From the NCBI GenBank assembly GCA_047946875.1, contig CP181398.1:841041-905040 (forward strand): DNA of 64,000 bases, written 5' to 3'. Within the stretch, counting starts at the first letter, position 1; each line of letters starts with the position of its first letter. This DNA comes from Candidatus Kerfeldbacteria bacterium. Its GTDB lineage: Bacteria; Patescibacteriota; Patescibacteriia; UBA10025; JAHIVO01. Below, piece after piece: positions 1 to 64,000 of this stretch. The notes under the pieces were generated by a model. The model was not told the origin of the DNA. It did not search any database and saw nothing but the letters and a program-made list of their open reading frames with translations. The position numbers and the translations under genes were made by a program.

Positions 1-260
1 TCACCACGAACATGGTCGCCATCTTTTTCTTCTACATCAACAACAACAGGCGCTGGTGTAGGAGCAGCTGTATTTGTATTTACTACAGCGGTTGTATTAG
101 TATTTGTTTTGGTAGTTGAATCATCATTATCATCAACCATTGAAAATATCATAAACATTCCAATAATTGCAGCAACTGCAACACCAGATAAAATACCCAT
201 AACGAAAGACATTTTTGGGGGCATTTTATATACTATTTTTTCTTTTTTCTCTTCAGTCAT
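1..260 (-). CDS. DsbA-like thioredoxin-fold protein, N-terminal part (gene continues beyond window start)
   Basis: Reverse translation from rc ATG at 258-260 gives MTEEKKEKIVYKMPPKMSFVMGILSGVAVAAIIGMF...DGDHVRG, with the same architecture as the 1776..2567 DsbA paralog (TM anchor, Thr/Asn-rich linker, DHxRG). Truncated by the window edge. Confidence 0.5.
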   Translation of the reverse strand, partial: MTEEKKEKIVYKMPPKMSFVMGILSGVAVAAIIGMFMIFSMVDDNDDSTTKTNTNTTAVVNTNTAAPTPAPVVVDVEEKDGDHVRG

Positions 261-352
261 ATTTTATTTTAATTAATTATTTATTAAATAAATGCTAATA
301 TATAATAACACAAAAAATTATGTTTTCCAAGGATAAAGCTTAATTATTAAGA

Positions 353-1123
353 TTAATTATAAATTACTAATAACTCCTCAATAATAGTCTTAAAATTATC
401 AACTGATATTGATCCTTCAAACTTAGTACCATTTATAAAAAAAGTTGGTGTACCGTCAACTCCAGCCACTATACCGCTGGCAAAATCCTGTTGAGTTTCT
501 TCATAATAACGACCACTGTCCAGACATTCATTAAACTGCTCTGTATCAAGACCTATTTCTCCAGCATATTGTTTGATTGCACTAACAGATAAATCAGAAT
601 TTATAAATAGTTTATCATGTAATTCCCAAAATTTATCTTGCTCAGAAGCACATTCCCCAGCTTCTGCAGCTTTTTGTGCCTGTGGATGTATTGTACTATT
701 GGTGAAATCCCTATAGATAAATTTTATTTGATCACCATATGTACTAATAATCTCTCTTACTGTTGGGAATGCTTGAGTACAATAAGGACATTGAAAATCT
801 GAAAATTCTACGATAACAATTTTTGCGTCATCGGATCCGGCATATGGATCATCATTAGTAGCAATGTCATGGATAGTAGCATTATCATCATATAAAATTG
901 TATCAATATTATCTTTAACTAAACCATAAAACCAAACTCCAATTACTATCAATAAAATTATAAAAAAACCAATAACTACCCACAAAACTCTGTGGGATTT
1001 CTTTTCTTTTTTCGGTTGTTTTTTACCTCCTTTAGACACTCGAACTTGCTGCGTTATTTGTATAGTGTCTTCGGATGGTAAATTTAAATCTAATTCATCT
1101 GTCATAGTATTAGTATATATCAA
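353..1123 (-). CDS. Membrane-anchored DsbA-family thiol:disulfide oxidoreductase
   Basis: N-terminal TM helix followed by a thioredoxin fold with the active site FSDFQCPYCTQ (CPYC), typical of the DsbA family. Confidence 0.75.
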   Translation of the reverse strand: MIYTNTMTDELDLNLPSEDTIQITQQVRVSKGGKKQPKKEKKSHRVLWVVIGFFIILLIVIGVWFYGLVKDNIDTILYDDNATIHDIATNDDPYAGSDDAKIVIVEFSDFQCPYCTQAFPTVREIISTYGDQIKFIYRDFTNSTIHPQAQKAAEAGECASEQDKFWELHDKLFINSDLSVSAIKQYAGEIGLDTEQFNECLDSGRYYEETQQDFASGIVAGVDGTPTFFINGTKFEGSISVDNFKTIIEELLVIYN

Positions 1124-1157
1124 ATTTGCATAATCTTAAAGTGTTAAAACTAAGAAT

Positions 1158-1724
1158 TTATTTAGTATTAATTTTACAAACATTAGGATTAATTATTTTT
1201 TTTGCTAATAAATATATTGCAAATAATATAAATATCATACCAATTAATCCAAATTCAACCCCATTAAATGGTAAAAAACCGATTAAAGCTGACGTCGAGG
1301 ATATTCCAAATATTGACGTTAATAATACTGACCCACATGAAGCACATCCAACACCTAAAACTCCAATTACCGTTCCTATCAACCCAGCACCACTCGCTCG
1401 TTCGTTCTTAATACGTACTTTTAGATAATAAACTAACATTGATAAATTAATTGAAGTAAATAGTGCTATAACAATTGCAATAATCCTAGAAGATGCACTA
1501 AAATTAGAACCTATTGAACCCAAACTATAATAAAAAACTTTTATTTTTTCTCCAAAATCATATACATTATTAGTTAGCACTTCCCATAAAAATTTATATA
1601 TTGGTGAATAAATAAAAAATATCATCATTAATATAAAAATAATTATGGTCAATATTATATATTTAGGCCTTCTCAAAACTTCAATAAATCCCAGCCAAGT
1701 ATTTTTTATTATATTTTTTATCAT
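1158..1724 (-). CDS. Polytopic membrane protein with conserved GCASCG (CxxC) motif; possible redox partner of the DsbA paralogs
   Basis: Four or more hydrophobic segments. A CxxC lies in a TM-like segment (GVGCASCGSVLL). The gene sits between two DsbA genes. Family unknown. Confidence 0.45.
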   Translation of the reverse strand: MIKNIIKNTWLGFIEVLRRPKYIILTIIIFILMMIFFIYSPIYKFLWEVLTNNVYDFGEKIKVFYYSLGSIGSNFSASSRIIAIVIALFTSINLSMLVYYLKVRIKNERASGAGLIGTVIGVLGVGCASCGSVLLTSIFGISSTSALIGFLPFNGVEFGLIGMIFILFAIYLLAKKIINPNVCKINTK

Positions 1725-1775
1725 ATCTATAACTAAGAGGGCGAATAAATATTCACCCCCTTATTATATTAATCA

Positions 1776-2567
1776 TTATAGCAAACCGTCAATAGCAGCT
1801 TTAACTGAAGAAATTGGTTGAGCGCCACTAATTGGGATAATCTCTCCATCTTTACTTATCGCAACTGAGTATGGCGTACCATTGCCACCGGCAGTAGTAG
1901 CATCTTGTAATTGACTGGCTACTTTTTCAGCATACTTCCCGCTATCAAGACATGTTTGAAAGGCAGTAGCATCAAGGCCAACGTCAGTAGCAATAACCGC
2001 TAATTGACTTGCTTCCAATCCATTATTAGTAGGGGTAATCTCATATAAGCGATCTATATAAGCCCAAAAGCCATCATTACCTCCGAGTTCTTCAGCACAC
2101 TCTGTTGCCTCTGCTTCTTTTCTTGCTTTAGAATGCAAAGAATCTAATGGGAAGTGTCTATAAACCCATGCTACTTGACCATCATAATCGGCAACAACCT
2201 GTTTTAAAGTAGGATGAAATCTCTGACAAAACGGACACTCTGTATCAGAAAACTCTACAATAACAACATCCGCTGTTTCAAGATCCCCTCTAATGTGATC
2301 ATCACTAGTAACTGGAGCTACTTGAATATCTTGACTTGGCGTTGGGGCGGCTGCTACTGGAACCGTATTTGTACCTGTAGCTGTATTTGTATTACCAAAA
2401 GTTGTTTTTGTATCTGACTTATCTAAATCAACTCCACCTGACAATAACATTACAAAAAAACCAATAGTAGCTATAGCCATTATTCCCGCTAAAGCCCCTA
2501 TCATAAAAGTTTTTTGACTACCTAACACTTCAAAAACGCTAGGTTTTTTTTCATTATTTGTTTCCAT
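1776..2567 (-). CDS. Membrane-anchored DsbA-family thiol:disulfide oxidoreductase (second paralog)
   Basis: TM anchor, Thr-rich linker, FSDTECPFCQRFHP active site (CPFC), DsbA-like C-terminal helices. Confidence 0.75.
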   Translation of the reverse strand: METNNEKKPSVFEVLGSQKTFMIGALAGIMAIATIGFFVMLLSGGVDLDKSDTKTTFGNTNTATGTNTVPVAAAPTPSQDIQVAPVTSDDHIRGDLETADVVIVEFSDTECPFCQRFHPTLKQVVADYDGQVAWVYRHFPLDSLHSKARKEAEATECAEELGGNDGFWAYIDRLYEITPTNNGLEASQLAVIATDVGLDATAFQTCLDSGKYAEKVASQLQDATTAGGNGTPYSVAISKDGEIIPISGAQPISSVKAAIDGLL

Positions 2568-2642
2568 AATAAAATTTAATTAATAATAATTTAATAAAAC
2601 AATATAAATACTTTACTAATTGTACTTATATTTTAAATATTA

Positions 2643-3020
2643 TTAATCAAAATATTTACCATGAATAATTCCTCTAGCTAATGCGAAGTTTAATGAATTT
2701 TTTGGCTTAATAACAGCTACAAAATAATTAAGATTAATTTTATTCCCTAAACGTCTATCCTTAATTGCAAAAGTTACTAGATAAAAAATAATGATAGATA
2801 AAACTAATTGCAAAAAATTTGAATTATTTATAATGGCTAGCATTAATTGTTTTATATGTTCAAATTGAACCTTGGTCTGAGTTAAAGTCTGCATCCGACA
2901 CATTAATGCTGAATCGCTTAGTCCAACTGGATTACAGTTTAAACTAACAAAAGGCATTATTAACAATGTTGATAAAAATACGATTAATACAATTTTTTTG
3001 ACTAATGGCCTATGTATCAT
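2643..3020 (-). CDS. Small hypothetical membrane protein
   Basis: ORF with two hydrophobic segments. No recognisable motif. Confidence 0.3.
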   Translation of the reverse strand: MIHRPLVKKIVLIVFLSTLLIMPFVSLNCNPVGLSDSALMCRMQTLTQTKVQFEHIKQLMLAIINNSNFLQLVLSIIIFYLVTFAIKDRRLGNKINLNYFVAVIKPKNSLNFALARGIIHGKYFD

Positions 3021-3078
3021 ATTTCAAGCATATTATACTAGATAACGATAAATTAGTTAAATAGTGCATTTCAAATTA

Positions 3079-3570
3079 TTATAATTGCTCATCAATTGAA
3101 ATGTCATATTTTTCCGAAATTATTTGCCTCAACACATCAATATGTTTCTCCCCAAGTTCTTCAGCGATTGATTTAGCAAAATATTGAGTTAAATATTTAT
3201 TACCATGGCCTTCGAGTATCTCTCCTATACATTCTCCACAAGGATGTACACCATTAACAATGTCCTCAATGCAGGTGCAAGATGCTCCCTCACCATGTTT
3301 TGGATCTTTTTCTATACAATATGTACATGACTTATCTAAACAGCATGTATACATGCCTGCATCTCTCATAGTATTTTGTATCTTATCTTTATGCTCAAGA
3401 TAAGCATCTCGATGTTCATCCATATTCATATGTTCCATATTATGACCATTGCTATACATAGGCATAAACTTCATCACCCCAGGTCCAACATATATAAATG
3501 CTAACATTGCTACTATTGCCCCAGCTGAAGCAAAACCAACCCCATTAAACCAAAATGTTTTATTTTTCAT
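3079..3570 (-). CDS. Membrane-anchored Cys/His/Met-rich metal (likely copper)-binding protein
   Basis: N-terminal TM. An HNMEHMNMDEH His/Met cluster. Eleven Cys in CxxC-like pairs (CTYC, CTC, CGEC). Located in the copper island. Confidence 0.45.
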   Translation of the reverse strand: MKNKTFWFNGVGFASAGAIVAMLAFIYVGPGVMKFMPMYSNGHNMEHMNMDEHRDAYLEHKDKIQNTMRDAGMYTCCLDKSCTYCIEKDPKHGEGASCTCIEDIVNGVHPCGECIGEILEGHGNKYLTQYFAKSIAEELGEKHIDVLRQIISEKYDISIDEQL

Positions 3571-3591
3571 AATTTTATTGAGATATTATTA

Positions 3592-4083
3592 TTAAAGCTT
3601 CATATACACAGACGAGACACCATCCTTTAATGCATAAATTGTAAACTTGCCAACTTTAGTTCCTGGCATACCAGGTGAACCGGCGGGCATATCAGGCAAT
3701 GCAATCCCGTCAATATCAGGTTTTTCAGTTAACATCTTATTGATTGCTTCCATAGGTACATGCCCCTCAACAATATAATCACCATAAATTGAAGTATGAC
3801 AACTCTCCATATCTGCAGGAATATTATATTTGTCTTTAATGGAAGACATATTACTTTCTTTAATTATATCTACCTCATATCCTGCATCTTCTACATAAGA
3901 AGCATGTTTTACACAACAACCACAAGTTGGTGATTTATACATCGTTACCTGATCAGATTCTCCATCACTGCTAATATTTATTTTCGTATTCGTTGATTTT
4001 TGTTCAGATGGTAGTACAAAATACACCCCACCCGCTAACACAATAATGCCTACTATTATAATTATCTTATTTCTTAAAATCAT
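3592..4083 (-). CDS. DUF411 (CopG-like) periplasmic metal-binding protein
   Basis: Signal/TM then YKSPTCGCCVKH, matching the conserved CGCC motif of the DUF411 family found in copper-resistance loci. Confidence 0.6.
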   Translation of the reverse strand: MILRNKIIIIVGIIVLAGGVYFVLPSEQKSTNTKINISSDGESDQVTMYKSPTCGCCVKHASYVEDAGYEVDIIKESNMSSIKDKYNIPADMESCHTSIYGDYIVEGHVPMEAINKMLTEKPDIDGIALPDMPAGSPGMPGTKVGKFTIYALKDGVSSVYMKL

Positions 4084-4095
4084 ATTATTAAATTA

Positions 4096-6252
4096 TTAAT
4101 TATCAATCTTTTTTGTTTTTATCCTCAAACTATTCAATACCACACTAACGCTAGAGAAAGCCATGGCGCCGGCTGCGATCATCGGACTTAATAATCCAAA
4201 AGCGGCTAATGGTATAGCGGCTACATTATAAAAGAACGCCCAAAACAAATTTTGTTTAATTGTATTATAGGTTATTCGTGACAAGGCAATAGCTTCAAGC
4301 ACTTTAGTCGGACTACCTTTTACCAATACAATATTGCCGGACTCAATAGCAATGTCAGTCCCAGTCCCAATAGCTATCCCAAGATCAGCCTGAACTAAAG
4401 CTGGCGCATCATTAATCCCATCACCAACCATGGCCACAATATTACCCTTTTTTTGTAATTCTTTTACCTTGTCTTGTTTGTCCTCCGGTTTCACTCTAGC
4501 CTTCCATTCATCAATACCAAGCTTATCTGCTATTACCTGGGCAGTTTTTTCATTATCTCCAGTTAACATAACGGGCTTAATCCCAAAAGATAATAATTTT
4601 TCAATAACCCCTTTTGATTCTTCTTTAACTTCATCCGCCACACTTATATATCCCATATATTTTCCATCGTAGGCTAATTCCATAACTGTCATTCCTTTTG
4701 ATTCTTCTTTATTTATTTCACCTGCTTCTATAGATGAGATAATAATATTATGCTCAACTAGAAATTCATTATTTCCAAAAAATGCTTTTTTACCATTAAC
4801 TAAGCCAGTAACACCTCGTCCTACCACAGATGAAAAATCTTTTGCCGAATCAACAACAATGTTTTCTTTTTGAGCCTTATTTACAATTGCTTTTGCAAGA
4901 GGGTGTTCGGAATTCTTTTCTAAGGCCAATGCTAACTTCAACACTTCACTAGACGTATAATCAACTACCTCTGGCTCACCTTTTGTAAGAGTCCCCGTCT
5001 TATCAAAAATAATCGTATCAATTTTCTTACCTCTTTCTAATGATTCACCATTTTTTATCAAAATACCACGACTCGCTCCTCTTCCCGTCCCAACCATAAT
5101 AGCTGTAGGCGTTGCCAGTCCTAATGCACAAGGACACGCAATAACTAATACTGCGACTGCGGGAATAATACTTTCTGAGATACTACCGGTAACCAAATAC
5201 CATATAATCGCAGTAACTATTGCTAAGCTAATCACCACTGGTACAAAAACAGCCGCAATACGATCAGCTAATCTCTGGATAGGCGCTTTTGCTCCTTGAG
5301 CTTCCTCCACCATATTAACAATCTGCGCTAATACCGTATTCTGACCGATCTTAACTGCTTCGACTTGTACTGCACCATCAATATTTATTGTTGCTCCATA
5401 AACACTATCCCCAACCTTTTTACCTACTGGCATTGACTCACCAGTTAACATTGATTCATCAATAGAGCTACGTCCAGAAATTATTTTCCCATCAACTGGG
5501 ACCTTCTCTCCTGGTTTTATTATTAACACATCCCCTACAGCTACTTGCTCCACTGGAACATCTGTCTCCTGACCATCTTTTAACAAATGTGCTGTCTTAG
5601 CGCCTAACTGTAATAACTTCTTAATTGCTTCACTTGCACTTCCCTTACTTTTTACTTCGAAATATCGTCCGAGTAATATCAAGGCAGTAATCACCGCACC
5701 AGTCTCAAAATATATTTCTGTTCCATTTTGTGTCATTACCCAGATGCTGTAAATAAATGCAGCCAATGTACCAATTGAAATCAGAGTATCCATATTTGCC
5801 GATACATTTTTAAGTCTATTCCACATACCTTTATGAAACTCAAAACCAATAACAAATATTGCGATTGCGCTCAATATCAATTGCAACCAAATAGACAAAT
5901 CAAAATTAAATATCTCCACTCCTAAATTAATCTTTGCCATAGCCAGGACCATAACTGGGATTGCAATAGCCAAAGATATAATTGCTTTATTTTTAGCTTT
6001 AGACAAGCTTTCTTCAGTCATTAACTGATTCTCTGTCGAGACATTTTTAACTACTCCGTAACCATTTTTCTTAACCACTTCATACAAATCCTCTTTAGAT
6101 AATTTTTTTTCATTATAAGTAATCGTTGCATTATTCAATGCCAAATTAACACTTACTTTATCAACTCCTTCCATTTTATTAAAACTTCTTTCATTCCTTG
6201 CACTACATGATGCACAATGCATACCGGTAATACCAAATTTTACTTTCTTCAT
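4096..6252 (-). CDS. copA: Copper-translocating P1B-type ATPase
   Basis: N-terminal HMA domain ([12 protein letters not shown]). CPC ion-transduction motif ([11 protein letters not shown]). DKTGTLT phosphorylation site. [10 protein letters not shown] hinge. Confidence 0.9.
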
Positions 6253-6261
6253 AAATTTAAT

Positions 6262-6477
6262 TTAGTTATTTTCTAAAGTTACTTGATATTCATTTCCATC
6301 TTCAATTTCTTTTTTTAAAATTTGTAAATCAAGATTTTCTTTATGATTAATTAGAGCTTTGTCCGTACTTTCATCTACATTACAAGATTCTACTCCCTCA
6401 ATATCTTGACATATGTCCTCTATCAGCGCCTTACACGATGAACAATGCATGCCCTTAATACTTATTGTTGTTTTCAT
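6262..6477 (-). CDS. copZ: Copper chaperone, HMA domain (CopZ-like)
   Basis: 71 aa with GMHCSSCKALIE (MxCxxC) HMA motif immediately upstream of copA. Confidence 0.75.
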   Translation of the reverse strand: MKTTISIKGMHCSSCKALIEDICQDIEGVESCNVDESTDKALINHKENLDLQILKKEIEDGNEYQVTLENN

Positions 6478-6495
6478 ATCTATATTTATTAATTG

Positions 6496-7875
6496 TTATA
6501 TCACTACTTCAATTGTACCCGATACCATACCCATCCAACAACTATACTTATATACCCCCGGTTCATCAGCCGTAAAGATCTTTATACTAGTCTGGCCTGG
6601 AGTTAATGCTATTTCTCCATTGAATAAGCTCCTTGAAATAATCGCATTTGTACATCCACTAGTACCAGTATCTAGTACCTCCCATCGAACAGGAATACCA
6701 GCTCTTACTTTCAAATTTTTGGGCTCATAACCATACACCGATGCTTCAGATTTTAATACCTGCACTCCATCGATAATTTGCGGTAAATCGTCATCAATAA
6801 TTTCTTGATCCGATGCATGAATAGTATCAAATCTAATATCACTTAAACTTGGTGCACCCAAAACATTTAATTGAGCATTAATATTATAAATAGCAAAAAA
6901 TAGTACCAAAATTCCAGCAACTTTAGAAAAATTCGCTGCAAGTTTTGGTTTTTCATAAAACTTAATACTTGAAATACCAATAGCTAATAAAGGCGCTAAA
7001 CTTCCTAAGGCAAAAAATAACATAATCAGACCACCTTGTATTGCGCTACCAGATAATAAAGCCATCCCTTGCGCAGTGATAGTAAATCCACATGGTAAAA
7101 TAAAGGTTAGTGCCCCCATAATCATAGGCATCGTTTTACCGTTAAATTTTGTTTCATCAGAAATTCTATGTGTAATAAAATTTGGCAATCTAATTTGAAA
7201 TCTTTGGAATGATTTTACGCCAAATAACTGGAGTCCAAGAAAAATCATCATAACCGATACACCAAAAATTACCACAGAATAAAATGATATTGATAACTGC
7301 AACTTACTTCCAATAGCTCCTAATATCAATCCAAATACAGAATATGAAACTAGTCGACCAATATTAAATAAAACGTGAGGCTGAGCGCGATGAATAAAAG
7401 TTTCTTTCTCTCCATATAGATCTGACCACTGTTTAGAAACTGATAAAATTATCCCACCAACTAAAGCCGCGCACGTAGATAACCCTGCTAACAAACCAAA
7501 TATGAAAAATGTTGGCAATGAAGAGTTCGCACTAACTGACACCAAGCTAGAAAGACCCGTCTTATTAATCAGTAAAAAACCGACAATTAATAAAATCGCA
7601 ATACCAATAACCATGTATGAATTTTTTGATTTAGATGATTTGGGTACAAACCCCTCCATTTCATAGAAGCTGTAATTTTCTGACTTAAATATTTTATTTA
7701 ACTCTTTTATACTTGGAATTTCCTCATTACCGCTGATTTGCACTTCATCGTTTGATAATGATACTTTAACCTTACTAACCCCGGATAATTTCTTTATTTT
7801 TCTTTCAATTAAAACAGGACATGCTGCACAATGCATACCTTCAATAAAATATTTTGTTTTGATATTATTTTCCAT
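6496..7875 (-). CDS. Fusion protein: N-terminal HMA domain + CcdA/DsbD-like thiol-disulfide membrane domain + C-terminal beta-rich cupredoxin-like domain
   Basis: GMHCAACPVLIE HMA motif. A 6-TM core with the two CcdA-type Cys (LSTCAALVGG and FILPCGFTI). The C-terminal ~120 aa ends in YKYSCWMGM. Confidence 0.55.
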   Translation of the reverse strand: MENNIKTKYFIEGMHCAACPVLIERKIKKLSGVSKVKVSLSNDEVQISGNEEIPSIKELNKIFKSENYSFYEMEGFVPKSSKSKNSYMVIGIAILLIVGFLLINKTGLSSLVSVSANSSLPTFFIFGLLAGLSTCAALVGGIILSVSKQWSDLYGEKETFIHRAQPHVLFNIGRLVSYSVFGLILGAIGSKLQLSISFYSVVIFGVSVMMIFLGLQLFGVKSFQRFQIRLPNFITHRISDETKFNGKTMPMIMGALTFILPCGFTITAQGMALLSGSAIQGGLIMLFFALGSLAPLLAIGISSIKFYEKPKLAANFSKVAGILVLFFAIYNINAQLNVLGAPSLSDIRFDTIHASDQEIIDDDLPQIIDGVQVLKSEASVYGYEPKNLKVRAGIPVRWEVLDTGTSGCTNAIISRSLFNGEIALTPGQTSIKIFTADEPGVYKYSCWMGMVSGTIEVVI

Positions 7876-7932
7876 ACATACTAAAAAATTAATGATAAAT
7901 TAATCACTACTCAAAAATAGTTTATATGGGTG

Positions 7933-8250
7933 TTACTCCTTTAAAAAAATTGTATTAAAAAGAAATAACTGTTGTAATTTAAATTCTTTTTCTTCTAACC
8001 AAATGAATTTATAAGTATATATAATTCCCAAAACAATAAAAATAAAAATACCAAAAATTTGTACTACTATAGGTATTGGTGCTGAATTATGCATATTTAG
8101 CGGGGTCATCTTAAGACAATAACCAATACAATCAGAGTCCATATTATTCATATCACCCATCATTGGATTCATGAATAATGACGGAGACAATGCTACAAAT
8201 CCAGACAATACTATTATACTTAAAGCTAATATTATTAATGATTTATTCAT
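7933..8250 (-). CDS. Small hypothetical membrane protein
   Basis: 105-aa ORF with two hydrophobic helices. Confidence 0.3.
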   Translation of the reverse strand: MNKSLIILALSIIVLSGFVALSPSLFMNPMMGDMNNMDSDCIGYCLKMTPLNMHNSAPIPIVVQIFGIFIFIVLGIIYTYKFIWLEEKEFKLQQLFLFNTIFLKE

Positions 8251-8344
8251 AAATATATAATATATAATAACTGTGAAACAATCAAGTGCTATATCAAAAA
8301 ACCATAAATTTCTAATACTTCATGGTTTTTATAAAATTATATTT

Positions 8345-8554
8345 TTACGGAACTAATTGTTTACCTTCATCGTCATATATTTCTATTGCCTGTGTTGGAC
8401 AAGATTTTGCAGCATCAATTATTGTTTGCTCATCATCACCATCTGGATTCTTTAATATGACAATACCCTCATCATCTAACTCAAACGTATCTGGTGCAAT
8501 CGCTACACAAGTAGCAGCAGAAATACATTTGTCACGTAGAATTTTTACTTTCAT
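8345..8554 (-). CDS. Single-cluster ferredoxin (3Fe-4S/4Fe-4S type)
   Basis: 69 aa with CISAATC...CP Cys spacing, typical of small monocluster ferredoxins. Confidence 0.7.
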   Translation of the reverse strand: MKVKILRDKCISAATCVAIAPDTFELDDEGIVILKNPDGDDEQTIIDAAKSCPTQAIEIYDDEGKQLVP

Positions 8555-8619
8555 AATTTATGTTTTTATTAATCTTAATTAATTAATTTTAACATATTCT
8601 TGTATAAAAATGCAAAACA

Positions 8620-9141
8620 CTATTCTGTTGCAGTATTATTAGCTGTTTCATCGACAAATGTTCTACTGGCTAATTGTTGGTCTATTAACAATAATCCATT
8701 GCCATCATCTCCAACTTTCTTAAGATTTTCTGCAATTTCAGTACTATTTGCCTCTTCTTCTACTTGTTCTTTAATAAACCAATGCAATAATTCTTGAGAA
8801 GCATAATCTTTTTCTTGAGTAGCTAATTCATATAGATCATTTATCATACCAGTAACTTTTTGTTCATGTTCATATGCTTTTTGAAAAACATCATGTGGTG
8901 AAGTAAAATTTATTTCTGGTTTATCAAGTGCTTGTAAATCTGTTTGTCCTCCTCGATCTAATATAAATTGAAATAATTTCAAGGCATGCGTTAGCTCTTC
9001 TTGATATTGAATTTTCAACCAATTAGCCATTCCTTTGAAATTATTTGTTTCACAATAAGCGGACATTGCTAAATATAAGAATGCGGAGTAAAACTCTGCC
9101 GCAACTTGTTTATTTATTGCTTCATTAATTTTTTTATTCAT
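8620..9141 (-). CDS. Ferritin-like iron storage protein
   Basis: Ferritin di-iron ligand pattern (E...ExxH...E). Recognisable ferritin helices (FYSAFLYLAMSAYCE, QYQEELTHALKLF). Confidence 0.7.
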   Translation of the reverse strand: MNKKINEAINKQVAAEFYSAFLYLAMSAYCETNNFKGMANWLKIQYQEELTHALKLFQFILDRGGQTDLQALDKPEINFTSPHDVFQKAYEHEQKVTGMINDLYELATQEKDYASQELLHWFIKEQVEEEANSTEIAENLKKVGDDGNGLLLIDQQLASRTFVDETANNTATE

Positions 9142-9153
9142 CTTCTTTGGATA

Positions 9154-9792
9154 TTAATTATTATATAATTCACTAACCTTATTCCAGTTTACCACGTTCC
9201 AGAAAGCTTTCACATAATCAGGTCGCCTATTCTGATATTTCAAATAATAAGCATGCTCCCAGACATCAAGAGCTAAAATTGGCTTCCTGCCTTCTGATAA
9301 TGGTGTATCTTGATTCGAGGTTTTCTCAACTACTAATTTATCACCATCTTTTGATAGCCAGGCCCAACCAGAACCAAACTGAGTGTTAGCGGAGTCTTCA
9401 AACTCTTTTTGAAATTTCTCAAAACTTCCAAAATCTTTTTCTATCGCAGTAAGTAAGTCACCCTCTGGTTTTCCAGAACCATCTGGTCCCATTACCTCCC
9501 AGAACAAACCATGATTTACGTGACCTCCACCGTTATTCCTAACAGAACTCCTAATATCTTCAGGGACTGAATCCAAATCCATTAATATTTCTTCTGCAGT
9601 TTTATTAAAAAATTCATCATTCCCTTCTAAAGCAGTATTAAACTTTGTAGTATAAGCCGCGTGATGCTTATCATGATGGATTGTCATTGTTTCTTTATCT
9701 ATATATGATTCTAGTGCATCATATGCATAAGGTAATTCTGGTGTAGTAAATTGTGTTTTCATATTATATCTATCAATTATTAAGTTATTCAA
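9154..9792 (-). CDS. sod: Fe/Mn superoxide dismutase
   Basis: [17 protein letters not shown] and [18 protein letters not shown] motifs. The true start may be the internal Met ([12 protein letters not shown]) at 9762. Confidence 0.9.
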
Positions 9793-9825
9793 CTATAAAT
9801 TATTGCTAAAATTAGTGCAAATCGC

Positions 9826-10203
9826 TCATTTCTTTTTTATTTTTAATGCTGCTCTAACAGTTTCCAAAGCTAATAAAGCACATTTTCTCCTAGCTGGGGT
9901 TATAGGTGCTTGCATCTCTTTTAGAAAATCTTTATCAGTATATTTATTCATCTGAGCTAATGATTTACCTTTAATTACTTCAGTCAGTATAGAGCCACCT
10001 GCTCTGGATACGCTACATCCAGCACCATGAAATTTAATATCATCAATTTTTCCAGCTTTACTAAGCTTGATATCCATAGTCATCTCATCTCCACAAAGAG
10101 GATTTTTTTTATCTGCAGTAGCGTTTGCATTTTTAATCTTACCGAAATTACGCGGATTCTTATAATGATCTAATATAATTTCTCGGTACATGTCGAATGT
10201 CAT
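9826..10203 (-). CDS. sufU: SufU/IscU-type Fe-S cluster scaffold
   Basis: YKNPRNFG...CGDEMTMDIKL...HGAGCSVS conserved Cys ligands. Adjacent to sufS. Confidence 0.8.
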   Translation of the reverse strand: MTFDMYREIILDHYKNPRNFGKIKNANATADKKNPLCGDEMTMDIKLSKAGKIDDIKFHGAGCSVSRAGGSILTEVIKGKSLAQMNKYTDKDFLKEMQAPITPARRKCALLALETVRAALKIKKK

Positions 10204-10505
10204 AATTTTTTGAAAGGATAATTTTTAGTTTTAAAAAAAATATAATAAAAGTCTTTATAATACAATCCTTGAATAAGCATACCAAACAATAAGCCATAGA
10301 CGATCGGATTGTAAAATTCTAGATTATATATAATAAACAAGCCTAATGCTGAAAAAATCCAATGATGCAACCATAAGGTATAATTGCCTATTTTCCATTT
10401 TAAAGAGAACAATCTACCTTCATCCCCCTCCTTATTTCCTGCGGTATACCTAGCTACTAGGAAACCAGCTACTCCAAATAACAAAAATTGAATAATCCAC
10501 CACAT
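10200..10505 (-). CDS. Small membrane protein (hypothetical)
   Basis: 101-aa ORF with three hydrophobic helices, between sufS and sufU. Confidence 0.3.
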   Translation of the reverse strand: MWWIIQFLLFGVAGFLVARYTAGNKEGDEGRLFSLKWKIGNYTLWLHHWIFSALGLFIIYNLEFYNPIVYGLLFGMLIQGLYYKDFYYIFFKTKNYPFKKL

Positions 10506-10508
10506 ACT

Positions 10509-11726
10509 CTATTTAAATAATTTCTTAACTTTGATAAGAGCTCTTACCAATTTTTTAATATCTTCTTCTGTATTATAAAGATAAAAACTTGCCCTAGTCG
10601 TTGCCTCAATACCTAAACTCTGATGAAGAGGTTGAGCACAATGATGGCCAGCTCTAATCGCAATATTTAACTCATCTAACATCGTTGCCATATCATGAGG
10701 ATGAATATCATCTAATGTAAAAGCAAAAACCGCTCCTCTATCTTTACTTTCTTTAGGCCCCATAATTTTTAGACCCTCTACTTTAGATAATTCTCTTAAT
10801 GCAATTTTGGTAATTTTCTGTTCATGCTTAAATATATTTTTCATACCAATTGAATTAAGATAATCAATTGCTGAACCAAATCCAATAACACCTTCAATAT
10901 TAGGAGTACCTGCTTCAAACTTAAATGGAATTTCATTCCACTCTGCTTCTTTGTGTGTAACATGAGCTATCATACTGCCACCAGTAAGAAATGGGTTCAT
11001 ACTTTCTAATATCTCTTCTTTAGCGTATAAAATTCCTACACCACTTGGTGCTAACATCTTATGTGGAGAAAAAGCATAGAAATCTGCATCAAGATCTGTA
11101 ACATCAACCGGAAAATGAGGCGCCGCTTGTGCTCCATCTACCATTACCTTAATACCTTTTTTATGTGCCTTGGTAACAATCTTTTTAATTGGATTAATTG
11201 TACCCAAAACATTAGACATATGAGTAATAGCTAAAAGCTTTACTTTGCTAGTTAACATTTTATCTAGCTTAACCATGTCCAATCGTCCATTACTCTTAAC
11301 AGGTACATATTTAATAATTGCTTTTTTTTGTTTAGCTAATTCACGCCAAGGTAATAAATTTGCGTGATGTTCCATCTCTGTTACTAAGATCACGTCCCCT
11401 TTTTTAATATGTTGATAACCCCAAGTAAAAGCTAAAAGATTAATACTCTCAGTTGTATTTTTTGTAAATACAATTTCTCTTTCACTACTAGTATTAATAA
11501 ATTTTGCAACTTTTTCTCTTGTTTGTTCATAAAGCTCTGAGGATTCTTCAGATAGTTTATAAATGCCACGATGTACGTTTGCATAATATTTTTCATAAAC
11601 TTCTTTGACCGCATCAATCACTACTTTTGGTTTCTGCGTACTAGCTCCAGAGTCTAAAAAAACTAACCCAGAATTATTTTTAAAAATTGGAAAATCTTTT
11701 TTTATACCTTTATCAATTTTTCTCAT
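10509..11726 (-). CDS. sufS: Cysteine desulfurase SufS (class V aminotransferase)
   Basis: HHANLLPW, PLP-lysine region FSPHKMLAPSGVGILY, and the active-site Cys loop RAGHHCAQPL. Confidence 0.9.
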   Translation of the reverse strand: MRKIDKGIKKDFPIFKNNSGLVFLDSGASTQKPKVVIDAVKEVYEKYYANVHRGIYKLSEESSELYEQTREKVAKFINTSSEREIVFTKNTTESINLLAFTWGYQHIKKGDVILVTEMEHHANLLPWRELAKQKKAIIKYVPVKSNGRLDMVKLDKMLTSKVKLLAITHMSNVLGTINPIKKIVTKAHKKGIKVMVDGAQAAPHFPVDVTDLDADFYAFSPHKMLAPSGVGILYAKEEILESMNPFLTGGSMIAHVTHKEAEWNEIPFKFEAGTPNIEGVIGFGSAIDYLNSIGMKNIFKHEQKITKIALRELSKVEGLKIMGPKESKDRGAVFAFTLDDIHPHDMATMLDELNIAIRAGHHCAQPLHQSLGIEATTRASFYLYNTEEDIKKLVRALIKVKKLFK

Positions 11727-12385
11727 AAAGTTATATTACTTGGTAATTTATCAAATATGGGTTGAAAAAAGCCATCTATTATCATTTTCTTGGCTTGTGA
11801 ATTACTTACTCCTCGACTGGTCAAATAGAATAATTGATCTTCATCGATTTTACCAGTAGTTGAGCCATGTGAAGCTTTTACATCATTTGCCTCTATCTCA
11901 AGATTAGGAATAGAAACACCCATACCCTGATCTAATAATAATACATTATCAGTAAAATAGGAATTAGTTCCTTGAGCTTTTTTATCAATCTTAATAAGCC
12001 CAATAAATTTGCCTATACTTTTATTAGTATATACCCCTTTGATTAATATACCCCCCGTTGTATTTTTAGCTTTATGATTCATAGTAATATCAAAACCGTG
12101 TCTATTATCTGCATTACCATAAAAAGCATAATATACATTTGCCTTTGCACCATTACCAATTAATTCAACTAATACTTTTGTATCCATCTGCTTAACATTA
12201 TGGATATAATTAATGATAGTAAAGGTTGCTTTTGAATCTACTTTTACTTTAATATTGGCTGGATTATTTTTTAAAATTAATAAAGATTCTGCTTCTTTTC
12301 TGACAATAATATTAAAATCCTTAAATTCTTTATTATCTTTTATTAAATTATATATTTCATTTTTTGAAATAACCATTCGTTTCAT
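11723..12385 (-). CDS. sufD: SufD-like Fe-S assembly protein (short form)
   Basis: C-terminal SufB/SufD beta-helix signature GKIDEDQLFYLTSRGVSNSQAKKMIIDGF. Confidence 0.7.
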   Translation of the reverse strand: MKRMVISKNEIYNLIKDNKEFKDFNIIVRKEAESLLILKNNPANIKVKVDSKATFTIINYIHNVKQMDTKVLVELIGNGAKANVYYAFYGNADNRHGFDITMNHKAKNTTGGILIKGVYTNKSIGKFIGLIKIDKKAQGTNSYFTDNVLLLDQGMGVSIPNLEIEANDVKASHGSTTGKIDEDQLFYLTSRGVSNSQAKKMIIDGFFQPIFDKLPSNITL

Positions 12386-12386
12386 A

Positions 12387-13787
12387 TTATCCTACACTCC
12401 CTTCCATTTCCAATTCTATTAATCTATTTAATTCTACTGCATATTCTACTGGAAGTTCTTTGGCAATTGGTTCTATAAAACCAGCTACAATCATACTCAT
12501 AGCTTCTGTTTCTGATAAACCACGACTCATCAGATAAAATAATTGATCTTCACCAACCTTACCCACACTAGCTTCATGACCAACTTGTACATCTGGCTCT
12601 CTTATTTCCATAGTTGGATATGTATCTGATCTAGCATATCTATCCAATAGCAAAGCGTCACAAACTACATTTGATTTACATCCTTTCATGCCTTTAGGTA
12701 TTTTAACCATCCCACGATATGAAGTACGACCTGTCTCTTTCGAAATAGATTTACTAACTATGGAAGATGAGGTTTCTGGAGCACCATGGATCGCTTTAGC
12801 CCCAGCATCTTGATGCTGACCTTTACCGGCAAATGCGATAGACAATACCTCTCCTCTAGCTTTACGGCCAAGTAAGTAGACTGAAGGATATTTCATTGTT
12901 AACTGACTGCCTAGATTTCCATCAACCCATTCCATCGTCCCTTCCTCATGTACAAAAGTTCTCTTAGTAACCAGATTATATACATTCTTAGACCAATTTT
13001 GTACAGTAGTATATCTGACTCTGGCGCCTTTCTTCACAATTATCTCCACTACAGCGGAATGTAATGATCCAGAAGAATAAACAGGAGCAGTACAACCTTC
13101 TACATAATGAACTAAACTACCTGGCTCTGCCACAATTAAAGTTCGTTCAAATTGACCAGCCTTTTCTGCATTAATACGAAAATATGCTTGTAAAGGAAAT
13201 TCTACCTTTACTCCGGCAGGTACATAAACAAAACTACCTCCACTCCAGACAGAAGTATTTAGCGCAGAAAACTTATTATCACCAGCCGGGACTACAGTAC
13301 CAAAATATTTTTTTACTAGATCGGGATATTTACGTAATGCAGTATCCATATCAGTAAATATTACGCCAATTTTTTCCATCTTTGACTGTAAACTATGATA
13401 TACAGCCTCTGATTCATATTGAGCCATAACGCCAGTTAAATATTTTTGTTCATCTTTTACGATTCCTAATCTATCATAAGTATTACGAATATTCTTAGGC
13501 ACATCATCCCAACTTTTTGAAATTTTCTCCGTAGGTTTAAGATAATAATAAATTTCATCAAAGTTTAGTTGAGAGAGATCTCCACCCCAAGTTTGCATTT
13601 TCTTTTTTCGAAATATATCATAGGCCTTTAATCTTTCATCCAACATCCACTTTGGCTCATTTTTCATATAAGAGATATCTTGGACAGTTTTTTTATCTAA
13701 TCCTTTTTTTGCCTTATATAAATACTTAACGTCATCTGGACGCTCTTTTTCAGCTTGCTTATTAATATTTTTTAATTCTTGGTTCAT
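12387..13787 (-). CDS. sufB: Fe-S cluster assembly protein SufB
   Basis: 466 aa with [29 protein letters not shown] and conserved SufB core. Confidence 0.9.
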
Positions 13788-13790
13788 GTG

Positions 13791-14531
13791 TTATTTTATC
13801 CAATCATAGCCCTTCTTTTCTACCTGAGCTGCTAGAACTTCCTTTCCCGACTTTAATATTTTCCCATCTTTCATAATATGAACATAATCAGGTTTAATAT
13901 GATTCAATATTCTAAAATAATGAGTTATAATCAATATTCCCATTTTTTTGTTTTCCTTTTGAACTTTTTTTATACCTTCTGATACTGTTCTCAAAGCGTC
14001 AATATCTAGCCCGCTATCCGTCTCATCAAGTATGGCCAATTTTGGATTTAATACTGCTAGCTGGAGTATTTCTAACTTTTTCTTCTCACCCCCAGAGAAT
14101 CCTTCATTAAGAGAACGTTCTGCTAAGTCTTTTTTAATTTTTAACATTTTAATTTTGGTCTCGAAATATTTTGAAAATTCCAAAGGTGATAGTTTATCTT
14201 TTGGATGGAGATTATTATAAGCACTTCTTAAAAAATGAGGTACAGACAATCCAGGGACTTCTACCGGATATTGGAAAGATAAAAATATCCCTAACTTTGC
14301 TCGATCTTCAGGAGACATATTTTTGATATTTTTACCCTGAGATTTAATCACACCAGAAATAACATGAAAACTTGGATGACCCATAATAGTAGAAGCCAAG
14401 GTTGACTTACCAGAACCATTTGGTCCCATCAGAGCATGTATCTCGCCTGGCTTAATATCTAGATCAAGCCCTTTAATAATATTCTTTTTTCCAATATTTA
14501 TTTTTATTTTTTTAATTTCTAATAATTTCAT
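13791..14531 (-). CDS. sufC: Fe-S cluster assembly ATPase SufC
   Basis: Walker A GPNGSGKSTL and an ABC signature region. First gene of the suf cluster. Confidence 0.9.
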   Translation of the reverse strand: MKLLEIKKIKINIGKKNIIKGLDLDIKPGEIHALMGPNGSGKSTLASTIMGHPSFHVISGVIKSQGKNIKNMSPEDRAKLGIFLSFQYPVEVPGLSVPHFLRSAYNNLHPKDKLSPLEFSKYFETKIKMLKIKKDLAERSLNEGFSGGEKKKLEILQLAVLNPKLAILDETDSGLDIDALRTVSEGIKKVQKENKKMGILIITHYFRILNHIKPDYVHIMKDGKILKSGKEVLAAQVEKKGYDWIK

Positions 14532-14534
14532 ATT

Positions 14535-15095
14535 TTATTTTTTTAAATAATTACATTCTACTTGAAACTTACATTCTACGCAGACAGGCTCTTCAGTTTT
14601 TAAATCATCTGTTAGATGACCACAAGCTATACAGAACAATTCAGGTATTATTTTCTTTGGATGAGAATCTTTTTGACAATGTTTACACAAACCACGAATT
14701 TCATAATTCTCTGAACGAATATAAAATTTATTTTTGCTAGCAATATCCTTTAATCCTCTAATTAAAGGCACGTCTTTTGAATCTTTAATTTCTTCGATAC
14801 CATGGCATTTTTCACAAACAAAATGTACATGACTATCAACACGCGATTCGAAATGAGTCACCTTATCAACTATAAATTGTTTTAATAATCCATGATCTGC
14901 TAAAAAACTCAAATTTCGATAAACCGTAGCCAAGCTGATATTCTTTAATCTCTTTTTAACTCCTTTATATACATTCTCAGCATTAGGATGTACATGATTT
15001 TTTCTTACCCAATCTAAAATAACTAACCTTTGCTTGGTTAATCTATAATCTTTTTTAGCAACTTTATCCTCTTTTTTTAATACTTTTTTTGACAT
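14535..15095 (-). CDS. Fur-family metalloregulator (Fur/PerR-like) with extra C-terminal Cys-rich zinc-ribbon-like extension
   Basis: Winged-helix region (LATVYRNLSFLADHGLL), then the Fur dimerisation domain with HFVCEKCHG, then an additional ~50 aa with CKHC...CIAC...CVEC. Start set at MSKKVLKK (15095) because an AAGGAA RBS lies 8 nt upstream. The ORF track starts at 15125. Confidence 0.7.
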   Translation of the reverse strand: MSKKVLKKEDKVAKKDYRLTKQRLVILDWVRKNHVHPNAENVYKGVKKRLKNISLATVYRNLSFLADHGLLKQFIVDKVTHFESRVDSHVHFVCEKCHGIEEIKDSKDVPLIRGLKDIASKNKFYIRSENYEIRGLCKHCQKDSHPKKIIPELFCIACGHLTDDLKTEEPVCVECKFQVECNYLKK

Positions 15096-15110
15096 TGAAT
15101 ATTCCTTATT

Positions 15111-15129
15111 GATAATGATTCGCAATAAT
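15111..15129. promoter_or_regulatory. Fur-box-like operator (GATAATGATTCGCAATAAT) in the fur/NUDIX divergent promoter region
   Basis: 13/19 match to the GATAATGATAATCATTATC Fur-box consensus, with a perfect GATAATGAT half-site, 16-34 nt upstream of the fur start. Confidence 0.4.
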
Positions 15130-15269
15130 AATTCTACTACCCTATTCTATTTTTGTCAATAAATCATAAATACTATTATTCATTAAAGAGTAAATTGACA
15201 AATAAATACACTATGATAAAGTACCGAAATAAGAAATATATAAGCTCTTTTCATTTAGAGGGTAATAAT

Positions 15270-15818
15270 ATGGTAATAAAAAAACCAACTGTTTTAACAG
15301 TCTGCTACCCAATAGTTAATAATAGAATTTTGCTTGGAAAAAAGAAAAGAAACATTAAAGCAAGACATTATGTCTATGGGGTTGGATTATTTAATGGTTT
15401 TGGTGGTCATCAAGAATCAGATGAAACAATCATTCAAACTGCAAAACGAGAACTCGAAGATGAGTCTGGCTTAATAGCTACCGAACTAACCAAGGTCGGA
15501 GTCGTACTAATTGTCTACAAAGATAGTGATAAAATGATTGAGTTACATTTTTTTACAACAAAAACTTTTAAAGGTGTGGTAAAAGAATCAAATGAGATGC
15601 GTCCTGTCTGGTGTAACATTGATAGATTGCCACTATCTGAAATGTGGCCCAACGACTCATATTATATGGATATGATTATAACAAACCAGAAATTTATTGG
15701 GTACTTCATTCTCAATAATCCTGATGATAAAAAAATCCTATCCTATAATGTAAAACAAATTAAAACTCTACCCGAACATCTAAACCATGTACGATACCTA
15801 CGATCTTTGAACCTGTAA
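15270..15818 (+). CDS. NUDIX hydrolase (MutT-like)
   Basis: Nudix box GGHQESDETIIQTAKRELEDESGL. Start chosen at MVIKKPT (GAGGG RBS upstream) rather than the ORF-track start at 15153. Confidence 0.65.
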   Translation: MVIKKPTVLTVCYPIVNNRILLGKKKRNIKARHYVYGVGLFNGFGGHQESDETIIQTAKRELEDESGLIATELTKVGVVLIVYKDSDKMIELHFFTTKTFKGVVKESNEMRPVWCNIDRLPLSEMWPNDSYYMDMIITNQKFIGYFILNNPDDKKILSYNVKQIKTLPEHLNHVRYLRSLNL

Positions 15819-15875
15819 CTAATACTTACAGGTTTTTTTATATAAAAAAACGGTTCCATAAATTGAAACCGTTTA
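15812..15875. terminator. Bidirectional intrinsic terminator pair between the convergent NUDIX and phytoene-synthase-like genes
   Basis: cctgtaa...ttacagg + T7 (15812-15839) for the plus strand. aaacggtt...aaccgttt (15848-15874) followed by a U-run on the minus strand. Confidence 0.6.
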
Positions 15876-15883
15876 CAAACTTT

Positions 15884-16813
15884 CTATTGATTAAAGATGG
15901 ATACAACTTTAATAACTCTTGATTTTATTTCTTCTGGAGAAGGATTCATCTCGGCAGTTGTAAAATTACAACCAACTTGATCAATTCGCTCAAATATCTG
16001 CAGATAAAGACTGAAAAGAACTTCTAAACTAAGCAGATACCTAGGTTGCATTTCACTACCTACCCTATCTAACATCTGTCTAGATCCTATTCTGTAACCA
16101 TCGGCTAATTCCTGATATTTCTTTATCAATAGACGGAAATCATTATTAATTTTTCCATCTTTCGCCATCTTTCTTAGGATTGGTATAGTTAAGCCAAATT
16201 CAGCCAAAAAATCATCAGAAAAATAATTTAGACCATCATTATGATCTTCTTGAAAATCACGGATTATATGAACTAGATATGAGAATCTAGCTAAAGGTCT
16301 AGCCGTCTCCATAATATCAAAAGTTGGCTTAGTATAAATACTACCAGCATCATTAATACCACAAAGATGCATAAAAATTGCGCCTGGTGAGACAGCTGCC
16401 CCTTCCGTATATTTTAGAAAAACTGGGAAAGATTCAAAACCATTATTATCGATATCATATTTCATAGACTCGACTAATTTTTCCCATGGCCATATCGGAA
16501 GGTCAATCTTCTTCAACAAGTCTATTAGTTCTTGTTGATTTTTGTCAAATTGAAACTTGCCTTGGATAGCTAAGATCCACTGGCTTAACTTTGTATCAAT
16601 CAGGTCTCTAAGATGTGGTGGCACTTTGCCTTGATATTTCTCCTTAATATCATCAACAATGTTATCAATAATTCTCATTGATCTATAGCACAAGCGAAAT
16701 GCGTCCTGCCGTTCTTGGCTAAAAAAAATTGCCCCAATACCTAAGATCGGGCTCTTAGAAATAAACTCAAGTGTTAATTTTTCTAACACTTCATCTGAGT
16801 TAAATTGATCCAT
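15884..16813 (-). CDS. Squalene/phytoene synthase family (head-to-head trans-isoprenyl diphosphate synthase)
   Basis: Two Asp-rich regions matching the SQS/PSY signatures: SMRIIDNIVDDIKE (region II) and YLVHIIRDFQEDHNDGLNYFS (region IV). Confidence 0.55.
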   Translation of the reverse strand: MDQFNSDEVLEKLTLEFISKSPILGIGAIFFSQERQDAFRLCYRSMRIIDNIVDDIKEKYQGKVPPHLRDLIDTKLSQWILAIQGKFQFDKNQQELIDLLKKIDLPIWPWEKLVESMKYDIDNNGFESFPVFLKYTEGAAVSPGAIFMHLCGINDAGSIYTKPTFDIMETARPLARFSYLVHIIRDFQEDHNDGLNYFSDDFLAEFGLTIPILRKMAKDGKINNDFRLLIKKYQELADGYRIGSRQMLDRVGSEMQPRYLLSLEVLFSLYLQIFERIDQVGCNFTTAEMNPSPEEIKSRVIKVVSIFNQ

Positions 16814-16929
16814 CAGAACTCCTTTTTTGTTATATTAATGAACTAATATTTAAATAAACTTAACAATAATCAAGCTATGTGTCAATAAAAAAAGACCATA
16901 TAGACTATTGTATTTATTTTTTAAAATGC

Positions 16930-17160
16930 TATCATACATCTACCTTAACATCTTATGTATGAAGGAAACCGGTTAGAATCCGGTGCTGTCGCGCAACTGT
17001 ACTCCATAATTTTTATGGTAAGCCAGGTCGATCATACATAATTATCTTGCATATTTATTTCATAATATGCATTCTCTTCGCGTAAAAAGAGATGGGTAAT
17101 TGTTTATACAATTATGGTCGTCCAAATCCTTGTACTCGAAGTTAAGGATTTTTTTATAAA
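16930..17160 (+). promoter_or_regulatory. Cobalamin (AdoCbl) riboswitch with terminator-type expression platform
   Basis: GGAAACCGGTTAGAATCCGGTGCTGTCGCGCAACTGTA matches the cobalamin riboswitch core. AAGCCAGG B12-box-like segment. Terminator hairpin aatcctt...aaggatt + T7 at 17123-17157, just upstream of the DUF4430 gene. Confidence 0.7.
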
Positions 17161-17175
17161 CTAATTTTAACAAAT

Positions 17176-17613
17176 ATGAAAAACAATATAACAAAAATTA
17201 TTGTAGGGACAATTATTTTGGCTATCATAATTATTGGTATGGCATTAATTCAAAACAATGACAATAATACTAATACAAACATTGATAACACTAATACAAC
17301 CGTTACAGAGGAAATTACAATATCTACTACTATAGATAGCGGAGAAACTACTAATACCTATGATAAAAAAATATCTACAGATTCTACTGCCTTAAATGTT
17401 CTGAATCTTATTGCCGATGAAGATGATATTATCTTAGGAACAAGCACTACAGATTTTGGAGTTCTAATAAATTCTATCGATAGTATTGGAGAAGACGCTG
17501 ATGATGGTAAATATTGGTCATTTTACGTTAACGATGAAATGGCTAGTGTTGGAGTAGCTGACTACATAGTTAGTAATAATGATATAATTTTAATGAAATA
17601 CCAAGCTTTCTAA
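17176..17613 (+). CDS. DUF4430-family (transcobalamin-like) membrane-anchored B12-binding protein
   Basis: N-terminal TM anchor. C-terminal YWSFYVNDEMASVGVADYIVSNNDIILMKY matches the DUF4430 signature. Immediately downstream of the cobalamin riboswitch. Confidence 0.6.
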   Translation: MKNNITKIIVGTIILAIIIIGMALIQNNDNNTNTNIDNTNTTVTEEITISTTIDSGETTNTYDKKISTDSTALNVLNLIADEDDIILGTSTTDFGVLINSIDSIGEDADDGKYWSFYVNDEMASVGVADYIVSNNDIILMKYQAF

Positions 17614-17624
17614 ACTACTATTAA

Positions 17625-17670
17625 AAAAACTCGTTATTACTAAGCAATAGCGGGTTTTTTTATACCTACA
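17625..17670 (+). terminator. Probable intrinsic terminator after the DUF4430 gene
   Basis: AAAAAAACTCG...CGGGTTTTTTT imperfect A/U-tract hairpin followed by a T-run. Confidence 0.4.
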
Positions 17671-17745
17671 TATTGACATATTAATATTTTTTTGATAGTA
17701 TTAATAATTATAAAAAACAATAACAAAAATAAATACGGAGGTTAA

Positions 17746-18033
17746 ATGGAGTTCAACGCGAAATCACGGAAGCTATTCAAAAAAGTCATTGATGAATATA
17801 ATGACAACCAACGCACCTTAATACTAAACGGGCATACAGAGGAAGAACCTTTTCAATTATACCCAATCAAAAATTCTGAGTTAGAGAAACCAGATGATAT
17901 TTTTGGGATTAATGATGCATCACGAATTAGTCGCATCATTACGACTAAAGAAGCTATTCAGCTCAAGGATGACCCCAATTGTGATAACAGTACTGTTATT
18001 AATTTCTTCCTTAGTTCCATCGGTGCTATCTAG
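17746..18033 (+). CDS. Small hypothetical protein
   Basis: 95-aa ORF with GGAGG RBS 8 nt upstream. The terminator hairpin tagcg...cgcta + T7 lies at 18047-18091. Confidence 0.45.
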   Translation: MEFNAKSRKLFKKVIDEYNDNQRTLILNGHTEEEPFQLYPIKNSELEKPDDIFGINDASRISRIITTKEAIQLKDDPNCDNSTVINFFLSSIGAI

Positions 18034-18091
18034 CACCAAATACAAAATTATTAATAGCGTCTAAGTTTAAATCTATGGCGCTATTTTTTTA

Positions 18092-19597
18092 TTATTTCTT
18101 TTTGATAGTAAAAATTTTCTTTTTCTTTAAAGCTTCTAATGCTAGAACTATTCTATCATTATTTTGAGCATAAAGAGTATAGAGCCTTCCACCTTTTCTA
18201 ATTTTTTGACCTAACCTTTTATTAATATAAATACCGGCTAATTGCTCATGTGGCGCTCCTAATATTCTAGCAATTTTATCTACCATATCATCATCTATAC
18301 CAACTATAGTACCAGTAGCTGGCGAATGATATCGATGACGAATTGCAGCCATAGTCAAATCTTCTGAATCAATATTTACTTTACCGCCTTGTTCTCTTAT
18401 AATATCTTTCATCTTCTCCCAAGCTTTACCAGAAGTAAGTGCTTCAACTGCCAACATATGTCCCTGTCCTGGTTTAGCTTTGCCAGTTAATTCTAATAAT
18501 TTTGCGGAAAGCTTAATACTTTTGTTTTGCAAATCTGATGGTCGATAATCTTTTTGCTGTAATACACGTAGCACATCCCTTGCTTCCAAAGATGGTCCTA
18601 TGCCACGTCCCACTGGTTCCCTAGTATCTGTCAAAACAGTTTCTATTTTAATATTGAATCTCTTAGCTAAATATTCAAACTTTTCTTTAACACGTAAAGC
18701 AATTTTTTTACTAGTCAATTTTACTGTTGGACCATATGGCAAGTCAATGACTAAATGAGTTATTCCCATAGCAACTTTCTTGGCCATAATACTAACTACC
18801 ATTTTATCCATTGGTTCTAGTGCTAAAGAATGTTGTACTCTAATAATATAATCATCAGCAGGAGCTAAACGAAAACTACCACCCCAAATCAAACAACAAT
18901 TAATTTTTTTAATTATTTCTCTAACCCTATCAAACTTTATTGCTACTGGCGCTAAAACCTCCATAGTGTCAGCTGTACCGGCTGGTGAGGTAATAGCTCT
19001 AGACGAAGTTTTTGGGATAAATACCCCAAGAGAAGCAACTATCGGGACAACCACCATCGTAGTACGATTACCTGCTACTCCGCCTACTGAATGTTTATCC
19101 GCAACTACCTTGCTCGGTAATTTCAGCATTTCTCCAGTTTCTGCCATTGCTTTAGTCATATAATAAAGTTCTTCATTTGAAAATTCATCCACAAAACTCG
19201 AGGCAACAAAATAAGTTGTTTCTACTTTACTTAATTTATGATCAACAATATCTTGAATAATTGAGTGCATCTCTTCATATGATAGACTTTTACCTAATAA
19301 TTTTTTTCGAATTGCTTCAATAGAAGGTGGTCGTGACAACACCTTTATAGATATCGGTTCACCTTGTTTTACCTTTCGAAATTTCCAAATCTCCCTAAAT
19401 ATACCAATTTCACCCTTATTAACTTTCTTACGTGTGTAATAAGCAACTACCACAGCTTTATTCTTACCCCAGCGAATCTCAACCCTGTCTCCCATAACAA
19501 TACCAAAAGTTTTTGCTTCTTTCTCTTGAAGAACTACTACCCACGGTTGCTCCCCAGATTGAAAATCTAATTTTTTAGCATGAAGAAAAAATGGCAT
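18092..19597 (-). CDS. AMP phosphorylase (archaeal-type thymidine phosphorylase family, DeoA-like)
   Basis: ~80-aa N-terminal extension typical of AMP phosphorylases. Phosphorylase core DKHSVGGVAGNRTT...KTSSRAITSPAGTADTME. 501 aa. Confidence 0.65.
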   Translation of the reverse strand: MPFFLHAKKLDFQSGEQPWVVVLQEKEAKTFGIVMGDRVEIRWGKNKAVVVAYYTRKKVNKGEIGIFREIWKFRKVKQGEPISIKVLSRPPSIEAIRKKLLGKSLSYEEMHSIIQDIVDHKLSKVETTYFVASSFVDEFSNEELYYMTKAMAETGEMLKLPSKVVADKHSVGGVAGNRTTMVVVPIVASLGVFIPKTSSRAITSPAGTADTMEVLAPVAIKFDRVREIIKKINCCLIWGGSFRLAPADDYIIRVQHSLALEPMDKMVVSIMAKKVAMGITHLVIDLPYGPTVKLTSKKIALRVKEKFEYLAKRFNIKIETVLTDTREPVGRGIGPSLEARDVLRVLQQKDYRPSDLQNKSIKLSAKLLELTGKAKPGQGHMLAVEALTSGKAWEKMKDIIREQGGKVNIDSEDLTMAAIRHRYHSPATGTIVGIDDDMVDKIARILGAPHEQLAGIYINKRLGQKIRKGGRLYTLYAQNNDRIVLALEALKKKKIFTIKKK

Positions 19598-19601
19598 ATT
19601 T

Positions 19602-20525
19602 TTATATCATTTTATTTTTTTTAGCAAAATATATACTTCCTGCAACCATCCCACCCATAACAATAAAAATTATCCAAATACCTATCGGATGATTTGCAAA
19701 CGGTAATCCTGTCACATTCATTCCATAGATACTAGCTATTAAAGTAAGTGGCAACAAAGCAACCGAAATAATTGTTAATACCTGGATTACTTGATTTGTT
19801 TTTTGGTTAATAAAAGATTCATTTGTATTATATAGTCCATCAACTACTTCTCTATAATTATCTAAAGCTGACCACATATTCTCAATATAATCGTCAACAT
19901 CATCAAAATATGTAGATAAGACTTCAGTCAAAAAATCATTACGCATCTCTACAATCTTATCCATAATCTTTAACTGCGGATCCAGAATCCTACGTAAGTT
20001 TAGAATATTACGTCGACTAATAGCCAAATCTCTTGTTGCCTCTTTATTTTTGCCAGTATACACTTCATGTTCTACAACGGCTAATTGATTACCTATCTTA
20101 TTAACCACAGGTAAAGTTTTTCTAAATAGCACATCTAATATTTTATACAACAAATACCCCGAGCTGCCATCAAGAATATCTTGAGATATTTTTTTATTTA
20201 TTTTTTTTCTTGTTCGTAAGATTAAATTTTCTAAAAATCTATCTTTATCACCACTTAACGTAATCAAAAAATTACGCCCCAAAAAAACATTCAAAGGCTT
20301 AATATTAACTTTCTTTGTTTTTTTATTGTAAATTGGAAAGTGAAATATAATAAATAGATAATCTTTATAAATATCAATTTTTGGCCTCTGAACTCCCTCA
20401 CGACAATCCTTCAAATCCAAATGATGAAATTTATAATTCTTTTCTAAAAATCCAATATCCTCTCCAGTAACTGGACTAATATGTACCCAATTTAATTTTG
20501 GCAAATTAGCTACTTGTCGTGCCAT
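19602..20525 (-). CDS. corA: CorA family magnesium/cobalt transporter
   Basis: Two C-terminal TM helices with the YGMNV (GMN) signature. Confidence 0.85.
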   Translation of the reverse strand: MARQVANLPKLNWVHISPVTGEDIGFLEKNYKFHHLDLKDCREGVQRPKIDIYKDYLFIIFHFPIYNKKTKKVNIKPLNVFLGRNFLITLSGDKDRFLENLILRTRKKINKKISQDILDGSSGYLLYKILDVLFRKTLPVVNKIGNQLAVVEHEVYTGKNKEATRDLAISRRNILNLRRILDPQLKIMDKIVEMRNDFLTEVLSTYFDDVDDYIENMWSALDNYREVVDGLYNTNESFINQKTNQVIQVLTIISVALLPLTLIASIYGMNVTGLPFANHPIGIWIIFIVMGGMVAGSIYFAKKNKMI

Positions 20526-20664
20526 AAAAATTTCGATATAAAATAATCTATAGTTATTATACTATATATAAGTCTTTTTCGCCAAAAAAGAAGACCCACT
20601 TTAAAAATAGTGGATCTCTTATATATGAGTCGGAATTTTATACAGCTACCGCTGTTTTATTATC

Positions 20665-20814
20665 CTAGGAAGTCTTTATTGACTCACCTTCATCGTAAGG
20701 CGCTGTGTAATCACATCCATCAGTGGTACATTCAGTCTTACCATCCTTGGTAAACAATTTATTGTACCCACATCTTGGACATTTAACTGGGGGGTACGAA
20801 TTTAGAATCGTCAT
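20665..20814 (-). CDS. Small zinc-ribbon protein (49 aa), not in supplied ORF track
   Basis: rc translation MTILNSYPPVKCPRCGYNKLFTKDGKTECTTDGCDYTAPYDEGESIKTS. CPxCG...C..GC four-Cys ribbon. AGGAG-like RBS (ggagacttaaggATG). Confidence 0.45.
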   Translation of the reverse strand: MTILNSYPPVKCPRCGYNKLFTKDGKTECTTDGCDYTAPYDEGESIKTS

Positions 20815-20844
20815 CCTTAAGTCTCCTATTTTGGGTTGTTGTTT

Positions 20845-21174
20845 TTATTTGGTTTTTGTTATGACTTTATTTAAATCTTTTAATAATGGTTTCAAAGAAA
20901 TTCCATGAACCGATACACCAGCTTCAAGTGATTCATATGGCGATAACATACAGCCGACACAATGTAATCCGTATTGCATTAAAACTTCACTGGTTTGTGG
21001 GTATTTACTAACAAGCTCTCCCATCAAAATATCTTTAGTAATTTTATCTTTTTTTGATTTTTTAGTTTTTACAACATTCTTAGTTTTTGATTTTATAACT
21101 GACTTTTTTTTAGATATCTTTCCTTCTGCTTTTTTCTTAGTTATAATAACCTTAATTTTACTCACCATATTCAA
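20845..21174 (-). CDS. DUF1858-domain protein with Lys-rich N-terminal tail
   Basis: C-terminal KYPQTSEVLMQYGLHCVGCMLSPYESLEAG matches the DUF1858 (hybrid-cluster-associated redox disulfide) signature. Confidence 0.5.
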   Translation of the reverse strand: MNMVSKIKVIITKKKAEGKISKKKSVIKSKTKNVVKTKKSKKDKITKDILMGELVSKYPQTSEVLMQYGLHCVGCMLSPYESLEAGVSVHGISLKPLLKDLNKVITKTK

Positions 21175-21245
21175 ATTTACTTTATAATTATTTTGTAAAG
21201 CTTATTCTATAGATTAACTATACTATTGTCAATAGACTATTGATC

Positions 21246-21995
21246 CTATTCAATAAATAATAATAAAGCCATTATTCCGATACCGAATAAGAAAGAAATC
21301 ATTTGCAGAATTGATTTTTTCAAATTTTCTTCTTTTTTTAATTCAGGTATTAAATCCGCTGTAGCAATATAAATAAAGCCACCGATAGTTAGAGGAATAA
21401 TATATTCTTCTGCATTTGCAAAATGATCACCCATTAATAATACAGCAATAGCTCCCAAGATTGCCAAGGTAGCAGATAAGTAATTAAACAGCAAAGCTTT
21501 GACCTTAGAATATCCAGCATAAATCAAAATCCCAAAGTCTCCAATTTCTTGTGGTATTTCATGTAATAACACAGCGATCGTTGTAGCAATACCTAATGGA
21601 ATACTTACCATGAAACTACCAGCAATAATCATACCATCTATAAAATTATGCAATCCATCTCCAACCAAATTATTTATGGCTAGTGGATGTGGATGGTTTT
21701 CAGTTGTAGGTTCGTGGCAATGTCTCCAATGTAAATATTTTTCTAACATAAAGAACATTACAATCCCAGCTAATATTAAAAAAGGGGTTGTATATTCATA
21801 AGTAGCATTAGCAAAAGCTTCGGGTAATAAATGTATAAATGCTCCGCCCAATAAAGATCCAGCCGCAAAACTGACCAAGAATAATAAAGATTTCTTTAGT
21901 CTTTCCATGTTTGCAGACAACGTAAGAATCCCAATCAAGGATACTAAGCTAACAACGAAAACACTTAATAATGTATAAATCCAAACTTCTGTCAT
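21246..21995 (-). CDS. zupT: ZIP-family divalent metal (zinc) transporter, ZupT-like
   Basis: 8-TM protein with HNFIDG and HEIPQEIGDFGIL ZIP signature motifs. Confidence 0.8.
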   Translation of the reverse strand: MTEVWIYTLLSVFVVSLVSLIGILTLSANMERLKKSLLFLVSFAAGSLLGGAFIHLLPEAFANATYEYTTPFLILAGIVMFFMLEKYLHWRHCHEPTTENHPHPLAINNLVGDGLHNFIDGMIIAGSFMVSIPLGIATTIAVLLHEIPQEIGDFGILIYAGYSKVKALLFNYLSATLAILGAIAVLLMGDHFANAEEYIIPLTIGGFIYIATADLIPELKKEENLKKSILQMISFLFGIGIMALLLFIE

Positions 21996-22060
21996 AGATT
22001 ATATTATATCATAAATTAAAGATACTATCTGCCATATAAACCAAATAATTTTAAAGATTC

Positions 22061-22190
22061 TGAAATAAATTCAGAATGAGGAGGGATTTAATATTAACAT
22101 TTTTCATATTCCCTCATCCTAAATTTGATTCCTCCGGCCCGCTGAAAGCGGAGCCTCGCCGAAGGCAGGACGTGCAGGATCTCAAAAAAG
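22061..22190 (-). ncRNA. GC-rich structured element in the 5' leader of the ZIP transporter gene (candidate cis-regulatory RNA, function unknown)
   Basis: ~55% GC patch in a ~30% GC context. Several hairpins on the minus-strand RNA (CCGCUUUCAGCGG, GCCUUCGGC, GAUGAGGGA...UCCCUCCUCAUU, UCUGAA...UUCAGA). It lies between the YibE/F stop and the ZIP start. Confidence 0.3.
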
Positions 22191-22197
22191 AAGTAAA

Positions 22198-23307
22198 CTA
22201 ATTATTCTTTTTTATTTTAATATATTTAGATGCTAAAAACGTTGCCAATGGTATTGATAATACTAATCCAATGCTACCGGTTATCATCCTAACTATTTCA
22301 GTAGCAACCATCTCATTATTTATTACTTGGCTAAAAGTCAAAAATGGCGGCTGATTAATACTAAACAATATCAATAGAGGAAGAGCTGCTCCAGCATAAG
22401 CTAAAAATAATGTATTAACCATGGCACTCATATGAGTAATACCAATTTTCATTGATTTCTTATAAATATTCCTTGTAGATAATTCTGGATCTGTTTTTTT
22501 AAACTCTCTCACTAAACTAACTTGAGCAATAATAACATCATCCAAAACACCAAGCGAACCAATAATAATACCGGCCAATAATAATCCCTGCATATTAATC
22601 TCTACTCCAGATAAACTGGTAATAAATGCAGCCGCTTCATCATAACCAGTCAGATGAGTTAACGAAGTAACCCAGACTGACAGCAAACCAGTAAATATTA
22701 AAGCTATTAAAATAGAAATGACTGAAATAGTAGAAGTTTGATTGAATCCTTCCGTAATATATATAGCCAAAACTAGAATAAATAATGAACCAACGATACT
22801 AATAATCAATGGATTGCCACCATCTAATATCCTAGGAATAATAAAATACAAAATTATCACGAAAGTTAAGACCAATACAAATAAGGCACGCAAACCTTTT
22901 AATCGTCCAACCAATACTACTACCAAGGCAAAAATAAAAACTATCAAATATATTGATCCTTGGCGAACATAATCAATCACAAAAAATACATCTTTTCCAT
23001 CACTATCCTTGGTATAATCAACTATCACTTTATCACCCACTTCATACTCCACCGCTGATATTATCTCAAACTGAGTTCCATCAAATTCAAACTCTTTGTC
23101 TTCCCAATTACCATCCAGACCAATCAACTTTAACCTTTGCTGAACTATAGTAGATCCTTCTTCACTAGTAACATTTTTCTGGCCAATTACTTCCAACACC
23201 CTAGCCTTAAAAGTTTCATCTGCAGTCACAGGCTCTTCTTGAGCATTAGTAAAGAATGGTACAAATAATACCAAGGTAATAATAATAAATAATAATATTC
23301 GCTTCAT
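22198..23307 (-). CDS. YibE/F-family membrane protein
   Basis: Signal peptide, ~120-aa extracytoplasmic domain, then a polytopic membrane domain. Layout resembles YibE/F. Confidence 0.4.
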   Translation of the reverse strand: MKRILLFIIITLVLFVPFFTNAQEEPVTADETFKARVLEVIGQKNVTSEEGSTIVQQRLKLIGLDGNWEDKEFEFDGTQFEIISAVEYEVGDKVIVDYTKDSDGKDVFFVIDYVRQGSIYLIVFIFALVVVLVGRLKGLRALFVLVLTFVIILYFIIPRILDGGNPLIISIVGSLFILVLAIYITEGFNQTSTISVISILIALIFTGLLSVWVTSLTHLTGYDEAAAFITSLSGVEINMQGLLLAGIIIGSLGVLDDVIIAQVSLVREFKKTDPELSTRNIYKKSMKIGITHMSAMVNTLFLAYAGAALPLLILFSINQPPFLTFSQVINNEMVATEIVRMITGSIGLVLSIPLATFLASKYIKIKKNN

Positions 23308-23403
23308 ATAATAAGTAGTAAATTATAATAAAATAATAGCAGGTTTACCATAATAATCAAATAAATACTTGCCCATAAATATAAAGCATGTTAATTTGAT
23401 AAT

Positions 23404-24273
23404 ATGCAAAACGCGCATTTTACCCCACCACAACTAGCCCCTCTTTTTGGAGTTAACGTCTCCACTATAAAGAGGTGGGCAGAAAAAGGATATTTACCCA
23501 CTCATACCACTCCGGGTGGTCATAGACGTATAAGTAAAGATCAATTATCAGAATTCATTACTAAGTACCCTAAACATGCAAAGAATTCATACGTGCTTAA
23601 AAGATTGTTGAAAAAAGATTACTGTCCTGATAATAAATGCTGGAAACAATATTACCAATATCTAAAACATAATGATAATACCAAGGCTATCCAATTACTT
23701 GAAAAACAATTCTTAAGTGGTGCTTCTATTATCAATATTTTAAAAACAATAATCACTCCCACCCTAAGGCACTTAGGACAAGAGTGGACCAAAAATAATA
23801 TTACTGTATTTGATGAGCATCGAATAAGTTTTAATATGCGAGTTCATCTGATGAGATTAGATCAATTGATTCCTGACAAAACTACAAATAAATCTCTAAA
23901 TACTATTCTTGCTTGTGCTCCAGGAGAATATCATGAACTGCCTCTCCAATTAGTAGCTCTAATCTTTAAACTTAATGGATGGTATACTCATATTTTAGGA
24001 GTTAATATTAAAATTGTGGACCTACTCAAAACCGCAAAGAAAATAAAACCAGAAGTTATAGTCATAAGCAAAACTTATACCAAAAAAACATCAGCTGCCT
24101 ATTTTAATAAGCTTGGTAGTTTTATGGATGAAAATAACATCTGCATAGCTATGGGCGGAGGTGCCTGGGAAAAAGAAACTAACAGTAAATTTGTACGTAA
24201 TCGAAAATGCGCTAAATATTTTCCTGCCTTAAAACTTTTTAGCGATTTCCTTGCTGATTATAAACGAAAATAA
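23404..24273 (+). CDS. CarH/LitR-like regulator: MerR-type HTH fused to a B12-binding domain
   Basis: N-terminal MerR HTH (PQLAPLFGVNVSTIKRWAEKGYLPTHTTPGGHRRISKDQL). Helix bundle IITPTLRHLGQEWTKNNITVFDEHRISFNMR typical of B12-binding-2 domains. Rossmann B12 motif CAPGEYHELPLQLVALIFKLNGW (ExHExG variant, as in CarH). Confidence 0.6.
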   Translation: MQNAHFTPPQLAPLFGVNVSTIKRWAEKGYLPTHTTPGGHRRISKDQLSEFITKYPKHAKNSYVLKRLLKKDYCPDNKCWKQYYQYLKHNDNTKAIQLLEKQFLSGASIINILKTIITPTLRHLGQEWTKNNITVFDEHRISFNMRVHLMRLDQLIPDKTTNKSLNTILACAPGEYHELPLQLVALIFKLNGWYTHILGVNIKIVDLLKTAKKIKPEVIVISKTYTKKTSAAYFNKLGSFMDENNICIAMGGGAWEKETNSKFVRNRKCAKYFPALKLFSDFLADYKRK

Positions 24274-24329
24274 AAAAGAACGTCGCTCGTGCAACATCCT
24301 TATAAGATCCAAGTTGACGCAGGATGTGG

Positions 24330-24692
24330 TTAGATTTTCTTCCCATCCTGAAGTTCGTTGTCAGTACCGACATTTTGACGGGAGTGTCCATCATCCTCTT
24401 CCACTACATGGTACACCTTCATACCGACTTTGAATTGCCCTCCGATCGACGAACCAATTTTTATCCCACACTGATCACCTACTTTCACCTCGGTTACCTG
24501 TTGGTGATCGATCTCGATTGAGTCAGTGATAATAGTTGAGTCGTTCTCACCAGAGTCATCCAGCTTGAAGCAAAGCTTGGCTCCTTTTTCGAAGCCGATG
24601 CCTGTTACTTTAACACCAACACATTGAAGGTCGTAATACAACGCATCAACAGTGCCGATAAGTGTCATGTTATCACTGGACGATTTGTTCAT
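24330..24692 (-). CDS. Small beta-barrel protein resembling translation-factor domain 2 (EF-Tu D2-like), in a GC-elevated patch
   Basis: LIGTVDALYYDLQCVGVKVTG...VKVGDQCGIKIGSSIGGQFKVGMKV resembles the EF-Tu/IF2 domain-2 barrel. Local GC is about 45% against the ~30% background. Confidence 0.35.
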   Translation of the reverse strand: MNKSSSDNMTLIGTVDALYYDLQCVGVKVTGIGFEKGAKLCFKLDDSGENDSTIITDSIEIDHQQVTEVKVGDQCGIKIGSSIGGQFKVGMKVYHVVEEDDGHSRQNVGTDNELQDGKKI

Positions 24693-24812
24693 GATGTCCT
24701 CCTCTTTTTTTGGAGTTCTTGATTTTTGGTTTACTTATTTTATATTTATATTATATGTAAATAACAACTAATTGTGAATAATAACATGGTCACTTGTTTT
24801 TGTCAATACTAG

Positions 24813-26570
24813 CTAATCAATATTCGTTTCCTGTGTTGCCTGTTGTTGTCTCCACATAGCGTAATACAATCCACCTTCTTTTACTAATTGCTGGTGATTC
24901 CCTTGCTCTACTATTTTACCTTTTTCTAATACATAAATAACGTCCGCATGAGCAATGGTTGATAATCTATGCGCGACCAACACCGTGATCAAATCAGGAC
25001 GACTTTTCTCTATATCTCTAATAGTTTCTGTAATTGATTTTTCAGTAATAGAGTCCAGACTACTAGTTGCCTCATCGAATATTATTAAATCAGGATTACG
25101 AAGTAAAGCTCTGGCAATAGCAAGACGTTGTTTTTCGCCGCCTGAAATTTTTATACCCCCTTCACCTATCTTCGTATTTAAACCCTTATCGCCTCTATTA
25201 AGAATTGGCATGGCTACAGCTGATTCCAAAGCATCTAAACATTCCTGATCAGTTGCTTTAGGATTCACAAATAATAAATTCTCCCTAATTGTCCCAGCAA
25301 ATAATTGCGTTTCCTGGGCAACTAAACCAATTCTTTTCCTAAAAGCTTCAAAATCTATTTTTCTAGAATTTATTTTATTATAATTTATTTCACCATCAGT
25401 AGGTATGTAAAGTCCAGCCAATAATTTCATCATGGTGGTTTTACCTGATCCCGACGGGCCCACAAAAGCTACTGTTTTACCTGAGTTAATTGTAATGTCT
25501 ACATTTTTTAATGCATCATCATTTGTTCCATTATACTGAAAATTGACATTACTAAATTGTATCTCTTCTAATTTACCAACTGTTTCAGGATTATCAGGCT
25601 TAACATCTGGTTTAACATCTAACACTTCTTGTAGTAGCTTACTACTAGCCTTAGCCTCCTGATACTGAGTTGCAACATTACCTAATTCCGCTAAGGGAGA
25701 AAAAATAAAAAATGAATAAATATACAAACTTAAAAATTCACCTAGACTTACATTTCCTTGAAATATCAACCAAAGCATCAGCAGTAACAAAAGCGATCTC
25801 AATGCATTAATAGCTGTGCCTTGTGTAAAGCTTAATTTTCTAACAAGTACAACTTTTTTTAATTCTAACTTTAAAATTTTATCATTAGTAAGATTCAATC
25901 TTTCAATCTCCTGTTGTTCTAAACCTAAACTTTTAACCAATTCTACATTACGTAAAGTTTCTGTAGTGGCTCCAGCCATCGCTGCTGATTCTTTAACGAT
26001 TTGCTCTTGTGCATTCTTGATCCTTTTGCTCAGAATATAAGTTATCGTACCTAAAATAGGTATGATCAAAAAATAAGCCAAACCTATTATCCAGTGTACG
26101 ATAGATGCATAAATAATAACAAACGTTATCCCAATTAAAGATAGAATCAAAATATTAATAATACTTTTAACCAAGGCTTGAGCATCGGTTCTTGCCTTTT
26201 CTAATTTCTGTAATAATTCTCCCGAACGTTGATCTTCAAATGCTGCAAAAGGTAGGGAGAAAGAATGTCTAATACTATCAGCGTACATTTTTGCACCAAG
26301 TTTTTCTGTAATTACATTTACATAATAATCTTGGAAATTCTTGGCTATCCTCGATACCAAAGCTACTCCCACCGAAGCCAATAAAAGTAAAACGACTCCC
26401 GTCAAAAATTCGTTTTTTGATAGCTCTTCATATTTACTAGCAAAATTATCCACGATCATTCTAAATATCTGTGGATCCATTAAAGAGAAAACCTGATTGA
26501 TAGTAGCTAATACTATCGCACCAAATAATGTCTTTCTATATTGTTTTAAATATTTCCAAATTAACTTCAT
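24813..26570 (-). CDS. ABC transporter, fused permease/ATPase (MsbA/multidrug-exporter type)
   Basis: 6-TM N-terminal domain. Walker A GPSGSGKTT. ABC signature LSGGEKQRLAIARAL. Walker B IIFDEATS. Confidence 0.85.
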   Translation of the reverse strand: MKLIWKYLKQYRKTLFGAIVLATINQVFSLMDPQIFRMIVDNFASKYEELSKNEFLTGVVLLLLASVGVALVSRIAKNFQDYYVNVITEKLGAKMYADSIRHSFSLPFAAFEDQRSGELLQKLEKARTDAQALVKSIINILILSLIGITFVIIYASIVHWIIGLAYFLIIPILGTITYILSKRIKNAQEQIVKESAAMAGATTETLRNVELVKSLGLEQQEIERLNLTNDKILKLELKKVVLVRKLSFTQGTAINALRSLLLLLMLWLIFQGNVSLGEFLSLYIYSFFIFSPLAELGNVATQYQEAKASSKLLQEVLDVKPDVKPDNPETVGKLEEIQFSNVNFQYNGTNDDALKNVDITINSGKTVAFVGPSGSGKTTMMKLLAGLYIPTDGEINYNKINSRKIDFEAFRKRIGLVAQETQLFAGTIRENLLFVNPKATDQECLDALESAVAMPILNRGDKGLNTKIGEGGIKISGGEKQRLAIARALLRNPDLIIFDEATSSLDSITEKSITETIRDIEKSRPDLITVLVAHRLSTIAHADVIYVLEKGKIVEQGNHQQLVKEGGLYYAMWRQQQATQETNID

Positions 26571-26643
26571 AATCTCAGCTTGAATAATAAAAAGTATAGC
26601 TAATTTTTACTTAGCAAGTCAAACCGTGCCATTGATAGCTTGT

Positions 26644-28431
26644 CTATAAATCTTCTGGCTCAATAATTCTTACTTGAGGGCCTGCATTGGACCTCGGTAC
26701 TACAATAATTTCTTCTATTCCATCATTATCAACATCCGCACCGCCAACCTGTACTCCTCCTAGATAACTAGAGACAAAAGCATAAAAACTATTAGTTTCT
26801 ACTTCTTGGATGTTATATACCTTTACTAACGGAGTTGCATCTTCTCCAACTCCGACCAATAATTCTTTAATTCCATCGCCATCCAAATCCAGACCACCCA
26901 CATCAACTCCTCCACGATATTCACTACTAAACGCATAGAATCCAGGTGATAAGCGATGAATATTATTCTGTCTTATTTGAAATATTTGAATATGTGGTGC
27001 ACCAAATTGAGGACCAGTAACTATTTCTTCTTTACCATCCCCGTCCATATCTATTGTACTAACATTAATACCCCCTCGAAAATTCTGATCATAGGCCATG
27101 AAATTAGCTAATATTCTGCCATTCAAATCATAAACTAATACATGTGGTCCACCACCAGCCATAGCCGATACGACAATCTCACTAATTCCATCGCCATGTA
27201 TATCGCCACATGATAGATTTACTCCTCCAGTGAATTTACCATCTAATACATAGAATCCTTCATTTATTATATTTCCATATCCATCAAATATCTTTACCAA
27301 CGGCCAACCCCCTTTACCTTGGGCGGTTATTATTTCTTCATAACCATCTCCATTTACATCACAAGCTGAAATAGATACCCCATTTCTTAGAGTGCTGTCG
27401 TAAGCAAAAAACTGCGCCATAACATTACCATCACCGTCAAAAACTCGGATCTGTGGGGAGCTACCAGAATCCGTACCAATTATTACTTCTTCATTATCAG
27501 TGCCAATAACATTGCCACCAGACAATTTAAATCCCCCAACCAAACCTGGGTCATAAGCAAAAAATGATTGAGCATCTACAACTGGATCTTGGTATTCCTC
27601 AGTATCAATAAATACTATAGTATTGGGCAAAGTACGACCTGGACCCACCTTAAATAATCCATCAAAATATAATGCTGAAGAACCACCACCATCTAAATTC
27701 ATAGCGTATTCCAATTCCATTGCCTGCATAATATAGCCTAGATCTAATACTGTAGCTCCCGAAGCAACGACCAAATATGCATTGTTGCCCAAGAATCCAA
27801 TCCCCGACCTATTTGATTTTACTGTTCTTTGTTTGTTATCCAACTGATCGTCACTAACAATAAATTCACCTGCAAATATAAGGCCTGGCCCATTAGAAAT
27901 TGCAGCTTGTAAAGTTACATTCTCCCTACTTTCAAATTCCTCACGTCCTGGCCAATCAACTCCTGTACGAAAATAGTGTACATTGTTATTGGTATCGAAA
28001 GCTATCACTGGCCCTTGATTGAATTGATTCTGATATGAATTAGCAAAATTACCAGTGACCGTATCAAACCACATCCAATAAAAAGACCCTTCTATTCCAG
28101 CACAAGACATATAATCTGCTGGACAAAAATAACTACCATTAATGGCAGCAAAAGCATTGTGATCATTTATATACGTTTGTACTGACTGAGTTGGTCCCGG
28201 TACATTTAACCTTTCACCAGATACAGGTGTTAAAGATTTTATACTTAGGCTGGGATTAGAAAGATTTATTTCTATTTGATTGATAGCAAAAGAACCTACC
28301 GATGTATCAATAGTTCTAGCTGTCCACGATGAATCTACCCCAACCAATGCATCTACTGGTAAAGCTAAAAGCATGAAACCAGTTATAAGTATTAATAATT
28401 GTAGTTTATTTTTTTTGTTTATGTATTCCAT
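26644..28431 (-). CDS. Secreted phosphodiester glycosidase-domain (DUF2233-like) protein with five C-terminal FG-GAP/VCBS-like repeats
   Basis: Signal peptide from the internal Met (MEYINKKNKLQLLILITGFMLLALPVDA). NGSYF and MNLDGGGSSALY motifs. Five ~50-aa repeats with the D.DGDG..EI signature. Confidence 0.55.
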   Translation of the reverse strand: MEYINKKNKLQLLILITGFMLLALPVDALVGVDSSWTARTIDTSVGSFAINQIEINLSNPSLSIKSLTPVSGERLNVPGPTQSVQTYINDHNAFAAINGSYFCPADYMSCAGIEGSFYWMWFDTVTGNFANSYQNQFNQGPVIAFDTNNNVHYFRTGVDWPGREEFESRENVTLQAAISNGPGLIFAGEFIVSDDQLDNKQRTVKSNRSGIGFLGNNAYLVVASGATVLDLGYIMQAMELEYAMNLDGGGSSALYFDGLFKVGPGRTLPNTIVFIDTEEYQDPVVDAQSFFAYDPGLVGGFKLSGGNVIGTDNEEVIIGTDSGSSPQIRVFDGDGNVMAQFFAYDSTLRNGVSISACDVNGDGYEEIITAQGKGGWPLVKIFDGYGNIINEGFYVLDGKFTGGVNLSCGDIHGDGISEIVVSAMAGGGPHVLVYDLNGRILANFMAYDQNFRGGINVSTIDMDGDGKEEIVTGPQFGAPHIQIFQIRQNNIHRLSPGFYAFSSEYRGGVDVGGLDLDGDGIKELLVGVGEDATPLVKVYNIQEVETNSFYAFVSSYLGGVQVGGADVDNDGIEEIIVVPRSNAGPQVRIIEPEDL

Positions 28432-29206
28432 AAAAAAATATTGCCGCAGCACTGGCGACGTTAAGCGATTCAATATCGCCATCCATACCGATAGTAACAA
28501 TCTCATTAGATAAATCTACAATCTCTTTATCTACCCCATGAGATTCATTTCCTAATACCAAACAAAATTTTTCTTCTTGTTTCAAAATATCGATTGATTC
28601 TCCCTCAATCATTCCAGTCGAATATATTTTCATTATTGATTTAATATCATTCAGAACCTTGAGATTATTATCAAAAGAAAAATTAACTTTAAGTATTGAG
28701 TCCTTTGCCGCCTGAATAGTTTTGTAATTATATAAATCTACACACTTTTCATCGAGTACAAAATTCTTTATTCCAAAAGCTAAGCCAGATCTCAAAATCG
28801 TACCCAAGTTACCTGGATCACTAATATTATTTAGATAAATAATATTATCATTCTGATCAAGTAAGTTAGTTTGCTTATCATAGATAGCACAAATACCAGG
28901 CGGAGTATCTAAATTCGAAAAAGAATTATTAATTTTTTGATTAATTATGTAATACTCATTTATATCTGCTGTGTTTAATATTTTCTCAACCCACTCTTCA
29001 TTCTTATTCAAAAAATCTTCTGTTATAAATAAATCTTTAAACTTTATCCCAGCTTCTTCTGCATCATTAATAATAACCATATTTTCAATAAAAAACTGGC
29101 TAGTTTCATTACGAAATTTCTTTTTATTCAATTTACGTAATAATTTTATTTTATTATTATCAGCTGACTCAATTACAATTTCATTCATACTATTATCATT
29201 ATACAA
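28406..29206 (-). CDS. SpoU/TrmH-family RNA 2'-O-methyltransferase
   Basis: SPOUT motif ISDPGNLGTILRSGLAFGI. The C-terminus overlaps the upstream gene start by ~26 nt. Confidence 0.7.
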   Translation of the reverse strand: MYNDNSMNEIVIESADNNKIKLLRKLNKKKFRNETSQFFIENMVIINDAEEAGIKFKDLFITEDFLNKNEEWVEKILNTADINEYYIINQKINNSFSNLDTPPGICAIYDKQTNLLDQNDNIIYLNNISDPGNLGTILRSGLAFGIKNFVLDEKCVDLYNYKTIQAAKDSILKVNFSFDNNLKVLNDIKSIMKIYSTGMIEGESIDILKQEEKFCLVLGNESHGVDKEIVDLSNEIVTIGMDGDIESLNVASAAAIFFYGIHKQKK

Positions 29207-29272
29207 TATTAATCAATTTTTTACGAAAAAAAACCACAACATAATATCATAGTTAGTCTAGACAAACCAATA

Positions 29273-30502
29273 TCAACCAATCATTACTAATTCCGGCTTT
29301 ATCATTAACAATATACCAATAATAAATATTATTACTCCTCCAATCAAAGTAGCATAACGACTATATTTACCTGTCGTACCCACTGCTTTCAATGTAATCA
29401 TAGCAATAGCAAAAATTATCATATCATCAAGCATAAATATAAATATGTAAAGCAAGAGATATCCATAATATTGCAAGCCAGTTAAATCATTCAAGGCAAT
29501 TACTTGAGTAAAAATAGCCGGTAACCCCGCGGAACATGCCAACTCAATTAAATTAACCACAAAAGCTAAACCTATAATTCCCGCCAAGGCCAACCAAATA
29601 CCACGTTCATGTACAATTTGTCTTAGCTTATCCGTAATTTTTCTTTTTTGTTCAGGATTAGTAACTTCACATTCACCAGGTCTAGATTTCCAAAAACGAC
29701 GCAAATAAAATACTCCAACTCCGGCCGCGAATATTCCAACCAATACTTGCACCCACCTGACAATACCAATGAATTTAAAAAAATTAAACCAAGCGGCTAA
29801 AAAAATAAAATAAACAAATGCCGAAGCAGCAATAAAACTTAATCCAAGAATCCACATTCGCCGACGATCTTTCATTCCAAGCAACATTGATATCAATATA
29901 AGTAAAACCCACATTGCGCATGGATTAAAACCATCAACAGCCGCCAAAACAACTGTTAATCCTAATAAAGAATATTGACCAATGTCAACAGATCCTAATA
30001 TAGGGATATGGATAATATTACTTTCAATTAATTCTACTTGAGTTTCTGATTCTTCTGCAACTTTTTCAAATTCTATCTCTCCGCTGATAATTTTTTTACC
30101 AACATCTTCACAATCATTAACTAAGCAATGATTAATTAGATTTCTCATTTCCTGACCAGAAATTTCATCAGTGCTCCAACCTACAAAAAATTGTTCTCCA
30201 ATAAACGTAGCCGGTATACCTGTTAATTGATAACCAGTTATAGAATTAAATTTACCAAATAATTCTGATTCTTCTGTTACTTCATATTGGTTAAACACTA
30301 CATTATCATATTCAAATTCAATTTCAATTTCGGATATAAATTGACTTTCTGCCCTGCAATGTGGACAAGATTCACTATAAAAAAAATAAATATTAACTGG
30401 ATTAGTAGTTACTTCTTGAGTTTGAGCCTGACTTATTGCCGGCAAAACAAAAAAAATACTTACTAAGATTGGTACAAAAATTTTCTTAACGGTAATATTC
30501 AT
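29273..30502 (-). CDS. Fused periplasmic thioredoxin (CPHC) + CcdA/DsbD-like membrane electron-transfer domain
   Basis: Signal peptide. YSESCPHCRAES thioredoxin motif. C-terminal 6-TM region with CcdA-type Cys (FNPCAMWVLL, ELACSAGLPA). Confidence 0.6.
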   Translation of the reverse strand: MNITVKKIFVPILVSIFFVLPAISQAQTQEVTTNPVNIYFFYSESCPHCRAESQFISEIEIEFEYDNVVFNQYEVTEESELFGKFNSITGYQLTGIPATFIGEQFFVGWSTDEISGQEMRNLINHCLVNDCEDVGKKIISGEIEFEKVAEESETQVELIESNIIHIPILGSVDIGQYSLLGLTVVLAAVDGFNPCAMWVLLILISMLLGMKDRRRMWILGLSFIAASAFVYFIFLAAWFNFFKFIGIVRWVQVLVGIFAAGVGVFYLRRFWKSRPGECEVTNPEQKRKITDKLRQIVHERGIWLALAGIIGLAFVVNLIELACSAGLPAIFTQVIALNDLTGLQYYGYLLLYIFIFMLDDMIIFAIAMITLKAVGTTGKYSRYATLIGGVIIFIIGILLMIKPELVMIG

Positions 30503-30566
30503 TATTTTTTCTCAATTATTATAGCTAACTTTAGCTACATATCAATTTAAATTATATCTTATATTA

Positions 30567-31082
30567 TTATAAAGGTAAAATTATAAAAGCATTATTAAAC
30601 CTATTAATATAATTAAATAAGCCTATTACTGATACAATTTCTACCATTTGTGGTTCTGATAATTTCTTTTTTAATTTATCCATTATTTTAGGCTGATCCA
30701 GATGCCCATCAGAAGTGATATCTACAACCAAAGCTAATATCTCCTTTTCCTCTTCAGGTAAATCTTTTATTTTTTTAATTTTTTTTAACAAATCATCATC
30801 AGCTCCTAATTTTTTTAGCATATTTATTGTTACACTAACACAAAACTCACATTTTAATGTTTCGGATACTACATAGGCAATTTTCCATTTTAGATAGGGA
30901 TCAATTTCACCATCTCCCATAATAGTTTTGAAAAGCTCTGTAAACTCTTTGAGAATCTCAGGACGATGAGCCATAACCTTAACCCATTCAGGAATATTCC
31001 CCGACTGTTCTTTAAAGCTCTCATAGATTTTTTTACTTATGTCGTTTGTTTGACTTTCTTCAACTTCTTTTATAATTGCCAT
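30567..31082 (-). CDS. Carboxymuconolactone decarboxylase/AhpD-like family protein
   Basis: CMD-family core with CEFCVSV (CxxC) in a helical protein of 171 aa. Confidence 0.5.
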   Translation of the reverse strand: MAIIKEVEESQTNDISKKIYESFKEQSGNIPEWVKVMAHRPEILKEFTELFKTIMGDGEIDPYLKWKIAYVVSETLKCEFCVSVTINMLKKLGADDDLLKKIKKIKDLPEEEKEILALVVDITSDGHLDQPKIMDKLKKKLSEPQMVEIVSVIGLFNYINRFNNAFIILPL

Positions 31083-31093
31083 TTTATTTTATA

Positions 31094-31834
31094 TTAATTA
31101 TTTATTAACTTTACTAAAAACATAAGAACTATACCTAATATAAATATTCCGAAAGAACTCATGGATCTTTTTAAATTAGGCTCTTTTCTTATTTCTGGCA
31201 TCAGATCAGAAGCCGCTATATATATAAATCCTCCGGCCGCAAAAGGCAAAAGATAAGGAATAATACTACTAAGAAAGAAAGATATAAAATAACCAACTAC
31301 TCCTCCCAGAACAACGGTTAAAGCAACTAAATAATTGATAATTAATGCTTTTTTCTTTTTAAATCCAGCATGTATTAACACTCCAAAATCTCCAATCTCT
31401 TGAGGAACTTCATGTAAAGCTATAGCCAAAGTAGTTGCTATTCCTAATTTTACATCAATCAAAAAAGCGCTTGCTATAACCAGCCCATCAATAAAATTAT
31501 GGACTGCATCACCAAATAAATTCATATACCCAAAAGTATGAATTTTACAATTTTCTTTATGACAATGACGCCAAAATAATAATTTTTCCATCAAAAAAAA
31601 GAAAAGAAAAGCAACTAATACTATTAAAAACATTTTTTCAGGATCAATCTTTTTTGATGCTTCTGGCAATAAATGGATAAAAGCTCCACCCATCAAAGCG
31701 CCGGCCGAAAGTGATACTAAGAATATTGTAATTTTAGATAGAAATTCTTTTTTAAAATATAAAAATAATACAGCAAACCAGACTGATAAACTAATTAGAA
31801 AGGTAGCTATTAAAATATTTATTAAAACACTCAT
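31094..31834 (-). CDS. ZIP-family metal transporter (second ZupT-like paralog)
   Basis: HNFIDGL and HEVPQEIGDFGVL motifs. 8 TM. Confidence 0.8.
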   Translation of the reverse strand: MSVLINILIATFLISLSVWFAVLFLYFKKEFLSKITIFLVSLSAGALMGGAFIHLLPEASKKIDPEKMFLIVLVAFLFFFLMEKLLFWRHCHKENCKIHTFGYMNLFGDAVHNFIDGLVIASAFLIDVKLGIATTLAIALHEVPQEIGDFGVLIHAGFKKKKALIINYLVALTVVLGGVVGYFISFFLSSIIPYLLPFAAGGFIYIAASDLMPEIRKEPNLKRSMSSFGIFILGIVLMFLVKLINN

Positions 31835-31843
31835 TTTTTTTAT

Positions 31844-32119
31844 TTATTTTTCAATCAAAATTGCTTTACCACTAATTAAAGCATAACCAACTTTATAGTT
31901 AGCTGAAATTAAGATTCTTTGAAATGTACTTTGAGAAGTATTCATCTCTTTGGCGCATTTCACTTGTTCTAATCCTTTAACATTTTTCAAACGTAAAGAC
32001 TCAGCCTCTTCTTTGCTTAATTCGATAATTTCTAACTCACGCATCGGTACACCACTTGGCTTGAAGTATGTTATTTTTGGATTATGTTGTATTCTACGAC
32101 ACAATCGTGGTCTTGGCAT
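31844..32119 (-). CDS. DUF134-family predicted DNA-binding protein
   Basis: MPRPRLCRRI...YFKPSGVP...LSKEEAESLRLKNVKGLEQVKCAKEMNTSQSTFQRIL...SGKAILI matches the DUF134 (UPF0251) pattern. Confidence 0.6.
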   Translation of the reverse strand: MPRPRLCRRIQHNPKITYFKPSGVPMRELEIIELSKEEAESLRLKNVKGLEQVKCAKEMNTSQSTFQRILISANYKVGYALISGKAILIEK

Positions 32120-32227
32120 AAGATAATATAATTTAATAATTATTCAAAATAGAGTTAAATTATTTTTGTAACTCCATTTTGAATTACTATGAAGAGTCTA
32201 AAGTTGTTTGGCAACATTTAAAATTTA

Positions 32228-32419
32228 TTAATTATTACCTTTACCAACTCCACGTCCTGGACCTCTTCCTAAACCTCGTCCTCTACCTTGACCTCGCCCC
32301 ATTCCTTGTCCACGACCATCAAACGGCCTTTGTTGCGGTTTAGCATCAGTACATTTTCCCATTTGTCCACCTGTTTTTGCACCTTTACCTGCAGGACCTG
32401 TTTTATCTTGATTTGGCAT
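32228..32419 (-). CDS. DUF5320-like Gly/Arg-rich small protein
   Basis: MPNQDKTGPAGKGAKTGGQMGKC then GRGQG repeats. Small proteins of this type (MPRGDGTGPMG...C) are frequent neighbours of DUF134 genes. Confidence 0.45.
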   Translation of the reverse strand: MPNQDKTGPAGKGAKTGGQMGKCTDAKPQQRPFDGRGQGMGRGQGRGRGLGRGPGRGVGKGNN

Positions 32420-32661
32420 ATTATTATTCCTTTCTTATTATATTAATATTTCGACCTTTTGGGTTATCCACAGTTATGAATATATACCCATAATTAATTA
32501 TACCCCCTTAAATTGCTTTGTCAATAGAAATAACCATGGGTTAATTCCCCTACTAAACATTATAACTAATCCTCTCTTCTTTTAATCATGAGAAAAGCCA
32601 TATCTTGCATTTTAAATAATATATGATAAACTAGTTTGTTAAGTTAATCTCAGTAAATAAC

Positions 32662-32690
32662 TGGACAAATGTACTAAAATGTGATATAAT
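32662..32690 (+). promoter_or_regulatory. Sigma-70-like promoter for the 32740-37830 operon
   Basis: TGGACA - 17 nt - TATAAT located ~50 nt upstream of the first ORF. Confidence 0.45.
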
Positions 32691-32739
32691 ACATTTATAA
32701 CCGATTAAATTCGGCATTTAATGAATTAATAAAAAAAAT

Positions 32740-33060
32740 ATGGAAGATGAATTATTAAATAAAGACATTATTGAGATTTTAGGCTTGGAAAAAGTATCAG
32801 AAGATAAAAAAACACAGCTAAGAGAAAAAATGGCAAAAGTGTTGCAAAATCGTATTGCAAATAGACTAGATGACGAATTTACAGAAAACCAAAAGCAAGA
32901 ATTTAATACTATTAGTGAAGCTGGTGATGAAAATAAAATCACTGCTTTTTTAGATGCAAATGTTAAAAATATGGAGCAACTAGTCATGGAGGAAACTTTA
33001 AGATACAAACATGAAATGGCTGACCAAGCAGAAGATCTTAAAAAAATGATTCAATCTTAA
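32740..33060 (+). CDS. Small acidic coiled-coil protein (hypothetical)
   Basis: 106-aa ORF, first of three co-oriented genes. Predicted all-helical. Confidence 0.45.
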   Translation: MEDELLNKDIIEILGLEKVSEDKKTQLREKMAKVLQNRIANRLDDEFTENQKQEFNTISEAGDENKITAFLDANVKNMEQLVMEETLRYKHEMADQAEDLKKMIQS

Positions 33061-33064
33061 TAAT

Positions 33065-33244
33065 ATGACAAACCAACAAACTGACAATACTAAAAAAATT
33101 AAAGAAATGGTTGAAGCATATTCTGAGTTTAAAAAAACTATGGAAGTTTTGAGAACCGATCAAAGACATTTAATCAAAAAGTTTGTTGAAACAATGGATA
33201 AATCAAAAGCTGACGATATATTAAATAAAATTAAAAAATTATAA
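33065..33244 (+). CDS. Small coiled-coil protein (59 aa), not in ORF track
   Basis: MTNQQTDNTKKIKEMVEAYSEFKKTMEVLRTDQRHLIKKFVETMDKSKADDILNKIKKL. It fills the gap between the two flanking genes exactly. Confidence 0.4.
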   Translation: MTNQQTDNTKKIKEMVEAYSEFKKTMEVLRTDQRHLIKKFVETMDKSKADDILNKIKKL

Positions 33245-33246
33245 TT

Positions 33247-36200
33247 ATGACTACTCCAGAAAAAGACAAAGAGGGAAATAATAATAATGAAAGTGACACT
33301 CCAGCCACACCTGAACTTACCGAAACAGAAAAGAAGCTAGTAGATGCTCAAGCAGAGCTAAGTTTTGATGATGTAGAATCAACAACACCAGATGAAATTG
33401 CTGATAAGACTAAAGAAAAAGCAGCAGGTGATGTCGACAAAATTAAGAGTGATTTTACCGACGCCGGAATAAATATAACAGATGTTCCAGAAGCTGAAGC
33501 AGTCATTGAAAGTGCTACAGATGCAGAGACAACTCTGGGAAAAAAAGTAGATAAAATACAGAACAATACAGCTACACCCGAAACAGAAAAAACATACACA
33601 CCCAGAGAAATAGAAAACTTGGAAAATGGTAGCGATACAGCAGTAACTGGAGAACACCTAACCATAAATACAGCTAAAGACTCCTCTATTACCGTAGAAG
33701 ATGATGCCAAACTAACAATTAATGAAGGGAGAGATAATAAAATTACAACACATGGTAGTGGTACTGCTAATATAAAATCAGGATTGGATAACGAAGTAAT
33801 TGTCGCAGAACCAAAAGATGAGAAAGAAGAAGAACCTAAATATTCAGTTGGACAAGAAGTGAGTTTTAGAAATGAATCATTTGATAGATATGAACCAGGA
33901 ACAATCAAATCAGTCCGTATAGATGACACAGGGAAGAAAAAATATACAATACACAATCCAGAAAATGGAAGAGTATTCCCAACAGAATTAAATGAGGAAG
34001 ATTTTGAAACACCTAAAGAAGAAGAAATACAGGATAATACAACTACACCCGAAACCGAAGAAACTCCAGAAGGCGAAATGCCGGTAGAAATCAGAGAAGC
34101 CAAAGAAAAAAGAAAAGAAATATATTCTGCAATCGAAGTGGGTGAAGAATCCATTCAATTACTGGAAAATAGTGATCGTAAATCATGGCTAGCCAAAACT
34201 ATTTCAAAAATAAAGAAAGCAATTAATCCCAAAACTGGTAAATATAATATTAGAGAAAGATTTGACAGCTCTTCATTAACAGGTACCGCAAAAGCTGAAG
34301 AAGGAACAATATCTAAAGAAGAAGGAATTCCTTCAGATGATATGATATCAATCATATTAGAGCGAGCAGAAAAAATTAAAGAAAGTGCCGAATTACCAGC
34401 CAATGAGCTCAAAAAAGATTTAACAAAAAGAGGTCACTATAAAAAATTAGATGCCGCTGATTCAATCAAACAATTGGTAACAGAAAAGATTAAAGAACAA
34501 GAACAAGCATCAATTAGACATTTTAAACAAGACGGAACCCTGGCAGTAGGAATGAAAAAAAACGGAAAAGGATTTACAAAAAATCATAAAGAATCTTTGG
34601 CAGGAAAAATAGTAACTGACATTTCTAATGATGACTACGATATTAATGCAGAACTTAACCAGATGGTTAGTAATCTTGATAATACCGCAGCAATATTGAG
34701 TGACAATAGTGATACATATCATGATGCAAGATATAAAGAAAACCCCAAAATGAGTGATGAAGAATATCAGACAATGCAAGAAGAAAGAATAAACAGAGAA
34801 GCAATAATTGCTGCAGGAGATTATCGTGGGGGTGAAAATGCAAGCGCAACTCTTGATATAGACAGTGCTCGTGAAACTTTGAATGGTCGTCTAGAATTAG
34901 TTATACCAGGAATATCAGATGAAGAAGAAGAATTGGATAAAAAACCAACTCCAGAAAAACCTAAACCAGAAGACGAAGAAGAAAAACCAACTCCAGAAAA
35001 ACCTAAACCAGAAGACGAAGAAGAAATAACTCCTAAATCTGAAGATGATGATGAACCTAAACCAGAAGACGAGAAAGAAGAGGAAATAAACATCAAGGGA
35101 GCAACTGATAAATATGCTGAAATGATTTCTAGAGGTAGTAAATTCTTCAAAGGTAAAAATTACGATAAAGATCTAGATCAAGCAAGAGAAGAATATGAGA
35201 CTTCTTTAATGCATTATTTAGATAAAGAAGTTAAAGAAAAACTAGATGGTATTGATCCTTTTGATCCTGAAAATCCTGAACATCAACAAAAATTTGCGGA
35301 GATAAATGAAGCGGTCATGGACCAAAGAGAAGCGCTTGGAGAAGCTATTAAAGAAATACATGAATCAACTGCTGGCAGAAAGTTCAAAAACTGGTGGAGA
35401 AAAAGTGCTAAACTTAGAATGGTAGCTGGTCTTACTTTGACAGGTGGAGCTATTGTAGCCGGTGCAACTGGTGCTGGTTTACCAATCACTGCAGCTCTTC
35501 TAGCTGGTAGAGTCGCTCTGTCAGGCGTAGGCACTACCCTAGCAGTTGAGGGTGGCTATGAATACGCAAGAACCAAATATGGTAAAACTAAAGAACTTAC
35601 GAGTAAGGAAGTAGATAAAATGAGTTTATCTGAGCTTGAGGATGCTTATGCGGCTCATACCATTAACTCATCACTCAAAGGTTTAGACAGAGGGCAAGAA
35701 GCCAGTTTCTCTGGAGGAGTTAATACTGAAAAAACATTTATTAAACCTGATGACATGTCTGACGCTAATTGGGACATATTATCAGAAAAAGATAAAAAGA
35801 AAATAGAAGGCATCGAAAAAGAATATATTAAACCAAAGATACTTCTGGACGCTGATTGGGATAAGTTATCAGAAAATAATAAGATGTTGAACCCACTTAT
35901 ATCAAGAAATAGGATTATTAAAGAAAGAAAGGATATAAAAATGATCACTGACAGACTTATGGTGCTTAAGGCAGAACAGTTTAAGGCTGATCTAGATGTC
36001 AAAAAAGAGACAGGTGAATCAGACAGTGATATTGCATATGATGTTATCATGAACAGTATGGATACTTCTGAAAAGGATGCTGACAAAAAACTTGAAGGTA
36101 GAAATGCTGCAATATTAAAAAGTAATAAAAAGAAATGGACTATCGCAGTAGCTTCAGGATTAATCATGGCAAGTGTAATCGGGGTGAGAGGATTTAACAA

Positions 36201-37830
36201 CTTACCGGAAACACCAAAACCAACCACCGAAGATGTACCAGAAGCAACTCCTATACCAGAAGAGACTCCTATAGTTGAAGATGTACCAGAAGCAACTCCT
36301 ATACCAGAAGAGACTCCTATAGTTGAAGATGTACCAGAAGCTTTTGATGGTGCTGTAACTATTGAAAAGGGTGATAACTTATGGAACATAATTAAAGATC
36401 AAGTCAAAACCCAAATGGGTGAAGAAAAATGGGATGCTCTTGGCGAAGGACAACAAACTCATTTAATTGATCAATTCAAAGACACTGTAGCTGATAATCC
36501 TGGGGCGTTTGGACTAGAAAACCCAGATAATCTAGAAATTGGTCAGCAAATTGATCTATCCTCTCTTTATGAAAAAGGTAGCGAACTTGGTACAGCTCTT
36601 GAATCGTCAGCAACCCTTACAGAAAGTCAGTTAGAAAATATAACCGCCAATAATGATACATTGCAAGATTGGGTAACAGACAATCCAGGTAAAAGATTAA
36701 CAAGTGAATTGGTTAATGAAATTTTAAGTGATGATACAGTTGACTCCGACATAGGAGCTGCTTCTGAAGCAGTAGATGGTGCAGCTGCTACAGCTGAAAC
36801 TGCTACTGAAACTTCTGCAGAAGGTGCAGCTAAAAATATAACTAATAGTACCTCAACTACCGAGACAATGACAGATGTTGCTGATACTTCAGAAGCTTCT
36901 GAAGTTGCAGATGGTGGGGATGAGACTGTTACAGAAACAGCACCTGAAGCTGTAGAACAGGCAAAAGAGTTACTGCCAGTGAATGAAAATTGGAAAGAAT
37001 TGAAAAAACTTAGAGAATCTACAAAATACCTAACTAGTAGAACGTTAGACAGAGTGACTGATATGAAAGTACAAGACTTTGTTAAAGGTGAAATACTGGG
37101 TTCGGATGGAAATCCAGTAGACCTCCAAGATCATTTATCCAAAATGGAGGGCTTCAATAATAATGAAGCGAAAAGTTTTGTAAAAAACATGAAGAGTTTC
37201 ATTGAGCATGTTGGCAAAGAAGTTGGTAATGTTGATAGGAACTGGACTGTAGGTGAATTTAGTCAGAAAACTGGATTAATAGGTCCTGATGGTCCAATCG
37301 CATCCCCTTCAATCGGTAGTGGTCTAGATCGATTCCAAGAAGCAGGTGAACAAGCAACAGAATCATTTAAAGACAAATTAACATCTGCCGACGCCTCATT
37401 AGGTGAAGCTCCGACTGATCAACTAGCCGAATTACAAGCCAGTAACGCTGATACGGTAGCTCAATCACAAAAAGTCTCTGCAAACGTTAACGAAGTGCTT
37501 AATACTAAAATCCCAGTTGAAGCTGATATGAAAGATTATTTATCAATCCAAGAAGCAACAAATAGTATTGATGAAAAAACTATGGAATATCTGACCGACC
37601 ATCTAACATTAGATGATATTATAAAAAACAAAGAAGCCGTATTTAAAGGCGATACCATTAATGTTAAAGAAATACTTTCAAGATTTGAAGGTATGAATGA
37701 TAAGCAGGCAAAAGGGCTAATAAGTGGAGTGAAGGGATTATATAAGCAACTCACCGGGCAAGGTTATCCTATCAACACGAATATGACCTTAGGAGAGTTT
37801 AGTAGCAAGATAGATATAATAGAAAAATAA
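33247..37830 (+). CDS. Giant (1527 aa) acidic repeat-containing surface/membrane protein with LysM-like segment
   Basis: Highly acidic low-complexity protein. Two predicted TM regions (MVAGLTLTGGAIVAGATGAGLPITAALLAGRVALSGVG and WTIAVASGLIMASVIGV). Tandem peptide repeats. LysM-like motif VTIEKGDNLWNIIKDQ...NPDNLEIGQQIDL. Intrinsic terminator at 37846-37874. Confidence 0.7.
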   Translation: MTTPEKDKEGNNNNESDTPATPELTETEKKLVDAQAELSFDDVESTTPDEIADKTKEKAAGDVDKIKSDFTDAGINITDVPEAEAVIESATDAETTLGKKVDKIQNNTATPETEKTYTPREIENLENGSDTAVTGEHLTINTAKDSSITVEDDAKLTINEGRDNKITTHGSGTANIKSGLDNEVIVAEPKDEKEEEPKYSVGQEVSFRNESFDRYEPGTIKSVRIDDTGKKKYTIHNPENGRVFPTELNEEDFETPKEEEIQDNTTTPETEETPEGEMPVEIREAKEKRKEIYSAIEVGEESIQLLENSDRKSWLAKTISKIKKAINPKTGKYNIRERFDSSSLTGTAKAEEGTISKEEGIPSDDMISIILERAEKIKESAELPANELKKDLTKRGHYKKLDAADSIKQLVTEKIKEQEQASIRHFKQDGTLAVGMKKNGKGFTKNHKESLAGKIVTDISNDDYDINAELNQMVSNLDNTAAILSDNSDTYHDARYKENPKMSDEEYQTMQEERINREAIIAAGDYRGGENASATLDIDSARETLNGRLELVIPGISDEEEELDKKPTPEKPKPEDEEEKPTPEKPKPEDEEEITPKSEDDDEPKPEDEKEEEINIKGATDKYAEMISRGSKFFKGKNYDKDLDQAREEYETSLMHYLDKEVKEKLDGIDPFDPENPEHQQKFAEINEAVMDQREALGEAIKEIHESTAGRKFKNWWRKSAKLRMVAGLTLTGGAIVAGATGAGLPITAALLAGRVALSGVGTTLAVEGGYEYARTKYGKTKELTSKEVDKMSLSELEDAYAAHTINSSLKGLDRGQEASFSGGVNTEKTFIKPDDMSDANWDILSEKDKKKIEGIEKEYIKPKILLDADWDKLSENNKMLNPLISRNRIIKERKDIKMITDRLMVLKAEQFKADLDVKKETGESDSDIAYDVIMNSMDTSEKDADKKLEGRNAAILKSNKKKWTIAVASGLIMASVIGVRGFNNLPETPKPTTEDVPEATPIPEETPIVEDVPEATPIPEETPIVEDVPEAFDGAVTIEKGDNLWNIIKDQVKTQMGEEKWDALGEGQQTHLIDQFKDTVADNPGAFGLENPDNLEIGQQIDLSSLYEKGSELGTALESSATLTESQLENITANNDTLQDWVTDNPGKRLTSELVNEILSDDTVDSDIGAASEAVDGAAATAETATETSAEGAAKNITNSTSTTETMTDVADTSEASEVADGGDETVTETAPEAVEQAKELLPVNENWKELKKLRESTKYLTSRTLDRVTDMKVQDFVKGEILGSDGNPVDLQDHLSKMEGFNNNEAKSFVKNMKSFIEHVGKEVGNVDRNWTVGEFSQKTGLIGPDGPIASPSIGSGLDRFQEAGEQATESFKDKLTSADASLGEAPTDQLAELQASNADTVAQSQKVSANVNEVLNTKIPVEADMKDYLSIQEATNSIDEKTMEYLTDHLTLDDIIKNKEAVFKGDTINVKEILSRFEGMNDKQAKGLISGVKGLYKQLTGQGYPINTNMTLGEFSSKIDIIEK
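34942..35025 (+). repeat. Tandem 42-bp coding repeat x2 (KPTPEKPKPEDEEE) plus a degenerate third unit
   Basis: aaaccaactccagaaaaacctaaaccagaagacgaagaagaa repeated perfectly at 34942-34983 and 34984-35025. Confidence 0.8.
36229..36341 (+). repeat. Tandem 48-bp coding repeat x2.3 (EDVPEATPIPEETPIV)
   Basis: gaagatgtaccagaagcaactcctataccagaagagactcctatagtt at 36229-36276 and 36277-36324, with a partial third copy. Confidence 0.8.
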
Positions 37831-37892
37831 ATTTAAATACAAAAAGGTCTCCAGTAAACAAGGAGACTTTTTTGGTATCTAAAAACTATCAT

Positions 37893-38471
37893 CTAATAGA
37901 AATATAATCCTTTTTTCTTTAACTCCTTCCGTAACTCTTTATAATTTGAAATTGTTTGTGATACTAAATTCCAAAATCTATATGAATGGTTCATTTCTTT
38001 TAGATGGCAAATTTCGTGAGTTATAACATATTCAGCGATATGAACAGGTAAAAATAGTAATTTATAATTAAAATTTAGATTACCATTTTGAGAGCAGCTC
38101 CCCCATCTTGTAGTTTGATTTCTAATACTAATCCTATTGTAATTATAGTTATAGTGTTTATTTATATCTCTTGTTTTTGTCTCAATAAAGTTTCGTGCCT
38201 CTTCCTTATATTTTTGATAATCCACTTTACTGTTTTTAATACTTTTTGTACCCTTAAATTGTTTGAAATATTCAATCTTAATTAATATCCATCCAGCCTT
38301 ATCACGTAAAAAAGAATTTACAAACATTGATGGCAGTCCATATGGTTTAGTAATAACTAAAGAACCGTCAGGATGTACTGACATCCGAAGTCTCTTAGAG
38401 CGTTTACTAATTTTTAGAGTATAATCAATCTCTTGATCATTAATAATTATTTGTTTATTCATTATTAACAA
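37893..38471 (-). CDS. YgjP/DUF45-family metal-dependent hydrolase (M48-like, HExxH)
   Basis: WGSCS...HEICHL zinc-binding signature typical of the DUF45/YgjP family. Confidence 0.6.
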   Translation of the reverse strand: MLIMNKQIIINDQEIDYTLKISKRSKRLRMSVHPDGSLVITKPYGLPSMFVNSFLRDKAGWILIKIEYFKQFKGTKSIKNSKVDYQKYKEEARNFIETKTRDINKHYNYNYNRISIRNQTTRWGSCSQNGNLNFNYKLLFLPVHIAEYVITHEICHLKEMNHSYRFWNLVSQTISNYKELRKELKKKGLYFY

Positions 38472-38512
38472 TTATAGCAAAAAATTAAGTATTTTATAAG
38501 CCATGAAGTTAG

Positions 38513-39001
38513 TTATCGCCTTTTTTTGACCATTTCCAATATTTTTTTTGTCTGGGGAAAAATAAGATTATTCATTTCCATAACATTCTCAACCTTGATC
38601 CATTCCGGTTTTTCTGCGTACTCTTTCTCAAATTTATCAACATTATTATTATTCACTTCACCTTGTTCAAATCGACAAATAAAAAACATCAAAATTGCAT
38701 GGACAGGCTTATTTTCATATGGAACTAAAAAAAAGGAATCATCACATTCAACTATTTCCGAACTAACAATTTTCAAACCAGTCTCTTCTAAAATCTCTCG
38801 TGTTAATGCGTCAGATATTTTTTCGCTTATTTTGACACCTCCACCAGGAAGGCAATACTTATCCCTGTGTTTTATCATGAGAACTTCCTGATTATCATTT
38901 ATTAATACACCATAAACTGACGGTCTGAATGACAGCTTCTCCACTGAAAAGTATTGTTCTACTCCATTGAAATCAACACATTTAACTTTTTTTGTATCCA
39001 T
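38513..39001 (-). CDS. NUDIX hydrolase
   Basis: Nudix box GGGVKISEKISDALTREILEETGL. Confidence 0.7.
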   Translation of the reverse strand: MDTKKVKCVDFNGVEQYFSVEKLSFRPSVYGVLINDNQEVLMIKHRDKYCLPGGGVKISEKISDALTREILEETGLKIVSSEIVECDDSFFLVPYENKPVHAILMFFICRFEQGEVNNNNVDKFEKEYAEKPEWIKVENVMEMNNLIFPQTKKILEMVKKRR

Positions 39002-39334
39002 AATTTTTTTTGTTAATTATTTAAAATATCAAATCCCGTTATATCCTAAACAACGAGTTTTACCCTATCGATTACAAGCACTGTCTTACAACCTTTTGAT
39101 ACAGAAAAAATCCAACCTCCTTTAAAACTCAATTTAGTGATCTCGATAAAATTTTCTGATTATATACAAAATTCTTCATAGTTAGGTAATTTAAATATAA
39201 TTACTAACACCAATTTCAGATACTAAATATAAGATAGTAACTCCTTTAATTCTATCTTATTTATACCTATTTTTTCCTTTAAAATCAACAAAAAAAACGA
39301 TTTTTATCGTCTTTCACTGCACATAAGCATCCAG

Positions 39335-39632
39335 CTCCGCGAGTCAGATTCGAACTGACGACCTACCGGTTACACGTAATCCATACGTTTCCGTACGGCA
39401 TGGACTATATCTTTGCCATATTCTCAAAGTGAGAATTTAGACACTCTGGTATCTAGTCTCTACGGCGCTCCCCTCCTTTAATAAAGTTTCGGAGGAGTTC
39501 CCACGGTATTAGCATATTCAAAATTAATTGAACGTAGCCTTCACCGTTATCCCAGAGAGTTCATCCCGACATTTCTGTCGGAAGCTGCGTTTTCGTTCAC
39601 AGCCGGTTGCTCTACCGCTGAGCTATCGCGGA
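39335..39632 (-). tRNA. tRNA-Asn(GUU) interrupted by a 226-nt group I intron in the anticodon loop
   Basis: Exon 1 (39599-39632 rc) UCCGCGAUAGCUCAGCGGUAGAGCAACCGGCUGU. Exon 2 (39335-39372 rc) UAACCGGUAGGUCGUCAGUUCGAAUCUGACUCGCGGAG. Together they give a cloverleaf with a 7-bp acceptor (U1:A72), loop CUGUUAA, G73 discriminator and GUUCGAAUC T-loop. The pattern matches bacterial tRNA-Asn. CCA is not encoded. Confidence 0.75.
39373..39598 (-). mobile_element. Group I self-splicing intron (IC3-like) in the tRNA-Asn anticodon loop
   Basis: Contains the group I R element GUAGAGACUAGA and S element AAGAUAUAGUCC. P1 can form between exon CUGU and the guide GCAG (U.G at the splice site). The intron ends with G. 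It resembles the Azoarcus/cyanobacterial tRNA introns. Confidence 0.75.
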
Positions 39633-39677
39633 ATTGGATGCTTATGTATTTTTAAACTTTTTAATATTTATAAATTA

Positions 39678-39971
39678 CTACTTATTTTTTGCATGAATTT
39701 CTCGATGACAGTTTGCACATAATAAAACGCATTTCTCTAATTCTTGCTTAACTTTTTGCCATCCCCTTGTATAACCCTTACTTGAAATTCCAAAATCTTT
39801 TTTACCACTTGAATGATGAAACTCTAATGCTTCCTTACAAATTTTATATCCACAGATACTACATTTATTACCTTTATGTTTTAGGGCTAATTCTCTTATC
39901 TTTTTTCTTCGCTGTGCTACAGCTTTAATTAAATACTTTGCCCGATCAGCATATTTTCTTTTATCCTTCAT
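39678..39971 (-). CDS. Free-standing HNH endonuclease
   Basis: CSICGYKIC...LEFHHSSGKK...CVLLCANCHREIH HNH/zinc-finger signature. Located immediately 5' of the intron-containing tRNA. Confidence 0.7.
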   Translation of the reverse strand: MKDKRKYADRAKYLIKAVAQRRKKIRELALKHKGNKCSICGYKICKEALEFHHSSGKKDFGISSKGYTRGWQKVKQELEKCVLLCANCHREIHAKNK

Positions 39972-40005
39972 ATATTACAAAATCTAAGTACAATATGCCA
40001 TTAAT

Positions 40006-41295
40006 TTAATAATCCCTTAATTTTTTCATTCCTTGGTGTTCTTCAATCCTTTCCAATGCTTTTGCTTCAATCTGACGAATACGTTCACGTGTTACACCAA
40101 ATTCTTGACCAACTTCTTCTAGAGTATGAGAAACTCCATCTACTAAACCAAAACGCATTTCCAAAATTTTATGTTCACGAGGTGACAACTCTCTAATAAT
40201 TTCTAATACGTGATCTTTTAATAATTGCATTGCAGCGACACGGTCAGGTGTGACAGTTTTCTGATCTTCTATAAAATCTCCTAATACAGAATCTTCATCA
40301 TCACTATCCCCTACAGAGGTTTCAAGAGATACTGTATCTTGTGATATTTTCATAATATGATGAACTTTTTCTACTGTTTCTCCAAGCTCAGCAGCTATCT
40401 CTTCGGCTAGTGGTTCTCTACCCAAATCTTGAATTAATTGTCTAGATACGTGGGTGTATCGATTAATAGTTTCCACCATATGTACTGGAATTCTAATAGT
40501 ACGTGATTGATCAGCCAATGCTCTTGTTATAGCTTGTCGGATCCACCAAGTAGCATATGTAGAAAATTTATAACCTTTTCGATAATCAAATTTTTCTACC
40601 GCTCTAAATAATCCAATATTTCCTTCTTGAATCAAATCTAATAAAGATAAGGAGCGCCCAGTAAATTTCTTGGCTATTGATACAACCAACCTAAGATTTG
40701 CCTCTACCAATTTTCTCTGTGCTTCGATCTCTCCTTTTTCTTTCAATTTTGCGAGTTTAACTTCTTCTTCACGTCGTAATAATGGTACCTTACCAATCTC
40801 TCTCAAATACATCTGAATTGAATCATTAGAAATATCAGACATATCCAAACGTTGCTTGTCCGATGCCTTTTTTTTCTTTCCTTTAACCTCAGTTTCGATT
40901 AAATCTTCTGGCCTACTTAAAACAGTGCCAGTAATTTCAACTACCTGAATTCCAGAACTTTCTAAATCATCCAAAAAATCTTCATATTCTAGTATATATT
41001 CTTCTAGTTCTGGGAAGCTATATAATATTTCTGTTTCTGTAATAAACCCTCTTGATCTTGCTTTTTCATAAAGCTTTTCAACTTTAGACATATCCAGCTC
41101 AATCTTTTTTGCCTTTTTAGCTGAAATTTTTGGATCTTTAGATTTAGATGTTTTTTTAACGGCTTTTTTTGCAGCCGTCTTTTTGTTTACAGGTTTAGAT
41201 GTTTTTTTAACGGCTTTTTTTGCAGCCGTCTTTTTGTTTACAGGTTTAGATGTTTTTTTGGTTTTTGTAATCAAACTAGCTTTTGTTTTAGGCAT
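40006..41295 (-). CDS. rpoD: RNA polymerase sigma-70 factor RpoD, with Lys-rich repeated N-terminal extension
   Basis: Regions 2-4 present ([23 protein letters not shown], region 4 HTH). The N-terminus contains 2 x [17 protein letters not shown]. Confidence 0.9.
41143..41244 (-). repeat. Tandem 51-bp direct repeat x2 inside the rpoD 5' coding region
   Basis: tttagatgtttttttaacggctttttttgcagccgtctttttgtttacagg at 41143-41193 and 41194-41244. Confidence 0.75.
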
Positions 41296-41306
41296 ATCTA
41301 AAAAAA

Positions 41307-43106
41307 TTATTCTAAATGTTTAAGCTCATTTGCTAATTCAGAAAATTTTTGACTATATTCATTAGCGGCCACCGAATCACCGGATTGTTCAAATTTTTGT
41401 AATTTTAACTCAATCTCCTTTAATTCTAGATGAATTAAATTCTTTTTTAAGTCTTTAGTCCCAGTTTTAAGCTCTTTTTGAATTTCTTCATCTTCCATTT
41501 CACCAAAAAGATTTGAGGCTTTTAAAGACAAAATATTAGCATAAGTTGCTAATTTTTGATCGTTAGCTAAATTTACTTTTATAAATTCATTATAGTCAAA
41601 GTTGTGCTTTTCAGTATAGTAAATTATCATACTTTTGTAAAGTTTTTTCAATTGTTCATTTGGCATAAATTCAGGTAATAACACGTCAACATATTCTTCT
41701 AATAACTCTGGCTTATTTATTATCATGCCAATTACATTCTCTGCCAAGTTTATAAAACGATTCTTTATTTCTGGCTTTGCTATTTCAGGATCAGATTTTT
41801 GTTTTTTTTGACTAGCCGTATCTTTATTTAATATTTGTAATAATTTATCTCTTAAAATATTCTCCTCTACATTCAAAATCCCTGCCAACTTTTGTAAGTA
41901 ATGAGTTTGCTCAATTGGGTCAACTAATTTTGAAATGACAGGCAATAATACTTTTGCAATTTCTTTTTTATCTTCAACTTTTGTTTCATCATATTTATTC
42001 AATGTTGAATCGAAATAATATTCCATAACAGATTGCGCATTTTCAATAGCTCTGGTCCAAGCTGATACATCTTTTTTTATTAAATCGTCAGGATCTTTTG
42101 CGTCAGGCAACTGAATAACTTTTGTATTCATATCTTCTTGCCAGGCCACTTCTATTCCACGTTTTGCAGCAGCATCGCCAGCTACATCTTGATCAAAAGC
42201 AAAAGCAATATTATTTGAAAATCTTTTTAGCATTTTTACTTGCTCAGAAGTTAAAGCTGTGCCAGAAGACGCAACTACATTAATAACTCCAGCCTGATGT
42301 GAAGATAAGCAATCCATATATCCTTCTACTACCACAGCTACTTTTTTTTGCTTTATCTCTTGTCTAGCTTTATCTAAACCAAATACTACATAACTCTTAT
42401 TATATACCAACGTTTGTGGAGAATTAATATATTTTGCAATTTTTTCTTCCTTGCCTAACCATCGTCCACCAAAACCAATTATATTTCCTTGTGTATCGCT
42501 GATTGGAAACATTAAACGATTTCTAAATCTATCATTATATCCGACTCCTCTATCTTTTTTTATAGTTAGGCCAGCCTGAAAAATATCATCCTCTTTATAA
42601 CCTTTTTTTACCAAGTAAGTATTTAATGTATCCCATGCATCCGGAGAATAACCTAATTTCCATTCTTCTATAGTCTCGTCTTTTACCTGACGATCAATTA
42701 AATATTTTTTGACAAATTCTGCTTTAGGATGGTCAACTAAAATTTTATGATAAAAATTTGCAGCTTCCTTACAAACATCCATTAATCTAGTTTTTTGATT
42801 ATTTACTGCTGGATCTTGATATTGCAATTCTACTCCTGCTTTTTTTGCCAACATACGCAATGCTTCAGGAAATTCCATGCCTTCCATCTTTTGAACAAAA
42901 CCATATATATCTCCTCCTTCACCACAGCCAAAACAATGCCATATTTGTTTATCTCTAGATATCATAAAAGACGGCGTCTTTTCATTATGAAAAGGACAAT
43001 TTGCTTTAAAATTATTTGTACCTGCTGGCTTTACTTGAATGTACTCTTGAATCAAGTCAACCACATCAATTTTACTTTTTATTTCTTCAATATTATCTTG
43101 TGCCAT
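41307..43106 (-). CDS. dnaG: DNA primase DnaG
   Basis: Zinc ribbon [11 protein letters not shown]...[12 protein letters not shown] polymerase domain, Toprim EGYMD. Confidence 0.9.
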
Positions 43107-43136
43107 TTATTTCAATTTGTTTATATAATTTTACTC

Positions 43137-43228
43137 TGGCGGAGAGAGAGGGATTCGAACCCTCGAAGGAATTTGACTCCCTTACTTGCTTTCCAAGCAA
43201 GCGCACTAGACCACTATGCGACCTCTCC
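43137..43228 (-). tRNA. tRNA-Ser(GGA)
   Basis: rc GGAGAGGTCGCATAGTGGTCTAGTGCGCTTGCTTGGAAAGCAAGTAAGGGAGTCAAATTCCTTCGAGGGTTCGAATCCCTCTCTCTCCGCCA. Anticodon loop UUGGAAA. Long variable arm. Encoded CCA. Confidence 0.85.
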
Positions 43229-43233
43229 AAGTC

Positions 43234-43485
43234 TTATTTAATATCAGATCGCAACATTTCTTTAAATTGAATTCCACCTTTAAAGCTTTTTATCATTAAT
43301 TCTCTCAAGTAAGCCTCCGATTTTGACTTAAACATTTCTTTATAAATTATTATCCATGGAATACCAGACTTTGTTGATCTTACAGAGCCACTATTATGTT
43401 TTTTAAGTCGTGCAATTAAATTTTTAGTATGTCCAATATAATGCTTTCTATTTTTTTCACTCTGTAAAACATAAGTAACAAACAT
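43234..43485 (-). CDS. Small stand-alone GIY-YIG nuclease (UPF0213/YhbQ-like)
   Basis: FVTYVLQSEKNRKHYIGHTKNLIARLKKHN matches the GIY-YIG motif in an 83-aa protein. Confidence 0.7.
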   Translation of the reverse strand: MFVTYVLQSEKNRKHYIGHTKNLIARLKKHNSGSVRSTKSGIPWIIIYKEMFKSKSEAYLRELMIKSFKGGIQFKEMLRSDIK

Positions 43486-43529
43486 ATATTTTTACTTTCT
43501 GCCGCAGAGCGGCATCCCGCTTTGCGGGG

Positions 43530-43566
43530 CAAGCAAGCGCACTAGACCACTATGCGACCTCTCCAA
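43530..43566 (-). repeat. 37-bp perfect direct repeat of the tRNA-Ser 5' half (copy 2; copy 1 = 43194-43230), bracketing the GIY-YIG gene
   Basis: caagcaagcgcactagaccactatgcgacctctccaa occurs at both sites. Copy 2 lacks the rest of the tRNA and is followed (on the minus strand) by two GC hairpins (CCCGCAAAGCGGG, TGCCGCTCTGCGGCA). A further short remnant GGAGAGGTCC sits at ~43655. Confidence 0.8.
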
Positions 43567-43841
43567 ATTTAACTACTATAAAATATCTTATTTCATCATA
43601 ATCACTAGCATAAGGACATTTATATTATGCGCCTGCCCACCGAAGCATAGCAAAGGTGGGACCTCTCCTTATTTTAACTAAAAATAGCCAAAAATGCTAC
43701 TAATTCAGTATACCATAGCATTTTTATTCACAAAAGAAAAGGTCATAATAAGCCAATTTTGCATAATTTTATAAATATACTTGACTTATATTAATAATTT
43801 GCTAAGATGGGTGCTGGAACCTAGTATTAGGAGGGAGTAAT

Positions 43842-44102
43842 ATGATTCCATTTGACACTTTAGCTGTCATTGGGTTTATTATTCAGCCCTTTCTAATCTC
43901 TAGCCATCCGATCCTGTTGGAGGACGAAAATCGTCTCTCGGACAGGCAACTGGCAAGTGCTATTCTCTGCGGAGATTTACGATACGGTCCCGAGTGGACC
44001 AATATCGAGCGCTGCCAAGTATTTTTCCCAAATGTTGAAGAAGCCCATGATGCAATTGGTCTGCTTGGGAATCGTGATTGGCTAGAGGGTAGGACCTCAT
44101 AG
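43842..44102 (+). CDS. Module A of a tandem duplicated element: 86-codon ORF (or structured RNA) with its own promoter, strong SD and terminator
   Basis: TTGACT-N17-TAAGAT promoter (43786-43815), AGGAGG SD 7 nt before ATG, ~50% GC body, terminator AGGGCGG...CCGCCCT + U-run at ~44167-44212. Near-identical to module B except a 45-nt patch. No family recognised. Confidence 0.35.
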   Translation: MIPFDTLAVIGFIIQPFLISSHPILLEDENRLSDRQLASAILCGDLRYGPEWTNIERCQVFFPNVEEAHDAIGLLGNRDWLEGRTS

Positions 44103-44279
44103 GGTTTGGAGTTGTTGTAACTCCATTGTTGCTCTTGAGGAGAGGGTTGGTTCTACCCAACAAAAAAACTAGGGCGGCTCCTTTTTAGAAACCGCCCTAC
44201 TTTATATTGTTTTTGAAAATATTCAGGACAGCTAAAATTAATTAATAAAAAACCCATCTTCACATTTGTAATGACGGGT

Positions 44280-44465
44280 TTATTCTTTTGACGCCTTGCT
44301 CGTTTCATCTTTCACCTTCTTTTTTTCTTTGTTCCGATCGTATCCTTTTTCACCCTTTTTTTCTGAATGTGGTCCACCAGTTTGTTTTGGTAGTGGGATA
44401 CGACCATGTAAACGTTTAAAACGTTCTAGGTCAGTTTCTTTTTTCTTCTTTTTCTTTTTTGACAC
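44280..44465 (-). CDS. Lys-rich small basic protein (61 aa, GTG start)
   Basis: AAGGAG RBS + GTG. A divergent TTGACA promoter overlaps the module-B promoter. Terminator hairpin at ~44239-44272. Confidence 0.35.
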   Translation of the reverse strand: MSKKKKKKKETDLERFKRLHGRIPLPKQTGGPHSEKKGEKGYDRNKEKKKVKDETSKASKE

Positions 44466-44614
44466 TTTTTACTCCTTTATTTTGAAAGTGACAATTTATT
44501 ATTACTTATTTTATGCCCAATGTCAAGTATATTTATAATATTATTCAAAACTCTTGACATATACCATTAACCTGCTAAGATGGGTGCTGGAACCTAGTAT
44601 TAGGAGGGAGTAAT

Positions 44615-44875
44615 ATGATTCCATTTGACACTTTAGCTGTCATTGGGTTTATTATTCAGCCCTTTCTAATCTCTAGCCATCCGATCCTGTTGGAGGACGA
44701 AAATCGTCTCTCGAGCAGGCAACTGGCAAGTGCTATTCTCTTAGGAGATTTACGATACGGTCCCGAGTGGACCAATATCGAGCGCTGCCAAGTATTTTTC
44801 CCAAATGTTAAAGCAACATCAGGCATTTGTTATCGGCCCCGGGAACGTGAATGGCTAGAGGGTAGGACCTCATAG
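44615..44875 (+). CDS. Module B of the tandem duplicated element (paralog of 43842..44102)
   Basis: Identical promoter (TTGACA-N17-TAAGAT), SD and first ~190 nt. Internal 45-nt segment replaced. Conserved 3' region and terminator (~44940-44985). Confidence 0.35.
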   Translation: MIPFDTLAVIGFIIQPFLISSHPILLEDENRLSSRQLASAILLGDLRYGPEWTNIERCQVFFPNVKATSGICYRPREREWLEGRTS

Positions 44876-45007
44876 GGTTTGGAGTTGTTATAACTCCATT
44901 GTTGCTCTTGAGGAGAGGGTTGGTTCTACCCAACAAAAAAATTAGGGCGGCTCCTTTTTAGAAACCGCCCTACTTTATATTGTCTTAAATTGTTTAATTC
45001 TCCATAA

Positions 45008-47347
45008 CTACTGAACTTTGTGGTAAGTACCCAAAGTAGTAGCCTCTTTGATGCACTCGGAAAATATCAATGGCACCATTTCCTCTTCACTTTGCAAAAA
45101 TGTACTCGCATTACCGATGATTATCAAAGCATCTTCAGCACGAGACAATGCAACACGCAACCGATTTATATTCTTATTAAAACCGATTTTGCCGTTGGTA
45201 TTTGAGCGTACAAAGCTGAGAATAATCACTTTTCGCTGTGATCCCTGGAAAGCATCCACTGTATTTACCGATTGGTATAATATCCTGCGGATAGCTGCTT
45301 CAGTCATGTCAGCAGTTTTTCTCCACTCTTTCAGTCGCCTATCCATAAACAGAGCATCTCGCAGTTTTCTTCTAATCAGATCAATCTGCGCCCTGTATGG
45401 AGTAATTGTGGCAACATCTTCCAGACTATAGCCTTTTAGAAGAAGTTTCACAATACGCTCAACAACGATATTAGCCTCACGACTGTTCAGATAAGAAGTT
45501 CCCTTCCTTTCCTCTTCGTTATCTTGCGCACCTGAAGTGTCAAAGAAAGAAAAATATCCGTCATCATCAGTATCAAACCTCCCGGGTATCAGCATTCCTT
45601 TATAAAAAAGTCTGCTAATAAGCCTGCAAATTACAGGCAATGACCTTCTGTTAACATTTAACAAATTAACAGGAAGCAAACCCATAGAGATAATGCAGTT
45701 GAACCACCCCTTGGAAAAGTTATCAATATCTATCGGAGAAAAACCAGCATGACCCAGATGCTCTCTGGCATCAGGAACAATATCAATATTTCCAAGCTGC
45801 TCGGGATCACCTATAAACACAATCTTGCCAGTTGTTTGCTGGACAATGGGAAGGATTTCAAAAAGAAATCCTCTAGATGCTTCATCAATAAATGTCAGAT
45901 CAAAGCTATATCCCAATTTCCTCAATGCATTCAAGGTGCGATCAACGAGAAAGGAAGACATTGTACAAGCCAATACCACATTACTGCCACCATAAAGCAT
46001 ATTATCAATTTTTTTAGTTTCTCTCTTTGACAATTCGCTGTCCGTATTAGCCTTCTCACTGTCTCTGAATTCGTCATTTACCACAAATCTTGTGGAACGA
46101 TGAAAACTTTTCCCGGGATCAGTTATACTGTCTGCATTGTTTCCAAGCCTGAATATTAAATCTTCATTGCCAATACCCTTAGATACGAAAGAAACTAAAT
46201 TATCCGTACCTTGGTTGCTGTGTGACACAAGAAGAGTTATCCTATTTTGGAGCCATGACTGCTTTATGGCCAAGGAAGTCATAAATGACTTACCTGTTCC
46301 AGCAGGACCCTGCACAAGAACAATACCTCTATTACTAGCAAAGCTAGACAGAGACAATAGCTGCGAACGGTCTTGGAAAAGCATACGGGCCTGAAATTTA
46401 TCAAGAGATAACGAGTCGTACTGCTCTGCACCGTTGTTGTGCTGAACACCCGACATAATGCGATAAGACAATGAAAATTCATCATCATCCACCAAACTAG
46501 TACATAGATCATACTGAGCTTGTGCAATACCGCTACTCACTTCTCTCTTAAATTGAACGATGTCATTGACAGCGAACCTTGGAATAGGTACGGGAAAAGA
46601 AACAATTATTTCTTCTTCGCGTACGGATTCAACAATAGCTGAAATTTCTAAGCCTCTGGAATTAAAAAAGATAATTACATTATCTTCATAAAAAACTGGC
46701 ATTCCACGAAACATAAATTCTTCAGTTATTGGAATCGTCACCCTCTTGACCTTGGGCGCTTTTTTCTTCCCTCTTTTCAAAGGAAATTTGAATCCTATTG
46801 AAAAAGCAAGATGATCAATCCCTTGGAGCCACCCCAAATACCATTCCAGATAAGAAACCGAAACTCTAAGCATTGGACTAAAAAGATCCAAACTCAGTTT
46901 TTGGTCTGGAATTCCGGTAGGACCGAGAGAATGCACCTTAGAATAGTTACATCCCTGATCTGGTGTATGATCAAAAATTATTGGCAAAGGTTCTATAACC
47001 TGACCAATAAGTCCAACAAACTTATCCCAATCTCCTTCAAAATAATGGACATCATAATGCCCATCTTCATGAATAACGAAAATCTGTGGAGAAAAACTCT
47101 TCTTCCCCCCGCCTCGACACAGTATCACCTGCGTATCAGGAAATTCCTTTTTAATAGGAATCGCTACGGTTTCAAGACTTTCATTTATGATGACAATCAG
47201 ATCCGGATTACCTTCTATCTTATCAGGTTTCTTCTCACTGCTTGTTGTGAAGGGAATTTGTCTGCGTTTCAGCTGATCACTGAACACATTATCTCCCCCA
47301 CGTGCAATGAAGAGAACAGATTTGAAACTGAACTCTGGATTTTGCAT
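45008..47347 (-). CDS. Upf1-like superfamily 1B helicase (AAA_11/AAA_12 type) with ~330-aa N-terminal domain of unknown function
   Basis: Walker A LVQGPAGTGKSF. Motif II LTFIDEASRG (DEAS). C-terminal NTVDAFQGSQRKVIILSFVR and RLRVALSRAEDALIIIG (motifs V/VI of Upf1/DNA2-like helicases). Local GC is about 43-45%, well above background. Confidence 0.7.
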   Translation of the reverse strand: MQNPEFSFKSVLFIARGGDNVFSDQLKRRQIPFTTSSEKKPDKIEGNPDLIVIINESLETVAIPIKKEFPDTQVILCRGGGKKSFSPQIFVIHEDGHYDVHYFEGDWDKFVGLIGQVIEPLPIIFDHTPDQGCNYSKVHSLGPTGIPDQKLSLDLFSPMLRVSVSYLEWYLGWLQGIDHLAFSIGFKFPLKRGKKKAPKVKRVTIPITEEFMFRGMPVFYEDNVIIFFNSRGLEISAIVESVREEEIIVSFPVPIPRFAVNDIVQFKREVSSGIAQAQYDLCTSLVDDDEFSLSYRIMSGVQHNNGAEQYDSLSLDKFQARMLFQDRSQLLSLSSFASNRGIVLVQGPAGTGKSFMTSLAIKQSWLQNRITLLVSHSNQGTDNLVSFVSKGIGNEDLIFRLGNNADSITDPGKSFHRSTRFVVNDEFRDSEKANTDSELSKRETKKIDNMLYGGSNVVLACTMSSFLVDRTLNALRKLGYSFDLTFIDEASRGFLFEILPIVQQTTGKIVFIGDPEQLGNIDIVPDAREHLGHAGFSPIDIDNFSKGWFNCIISMGLLPVNLLNVNRRSLPVICRLISRLFYKGMLIPGRFDTDDDGYFSFFDTSGAQDNEEERKGTSYLNSREANIVVERIVKLLLKGYSLEDVATITPYRAQIDLIRRKLRDALFMDRRLKEWRKTADMTEAAIRRILYQSVNTVDAFQGSQRKVIILSFVRSNTNGKIGFNKNINRLRVALSRAEDALIIIGNASTFLQSEEEMVPLIFSECIKEATTLGTYHKVQ

Positions 47348-47439
47348 TCTATATCTCCCATTTGAATATTTTACATTTTATTAAAGAACAAACAATTAAA
47401 AAACCTTAACAAATATTTTGTATCTAGTCAAGCTTTAAA

Positions 47440-47476
47440 AATAACAAAAGAGGCTTATTTTAAGCCTCTTTTGTTT
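47440..47476 (-). terminator. Intrinsic terminator downstream of ppsA
   Basis: aaagaggctta tttt aagcctcttt hairpin flanked by A/T runs. Confidence 0.55.
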
Positions 47477-47485
47477 GAATATTGT

Positions 47486-49921
47486 TTATTTTCTTTTTTC
47501 TGCTTTTACTATATCAATTGTAGTTTTGATTACAGTATCTGGTATAAGAGACATACTATCAATATCTTCTTTGGCAATAAATCTTGCAAACTCTGGATAG
47601 TCAGATGGCGCTTGTCCACAAATACCAATTTTTCTCTTATTTTTTCTAGCAGCCTTAATCACATCTCTAACCAATCTTTTAACAGCATCGTTACGTTCAT
47701 CATAGATATGAGCCACCAACTCTGAATCACGATCAACTCCCAAAGCTAATTGCGTAAGATCATTAGATCCTATAGAAAAACCATCGAAAATCTTGGAAAA
47801 CTGATCGGCTAAAATAACATTAGCAGGTATCTCACACATAACATAAACTTCTAGCTTATTCTTGCCTCTTTCTAAACCATATTTTTTCATTGTGGCTAAT
47901 ACTTTTTTACCTTCTTCGACAGTTCTACAAAATGGTACCATTACTTTTAGATTATTTAGACCCATTTTCTCTCGTACTCTACGAATAGCTTCACACTCTA
48001 AGGCAAAGGCAGGTTCGTAGTTTGGATCGTAATACCTTGAAGCTCCGCGCCAACCAATCATCGGATTACTCTCTTCTGGTTCAAAATATTTACCACCAAC
48101 TAAACTTGCATACTCATTAGATTTGAAATCAGAAAATCTTAAAATAACATCTTTAGGATAAAATGCTGCAGCGATACGTCCAATACCTTCTGCTAATTTT
48201 TGAATATAGAATTCCGGTTTAGATTTATATCCATCAGTTGCTTCTTCAATTATTTTTCTTTCTGCTAGATCAGTAACTTTATTAAACTTCAATAATGCTA
48301 ATGGATGAATCTTAATATAAGATGTAATAATAAATTCTTCACGAGCCAATCCTACACCATCATTGGGAATCAATGAATCAGCAAAGGCTGTTTCTGGATT
48401 ACCCACGTTCATCATAATCTTAGTACGTGGTCTCTTCAAAGTTTTTAAGTTTGTTTTCTTGATAGTAAATGGCATCTTACCTTTATAAACAAATCCACGC
48501 TCACCTTCAGCGCAAGATATTGTAACAATACCTCCTTTTTTTAAATCCTCAGTAGCAGTAGACGTACCTACTACACAAGGCACTCCTAACTCACGAGAGA
48601 TAATAGCGGCATGACAAGTTCGTCCACCAGAATTTGTTACTATAGCAGCTGCTTTCTTCATAATTGGCTCCCAGTCCGGATCAGTCATTTCTGTAACCAA
48701 CACCTCTCCCTCTTTAAACTGATGAATATCTTTAACGTCTTTAATGATATGTACTGGCCCAACTGCAATCTTGGATCCAACTGAAGCTCCTTCAGTTAAT
48801 ACGGTACCTCGCTTGTCCAAAATATATGATATTAATTCATTTGGGTTTTGCTGACTTGTTACAGTCTCTGGTCTAGCTTGCACAATAAATAGCTGACCAG
48901 TTTGACCATCTTTAGCCCATTCCATATCCATTGGCTTGAAATGACCCGCTTTGGCAGAATAATGATCCTCAATAATCATTGCCCATTTAGCAAGTTTTAA
49001 TATTTCATTGTCAGTTAAAGAATATTTTTTTCTATCAGCTTTAGATACAGGGACGTTCTTAACTGGCTTATTACCAGTATCTGCATAAATCATTTTGATT
49101 TCTTTACTACCAAGAGTCCTGCCAATAATGGGTCTAAATCCTTGTTTTAATGTTGGCTTATGAACATAAAACTCATCTGGTGTTACAGCACCTTGTACAA
49201 CATTTTCACCAAGTCCATAAGCTGAGTTAATTAGTACAGCATCTTTGAATCCTGACTCTGTATCAATGGAAAACATAACTCCAGAAGATGCTAAATCAGA
49301 ACGTACCATTTTTTGTACGGCGATTGATAAATAAACATCAAACTGGCCAAAACCTTTAGTCTTACGATAAGAAATAGCACGGTTAGTAAATAGTGATGCA
49401 AAACAAGCTTTACATGATTCTATTAATGCGTGAGCTCCATGTACATTTAAATATGTTTCCTGTTGTCCAGCAAAAGAAGCGTCAGGCAAATCTTCAGCAG
49501 TAGCACTTGATCGAACTGCCGTATCCACATTAGCTATTTTATATTGTTTTGATAATTTTTTATAAGCAGCTACTATTTCATCCTGTAATTCTTGTGGAAA
49601 ATGAGCGTGCATAATAATATCCCGTACTTTCCTACCCCTTTCGTACAAATTTTTCAAATTATGAGTATCTAAACCGCTTAAAGCCCTTTCAATATCATCA
49701 TGAATTCTTGCTTTTTTTAATAAATATTTATATGCATATGATGTAATAGCAAATCCATTTGGCACTTTAACACCTTTCTTAGCCAATTCTCGATACATCT
49801 CACCCAATGAGGCATTTTTACCTCCAACTAGTGCTATATCCTTAATTGTTATTTCATCAAACCAAAGAATAAAACGTTTATTTCTTGAAACAGTACGTTT
49901 TGTTTTTTTTGCTTTTGCCAT
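47486..49921 (-). CDS. ppsA: Phosphoenolpyruvate synthase (pyruvate, water dikinase)
   Basis: 811 aa with N-terminal ATP-grasp, phospho-His domain GGRTCHAAIISRELGVPCVVG, and C-terminal PEP-utilising TIM barrel. Confidence 0.9.
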   Translation of the reverse strand: MAKAKKTKRTVSRNKRFILWFDEITIKDIALVGGKNASLGEMYRELAKKGVKVPNGFAITSYAYKYLLKKARIHDDIERALSGLDTHNLKNLYERGRKVRDIIMHAHFPQELQDEIVAAYKKLSKQYKIANVDTAVRSSATAEDLPDASFAGQQETYLNVHGAHALIESCKACFASLFTNRAISYRKTKGFGQFDVYLSIAVQKMVRSDLASSGVMFSIDTESGFKDAVLINSAYGLGENVVQGAVTPDEFYVHKPTLKQGFRPIIGRTLGSKEIKMIYADTGNKPVKNVPVSKADRKKYSLTDNEILKLAKWAMIIEDHYSAKAGHFKPMDMEWAKDGQTGQLFIVQARPETVTSQQNPNELISYILDKRGTVLTEGASVGSKIAVGPVHIIKDVKDIHQFKEGEVLVTEMTDPDWEPIMKKAAAIVTNSGGRTCHAAIISRELGVPCVVGTSTATEDLKKGGIVTISCAEGERGFVYKGKMPFTIKKTNLKTLKRPRTKIMMNVGNPETAFADSLIPNDGVGLAREEFIITSYIKIHPLALLKFNKVTDLAERKIIEEATDGYKSKPEFYIQKLAEGIGRIAAAFYPKDVILRFSDFKSNEYASLVGGKYFEPEESNPMIGWRGASRYYDPNYEPAFALECEAIRRVREKMGLNNLKVMVPFCRTVEEGKKVLATMKKYGLERGKNKLEVYVMCEIPANVILADQFSKIFDGFSIGSNDLTQLALGVDRDSELVAHIYDERNDAVKRLVRDVIKAARKNKRKIGICGQAPSDYPEFARFIAKEDIDSMSLIPDTVIKTTIDIVKAEKRK

Positions 49922-50018
49922 ACAAAATTTAAAATTAATTTATTAAGATAATATCATTATAACACAAAAAAAGCCTAAAGTTAAAATAACTTAAGACTTT
50001 TTTTATAATTCAAAAAAA

Positions 50019-50369
50019 TTAAATGTTAATTTTTTCTGCTAAATCACCAACTACGGGAATTCTGTATTTCTCTCCTGATAAAGCTTTAATAAATCCTATT
50101 ATTTCTAATACAATAATTACCAACCATAGTGCCCATCCAATTATTGGAATGACGCCGATGAATGAAGCAATAAATAATATTACTCCTTGCTTAGCATGAA
50201 AATTTACAAATTTATCATCTTTTTTGATGATTAACATTACAATACTAATTATCCAGATATAAGAAAGTGCTGCCATCAAATTACTGTCTGAATTTGTTGG
50301 AGCTTGACCTCCATCATTAGGCTGTTTGTTATCTGAATCTACTGTTGACATTGGTTTGTCTGCTGTCAT
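50019..50369 (-). CDS. DUF4870-family small membrane protein
   Basis: LMAALSYIWIISIVMLIIKKDDKFVNFHAKQGVILFI matches the DUF4870 signature. Start placed at internal MTADKPM. Overlaps the upstream gene end by ~40 nt. Confidence 0.5.
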   Translation of the reverse strand: MTADKPMSTVDSDNKQPNDGGQAPTNSDSNLMAALSYIWIISIVMLIIKKDDKFVNFHAKQGVILFIASFIGVIPIIGWALWLVIIVLEIIGFIKALSGEKYRIPVVGDLAEKINI

Positions 50370-50829
50370 ATATTCCACCCCCTTTCGATTTATTATTATC
50401 TCTTTTTGATAATAAATTTTTAAATAATAAGAAAAATGTAAAACTTGATACTGCACCAACTACTGTGATAATAAACGGCTGAATTATTAAGCTCAATAAA
50501 TATACAAATTCATGAAACCAGATTATTTCAAAAATTGCAAGTCCAATACCGCCACCAATACCTATAAAAATACTTGCTACCAAAGCTGTATTGAATTCTA
50601 ATCGCCTTATTCTTAATAACCAAAAACTAAATACAATGAATACAAACACTTCAATAATCCAGTGTCCATATTCATAAACATTAAACGTAATATTTATTAC
50701 CTCTAATACTATTAGCAATAAAATAAACCATTTAACAGTCTGCCAATAAAAACTCAAACTTTTCCCAGCAATCAATGATTCATCGCCAGATAACTTTACT
50801 TTATTTTCTAAGTTTTTCTTATCTGTCAT
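50329..50829 (-). CDS. Hypothetical 4-TM membrane protein
   Basis: 166-aa ORF with four hydrophobic helices, overlapping the next gene in another frame. Confidence 0.4.
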   Translation of the reverse strand: MTDKKNLENKVKLSGDESLIAGKSLSFYWQTVKWFILLLIVLEVINITFNVYEYGHWIIEVFVFIVFSFWLLRIRRLEFNTALVASIFIGIGGGIGLAIFEIIWFHEFVYLLSLIIQPFIITVVGAVSSFTFFLLFKNLLSKRDNNKSKGGGIYDSRQTNVNSRFR

Positions 50830-50882
50830 AAATATTATTCAATACTTATTCCTATTTATAGTATAACGCATTTTAAATATAA

Positions 50883-50912
50883 ATAAAACAAAACCCTCGA
50901 ATAAACGAGGGC
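50883..50912 (-). terminator. Intrinsic terminator of the groESL operon
   Basis: Minus-strand CCCUCGUUUAUUCGAGGG followed by UUUUGUUUUAUUU. Confidence 0.65.
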
Positions 50913-51038
50913 CTGTTCTAAATATTAAACATATAATTGCTCGCGAGGATACGGGTCTTGTGGGTCCCGATCCGAGCGAAACATATGATTTGCGGAAAGC
51001 ATTGAAAACCACTTTCTTAAAGGGGTTTTCAAAGATTT

Positions 51039-52694
<1,656 letters not shown>

Positions 52695-52773
52695 TTAGTA
52701 TTTAAATTTCCGGCATAGCCGGATCAGGCCTGCCTGCCGGTAGGCGGGCTCTGCCTGAATTAATTATTAACAG

Positions 52774-53049
52774 TTAGACAACCTTTGCTAACACATCTTC
52801 ATCTTTAAGAACTTTATGTTCGACATCGTCAATGGTAACTTCCTCTCCAGAATATTTACCAAAAATTACCTTGTCGCCTTCTTTTAGACCAAGTTTTATT
52901 ATTTTCTCTCCATCACCAATAGCTATTATCTCTCCCTCTTCTTTCTTTTCTTTCTCAACTGTATCAGGTAAAACAATTCCTGATTTTGTTACTTCTTCTT
53001 CTGTGACTGGTTTGACGATTACTCTATCGCCCAATGGTTGTAATTTCAT
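52774..53049 (-). CDS. groES: Co-chaperonin GroES
   Basis: MKLQPLGDRVIVKP...GEIIAIGDG typical GroES. Confidence 0.9.
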   Translation of the reverse strand: MKLQPLGDRVIVKPVTEEEVTKSGIVLPDTVEKEKKEEGEIIAIGDGEKIIKLGLKEGDKVIFGKYSGEEVTIDDVEHKVLKDEDVLAKVV

Positions 53050-53086
53050 ATTTTAGACTTATTTTAATTATTAAATTGTCTCTAAT

Positions 53087-53113
53087 TTAGCACTCAACCT
53101 TATAGAGTGCTAA
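53087..53113. promoter_or_regulatory. CIRCE operator (HrcA binding site) upstream of groES
   Basis: Perfect TTAGCACTC-N9-GAGTGCTAA inverted repeat. Confidence 0.85.
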
Positions 53114-53129
53114 TTAACTTGTGATATAT

Positions 53130-53158
53130 ATTGTATATATACTCTAAATATTTGTCAA
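53130..53158 (-). promoter_or_regulatory. Sigma-70-like groESL promoter
   Basis: Minus-strand TTGACA - 17 nt - TACAAT directly upstream of CIRCE. Confidence 0.5.
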
Positions 53159-53439
53159 CCATTACAACTACTACTTCTGTGAATAACTAATTTTTTTTAT
53201 TATTATACCTAATATTAGCCAATAAATTAATCCTAATCCTTCACCATTTTAAAAAAAGTTAAAAAAATAGTGAAGCAGAATGATTCCACAATATTATATT
53301 ATTGTGGGACTTGGCTCAATAAAAACGTAGTGGCTTTGAGCCAAGAATAATAATGAGATATTTTTTGTTATTTTTTTTAAACAGGTGAAAACTCTTTGGT
53401 ACTTTCTAGTTACAGAAAGTACGAAAAGAAAAGCTAGCA

Positions 53440-53616
53440 CACTATTTAAATCAACATAATCCTCTACAATTCCACCGGCCCATTATCCCTCTGAGTGCAA
53501 CTAAAGAATCTTATCGTCAAAGGTGATGCAATGCCGCCTTCGGCGGAGATTCTCACGTCCCTTTCGACTTCGCTCAAGGTCCTCAGAATGACAATAAGTA
53601 GATGCTAACGAAATTA
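53440..53616. ncRNA. GC-rich structured region (candidate small RNA or 3'-UTR element; strand and identity unresolved)
   Basis: ~50% GC over ~170 nt. Stable hairpins including CCGCC-UUC-GGCGG (plus strand) and flanking CUCUGAG/CUCAGA repeats. Two more hairpins lie at 53300-53345. No ORF. Confidence 0.25.
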
Positions 53617-54939
53617 TTAAGAAATATAAATATTAATTTTCTTCACACACAACCCCATCACCAACCAAAAAAACATACTACCAAATGAAAGACTCCAAAG
53701 ATAATGATCAAATAAACCAATAACTATTAATGAAATAAATAATACGAGCATTATTGAATGCCAGTTATTAATATCTTTTTCTTTGAAAATTGCTTCGTAT
53801 AAACTCTTAGCTACCCAAAATAATAAAACTAAAAAAATTGCCACACCAAAGATACCTAATTCTACTGCTGCCAATAAATAAATATTATGGACAGGCTGAT
53901 AATCCCAAGCCTCATGAGTCGTATCAATATCATATAAAGCGCCAGTATAGCCACCTATTCCAGCACCTTTGTACCAGTGTCGCTTAAATAGATCGCCGGC
54001 TTCTGTATAATATTCAGAACGCTCTACAGACGACATCTCTTCCAATCTCCCACCTTCCAACCTAGTTTGCCAAACTTCTGGTAGCATAAATACTGTTGTA
54101 ATAACTATTAATAAAATTAGCAACCCAGAAATTCCAATCACCTTAAGTCTATCTTTATTTTTTTGCCAGAGATAAATAGCAAACAGAATCAAAAATCCTA
54201 AAACAAAAACCAACCAAGCTGACCTAGAAAAAGTTAGGATTAAAGCAAAAAACATTATACCCATCGCAACTAAGCTATAAGTGCGTTGCCATATATATTT
54301 TCGTTGGCCCATTTTGGCAGTCATAAAGACACCAATCAATATTAATAAACAAATAACTAACCACCCTGCCAAAATATTTGGGTGAGGTAAGGCACCATAG
54401 GCTTTTAACCAGCGGCCACTACTCGTCTCGATAACAAAATCACCTAATATACTTGGATCGTGTTCAGCTAAACCAAACCATTTATTAGCAAAAACCTTTT
54501 GTATTACAAATTGATAAATGCCTAATCCAGCTTGAATAACTCCAGAAATTATAAATGCACCAGCTAATTTATGCCAATCAAATTTAATTTTTAATACTAA
54601 CCAAAATAATAAAATACCCTCCAAAACTTTACCAAACCAAAACCATGAAATTTCTTTGTTCTGTGCTATTAAGGATGATGCAAATATTAATAATAAAAAA
54701 CTTAAGATAATAACCCAATATTTTTTTATAGTTACAAAAACTTTTTGCCTACTAATTAACAAAGCTAAAATCACAATAATAATTAGTATTATATCCACTG
54801 CATACAAACTAAAACTGCCATATTCCCAATACTGCCCATTTAATAATTCCTCATGCCAAATCCATCTTGTCTGCCAAGGCAACAATATAATAAAAACATA
54901 AAAAATATATTCTAAGGATTTTTCAAATAAATATCTCAT
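53617..54939 (-). CDS. O-antigen ligase (Wzy_C)-family polytopic membrane protein
   Basis: ~12 TM with the periplasmic-loop signature YQPVHNIYLLAAVELGIFG (HN.YL....E.G). Confidence 0.55.
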   Translation of the reverse strand: MRYLFEKSLEYIFYVFIILLPWQTRWIWHEELLNGQYWEYGSFSLYAVDIILIIIVILALLISRQKVFVTIKKYWVIILSFLLLIFASSLIAQNKEISWFWFGKVLEGILLFWLVLKIKFDWHKLAGAFIISGVIQAGLGIYQFVIQKVFANKWFGLAEHDPSILGDFVIETSSGRWLKAYGALPHPNILAGWLVICLLILIGVFMTAKMGQRKYIWQRTYSLVAMGIMFFALILTFSRSAWLVFVLGFLILFAIYLWQKNKDRLKVIGISGLLILLIVITTVFMLPEVWQTRLEGGRLEEMSSVERSEYYTEAGDLFKRHWYKGAGIGGYTGALYDIDTTHEAWDYQPVHNIYLLAAVELGIFGVAIFLVLLFWVAKSLYEAIFKEKDINNWHSIMLVLFISLIVIGLFDHYLWSLSFGSMFFWLVMGLCVKKINIYIS

Positions 54940-55856
54940 ATTATTTCACTTTTACGAGTCTCCCATTTTTGTAAAAAAATCTCCCGGCGATCATTATCAT
55001 GAAATTTTAAAACATTATCATTAACTACTACTCTAGTATCTTTATTTGCTAATTTGCTTAAATTAGCTGGCATTATCTTTAATTGATAATTTTTAAATAT
55101 TTTTTCAGGAAAAAATGTTAAAACAAAGTCAATAATTACTTTAAATAATTTAACTTTACTAAGTGATCGTTTTTTTACAGGATTAATTTGTAATGTATTT
55201 GGCAATATCTTTTTGGTCCAAGTATTAGCAGAAACAAATTTATCATAAATATCATAATTATATACTGGTATGATCTGCGTTATCCAATACAATAAATATA
55301 TATCATTTTTTATAGAGAATTTTTCTAAATTTAAATGATCCTCATCTACAAAAAATGACGAACAAATAGTATCTTTACTTTTGTTATTGCTTGGTCGCAT
55401 TTTAAAAAGTTTTAAAAATCCTGCTACCCAAAATCTAGATTGCCAAACTCTATTTCTCTTAGTCACTATAAATAAATCTATATCTGATTCATCCCTACTA
55501 TTACTAAATGCCAACGTATTACAAATTGCGACCATTTTTACAAAAGGTGCAAATCTTAATATCTTGATTACATTAAGTGCTCTTCTATATTTTTTCTCAG
55601 CCAATGAATATCTCTGACGACGAATATTGATTATATCTTTCCGTCCTCTAAAAAAATAGTGCCCCTGGCTAAATTCAATCTTACTTTGCAAATAATCGCT
55701 ATCGCTCAAAATACTCTTAACATCAAATAAAGACACACTTTTAATCTCGTCATTATTAAAAACTAACCACTTCCAAATCTCCATATCCGTTAACGGATAA
55801 TCAAAAATATCAAAATATGCAACAGTATCAATAATGGCTTTCTCTAAATCTTTCAT
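54936..55856 (-). CDS. Hypothetical protein with possible nucleotidyltransferase-like motif
   Basis: 306 aa. FSNSRDESDIDLFIV resembles the Pol-beta-type NTase hG[GS]-x-D.D signature. Weak assignment. Confidence 0.3.
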   Translation of the reverse strand: MKDLEKAIIDTVAYFDIFDYPLTDMEIWKWLVFNNDEIKSVSLFDVKSILSDSDYLQSKIEFSQGHYFFRGRKDIINIRRQRYSLAEKKYRRALNVIKILRFAPFVKMVAICNTLAFSNSRDESDIDLFIVTKRNRVWQSRFWVAGFLKLFKMRPSNNKSKDTICSSFFVDEDHLNLEKFSIKNDIYLLYWITQIIPVYNYDIYDKFVSANTWTKKILPNTLQINPVKKRSLSKVKLFKVIIDFVLTFFPEKIFKNYQLKIMPANLSKLANKDTRVVVNDNVLKFHDNDRREIFLQKWETRKSEII

Positions 55857-55906
55857 ATCCTTTATTATATCTGATTACTGAACAAAAAGAAAAAGCTTAG
55901 TAATAG

Positions 55907-56139
55907 CTAATCCCTTGGTTTGAGCGGCCGAAAAGCTGACTCTTTTTTAACGTGACCATCATAAGTAAATCTAGCGCCATGACACGGACAATCCCAAGTC
56001 TTATCCATTTCACATGACAATCTCCGTGTGTACAATGACTATCAAACTTCCATAGTTTTCCATCGTTATTACGACAAACCGCTAAATTCTCTTCCTTAAT
56101 TACTTTGCCTTCATTATTTTTTATGTCTTCGTAACTCAT
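55907..56139 (-). pseudogene. Rieske [2Fe-2S] domain gene interrupted by a frameshift/deletion
   Basis: Frame 1 encodes ...[23 protein letters not shown] (Rieske box 1, CxH..C). Box 2 [25 protein letters not shown] is in the +2 frame, only ~9 codons downstream. Normal spacing is 13-17 aa. Confidence 0.5.
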
Positions 56140-56948
56140 TGATTTTTATTAGATTTTTTATTAATTAGATATGCAGTGAAATAAATTATAAAAAATATTG
56201 GTGATAAGACTACAAGAAAAGGAATTGTAATATCCTGAACTGATACTAAGTATCCTGCAATCAATAATCCTATTGCCTGAACGATGGCATGAATTATTGC
56301 TATCTTTTTATTAAAATTACTTACTAGTATAAAAGTATATAGAGCTAGAAAAATAAAATCTCCAACTCCCAAACTAATATCTCCTACAGTTACCGAAGGA
56401 AAAGCGAAAAATGGAAAAGGACTTGCAGTTACCTTAGTGTATTTATCAAATACCTGTGTAACAAAATAAACGTCATAAGGCATCCAAATCGCTGTTAATA
56501 AAAAAACTAACCATGTTTTTATAATCCCTGACCGAACCAAATAAGCCGTACCTCCAATAGTCGCCAATATTATTATTAAATTAAAAGTTACAAAAGATTC
56601 TATTGAATAATGTAATGAGAAAATTCCAATAACTAATAAAATTGATAATAACACATTCAACCAATTTTTCTTTATCCAATACATAAACAAGAAAAAGAAA
56701 GTTTCGAATAAAAGTAATCCTAATACCAGGGCCATTAATCTAGATGCTCTCTGTAATCCATCAAAGTTAATAATAATTTGCCAAACCATGATCGATATAG
56801 CCAAAAATAAAACCACTGACTCTACAGTTGCTTTATTTGGCAATCTATCTCTTAATGTTTTCTTGTCTGGAATAATTTTATAATAAAACACACTTAAGAT
56901 ACCAGCGCCCAGAAACATTAAACTCAAATATACAAAATTTAAATTCAT
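56136..56948 (-). CDS. Polytopic membrane protein with YD...GxGD...PxL motifs (presenilin/SPP-like intramembrane aspartyl protease candidate)
   Basis: 8-9 TM. YDVYFV in one TM, GVGDFIF in the next, PFL in a later TM. The order matches the A22 family. Confidence 0.35.
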   Translation of the reverse strand: MNLNFVYLSLMFLGAGILSVFYYKIIPDKKTLRDRLPNKATVESVVLFLAISIMVWQIIINFDGLQRASRLMALVLGLLLFETFFFLFMYWIKKNWLNVLLSILLVIGIFSLHYSIESFVTFNLIIILATIGGTAYLVRSGIIKTWLVFLLTAIWMPYDVYFVTQVFDKYTKVTASPFPFFAFPSVTVGDISLGVGDFIFLALYTFILVSNFNKKIAIIHAIVQAIGLLIAGYLVSVQDITIPFLVVLSPIFFIIYFTAYLINKKSNKNQ

Positions 56949-56999
56949 AGTAGAAAATTACTTATGTCTTCGTAGCTCATAGTGCTATAATAATATCAT

Positions 57000-57719
57000 A
57001 TGGATGATAATAAGAAAAAAATTGGGGTTTTACTAATTCACGGCTTTACCTCATTCCGTGCAAGTTTGGAAATATTAATTCCTGAATTAGATAAAAAGAA
57101 TATACCCTGGCATTATCCAATACTAGCTGGTCATAATACCAAACCAGAAGATCTAGAAGGCAAAACATGGGAACACTGGCAAAAAGATGTAGAAGATGGA
57201 TTAAACTATTTACTGCCTATCTGCGAACAAATAATAATTATTGGACTATCTATGGGAGCCTTATTATCATTAGAATTAGCAGCAAAATACCCTGACAAAA
57301 TTAAAAGTTTAATATTGCTATCACCGGCCTTAAAATTTAAAAATCCATTAGCAAAATACACTTCCCAAGTAACTAAATATATAAAAAAAGTTCCCGGAAT
57401 TAATTTATTTAGATTTAGCACAATAAAACTTGCTGAATCACAAAAAGGATATTCTTGGTTTCCATTAAAAACCTTTCATCAATATTGGCTCCGAACTCAA
57501 CACTTTGATTCCGTATTAGAAAAAATCGTACAGCCCACTACTATCTTTCATTCAAAGAAAGATCGATTAGCAGATCCTGCTGGTGCTGAATATATATACA
57601 ATAAAATAAAAGCAAAAGACAAACAAATTATCTGGCTAAAAAAATCTGGTCATGAAGTTTTATTAGATACAGAAACACAAGAAATAGTAACTAAAATAAG
57701 CTCTTTAATTAATACTTGA
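57000..57719 (+). CDS. Alpha/beta-hydrolase fold esterase/lipase
   Basis: HGF oxyanion motif, GLSMGA (GxSxG) nucleophile elbow, C-terminal GHEV catalytic His. Confidence 0.7.
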   Translation: MDDNKKKIGVLLIHGFTSFRASLEILIPELDKKNIPWHYPILAGHNTKPEDLEGKTWEHWQKDVEDGLNYLLPICEQIIIIGLSMGALLSLELAAKYPDKIKSLILLSPALKFKNPLAKYTSQVTKYIKKVPGINLFRFSTIKLAESQKGYSWFPLKTFHQYWLRTQHFDSVLEKIVQPTTIFHSKKDRLADPAGAEYIYNKIKAKDKQIIWLKKSGHEVLLDTETQEIVTKISSLINT

Positions 57720-57788
57720 CATATATAAAGAGTTAGATTAAAGTACTATTACAATAAAAAATAAAAACGCATATTCATAGGAGGAATA

Positions 57789-57995
57789 ATGCTCATACTT
57801 ACAAGAAGGTTAGGAGAGTCTATTACTATCGGAGACGATATTAAAGTCTCAGTGCTTGGGATTCATGGTAGACAGGTTAGGATTGGCATACAGGCCCCAG
57901 AGGATGTTGTCGTACATAGAGAAGAGATCTATATAAAAATCAAAGACGACAAAGCAAAAGTCGCAGCAAAAGAAAAAAAACCGCCCTCATCTTAG
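57789..57995 (+). CDS. csrA: Carbon storage regulator CsrA
   Basis: [48 protein letters not shown] with a Lys-rich C-terminal extension. GGAGG RBS. Confidence 0.85.
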
Positions 57996-58034
57996 ATAAA
58001 TAACATTATCAAAAGAATAAAAACATACCCTTCA

Positions 58035-58069
58035 AAACTCGACAATAAAAAGTCGAGTTTTATTTTTTA
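58035..58069. terminator. Bidirectional intrinsic terminator between csrA and uvrA
   Basis: aaactcgac aataaaaa gtcgagttt hairpin followed by T-run, with an A-run on the other side. Confidence 0.65.
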
Positions 58070-60906
58070 TCAATCATTCCTGATAAAAATCTACCAGTAT
58101 AACTTCTTTTTACTTTAGCTACCTGACGAGGAGTACCAGCAACTACTACTTCACCACCTTTATTACCACCTCCTGGGCCTAAGTCAACTATCCAGTCAGC
58201 AGATTTTATCACATCTAGATTATGTTCAATCACCAAGACAGTATTACCTTTATCTACTAGCTTATTCAAGACACTTAATAAACGCCTAACATCATCAAAA
58301 TGTAAACCAGTAGTCGGCTCATCTAAAATATACAAAGTCTTACCAGTTGCCCGCCTAGACAGCTCAGTAGCTAATTTTATACGTTGTGCCTCACCGCCTG
58401 ATAACGTTGTAGCAGACTGACCCAAATGTATGTAGCCAAGACCTACTTCATACAAAGTCTTTAACTTATTATGAATAGCAGGTAAATGTCGGAAAAAATT
58501 CATTGATTCTTCTACGGTCATACCTAATATATCAGCAATATTGTTTCCTTTGTAATGAATTTCTAATGCCGGTTGATTGTATCTCTTACCTTTACACTCT
58601 TCGCAGTCTACATAGACATCAGGTAAAAATTGCATCTCTATTTTTACTAAACCATCACCCTGACAAGCTTCACAACGACCGCCAACAACATTAAAACTAA
58701 ATCTACCAGGACTATAGCCTCGAATCTTAGCTTCCGGGACTTGGGAAAATAAATCTCTAATGTAGGTAAATACTCCAGTATAAGTTGCCGGATTAGATCG
58801 TGGAGTACGTCCAATTGGAGATTGATCGATATTAATAACTTTATCCAAATTCTCTATACCTTTAATTTCTTTATGTTTACCGGGCGTGTCCTTGGCACGA
58901 TAAAATTTCTGAACCAAAGCTTTGGCCAAAATCTCGGTCATTAGAGTAGACTTACCAGAACCCGAAACACCCGTAATGCAAACTAATTTTCCTAGAGGAA
59001 TATTTACATCAATATCTTTTAAGTTAAATTCACTAGCACCAATAATTGATATTTCTTTACCATTACCTTCCCGATACTTCTCAGGAGTAGGGATGGTCAA
59101 TTTGCCAGATAAATATTTACCGGTCATTGACTGTTTATTATTCATAACCTCTTTAGGTGTACCAGCTGCTACAATCCTACCTCCATGTTCTCCAGCACCA
59201 GGACCAACATCTATTACATAGTCAGATGCCATAATAGTCCCCTCATCATGCTCAACTACTATTACAGTATTACCAAGCTCTTTCAAAGATAATAAAGTAG
59301 TAATCAACTTTTCGTTATCACGTTGATGTAGTCCAATAGAAGGCTCGTCTAATATGTATACAACACCAACTAACGATGATCCAATCTGAGTTGCTAATCT
59401 GATACGTTGTGCCTCTCCACCAGCCAAGGTAGATGCAGCCCTATCTAATGTTAAATAATCCAACCCGACATTACTAAGAAATGTAAGTCTGGCAATTATT
59501 TCTTTAAGTATTTGTTTTGCAATAATTTTTTCTCTTGCAGTTTTCAATGGCAATTTCTTGAAAAATTTTCTACTATCTTCAACTGTCATGTCAGTGATCT
59601 CAGAAATAGATTTCTCATTCATGGTCACGGCTAGAATTTCAGGTTTTAAACGCTTTCCCTTACAACTTGGACAAGGCAAGACTCTCATATATCTTTCAAT
59701 TTCTGTTCGGACATAATCTGATTGAGTTTCTTTGTATCGTCTCATCAAATTTGGCACTACTCCTTCAAAATTTCTAGTAAATTCTCCATCAAATCTGTCA
59801 CTAGCATAATCCATAGTGTATTGTTTATCTCCAGTGCCATATAATATTATATCTAATTGTTTTTTGGTTAATTTCTCAGCAGGAACATCCAAAGAAAATT
59901 TATTATCTTTAGCTACATTCTCTAGAAATTTAAGATACCAAGATTGATTAGCTGAAGTTCTGGACCAAGGACGAATAGCTCCTTCAGCAATACTTAATCT
60001 CGGATTTGGAATAATCAATTTAGGTTCTATCTCCAATCTAGTACCTAAACCCGTACAATCAGAACAAGCACCATGAGGACTATTAAAAGAAAAATTTCTT
60101 GGTTCTATCGGCGGCAAATTAATATTACAATCTGGACAAGAAAAATGTTGAGAGAATAATATATCTTTTTTTTCTTCTGATTTATTAATAATTACCAATC
60201 CATCACCCAAATCCAAAGAAGCTTCCAATGATTCTAATAACCGATCCTTATCTAGACTATGATTATTGGTCAACCTATCTATAACAACCTCAATATTATG
60301 TTTTTTCTTTTTATCTATTTGTAAATCTTCCGCTTCTTCTACAGAATATATACTATTATCAATTCGAACTCTTACATATCCAGCTTTTCTAACTTCAGTA
60401 ATTGTATTTTTGTGCTCCCCTTTTTGATCTCGAATTACTGGGGCTAAAATAATAAATTGAGTGCCAGTAGAAAATTTTTGTATTTGATCTGAAATTTGTT
60501 CAATAGTTTGTTTAGTTATTAGTTGTCCACATTCTGGACAATGTGGAATACCCAATCTAGCATATAGTAAACGCATATAATCATAAACCTCTGTAACAGT
60601 ACCTACCGTTGATCGTGGATTATGAGAAGTCGATTTCTGATCAATAGAGATCGCTGGTGACAGCCCCTCTATCAGATCTACATCAGGTTTATCCATCAAC
60701 CCTAAAAACTGTCTAGCGTAAGCTGAGAGTGATTCTACGTACCTACGTTGACCTTCAGCGTAAATTGTATCAAAAGCTAGTGATGATTTTCCTGACCCAG
60801 AGATGCCAGTTATCACCACCAATTTATCACGTGGAATGTCTACATTAACATTTTTTAAATTATGAACTCGAGCTCCCCTGATAGTGATTTTTTGTTCTTT
60901 GCTCAT
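58060..60906 (-). CDS. uvrA: Excinuclease ABC subunit A
   Basis: Two ABC ATPase modules ([18 protein letters not shown]) and zinc-finger Cys clusters. Start taken at [20 protein letters not shown] (60906) rather than the ORF-track 60987. Confidence 0.9.
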
Positions 60907-61001
60907 ACAAATTAGCTCATTATTATGATTAAAATATACGAAAATTATTGTACACCCATTCCTGGCAAAGGTCAAGTCCTGAAGCATGATATACTAATAA
61001 T

Positions 61002-62765
61002 ATGAAAATAATTAAGCCAAAATCGATACAAAATATACCCCTTAAGCCAGGTGTTTATATATATAAAGACGGTAAGAAGAATATTCTTTATATTGGCAAA
61101 GCAAAAAAACTTAAAAATCGAGTAAGTTCATATTTTCATAATCAGGCGAGCTTAACACCAGATAAGGAAATAATGGTATCTAAGATAAAAAAAATAGAAT
61201 ACTTCATCACCTCTTCCGAAACTGAAGCATTATTATTAGAAACTAGCTTGATCAAAAAAAATCAACCTCCATATAATATCGATTTAAAAGATGATAAATA
61301 TTTTTTGTATATTAAAATCACAACTAGTGAAGATTACCCAAGAGTATTTACTGTTAGACGTATAGAGAAAGATAAGGAAAAATACTTTGGTCCATTTACA
61401 TCTGCCTTGTCGGTAAGAGAAACATTACGATTATTAAGAAAATTATTTCCCCATCGTAATTTCACCAAACCAAAATCACAACATCAATTAAAATTTCTAC
61501 TAAAACGATATGCTGAACTATTGGGGCCCCTTGATAAAAAAGAATATCAGCAATCAATAAATAAAATTATACAATTTCTAAAAGGAGATTATAGTCAAAT
61601 ATTAAAAGATCTTAAAACAAAAATGGAAGTATCGGCAAAAAATAAAAAGTTTGAAAAAGCGGCTGGCCTTAGAGATAAAATATATGCAATACAAAAAATA
61701 TCAGAAAAACAAAAAGTTGTCTCAATAAAACTCGTAAACGAAGATATTATCAGTATTTCTCATGAATCTACTATTAGTTCTATTAACTTATTCAATATCC
61801 GACAAGGAAAACTAATAAATAAGGAAAATTTCATTCTGGAGAATACTCATGGTCAAAATGAAAAAGATATATTACAAGCATTCATCGAACAATACTATTC
61901 ATCATCTCCAACCAAACCAAATAATATCATTGTTCCAATCCAGCCTGCAAATAAATCAATCATTGAAAAAACTTTTTCTTTTAAGGTGATTGTCCCTCAA
62001 AAAGGAGTTAAAAAACAATATATAAAACTGGGAGAGGAAAATGCTAAAAATTATTTGGAACAACAAAAAGCAACTTGGCAAAGAGAAGATGAAATATCAA
62101 AAGAATCACTCTCGGAAATTAAAAAATTGCTAAAACTAAAAAATAATCCAAAAAGAATTGAGATATATGACATATCTAACATTCAAGGAATAAGTGCAGT
62201 TGGCTCCATGGTTGTTTTTACTAATGGACAACCTGATAAAAAATGGTATAGAAAATTTAAAATTAAAACCATTGACCAGGCAAATGATCCAGCTATGATG
62301 GCAGAAGTTTTATCAAGACGATTCCAACATATTGATAAAAAAAATAAAACTTGGCCAAAACCAGATCTAATAATACTAGATGGTGGCAAAGGTCAACTCA
62401 ATACAGTTAACAAAGCTATAGAAATCAATATACCAATCATTGCTCTAGCAAAAAAGAATGAAGATATTTATCAATTAAATAAAAAAAATCCAGTAAATCT
62501 GACATATAATTCCCCTGCCTTTTTTCTTATTCAACGTATGCGTGATGAGGCGCACCGTTTTGCAATTACTTTTTTTAGAAAATCTCATCAAAAATCATCA
62601 TTCACTTCTCAACTAGATGGAATCCCTGGTATTGGTCCAAATACAAAGAAAAAATTAATTAAACATTTTGGTTCGTCACAAAATGTACTAAATGCTACCC
62701 AAGTAAAAATAAGTAAAATAATTGGTGAAAAAAAAGCTACTAATATTAAATCCTATGGTTCATAA
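61002..62765 (+). CDS. uvrC: Excinuclease ABC subunit C
   Basis: N-terminal GIY-YIG (GVYIYKDGKKNILYIGKAKKLKNRVSSYF), UvrBC domain, C-terminal RNase H-like and HhH domains. Confidence 0.9.
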   Translation: MKIIKPKSIQNIPLKPGVYIYKDGKKNILYIGKAKKLKNRVSSYFHNQASLTPDKEIMVSKIKKIEYFITSSETEALLLETSLIKKNQPPYNIDLKDDKYFLYIKITTSEDYPRVFTVRRIEKDKEKYFGPFTSALSVRETLRLLRKLFPHRNFTKPKSQHQLKFLLKRYAELLGPLDKKEYQQSINKIIQFLKGDYSQILKDLKTKMEVSAKNKKFEKAAGLRDKIYAIQKISEKQKVVSIKLVNEDIISISHESTISSINLFNIRQGKLINKENFILENTHGQNEKDILQAFIEQYYSSSPTKPNNIIVPIQPANKSIIEKTFSFKVIVPQKGVKKQYIKLGEENAKNYLEQQKATWQREDEISKESLSEIKKLLKLKNNPKRIEIYDISNIQGISAVGSMVVFTNGQPDKKWYRKFKIKTIDQANDPAMMAEVLSRRFQHIDKKNKTWPKPDLIILDGGKGQLNTVNKAIEINIPIIALAKKNEDIYQLNKKNPVNLTYNSPAFFLIQRMRDEAHRFAITFFRKSHQKSSFTSQLDGIPGIGPNTKKKLIKHFGSSQNVLNATQVKISKIIGEKKATNIKSYGS

Positions 62766-62990
62766 AAACGCCGAGCAAATACAGTCTGATTTAGAAAATA
62801 AATTAGCAAAGCGCAGAAAAAAGAAAAAACCTTCAATGAAAGTTTCAGGAAGACAAGTTAAAAATCTACAAAAGATAATAATAAGTAAAGGAAAATGACT
62901 ACCACCAGTCTATCTTGACATATCGTGGATGTTTTGATATATTACAATCTGACTATTAAATAGTCATTTTTTAATATCTATACAAATATA

Positions 62991-63212
62991 ATGGAAAACA
63001 CATTAAATATTATCCAAATAGTACTAGCCGTAGCCTTAATTGTAGTCATTTTATTACAAAATAAAGGTACTGGTCTAGGATCTATCATGGGTGGCGAAGG
63101 CAATGTTTATCGTACAAAACGTGGTTTTGAAAAAACTTTGTTCTATTCTACGATCGCCCTTAGTCTTGCTTTTTTCGGAATCGCTATAGCAAATATTCTG
63201 ATTCGCCAGTAA
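62991..63212 (+). CDS. secG: Preprotein translocase subunit SecG
   Basis: 73 aa, two TM helices, LLQNKGTGLGSIMGG signature. Confidence 0.7.
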   Translation: MENTLNIIQIVLAVALIVVILLQNKGTGLGSIMGGEGNVYRTKRGFEKTLFYSTIALSLAFFGIAIANILIRQ

Positions 63213-63336
63213 ATAAAATATTTATTTAACTACAAATACCTTGAAACGGATTTTTAATAAAATTTTAGAACTAATACAAAAACTATTCCAAAGATGGACT
63301 AAGGTTAAACCAAAATCCATCAAACTGCCTACAGCT

Positions 63337-64000
63337 ATGGCAGAACAGATTGACTTGGATAAAAAGTTAGTTTTTTCTTTAGCTAAAAAAAGATTTCCAA
63401 ATTGGAAACAGGTTCAATATCTACCTAAATATCTATCACCAAAAGAAAGGATTATTGTCCGAATTCTACTAGCAATAATTATAATTAGTCTTGGATTATT
63501 AGTAATTAGATTTTACCAAAGGCATATTATATATCTTCCCAAAGAAGGTGGTAATTATGTCGAGGCTTTAGTCGGCCAACCATCATATATTAATCCCGTC
63601 TTAGCCCAAAGTGATATTGATCGAGACATCAGCAAATTAATATACTCTGGACTTTTTAAATATAATGATGACTTAGATATTATTCCTGACCTTGCTGAAA
63701 GCTACGAAATTTCTGAAGATAAAAAAACATACACAATACACCTTAGATCCGGCATTCTCTGGCATAATGGAAATGAATTACTGGCCGATGATATTATTTA
63801 TACGTTTGGGATTATTCAAGATTCAGAATTCAATAGTCCAATTGCTACAAGTTTTTCTGGTGTAACAATCGAAAGAATTGATGATCATACAGTAACATTT
63901 TCTTTACCAAATCCTTTTGCTCCATTTTTATCCAATTTAACAGTAGGTATACTACCTGGACATATCTGGTACGATGTAGGTCCTAGTAATTTTAGATTAG
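63337..64000 (+). CDS. ABC transporter substrate-binding protein, family 5 (OppA/DppA-like), N-terminal part (runs off window end)
   Basis: MAEQIDLDKK... TM anchor, then YVEALVGQPSYINPVLAQSDIDRDISKLIYSGLFKYNDDLDIIPDLAESYEISEDKKTYTIHLRSGILWHNG, typical of SBP_bac_5 proteins. Confidence 0.55.
   Translation, partial: MAEQIDLDKKLVFSLAKKRFPNWKQVQYLPKYLSPKERIIVRILLAIIIISLGLLVIRFYQRHIIYLPKEGGNYVEALVGQPSYINPVLAQSDIDRDISKLIYSGLFKYNDDLDIIPDLAESYEISEDKKTYTIHLRSGILWHNGNELLADDIIYTFGIIQDSEFNSPIATSFSGVTIERIDDHTVTFSLPNPFAPFLSNLTVGILPGHIWYDVGPSNFRL

Follow-up and report, generated by a model that had tools for sequence, protein, structure and literature searches.

In the Ibs/Sib pairs a cis-encoded sRNA pairs in antisense with the variable regions, and SgrS/SgrT, RNAIII/hld and SR1/SR1P keep their ORF largely apart from the regulatory structure. 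SecM, MifM, VemP and ApdA/ApdP are monitoring peptides that act by ribosome arrest. Upf1-like helicases are central to RNA surveillance in eukaryotes, their roles in bacteria being poorly understood, and we know of no RNA partner described for bacterial members of the Upf1-like group treated here. To our knowledge very few regulatory RNAs have been described from Patescibacteria, which are ultrasmall and have tiny genomes. Type I toxin mRNAs, as compiled in T1TAdb, are 150-400 nt long, possess their own promoter and terminator and encode hydrophobic toxins of 20-60 aa, the antitoxin being an antisense RNA of 60-200 nt that acts in cis or in trans (PMC8594479). They are further characterised by sequestration of the Shine-Dalgarno sequence (SD) and by a long-distance interaction between the 5' and 3' ends (T1TAdb, PMC8594479), and aapA1/IsoA1 of Helicobacter pylori is an example of such a folded toxin mRNA (PMC5416894, PMC6733600).

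The locus described here lies in a stretch of 64,000 nucleotides of Candidatus Kerfeldbacteria DNA (the window) and consists of two tandem modules of about 430 bp each, module A at 43780-44213 and module B at 44553-44986, beside the gene of an Upf1-like helicase. We consider it very probable that the modules represent an undescribed family in which a covarying structured RNA is also the mRNA of a small ORF, with the helicase as fixed partner in one clade of Patescibacteria. The features of the locus are as follows.

43781-43808, plus strand: promoter of module A, TTGACT, 16 nt, TAAGAT, with an extended -10 TG
43829-43834, plus strand: Shine-Dalgarno sequence AGGAGG of module A, 7 nt 5' of the ATG at 43842
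43842-44102, plus strand: small ORF of module A, 86 codons and stop, hydrophobic N-terminus (MIPFDTLAVIGFIIQPFLISS)
43885-43906, plus strand: predicted 5' strands of the long-range (LR) helix of module A, AGCCCUUU and UCUCUAGCCA
43913-43950, plus strand: hairpin H2 of module A, CCUGUU...GACAGG, with the conserved motif GGCAAC
43952-44016, plus strand: mid (M) domain of module A, closing stem GGCAAGUGCU/AGCGCUGCC and two internal hairpins
44022-44074, plus strand: hairpin P-var of module A, U-rich/CCC paired with GGGAA, apex variable
44037-44078, plus strand: hypervariable patch of module A, 23 of 42 positions different from copy B
44079-44088, plus strand: 3' strand of the LR helix of module A, UGGCUAGAGG, ending 11 nt 5' of the stop codon at 44100-44102
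44103-44161, plus strand: 3' domain of module A, containing a hairpin at 44107-44125
44141-44148, plus strand: AGAGGGUU in the 3' domain of module A, predicted partner of 43885-43892
44149-44159, plus strand: GGUUCUACCCA in the 3' domain of module A
44170-44199, both strands: bidirectional terminator hairpin A, common to module A and the Lys-rich ORF
44280-44465, minus strand: Lys-rich GTG ORF of 61 aa between the modules, promoter from 44526 to 44498
44554-44581, plus strand: promoter of module B, TTGACA, 16 nt, TAAGAT, with an extended -10 TG
44582-44986, plus strand: transcript body of module B, elements as in module A at an offset of +773
44615-44875, plus strand: small ORF of module B, 86 codons and stop
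44810-44851, plus strand: hypervariable patch (P-var apex) of module B
44943-44972, both strands: bidirectional terminator hairpin B, common to module B and the helicase gene
45008-47347, minus strand: partner helicase of 779 aa; REC-like pseudo-receiver at the N-terminus, beta-rich domain, SF1 core resembling Upf1/IGHMBP2

The near-identity of the tandem modules, from which the original prediction had started, is evident from direct repeats that pair 43780-44040 with 44553-44813 and 44068-44213 with 44841-44986 (spacing 773 bp, identity 96% each). Base-by-base comparison of the transcribed bodies gives 98% identity with the patch excepted. The few point changes that had been noted outside the patch amount to seven mismatches in about 365 transcribed nt and keep the structure in the predicted fold: ggac/gagc turns U-A/U-G into U-G/U-A with the predicted pairing kept, and gc/ta sits in a tetraloop. 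The -35/spacer region of the promoter carries six mismatches between the copies. Divergence is seen in the promoter spacers but not in the transcribed body. Both modules are richer in GC than their surroundings, though the 50% against 30% stated earlier were rounded figures (45.7% in module A and 45.2% in module B versus 32.9% across the window).

Each module possesses the TTGAC(T/A) and TAAGAT boxes of the proposed promoter, separated by 16 nt rather than 17 nt, and homologous modules have CTTGAC...TAAxxT upstream in the same layout. The AGGAGG and ATG of the original prediction are likewise present, and SD and start codon were detected in 24 of the 26 tabulated modules, the two modules of L007 having no recognisable SD. 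For the most part the SD is paired in the predicted folds, with a mean unpaired probability of 0.20 versus 0.36 for all positions, an in-silico tendency. Intrinsic terminators do follow the hairpin-rich 3' regions. Both are bidirectional, and it is in the minus-strand direction, for the Lys-rich ORF and the helicase gene, that they score as canonical. From predicted start to terminator the transcripts of the window measure about 370-400 nt, and predicted sizes across the family range from 270 to 460 nt. The Lys-rich GTG ORF and its minus-strand promoter lie between the modules as described. Protein family searches returned no match for this ORF and the tandem modules of other loci have no Lys-rich ORF in between, and it appears to be restricted to the lineage of the window.

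Comparison of about 26 modules points to a common architecture. Promoter, SD and start codon form the 5' part. In the core, the LR helix closes a junction with H2, followed by GGCAR, the mid domain and P-var. The stop codon comes directly past the 3' strand of the LR helix, and hairpins and the bidirectional terminator shared with the helicase complete the 3' part, in which the motif GAGGGUUGG.CUACC of module A recurs in L003. Folding z-scores against shuffled sequence are -5.75 for copy A and -5.4 for copy B, and pairing between the 5' and 3' ends is predicted in both window copies, from predicted transcript starts. From MAFFT alignments RNAalifold retrieves just H2 and, in part, one of the long-range helices, the outer one; 9 of the 14 pairs show compensatory changes. 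This recovery is partial because MAFFT misaligns the covarying LR strands, and alignment-free tests were therefore used, in which cognate duplexes are compared with about 7400 partner-swapped permutations. Cognate duplexes of the LR helix have a mean of -24.4 kcal/mol versus -18.7 +/- 1.0 when swapped (reached by 0 of 7389 controls), and those of the mid-domain closing stem -18.6 versus -15.0 +/- 0.9 (0 of 7376). We interpret this as covariation, evident from sequence comparison, of helices whose structures are themselves predicted. Complementarity is kept although the helix sequences are entirely different between members. The nucleotide motifs ACCCAA...GCA and GGCAR do not vary, third codon positions included, and GGCAR is read in frame 0, 1 or 2 depending on the member.

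The two 86-codon frames run open through the patch, as the original prediction had stated, and no stop interrupts the ORF in any of the 26 modules, its length being 56-121 aa. Dinucleotide shuffles are open with a probability of 0-0.2 each, and the other frames of these modules contain 0-12 stops, mostly 1-9. As to codon-level selection, a check that had been proposed with the prediction, synonymous changes are in modest excess: their share of the codon differences is 22.8% in the ORF frame versus 15.1% and 13.1% in the shifted frames. The dN/dS values of 0.3-0.9, below 1 in most pairs, amount to weak coding constraint, and in the window pair 100% of the codon differences change the amino acid. 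The N-terminus is more hydrophobic in the ORF frame (1.74) than in the shifted frames (0.86 and 0.60), with a U fraction of 0.44 at codon position 2. This stretch comprises the N-terminal 15-20 residues only, and the N-termini of the subfamily-1 ORFs of L003, L004, L010 and L014 are not clearly hydrophobic. In a distant subfamily the peptides end in [K/R]-x-P-P-stop, encoded by a synonymously variable CCN CCN TAR, whereas the window ORF ends in ...GRTS and has no PP-stop. The paralogues of L096 keep G-Y-T-G inside the patch through three synonymous changes. Peptide sequences are otherwise very poorly conserved across the family. Taken together, the small ORF appears to be conserved and is probably translated. 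The original prediction had held a structured RNA and a small protein both plausible, and both seem to apply.

The hypervariable block does contain 23 substitutions and no indel, in 42 nt (44037-44078) instead of 45 nt. Eleven of the substitutions are transitions and 12 are transversions, and adenine occupies six of the substituted sites in copy A and eight in copy B. A diversity-generating retroelement was rejected, as the substitutions are of all types and not adenine-specific and no RT occurs among the adjacent genes. In four paralogue pairs and two orthologue pairs no segment is less conserved than the patch, and divergence restricted to it has recurred independently in L096, L007 and L017. 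Tandem pairs in several lineages differ mainly in the patch, at some loci also in the downstream 3' region. The exposed variable segment of 30-41 nt has a fixed predicted structural position in all members. By sequence comparison, the patch is the apex of the conserved hairpin P-var and is hypervariable family-wide, not a peculiarity of this genome, and it also codes for a segment near the C-terminus of the peptide. Patches A and B have no match of at least 12 nt within the window and no exact 20-mer match in IMG/VR viral contigs, a weak negative, and a conserved 26-mer of the module is absent from viral contigs. What looks like a 37-nt difference in the B module of L001 is a scaffold N-gap and no true variant.

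The helicase matches Pfam AAA_12 (1.8e-39) and AAA_11 (9.7e-15), PDB profiles of NAM7/UPF1 and IGHMBP2 at an E-value of about 1e-35, and, over residues 326-756 only, the MkoA models at 3e-62. A fold search with its N-terminus yielded a generic REC-like fold only, by which RNA binding is not explained. Homologous modules were located by way of synteny. All 21 assessable helicase loci, all of them from Patescibacteria, have one or two modules just downstream in convergent orientation (L003, L004, L006, L007, L010-L021, L090, L094-L096 and L103; helicase identity 28-47%). A composite signature scan of 1.12 Mb found modules at these helicase loci only, and there was none near the roughly 140 homologues in which the similarity is confined to the helicase core. 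When the small ORFs of the distant subfamily were used as a profile, the query members alone were retrieved, likewise with none elsewhere. That the array converges on an Upf1-like helicase gene had been mentioned in passing, which underplays the role of the sole invariant partner: across the family the helicase appears as the one constant associate of the module, linked to it by gene adjacency. Module and helicase are convergent and not co-transcribed, the terminator being their sole common element.

The order Wzy-GroES-GroEL-MamF-PPDK-helicase-module-tRNA-Ser-...-DnaG-RpoD is conserved in relatives with about 45% identical helicases, and the helicase-module adjacency survives where other flanking genes have changed. 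The setting is one of conserved chromosomal synteny instead of the tRNA-associated island that had been proposed. The adjacent genes listed or scanned comprise PPDK, GIY-YIG, tRNA-Ser, DnaG, sigma-70, MamF/MmsF-like and GroEL/ES genes, with no transposase or integrase among them. A tRNA-Ser gene, duplicated 5' tRNA fragments and a GIY-YIG ORF are found next door to the modules, and in L103 an RNase Y gene is divergent from the module.

The original prediction had been unable to assign the products to a known family, and the structured-RNA and HMM searches proposed with it agree with this. Rfam (release 15) has no match to the window modules at gathering score, nor any at E<=10 near the gathering score, and the gathering and permissive searches detected tRNAs and one AdoCbl riboswitch only, elsewhere than in the modules. 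The modules of 19 homologous loci are likewise without Rfam match, and Pfam, NCBIfam and PADLOC gave none for the modules. Protein searches with the 86-aa ORF found no known small-protein family, only the ORF itself and P0002, a low-complexity repeat protein dismissed as spurious. The ORFs of the distant subfamily have no Pfam match. Among particular identities, tmRNA and RNase P were rejected for lack of ARAGORN or Rfam matches and of any tRNA-like T-arm or P4-type motif recognisable by eye. CRISPR crRNA/tracrRNA, OMEGA RNA (IscB/TnpB) and IS110 bridge RNA were rejected because no such effector gene is adjacent, and Rfam has no CRISPR, HEARO or similar match in the window. The Mokosh defence system, which pairs the MkoA helicase with an MkoB PLD nuclease or has the fused form MkoC, was dismissed: the MkoA match is confined to the core (326-756), the Pfam scan of the helicase shows helicase-type AAA domains only, and no MkoB/PLD gene was noted among the neighbours listed or scanned. 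A ribosome-arrest leader peptide was dismissed as well, the PP-stop being limited to the distant subfamily and no downstream gene lying in cis.

Our best guess, to which we give an even chance, is a translated RNA that is gated by its own structure and acts together with the helicase; that the gating itself is coupled to the helicase is rather doubtful. Each module would be transcribed on its own as an RNA of about 370-400 nt whose fold holds SD and ORF shut, and the peptide would therefore be made only once the structure is opened. A translating ribosome would melt the entire junction and terminate just beyond it. The 5'-to-3' Upf1-like helicase may open or remodel the module RNA, or may be loaded or titrated by it, and the P-var apex would confer on each paralogue a specificity of its own. 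A bolder version, which we regard as quite unlikely, is a two-component RNA system of Patescibacteria in which the exchangeable P-var apex of about 36 nt programmes or gates the helicase toward specific RNAs. The RNA would then be a highly expressed, translated scaffold, with RNase Y possibly involved and with tandem paralogues of different specificities, and the system would constitute a bacterial analogue of helicase-centred RNA surveillance.

It is possible, though unlikely, that the modules are ordinary small-protein genes for a secreted or membrane peptide (pheromone-, bacteriocin- or effector-like) with a hypervariable segment near its C-terminus, in which case the RNA structure would merely tune stability or translation and the helicase would be a plain syntenic neighbour. 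The signal-peptide- or transmembrane-like N-termini, above all those of the distant subfamily, the synonymous variation of the PP-stop, the G-Y-T-G kept in L096 and a dN/dS mostly below 1 are consistent with such genes, and a hypervariable C-terminal part behind a conserved leader is the typical layout of peptide-signal precursors. However, the peptides are poorly conserved while nucleotide motifs read in three frames are invariant, the helices are complementary despite wholly different sequences, the synonymous excess is small, the adjacency to the helicase outlasts changes of the other flanking genes, and none of the neighbouring genes that were inspected was noted to have a role in processing, export or reception. 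Very unlikely, in our view, is a type I toxin mRNA in the style of hok or aapA1, whose folding blocks a membrane-active peptide and whose patch distinguishes paralogues. Transcripts of 270-460 nt with their own promoter and terminator, tandem copies, a hydrophobic N-terminus and the predicted SD and 5'-3' pairing would suit it, and the window modules fall into the size range of such mRNAs, some family members reaching about 460 nt. In peptide size the modules depart from it, with 86 aa here and 56-121 aa family-wide versus the 20-60 aa of known toxins. As regards a cis-antisense antitoxin, consensus scanning across 26 modules found no conserved antisense promoter: 19 have no antisense promoter-like site, and in the remaining seven the positions differ, being identical only in the two window copies. 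Vertical conservation in housekeeping synteny with a helicase, instead of a patchy distribution, likewise argues against a toxin mRNA, as does the lack of a curated match in Rfam, which includes several type I toxin-antitoxin RNA families; one of these, RalA antitoxin RNA, scores far below threshold.

If the ORF were incidental, the modules could be a pure non-coding guide or scaffold RNA of the helicase whose P-var apex pairs with RNA or DNA targets. The constant scaffold, whose single exposed variable segment (30-41 nt) has the same structural position in all members, the strict co-occurrence with an Upf1-like (MkoA-like) helicase and the exclusively amino-acid-changing codon differences of the window pair would agree with this, but ORF, SD, start and stop position are conserved family-wide far beyond chance, while PP-stop synonymy, synonymous excess and the U bias at position 2 favour translation. 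Patch matches are likewise absent from the window and the IMG/VR viral contigs (a weak negative). We hold a pure guide to be highly improbable. Next to negligible is the chance that a mobile element accounts for the modules as its terminal repeats, an outcome foreseen with the original prediction, or as internal ones, or that they stem from a neutral duplication of recent date in which a single segment recombined. The adjoining tRNA-Ser gene with its duplicated 5' fragments and the GIY-YIG ORF would fit such an origin, and 98% identical bodies suggest gene conversion. On the other hand, distant relatives hold the module, mostly in one copy, at the same syntenic position, no transposase or integrase is found among the adjacent genes, the promoter spacers diverged while the transcribed body did not, and patch-restricted divergence arose independently in L096, L007 and L017.

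In the most conservative reading, the modules are a new RNA motif and a small-ORF family now annotated as hypothetical protein. An element of about 400 nt with a near-consensus promoter, doubly constrained, is conserved across lineages whose helicases are 28-47% identical, and tandem copies distinguished by a single hairpin apex have emerged repeatedly, a pattern suggestive of a specificity determinant. Should the coupling be functional, the modules would provide a testable RNA partner for bacterial Upf1-like helicases and a further case of overlapping constraints from RNA structure and coding.

Among the described systems, the arrest peptides share with the distant subfamily the predicted combination of a signal-peptide-like N-terminus and a Pro-Pro-stop within RNA structure, but in the modules a terminator and not a regulated gene lies 3' of the ORF, and the window ORF ends in GRTS. 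The partner helicase matches Upf1/NAM7, IGHMBP2 and MkoA in its core. It differs from Upf1 by a pseudo-receiver and a beta-rich domain in place of the CH domain, and from Mokosh by the lack of an MkoB/PLD partner among the genes listed or scanned nearby and by its housekeeping synteny instead of a defence island. Hok/sok and aapA1 resemble the predicted module transcripts as short, independently transcribed and terminated mRNAs that are structured throughout, with a predicted sequestered SD, a hydrophobic N-terminus, frequent tandem paralogues and an RNA structure at least as conserved as the peptide, whereas the modules have ORFs of 56-121 aa, no conserved antisense promoter in the consensus scan and a vertically conserved helicase partner. 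As in Ibs/Sib, near-identical tandem copies differ substantially in no more than one short variable segment, a pattern that suggests paralogue-specific recognition; in contrast to Ibs/Sib, there is no evident antisense gene and the variable segment is a hairpin apex within the ORF. Like SgrS/SgrT, RNAIII/hld and SR1/SR1P, the modules appear to combine in one transcript the constraints of a structured RNA and of a small-peptide mRNA, but here the ORF spans the entire covarying junction.

The modules very probably represent a real, conserved and undescribed family of structured small-ORF RNAs that is coupled to an Upf1-like helicase in Patescibacteria. In the window they form direct repeats with a spacing of 773 bp:

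43780-44213, module copy A
44280-44465 (-), 61-aa, very Lys-rich ORF between the modules
44553-44986, module copy B
45008-47347 (-), 779-aa Upf1-like helicase gene, convergent with copy B

The near-identity of these tandem modules and the localized block substituted without change of length, both originally predicted, are real: base-by-base comparison gives 23 mismatches and zero indels within 44037-44078 (the patch), 7 mismatches in the remaining ~365 transcribed nt, and 6 in the -35/spacer region of the promoters (43786-43799). Either promoter consists of TTGAC(T/A), a spacer of 16 nt (17 had been predicted) and TAAGAT with an extended -10 TG. In both copies an AGGAGG Shine-Dalgarno (SD) lies 7 nt from the ATG that opens an 86-codon ORF, and the 3' hairpin region is followed by a terminator hairpin, as anticipated. 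The modules are richer in GC than the window, at 45-46% versus 33%, if not by the predicted ~50% versus ~30%. Each terminator hairpin is also canonical when read on the minus strand and is therefore common to copy A and the Lys-rich ORF, and to copy B and the helicase. The Lys-rich ORF has its own near-consensus promoter (TTGACA, 17 nt, AATAAT) and is an annotated gene without family match in a public MAG; it was not found between tandem modules in other genomes.

Folding z-scores of the two copies against shuffled sequence are -5.75 and -5.4, and the changes outside the patch preserve the predicted structure: GA to AG opposite UU turns U-A/U-G into U-G/U-A, UGCG to UUAG falls at a tetraloop position, and one further difference at a hairpin-loop position. 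The promoter spacers have drifted, yet the transcribed body is 98% identical. We interpret this as an indication of strong constraint on the body, gene conversion, or both, which the patch escapes.

The claim that no family can be assigned is borne out by the database searches. No Rfam model matches the modules at gathering score, and relaxing to E<=10 adds nothing relevant; the small ORFs have zero matches in Pfam, NCBIfam and PADLOC. Among 5.8 billion clustered proteins the 86-aa ORF matched only itself, in a MAG of Candidatus Kerfeldbacteria; when 1.84 billion representatives were scanned exhaustively with HMMER, a spurious repeat protein was the sole match, and a small-ORF profile found zero additional members in the protein database. 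Literature searches found no published description of the module.

The convergent neighbour encodes an Upf1/IGHMBP2-type SF1 helicase with few relatives over its full length. The helicases of L003 and L004, two other patescibacterial loci, are ~45% identical to it. Both loci carry Wzy-GroES-GroEL-x-MamF-PPDK-helicase on one side; on the other, L003 continues with module and tRNA-Ser on to DnaG-RpoD, and the L004 contig stops just past the module. The window has the same gene order, so that the locus represents conserved chromosomal synteny and no island, which contradicts the predicted tRNA-associated island. In L003 and L004 the GC-rich element likewise lies 3' of the helicase on the opposite strand; promoter, SD and ATG, as well as the internal motifs and the shared terminator, are the same as in the window, and L006 also carries a module 3' of the helicase. 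Scans of GTDB genomes and JGI metagenomes by helicase alignment added loci L010-L021, L090, L094-L096 and L103; one or two modules occur at all 21 loci with enough downstream sequence, the window included. Loci L001 and L002 are one and the same strain, and an apparent deletion in L001 is an N-gap, rejected as a variant. A composite signature of promoter, SD with start codon, H2 hairpin and GGCAR, applied to all 1.12 Mb of fetched DNA, matched only helicase-downstream sites, a few chance matches aside. Near ~140 distant homologues sharing only the helicase core it found nothing beyond a few chance matches, and elsewhere in the window zero further modules.

Residues 1-325 of the helicase (46373-47347, -) are predicted to form a CheY-like receiver fold followed by a beta-rich domain. 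An invariant Asn occupies the expected phospho-acceptor Asp position, and by its sequence the domain would be a pseudo-receiver, whose combination with an Upf1-like core may be undescribed. In L103 an RNase Y gene (5898-7412, +) is divergent from the module, with the helicase convergent on the other side; the same layout was seen by eye in L020, L094, L095 and L096, so that these modules of the distant subfamily are flanked by two genes of RNA metabolism.

A common plan was derived from minimum-free-energy folds and anchor motifs in the window's subfamily (the window, L003, L004, L010, L006, L011, L012, L013, L015, L090 and L018). The predicted order is a partly paired SD region, AUG, the 5' strand of a long-range (LR) helix, H2 (CCUG...CAGG), GCAR, a mid domain with its own closing stem, the P-var hairpin with a U-rich/CCC base, the LR 3' strand, a stop codon 0-15 nt past it, 3' hairpins and the terminator. 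From lineage to lineage the LR strands are wholly different in sequence, yet remain complementary (UCUCUAGCCA/UGGCUAGAGG, CCGAGGCC/GGCCUCGG, CCCCAGGCC/GGCCUGGGG, CCUGGCACGCC/GGCGUGCCAGG, CCCGCA/UGCGGG, GUCUCCC/GGGAGAC). In an alignment-free comparison, each 5' window was duplexed with the 3' window of the same module or of a different one: cognate LR duplexes averaged -24.4 kcal/mol versus -18.7 +/- 1.0 for derangements (0/7389 reach the observed value), and the mid-domain closing stem -18.6 versus -15.0 +/- 0.9 (0/7376). For the distant, shorter subfamily (L007, L016, L017, L019, L020, L094-L096, L103), a plain MAFFT alignment was enough for RNAalifold to recover both H2 and an outer helix (UUUGUAGCY/RGCUACAAA), and 9/14 pairs show compensatory changes; P-var and the stop codon are enclosed by a second helix seen by eye, ACCCAAUU/AAUUGGGU. 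Most modules read GGCAR as R-Q or G-Q, whereas L015, L090 and L018 read it as G-N and L019 as Q-A, so that it occurs in all three frames. Third codon positions in ACCCAA and GCA never vary, and the codons in between change at positions 1 and 2. We interpret the conservation of these three motifs as constraint at the nucleotide level.

The reading frame is constrained as well. In 26/26 modules the start codon opens a frame that reaches the same structural position, with SD and start detected in 24 (the two L007 modules have no recognisable SD); dinucleotide shuffles keep the frame open with a probability of 0-0.2 each, and the other five frames contain 0-12 stops, mostly 1-9. Throughout the distant subfamily the ORF ends in [K/R]-x-P-P-stop, encoded with synonymous variation as CC(U/G) CC(U/G/A/C) UA(A/G). 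Frame-agnostic nucleotide alignments give a synonymous share of codon differences of 22.8% in the ORF frame; the shifted frames give 15.1% and 13.1%. Codons 1-25 encode a hydrophobic stretch (maximal 15-residue Kyte-Doolittle average 1.74 versus 0.86 and 0.60 in shifted frames), with U enriched at codon position 2 (0.44); N-termini of L003, L004, L010 and L014 (subfamily 1) are weakly hydrophobic. Taken together, these observations make translation of the small ORF almost certain and membrane targeting of its product probable. Constraint on the peptide sequence is weak (pairwise dN/dS 0.2-0.8). The original prediction held structured RNA and small protein to be both plausible; both constraints were found, which upholds the two without choosing one. 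The nucleotide motif GCCUCCUUA(A/G) of the distant subfamily resembles the 16S rRNA 3' end (anti-SD). Together with Pro-Pro-stop, this could mean that termination is slow, that the motif pairs with the SD of its own module, or both.

Each window copy has the conserved P-var base, UUCCC...GGGAA, on either side of the variable block, which is thus the P-var apex. This segment of 30-41 nt is the least conserved part in 4/4 tandem pairs (window, L096, L007, L017) and in the orthologue pairs L011/L012 and L004/L010, with 39-58% identity versus 56-100% in other segments. The L096 copies are 100% identical in the ORF up to the P-var base (promoter and 5' UTR 98%) and divergent thereafter. Of the window substitutions, 11 are transitions and 12 transversions, with no adenine specificity; all codon differences are nonsynonymous, at 15 codons (protein-guided alignment) or 9 (frame-agnostic).

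Upstream, an exact repeat of the first 37 nt of tRNA-Ser(GGA) (43137-43228, -) is found at 43530-43566, and 43657-43681 (-) holds a third, weaker fragment. A GC-rich hairpin follows each fragment, and the intact gene is separated from the first fragment by an 83-aa GIY-YIG ORF (43234-43485). Comparable tRNA 5' fragments and hairpins adjoin modules in L010, L011 and L013. The arrangement resembles a trace left in tRNA genes by the action of a GIY-YIG homing element or intron; tRNA introns in Patescibacteria offer a comparison (PMC13011429). Elsewhere, the window holds an AdoCbl (cobalamin) riboswitch aptamer (16937-17073, +; 61 bits, above the Rfam gathering score) and a 1527-aa ORF (33247-37830, +) on the strand opposite to nearly all its neighbours, coinciding with a sharp local GC-skew reversal and strong positive AT skew (0.23-0.39) at 33-37 kb.

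We are confident, on computational grounds, that the module is a conserved unit with its own transcription, constrained both in RNA structure and in its ORF, that it is strictly linked to this helicase clade, and that its variable apex is a family-wide feature. In silico, the SD is largely base-paired (0.20 unpaired versus 0.36 overall) and the small ORF spans the whole predicted junction, so that translation would require an opened fold and would itself open it. The 5'-to-3' Upf1-like helicase, encoded tail-to-tail, would be the obvious candidate for a partner: it may open or remodel the module RNA, or be loaded by it, and the P-var apex may give each paralogue its own specificity. As a whole, this mechanism is tentative, possible rather than probable.

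An ordinary gene for a secreted or membrane peptide, its RNA structure being incidental, we consider unlikely. A type I toxin-like mRNA is improbable: no conserved antisense promoter was found, and the small ORFs exceed the length defined by T1TAdb (PMC8594479). A pure guide ncRNA is quite improbable, and no complementary target of the patches was found in the window or IMG/VR. That the tandem copies are a mobile-element repeat, at a locus of conserved synteny, is extremely improbable.

Compared with known systems, the module matches zero Rfam or Pfam families and lacks the partners that define guide RNAs (CRISPR, OMEGA, bridge), DGRs and arrest-peptide leaders. Peptide size sets it apart from type I toxin-antitoxin systems, yet it would work most like their heavily folded toxin mRNAs, such as hok and aapA1 (PMC8594479, PMC5416894, PMC6733600), together with dual-function RNAs.

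Follow-up and report, generated by a model that had tools for sequence, protein, structure and literature searches.

The window analysed here, a stretch of 64,000 nt from a Kerfeldbacteria genome, carries a gene for a Upf1-like SF1B helicase and, next to it, a small-ORF transcript convergent with it. This pair of helicase and mini-gene looks like an undescribed accessory module and, judging from sequence comparison, its two parts are gained and lost together. The helicase family is confined to Patescibacteria (candidate phyla radiation, CPR), and our literature searches found no description of it. As a tentative explanation we favour a two-part, Patescibacteria-restricted module in which the helicase would act on the partner transcript and gate the output of a peptide, most likely in genetic conflict. 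The features of the locus are listed in Table 1.

Table 1. Features of the helicase locus, in window coordinates
Feature	Position	Strand	Details and basis
tRNA-Ser(GGA)	43137-43228	(-)	
tRNA repeats	43194-43230, 43530-43566, 43657-43681		
37-nt exact duplicate of the 5' part of tRNA-Ser(GGA)	43530-43566		
GIY-YIG ORF	43234-43485		83 aa
Element copy 1, predicted self-promoted structured transcript	43810..44205	(+)	promoter 43781-43808; 86-codon ORF 43842-44102
Copy 1 structure			P2 43898-43905 / 44080-44087; P3 43913-43917 / 43942-43946; nt motif 43943-43953
Variable block, 42 nt, copy 1 vs copy 2	44037..44078 (counterpart 44810-44851)	(+)	pairwise alignment; copies otherwise ~99% identical
Same hairpin as at 44943..44972, ending element copy 1 and a Lys-rich ORF	44170-44199		
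Element copy 2, predicted self-promoted structured transcript, convergent with the helicase	44583..44978	(+)	86-codon ORF 44615-44875
Copy 2 structure			P2 44671-44678 / 44853-44860; P3 44686-44690 / 44715-44719
nt motif CAGGCAACTGG in element copy 2	44716-44726		
Predicted bidirectional terminator hairpin, common to helicase and element copy 2	44943..44972	both	13-bp stem, TTTTTTT on the minus strand
Helicase gene, Upf1-like SF1B	45008..47347	(-)	779 aa; ATG start; stop codon 45008-45010; ORF and translation
RecA1 and RecA2 motor domains, complete ATPase/helicase motif set	45011..46414	(-)	conservation in alignment, PADLOC
Stalk helices and 1B beta-barrel, aa ~155-310	46418..46885	(-)	AF2 model, Foldseek, profile alignment
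N-terminal alpha/beta domain, aa 1-~140	46928..47347	(-)	family-specific
Predicted ppsA terminator, upstream of the helicase	47443..47475	(-)	15-bp stem and T-run
ppsA (PEP synthase), other flank of the helicase	47486-49921	(-)	

The protein is a Upf1-like SF1B helicase with intact ATPase motifs and canonical stalk, 1B and 1C elements. This agrees with a preliminary description of the gene, since the motifs quoted there are present in the translation and Pfam, the PDB profile comparison and Foldseek concur. The translation is identical (100%) to a protein named 'MAG: DEAD/DEAH box helicase [Candidatus Kerfeldbacteria bacterium]'. GPAGTGKSF was located at residues 347-355 and IDEAS at 487-491, and VDAFQGSQRKVII and RLRVALSRAEDALIIIG were also found. 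Pfam assigns AAA_11 to residues 326-442 (9.7e-15) and AAA_12 to residues 549-747 (1.8e-39), with no match in residues 1-325. Across 46 family sequences, motifs I (G347-K353), II (D488 E489), III (G513 D514..Q517), V (T696-G702) and VI (R729..R736) are invariant or nearly so; motif IV reads NRRS, its eukaryotic Upf1-like counterpart being QYRMH. A helical 1C-like insertion lies within RecA1 (residues ~404-455, AF2 helices 410-452), and the AF2 secondary structure further comprises a helix at 156-178, strands forming a barrel at 199-268 and helices at 273-298. The full-length AF2 model is only moderate (pLDDT 71), with the stalk, 1B and 1C blocks at pLDDT 63-92. Compared with the PDB, the family profile matched Upf1 (3.6e-54), IGHMBP2 (1e-49), SETX/Sen1 and ZNFX1, and IGHMBP2 residues 81-409 align from profile position 204, thus reaching into 1B. 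In Foldseek the full model matched Upf1 (8rd3_A) at 4e-26, and ~670 of its alignment columns cover the ~620-aa Upf1/IGHMBP2 cores. The NCBIfam model 'IGHMBP2 family helicase' gave 143.8 bits, under its cutoff of 348.9.

The first 330 residues had been said to contain no recognisable motif. This holds for residues 1-~140, which are family-specific, but not for residues ~155-310, which correspond to a Upf1-type stalk and 1B. Residues 1-~140 form a domain restricted to this helicase family and devoid of a nuclease signature. The domain was modelled with confidence as a Rossmann/CheY-like alpha/beta fold, its nearest folds by structure comparison are receiver or Rossmann domains, and PD-(D/E)xK, PLD and HNH do not appear among its fold neighbours. 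N55 is invariant and G80, G81, K83 and F22 are nearly so, with a GG-x-K following beta4; the 46 family members have in this domain no conserved acidic/His residues and no D/E/H/K catalytic set. The acidic/His cluster HEDGHYDVHYFEGDWDK (residues 93-109), previously put forward as a possible nuclease or sensor module, is not conserved, only D99 (72%) and W107 (89%) recurring among the 46 members, and it lies in the Rossmann/CheY-like fold. On fold neighbours and residue conservation we reject a nuclease (PD-(D/E)xK, PLD or other) in the N-terminus, and a check of residues 1-330 for these and other effector folds returned receiver/Rossmann and 1B/stalk only. A true REC receiver was rejected as well, the invariant residue at the end of beta3 being Asn55 and the acidic pair after beta1 being absent; hhalign against CheY reached a probability of only 0.12, and Pfam Response_reg did not match the helicase.

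The interval from the tRNA to the helicase contains two ~434-nt repeats, 96% identical (43780-44213 and 44553-44986), which had been overlooked when the gene was proposed to be a single-gene system. Both contain a predicted self-promoted structured transcript. The predicted promoter of copy 2 is TTGACA-16-TAAGAT (44554-44581), a 10/12 match that is TG-extended, the ORF of the window element has the SD AGGAGG and an ATG, and the nhmmer score of copy 2 was 1.1e-41. For copy 1 we obtained an MFE of -149.2 kcal/mol against -114.8 +/- 4.95 in dinucleotide shuffles (z = -6.96), and the 5' strand of its P2 helix finds its best pairing partner in copy 1's own 3' region (rank 1/23). The 42-nt block in which the copies differ is situated immediately 5' of the P2 3' strand, at ORF codons ~66-79; neither copy's block has an IMG/VR match, a result that is uninformative as a guide test. 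Antisense to the element start codons we observed only a 9/12 promoter-like match (43870->43842 and 44643->44615), of which the region has 23 with 13.2 expected. Rfam 15 at gathering thresholds detected only tRNA and an AdoCbl riboswitch in the whole window, a permissive Rfam scan of 43200-45100 gave only sub-threshold terminator-like matches, and the elements of L003, L014, L015 and L017 gave nothing in Rfam. The small ORFs had no Pfam or PADLOC match.

A convergent element, in one or two copies, is present at all of the roughly 20 family loci that include downstream sequence. Its carriers are the window (two copies), L001, L002, L005, L008, L009, L010, L011, L012, L013, L014, L015, L017, L018, L019/L097, L003, L091, L095, L096 and L104. 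In 1.97 Mb of DNA, including ~130 control helicase loci, the nucleotide and protein profiles of the element match only helicase-adjacent sites, and the held-out members L095, L096 and L104 were recovered by the element profile at 2.7e-24 to 1.9e-14. A comparison of 17 family loci revealed no conserved partner protein with a length of 70 aa or more. A small ORF near tRNA-Ser in L089, where the helicase is missing, is similar in position and has no detectable homology to the element.

Because a convergent structured small-ORF transcript lies beside the helicase at every family locus examined, the system is not a single-gene one. This bears on the earlier proposal of a single-gene helicase-effector defence protein, Nhi- or Mokosh-like, with a nuclease or effector as its N-terminal third. 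The gene is indeed accessory and laterally moving, it sits in a hotspot, and its best PADLOC match is MkoA (PDLC03920, 209 bits, 3.4e-62). That match, however, covers only the helicase part of MkoA (residues 326-756 against profile positions 617-1082 of 1112), PLD and kinase are lacking, and the Nhi profile matches 40 aa of the P-loop (residues 338-379, E = 3.5e-4). With the N-domain having no catalytic set and receiver/Rossmann folds as its neighbours, and with a conserved second component present, we regard this proposal as largely refuted and very improbable.

The predicted element transcripts are about 260-420 nt long, with a small ORF of 56-121 codons whose product usually has a hydrophobic N-terminus. 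Fold z-scores lie between -2.1 and -7.7 in 16/16 elements tested. In P3, four of the five pairs show double-sided changes, and 90% of the pairing cells pair, versus 23-49% with the partner slid. The sequence of P2 varies by lineage with its complementarity kept, and across 12 elements the own-versus-cross duplex ranked 1-2 of 23. For the AU-rich group B, the support for P2 is hand-aligned covariation. MAFFT/RNAalifold on full-length elements misaligned the 3' half and missed this helix. A pairing of block D with block F inside the element was dropped as not general. One nucleotide profile covers element groups A and B, which have no protein-level similarity to each other, and the nucleotide motif CAGGCARMYGG occupies a different one of the three reading frames in the window, in L017a and in L013. 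A plain small protein gene (signal peptide, 'RQ' motif, KPP-stop) was accordingly rejected, the 'RQ' being this motif in different frames and the helices co-varying.

Pure ncRNA was rejected as well, on the grounds that the ORFs stay open: the chance openness of 25 ORFs has p values of 0.0005-0.16 each and a summed log10 p of -42. Every element ORF has an SD and a start codon. Group B ORFs end without exception in xPP-stop with the PP-stop codons varying at third positions, and the L018/L096/L104 peptides show conservative amino-acid replacements. Substitutions in the element ORF are nearly flat over codon positions (159/137/183), so the peptide may be unimportant. The maximal 15-aa Kyte-Doolittle value reaches 1.5 or more in 16 of 20 peptides and is 0.86-1.39 in L001, L009, L008 and L002; several group-A peptides, those of L001, L009 and L002, lack hydrophobicity.

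The flat codon-position pattern, the three-frame motif, the compensated helices with their strongly negative z-scores and the union of groups A and B by nucleotide profile rather than by protein similarity would also suit convergent transcripts that are mainly non-coding RNAs and bind the helicase to guide it, gate it or serve as its scaffold. Specificity would then come from the ~40-nt block, in keeping with tandem copies that differ chiefly in one block (those of L003 and L097 diverge in the region equivalent to the 42-nt block), and the ORF would play a subordinate part, perhaps by letting ribosomes unfold the RNA. We find this rather unlikely given ORFs open far beyond chance with SD and AUG in all instances, the third-position variation at PP-stop, the conservative replacements and variable blocks that match nothing in IMG/VR; that no RNA-guided Upf1-like helicase is known to us also counts against it.

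The gene was originally placed between a tRNA with duplicated fragments and a housekeeping gene. tRNA-Ser and ppsA do flank it, but the fragments bracket the GIY-YIG ORF only and none lies beyond the helicase. The predicted terminator between ppsA and the helicase implies that the latter is a separate transcription unit. Its neighbours in the window are rpoD, dnaG, ppsA and groEL, with no known defence gene beside it. No integrase, relaxase, replication initiator or recombinase was found among the ORFs of 43000-47500. The tRNA-linked island of the preliminary description has thus to be abandoned, since an integrase is lacking there and what the tRNA repeats enclose is the GIY-YIG ORF alone, not the helicase. 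A mobile-element helicase, serving the replication or transfer of an integrative element, plasmid or phage and inserted at tRNA-Ser, would account for the tRNA adjacency, the duplicated fragments and the atypical composition. We consider it scarcely credible, with the missing integrase, relaxase and replication initiator, the repeats confined to the 83-aa ORF and a position that is identical in divergent genomes; in addition, neither the helicase nor its N-terminus has relatives in IMG/VR, INPHARED phages or PLSDB plasmids, and no instance of the module has so far been seen on a circular or excised element, or between att-type repeats.

Horizontal acquisition had been deduced from a GC content of about 44%. 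The gene has a GC content of 0.398, so this figure does not stand, but its GC3 of 0.35 is an outlier against 0.17-0.275 in 28/28 other window ORFs with 250 aa or more. GC3 is also an outlier in L001, and in most other carriers it resembles that of the neighbours. A presence/absence polymorphism next to tRNA-Ser, which the preliminary description proposed to look for, is supported: the three closest relatives (L087-L089, PpsA 83-87% identical) lack the helicase at the ppsA/tRNA-Ser locus without remnant and lack the element too, and more distant relatives have the helicase at the same locus. The GC3 outlier, together with absence from the three closest relatives and presence in more distant ones, supports lateral acquisition, and the module copy of the window was probably acquired by recombination from a relative. 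Vertical, non-island inheritance, considered from the L001/L002 synteny, was dropped on the same two observations. The ppsA-tRNA-Ser-dnaG interval is a variable hotspot of accessory genes in the Kerfeldbacteria-like clade, and in L008 a SIR2 defence-type gene is found there.

The family is rare, with 51 clusters among 1.84 billion representatives and presence in 13/185,579 species representatives. It diverges fast, the helicases being 39-49% identical where PpsA is 64-81%; relative to DnaG, the divergence ratio is only 1.1-1.6. The order ppsA-helicase-tRNA-Ser-dnaG-rpoD is kept in six relatives with helicases 41-49% identical, and L018/L019 form a second syntenic pair. The helicase is therefore syntenic and stable in two separate lineages (group A; L018/L019), so that a lineage-specific housekeeping role also fits, in which a helicase of RNA decay, R-loop removal, transcription termination or replication would reside by dnaG/rpoD with a small gene that is unrelated or merely co-regulated. 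The absence of an effector domain, the low ratio to DnaG and a GC3 matching the neighbours in most carriers agree with such a role. A match of the N-terminus to a housekeeping accessory domain, in a gene syntenic and ubiquitous among relatives, had been named as evidence against a defence or mobile-element protein; the N-terminal region does include a standard accessory domain of helicases, and several relatives carry the gene in synteny, yet its presence is not universal. Its loss without remnant from the three closest relatives, its rarity among species representatives and the GC3 outlier in the window and L001 make a housekeeping role unlikely. Furthermore, the only neighbour kept across lineages with unrelated flanks is the small element, and not a housekeeping gene.

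In the two-part module that we favour, the helicase would be a 5'->3' RNA (or RNA/DNA) translocase and the adjacent partner transcript its substrate or regulator. It could remodel the P2/P3 fold, or act on ribosomes translating or terminating beside the P2 3' strand, and this action would gate the output of the small, mostly membrane-directed peptide. The N-domain may serve as a regulatory or ligand-binding switch, like the CH domain of Upf1. No effector family (nuclease, PLD, protease, pore-forming) is recognisable in the module, and its role would most likely be in genetic conflict (defence, abortive infection or addiction) and not in core metabolism. A bolder version, which we think improbable, is a new CPR RNA-dependent system in which a structured, translated RNA is dedicated to the helicase, which forms an RNP with it or acts as its surveillance factor, the ~40-nt cassette of the tandem copies setting specificity and the output being defence or addiction. 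If true, bacteria would have their own counterpart of translation-coupled RNA surveillance. Should helicase and transcript interact, one could study in compact form how a helicase acts on an RNA dedicated to it, in organisms whose genomes measure ~1 Mb, and a new type of accessory or immune module would be added to the little-explored CPR. Function aside, the analysis yields about 25 instances of a candidate for a new family of structured RNAs with small ORFs, a domain family that is likewise new, and documentation of ppsA-tRNA-Ser-dnaG as a recombination hotspot in Kerfeldbacteria-like genomes.

In eukaryotes, Upf1-like helicases have a central place in RNA surveillance and in antiviral sensing; their bacterial relatives have so far been linked mainly to nuclease-containing defence (Mokosh, Nhi). 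The family described here has a different design, with no nuclease, a new N-terminal alpha/beta domain and a constant folded-transcript neighbour with an open small ORF. With the eukaryotic proteins (Upf1, IGHMBP2/SMUBP-2, Sen1/SETX, ZNFX1, Aquarius, DNA2) it has the RecA motifs, the stalk and 1B, and the 1C-like insertion in common. It differs from them in being bacterial and CPR-only, at 17-22% identity, in an N-module that is Rossmann/CheY-like and not of the CH zinc-knuckle, R3H or HEAT type, and in having a dedicated convergent RNA/small-ORF neighbour and no known protein partners.

Mokosh combines a COG1112 RNA helicase with a PLD nuclease, as MkoA/MkoB in type I, whose MkoA has a Ser/Thr kinase domain, and as MkoC in type II (Millman et al. 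2022, bioRxiv 10.1101/2022.05.11.491447). The present family resembles it in its COG1112/Upf1-like helicase core and its accessory, patchy distribution. In contrast, MkoA profile positions 1-616 are unmatched in the helicase, Pfam finds neither PLD nor kinase in it, the neighbouring ORFs (GIY-YIG, small ORFs, ppsA) have no PLD, and the candidate partner is a structured small-ORF transcript instead of a PLD nuclease. Like Nhi, the protein is a Upf1-like helicase that stands alone and has an additional domain at its N-terminus; unlike Nhi, it has no nuclease domain or catalytic residues. Without a nuclease or PLD partner it belongs to neither Mokosh nor Nhi, and the membership once suggested for it reduces to the helicase core in one case and the P-loop in the other.

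Type I toxin-antitoxin loci (hok/sok, AapA/IsoA, zor/orz) combine an mRNA, stably folded and with a long-range 5'-3' helix, that encodes a small hydrophobic peptide with an antisense RNA antitoxin overlapping this mRNA. The element resembles them in part, in its small ORF, usually with a hydrophobic N-terminus, within a predicted mRNA that is very stable and highly folded, its long-range helix from the 5' coding region to the 3' end, its own predicted strong promoter and terminator, its tandem copies and its variable intergenic site. Its ORFs, with 56-121 codons, are longer than typical toxins, the peptide is not always hydrophobic, and to our knowledge no type I system has a large linked helicase, as the element does. 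In Rsr (Ro60)/Y-RNA modules a protein gene and one or more adjacent structured-RNA genes are gained and lost together. One or several adjacent structured RNA genes likewise come and go with the protein gene in the present family; it has no Ro/Y-RNA features and no Rfam match, and here the RNAs carry maintained ORFs and the protein is a helicase.

The helicase of the window, a Candidatus Kerfeldbacteria (Patescibacteria/CPR) sequence, starts with ATG, comprises 779 aa and is 100% identical to one database entry. The ORF and all the motifs quoted in the preliminary description were found in the translation. Pfam placed AAA_11 at aa 326-442 and AAA_12 at aa 549-747, and had no match in aa 1-325. 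A family profile built from 46 members matched the solved structures of Upf1 (3.6e-54) and IGHMBP2 (1e-49), and also SETX/Sen1, ZNFX1, DNA2 and Aquarius, the IGHMBP2 alignment beginning already at position 204. In the full-length AF2 model (pLDDT 71), ~670 columns align to the ~620-residue cores of Upf1 and IGHMBP2, and RecA1 is preceded by an extended helix (156-178), then a beta-barrel (199-268) and more helices (273-298), predicted to be arranged as the stalk and 1B domain are in Upf1-like helicases. The ATPase is probably active, since motifs I, II, III, V and VI do not vary within the family. Motifs and accessory domain both place the protein among the Upf1-like SF1B helicases, a known kind in which it represents a new subfamily.

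An N-terminal effector had been proposed, with an acidic/His cluster as its possible center. The full-length model did reveal an accessory domain (stalk plus 1B) but no signs of a nuclease effector, and the cluster is not conserved in the family. In the N-domain (aa 1 to ~140), conservation falls on F22, the invariant N55 that closes beta3, G80, G81, K83, D99 and W107, among which no catalytic-looking acidic set was found. The effector proposal was thus wrong, and we infer that the N-domain is regulatory or ligand-binding rather than a nuclease; any likeness to a receiver domain would be confined to the fold. A helicase-nuclease working as a single gene is very improbable with such an N-domain.

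Features of the window around the helicase gene and elsewhere
Feature	Coordinates	Strand	Remarks
AdoCbl (cobalamin) riboswitch	16937-17073	+	Rfam RF01482, 61 bits (gathering score 50)
1531-aa ORF	33235-37827	+	sole long plus-strand gene in that part of the window
rpoD	40006-41295	-	
dnaG	41307-43106	-	
tRNA-Ser(GGA)	43137-43228	-	
GIY-YIG ORF, 83 aa	43234-43485	-	Pfam 3.8e-14
tRNA-Ser 5' part	43530-43566		37-nt exact copy of 43194-43230
tRNA-Ser, third copy	43657-43681		partial
Two ~434-nt repeats	43780-44213 and 44553-44986		96% identical, flank the Lys-rich ORF
Lys-rich ORF, 61 aa	44280-44465	-	between both element copies
Helicase	45008-47347	-	
ppsA	47486-49921	-	followed by groEL/ES

The GC content of the helicase gene is 0.398, not the ~44% given earlier; its GC3 (0.35 vs 0.17-0.275 in all 28 other window ORFs of at least 250 aa) is the sharper compositional signal. 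The GIY-YIG ORF lies immediately 5' of tRNA-Ser(GGA) and is bracketed by the 37-nt tRNA copy, the order GIY-YIG then tRNA-Ser is repeated at L008 and L088 (L numbers denote loci of other genomes compared with the window), and the ORF with its tRNA copies resembles a small element of the homing type, with tRNA-Ser as its target and the 5' half of that gene restored. The Lys-rich ORF has no Pfam match; among the sigma-70-like promoters of the region its own scores best (44526->44498, 11/12), and it shares a bidirectional terminator with element copy 1. Its 'LERFKR' recalls ribosomal protein bS21, and rpsU normally lies upstream of dnaG-rpoD. At the 1531-aa ORF, GC and AT skew are both reversed locally (33-38 kb). 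Homologues of the window PpsA that are 67-70% identical and labelled Woesearchaeota or Nanoarchaeota (DPANN archaea) are intermixed with Patescibacteria matches, which may be due to ppsA having been exchanged between domains or to mis-binning of contigs.

Six relatives (L001, L002, L008, L009, L010, and L011) carry the helicase, 41-45% identical to that of the window, at the same position in the common order wzy-groES-groEL-...-ppsA-[helicase]-tRNA-Ser(GGA)-...-dnaG-rpoD. The simple vertical inheritance suggested by this synteny is contradicted by the closest relatives by PpsA, L087 (87% identical), L088 (83%) and L089 (85%), in which tRNA-Ser follows ppsA within 0.7-1.5 kb with neither helicase nor remnant between them. 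The comparison beside tRNA-Ser called for in the preliminary description separates carriers from non-carriers. Helicase identity among carriers is 39-49%, except for the sister pairs L002/L008 (78%) and L009/L010 (77%), as against 64-91% for PpsA across the same genomes, and the GC3 anomaly is also seen in L001. This low identity, the absence from the closest relatives and the GC3 anomaly make lateral acquisition the most economical reading of the sequences; the window copy probably entered by homologous recombination at the conserved flanks, from a GC-richer relative in which a copy occupied this locus too. Between ppsA and dnaG lies a variable hotspot; depending on the genome, it holds a Big_7 surface protein, HD, MazG-like and NUDIX genes, a P-type ATPase, GIY-YIG ORFs and, in L008, a 400-aa SIR2-like gene (13679-14878; PADLOC SIR2 defence models, 8.9e-12) whose GC3 (0.28 vs ~0.6 in adjoining genes) indicates a recent foreign insertion.

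The family is small. A profile of aa 1-322 found only 51 proteins among 1.84 billion cluster representatives, the full-length matches (697-1000 aa) all having the same N-terminal-plus-helicase layout, and the 13 loci encoding it among 185,579 species-representative genomes are all in Patescibacteria-type MAGs or SAGs, the labels of some being wrong. No other helicase more than 45% identical to that of the window was found in a 5.8-billion-protein collection. A mobile-element helicase, as also proposed, would suit the atypical composition; no relatives were found in IMG/VR, INPHARED phages or PLSDB plasmids, and we consider this origin the most improbable of all. In a second lineage pair, L018 (a Candidatus Falkowbacteria MAG) and L019, the helicase stands in conserved synteny, so the gene can be kept stably over long periods. 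In two independent assemblies, an in-frame stop divides the helicase of the Falkowbacteria-type locus (L018 9893-12594; L094) into ORFs of 257 and 605 aa, with the partner element still there; this could mean a pseudogene, a case of recoding or a shared assembly error.

Around the helicase in 17 loci, all ORFs of 70 aa or more up to 6 kb away were clustered, which gave no conserved protein partner. At every locus with downstream sequence, one or two tandem units lie directly after the helicase stop on the opposite strand. In each, a small ORF with start codon and AGGAGG-type Shine-Dalgarno sequence stands between a strong sigma-70-type promoter and a terminator (all predicted); the two repeats of the window are such units. 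Protein and nucleotide profiles of the element were run on 1.97 Mb of DNA, including ~130 control loci of unrelated Upf1-like helicases. They matched helicase-adjacent sites only, recovered the held-out members L095, L096 and L104, and gave no match in L087-L089 or the rest of the window. Helicase and unit are therefore gained or lost together, that is, co-inherited. The preliminary observation is largely borne out. The view of an accessory, laterally acquired gene in a hotspot, with a SIR2 defence-type gene in one relative, has stood; the effector and the 'single-gene' character have not. A lineage-specific housekeeping helicase with an incidental neighbor would accord with the long retention in L018/L019 and sits poorly with this joint gain and loss; we rate it as unlikely, if worth keeping in mind. 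In L089, which lacks the helicase, another self-promoted 69-codon ORF (12850-13110(-)) lies by tRNA-Ser at the carriers' element position, with no homology to the element detectable by nhmmer.

The element is strongly structured. The predicted transcript 43810-44205 has an MFE of -149.2 kcal/mol vs -114.8 +/- 4.95 in dinucleotide shuffles (z = -6.96), and z-scores of all 16 units tested range from -2.1 to -7.7. The hairpin P3, directly 5' of the conserved nucleotide motif CAGGCA-R-M-Y-GG, shows double-sided changes in 4 of 5 pairs, and 90% of its alignment cells pair vs 23-49% with the partner slid. In the long-range helix P2, the ~10 nt that precede P3 are paired to a stretch close to the stop codon; the sequence is lineage-specific and complementarity is always kept (CUCUAGCC/GGCUAGAG in the window, CCCCAGGCC/GGCCUGGGG in L001, CUCCGAGGCC/GGCCUCGGG in L002/L008, CCCCGCAU/AUGCGGGG in L010, and UUUGYMGC/GCKRCAAA in group B, one of two sequence groups of elements, with swaps of U-A to C-G and A-U to C-G). 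In a cross-locus control, the 5' strand paired best with its own 3' region (or second to a sister) in 12 of 23 units, ~2 being expected by chance. Since the reading frame through the motif differs between the window, L017a and L013 (three frames in all), the apparent 'RQ' peptide motif is a nucleotide motif and was ruled out as a peptide motif. No Rfam family matches the element. The window, L003 and L097 have tandem copies that are near-identical outside one block of ~40 nt, which lies directly 5' of the 3' strand of P2; the two variable blocks of the window had no match in IMG/VR. The P2 5' strand can also pair with the conserved motif after P3 (UGUUUG with CARAYG in group B, alignment A6 columns 82-87 / 133-138; GCCA with UGGC in the window, 43902-43905 / 43950-43953), which would give two mutually exclusive folds, as known from riboregulators or metastable toxin mRNAs.

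All 25 element ORFs have a Shine-Dalgarno sequence, an AUG or GUG start and a frame kept open (p by chance 0.0005-0.16 per ORF; summed log10 p = -42, overstated as some units are close relatives). Group B ORFs end invariably in (K/R/V)-x-P-P-stop with varying third positions of the Pro codons, the stretch EKLKxFSFxS...EFxFxF is common to L018, L096 and L104 with conservative replacements, and most peptides start with a hydrophobic segment. Against a constrained peptide count the nearly even substitutions by codon position (159/137/183) and the lack of protein-level similarity between groups A and B. We infer a translated, highly structured transcript, in which selection would act on the fold together with translation or termination as such beside the P2 3' strand, or else on a fast-diversifying peptide. 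An RNP, with a chiefly non-coding transcript as scaffold or guide for the helicase, would suit the fold and the even substitutions, and less so the open frames; it is rather improbable, slightly more so than the housekeeping role.

The data show the domain architecture, intact motor motifs, family restriction, co-inheritance with the transcript, hotspot location and signs of lateral transfer. Beyond these, a mechanism may be proposed, which as a whole we hold only tentatively. The helicase would translocate 5'->3' on RNA and act on the partner transcript or the ribosomes occupying it, thereby controlling the output of a small, usually membrane-directed peptide; the N-domain would be its regulatory switch, and the module would serve conflict (defence, abortive infection or addiction). 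Literature searches for the family or module found no description. That this is a categorically new RNA-dependent helicase system is improbable.

Mokosh combines a COG1112 helicase with a PLD nuclease, and type I MkoA has a kinase domain (Millman et al. 2022, bioRxiv 10.1101/2022.05.11.491447). Identity with Mokosh was rejected, as only the helicase core is alike and both PLD and kinase are absent from the protein and its neighborhood. Nhi was rejected as well, the nuclease that characterizes it being absent here and the profile match being at P-loop level only. Rsr/Y-RNA modules may be likened to the present one only as a protein plus adjacent structured RNA genes, with no sequence features in common. 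By analogy, the element resembles type I toxin mRNAs in its small ORF, stable fold with long-range helix and tandem copies, and differs in its long ORFs; the candidate for the antisense RNA that is part of type I systems is a 9/12 promoter-like match antisense to the start codon. No type I system is known to have a linked helicase. The truly new part is the obligatory pairing of a helicase with an undescribed structured small-ORF transcript.
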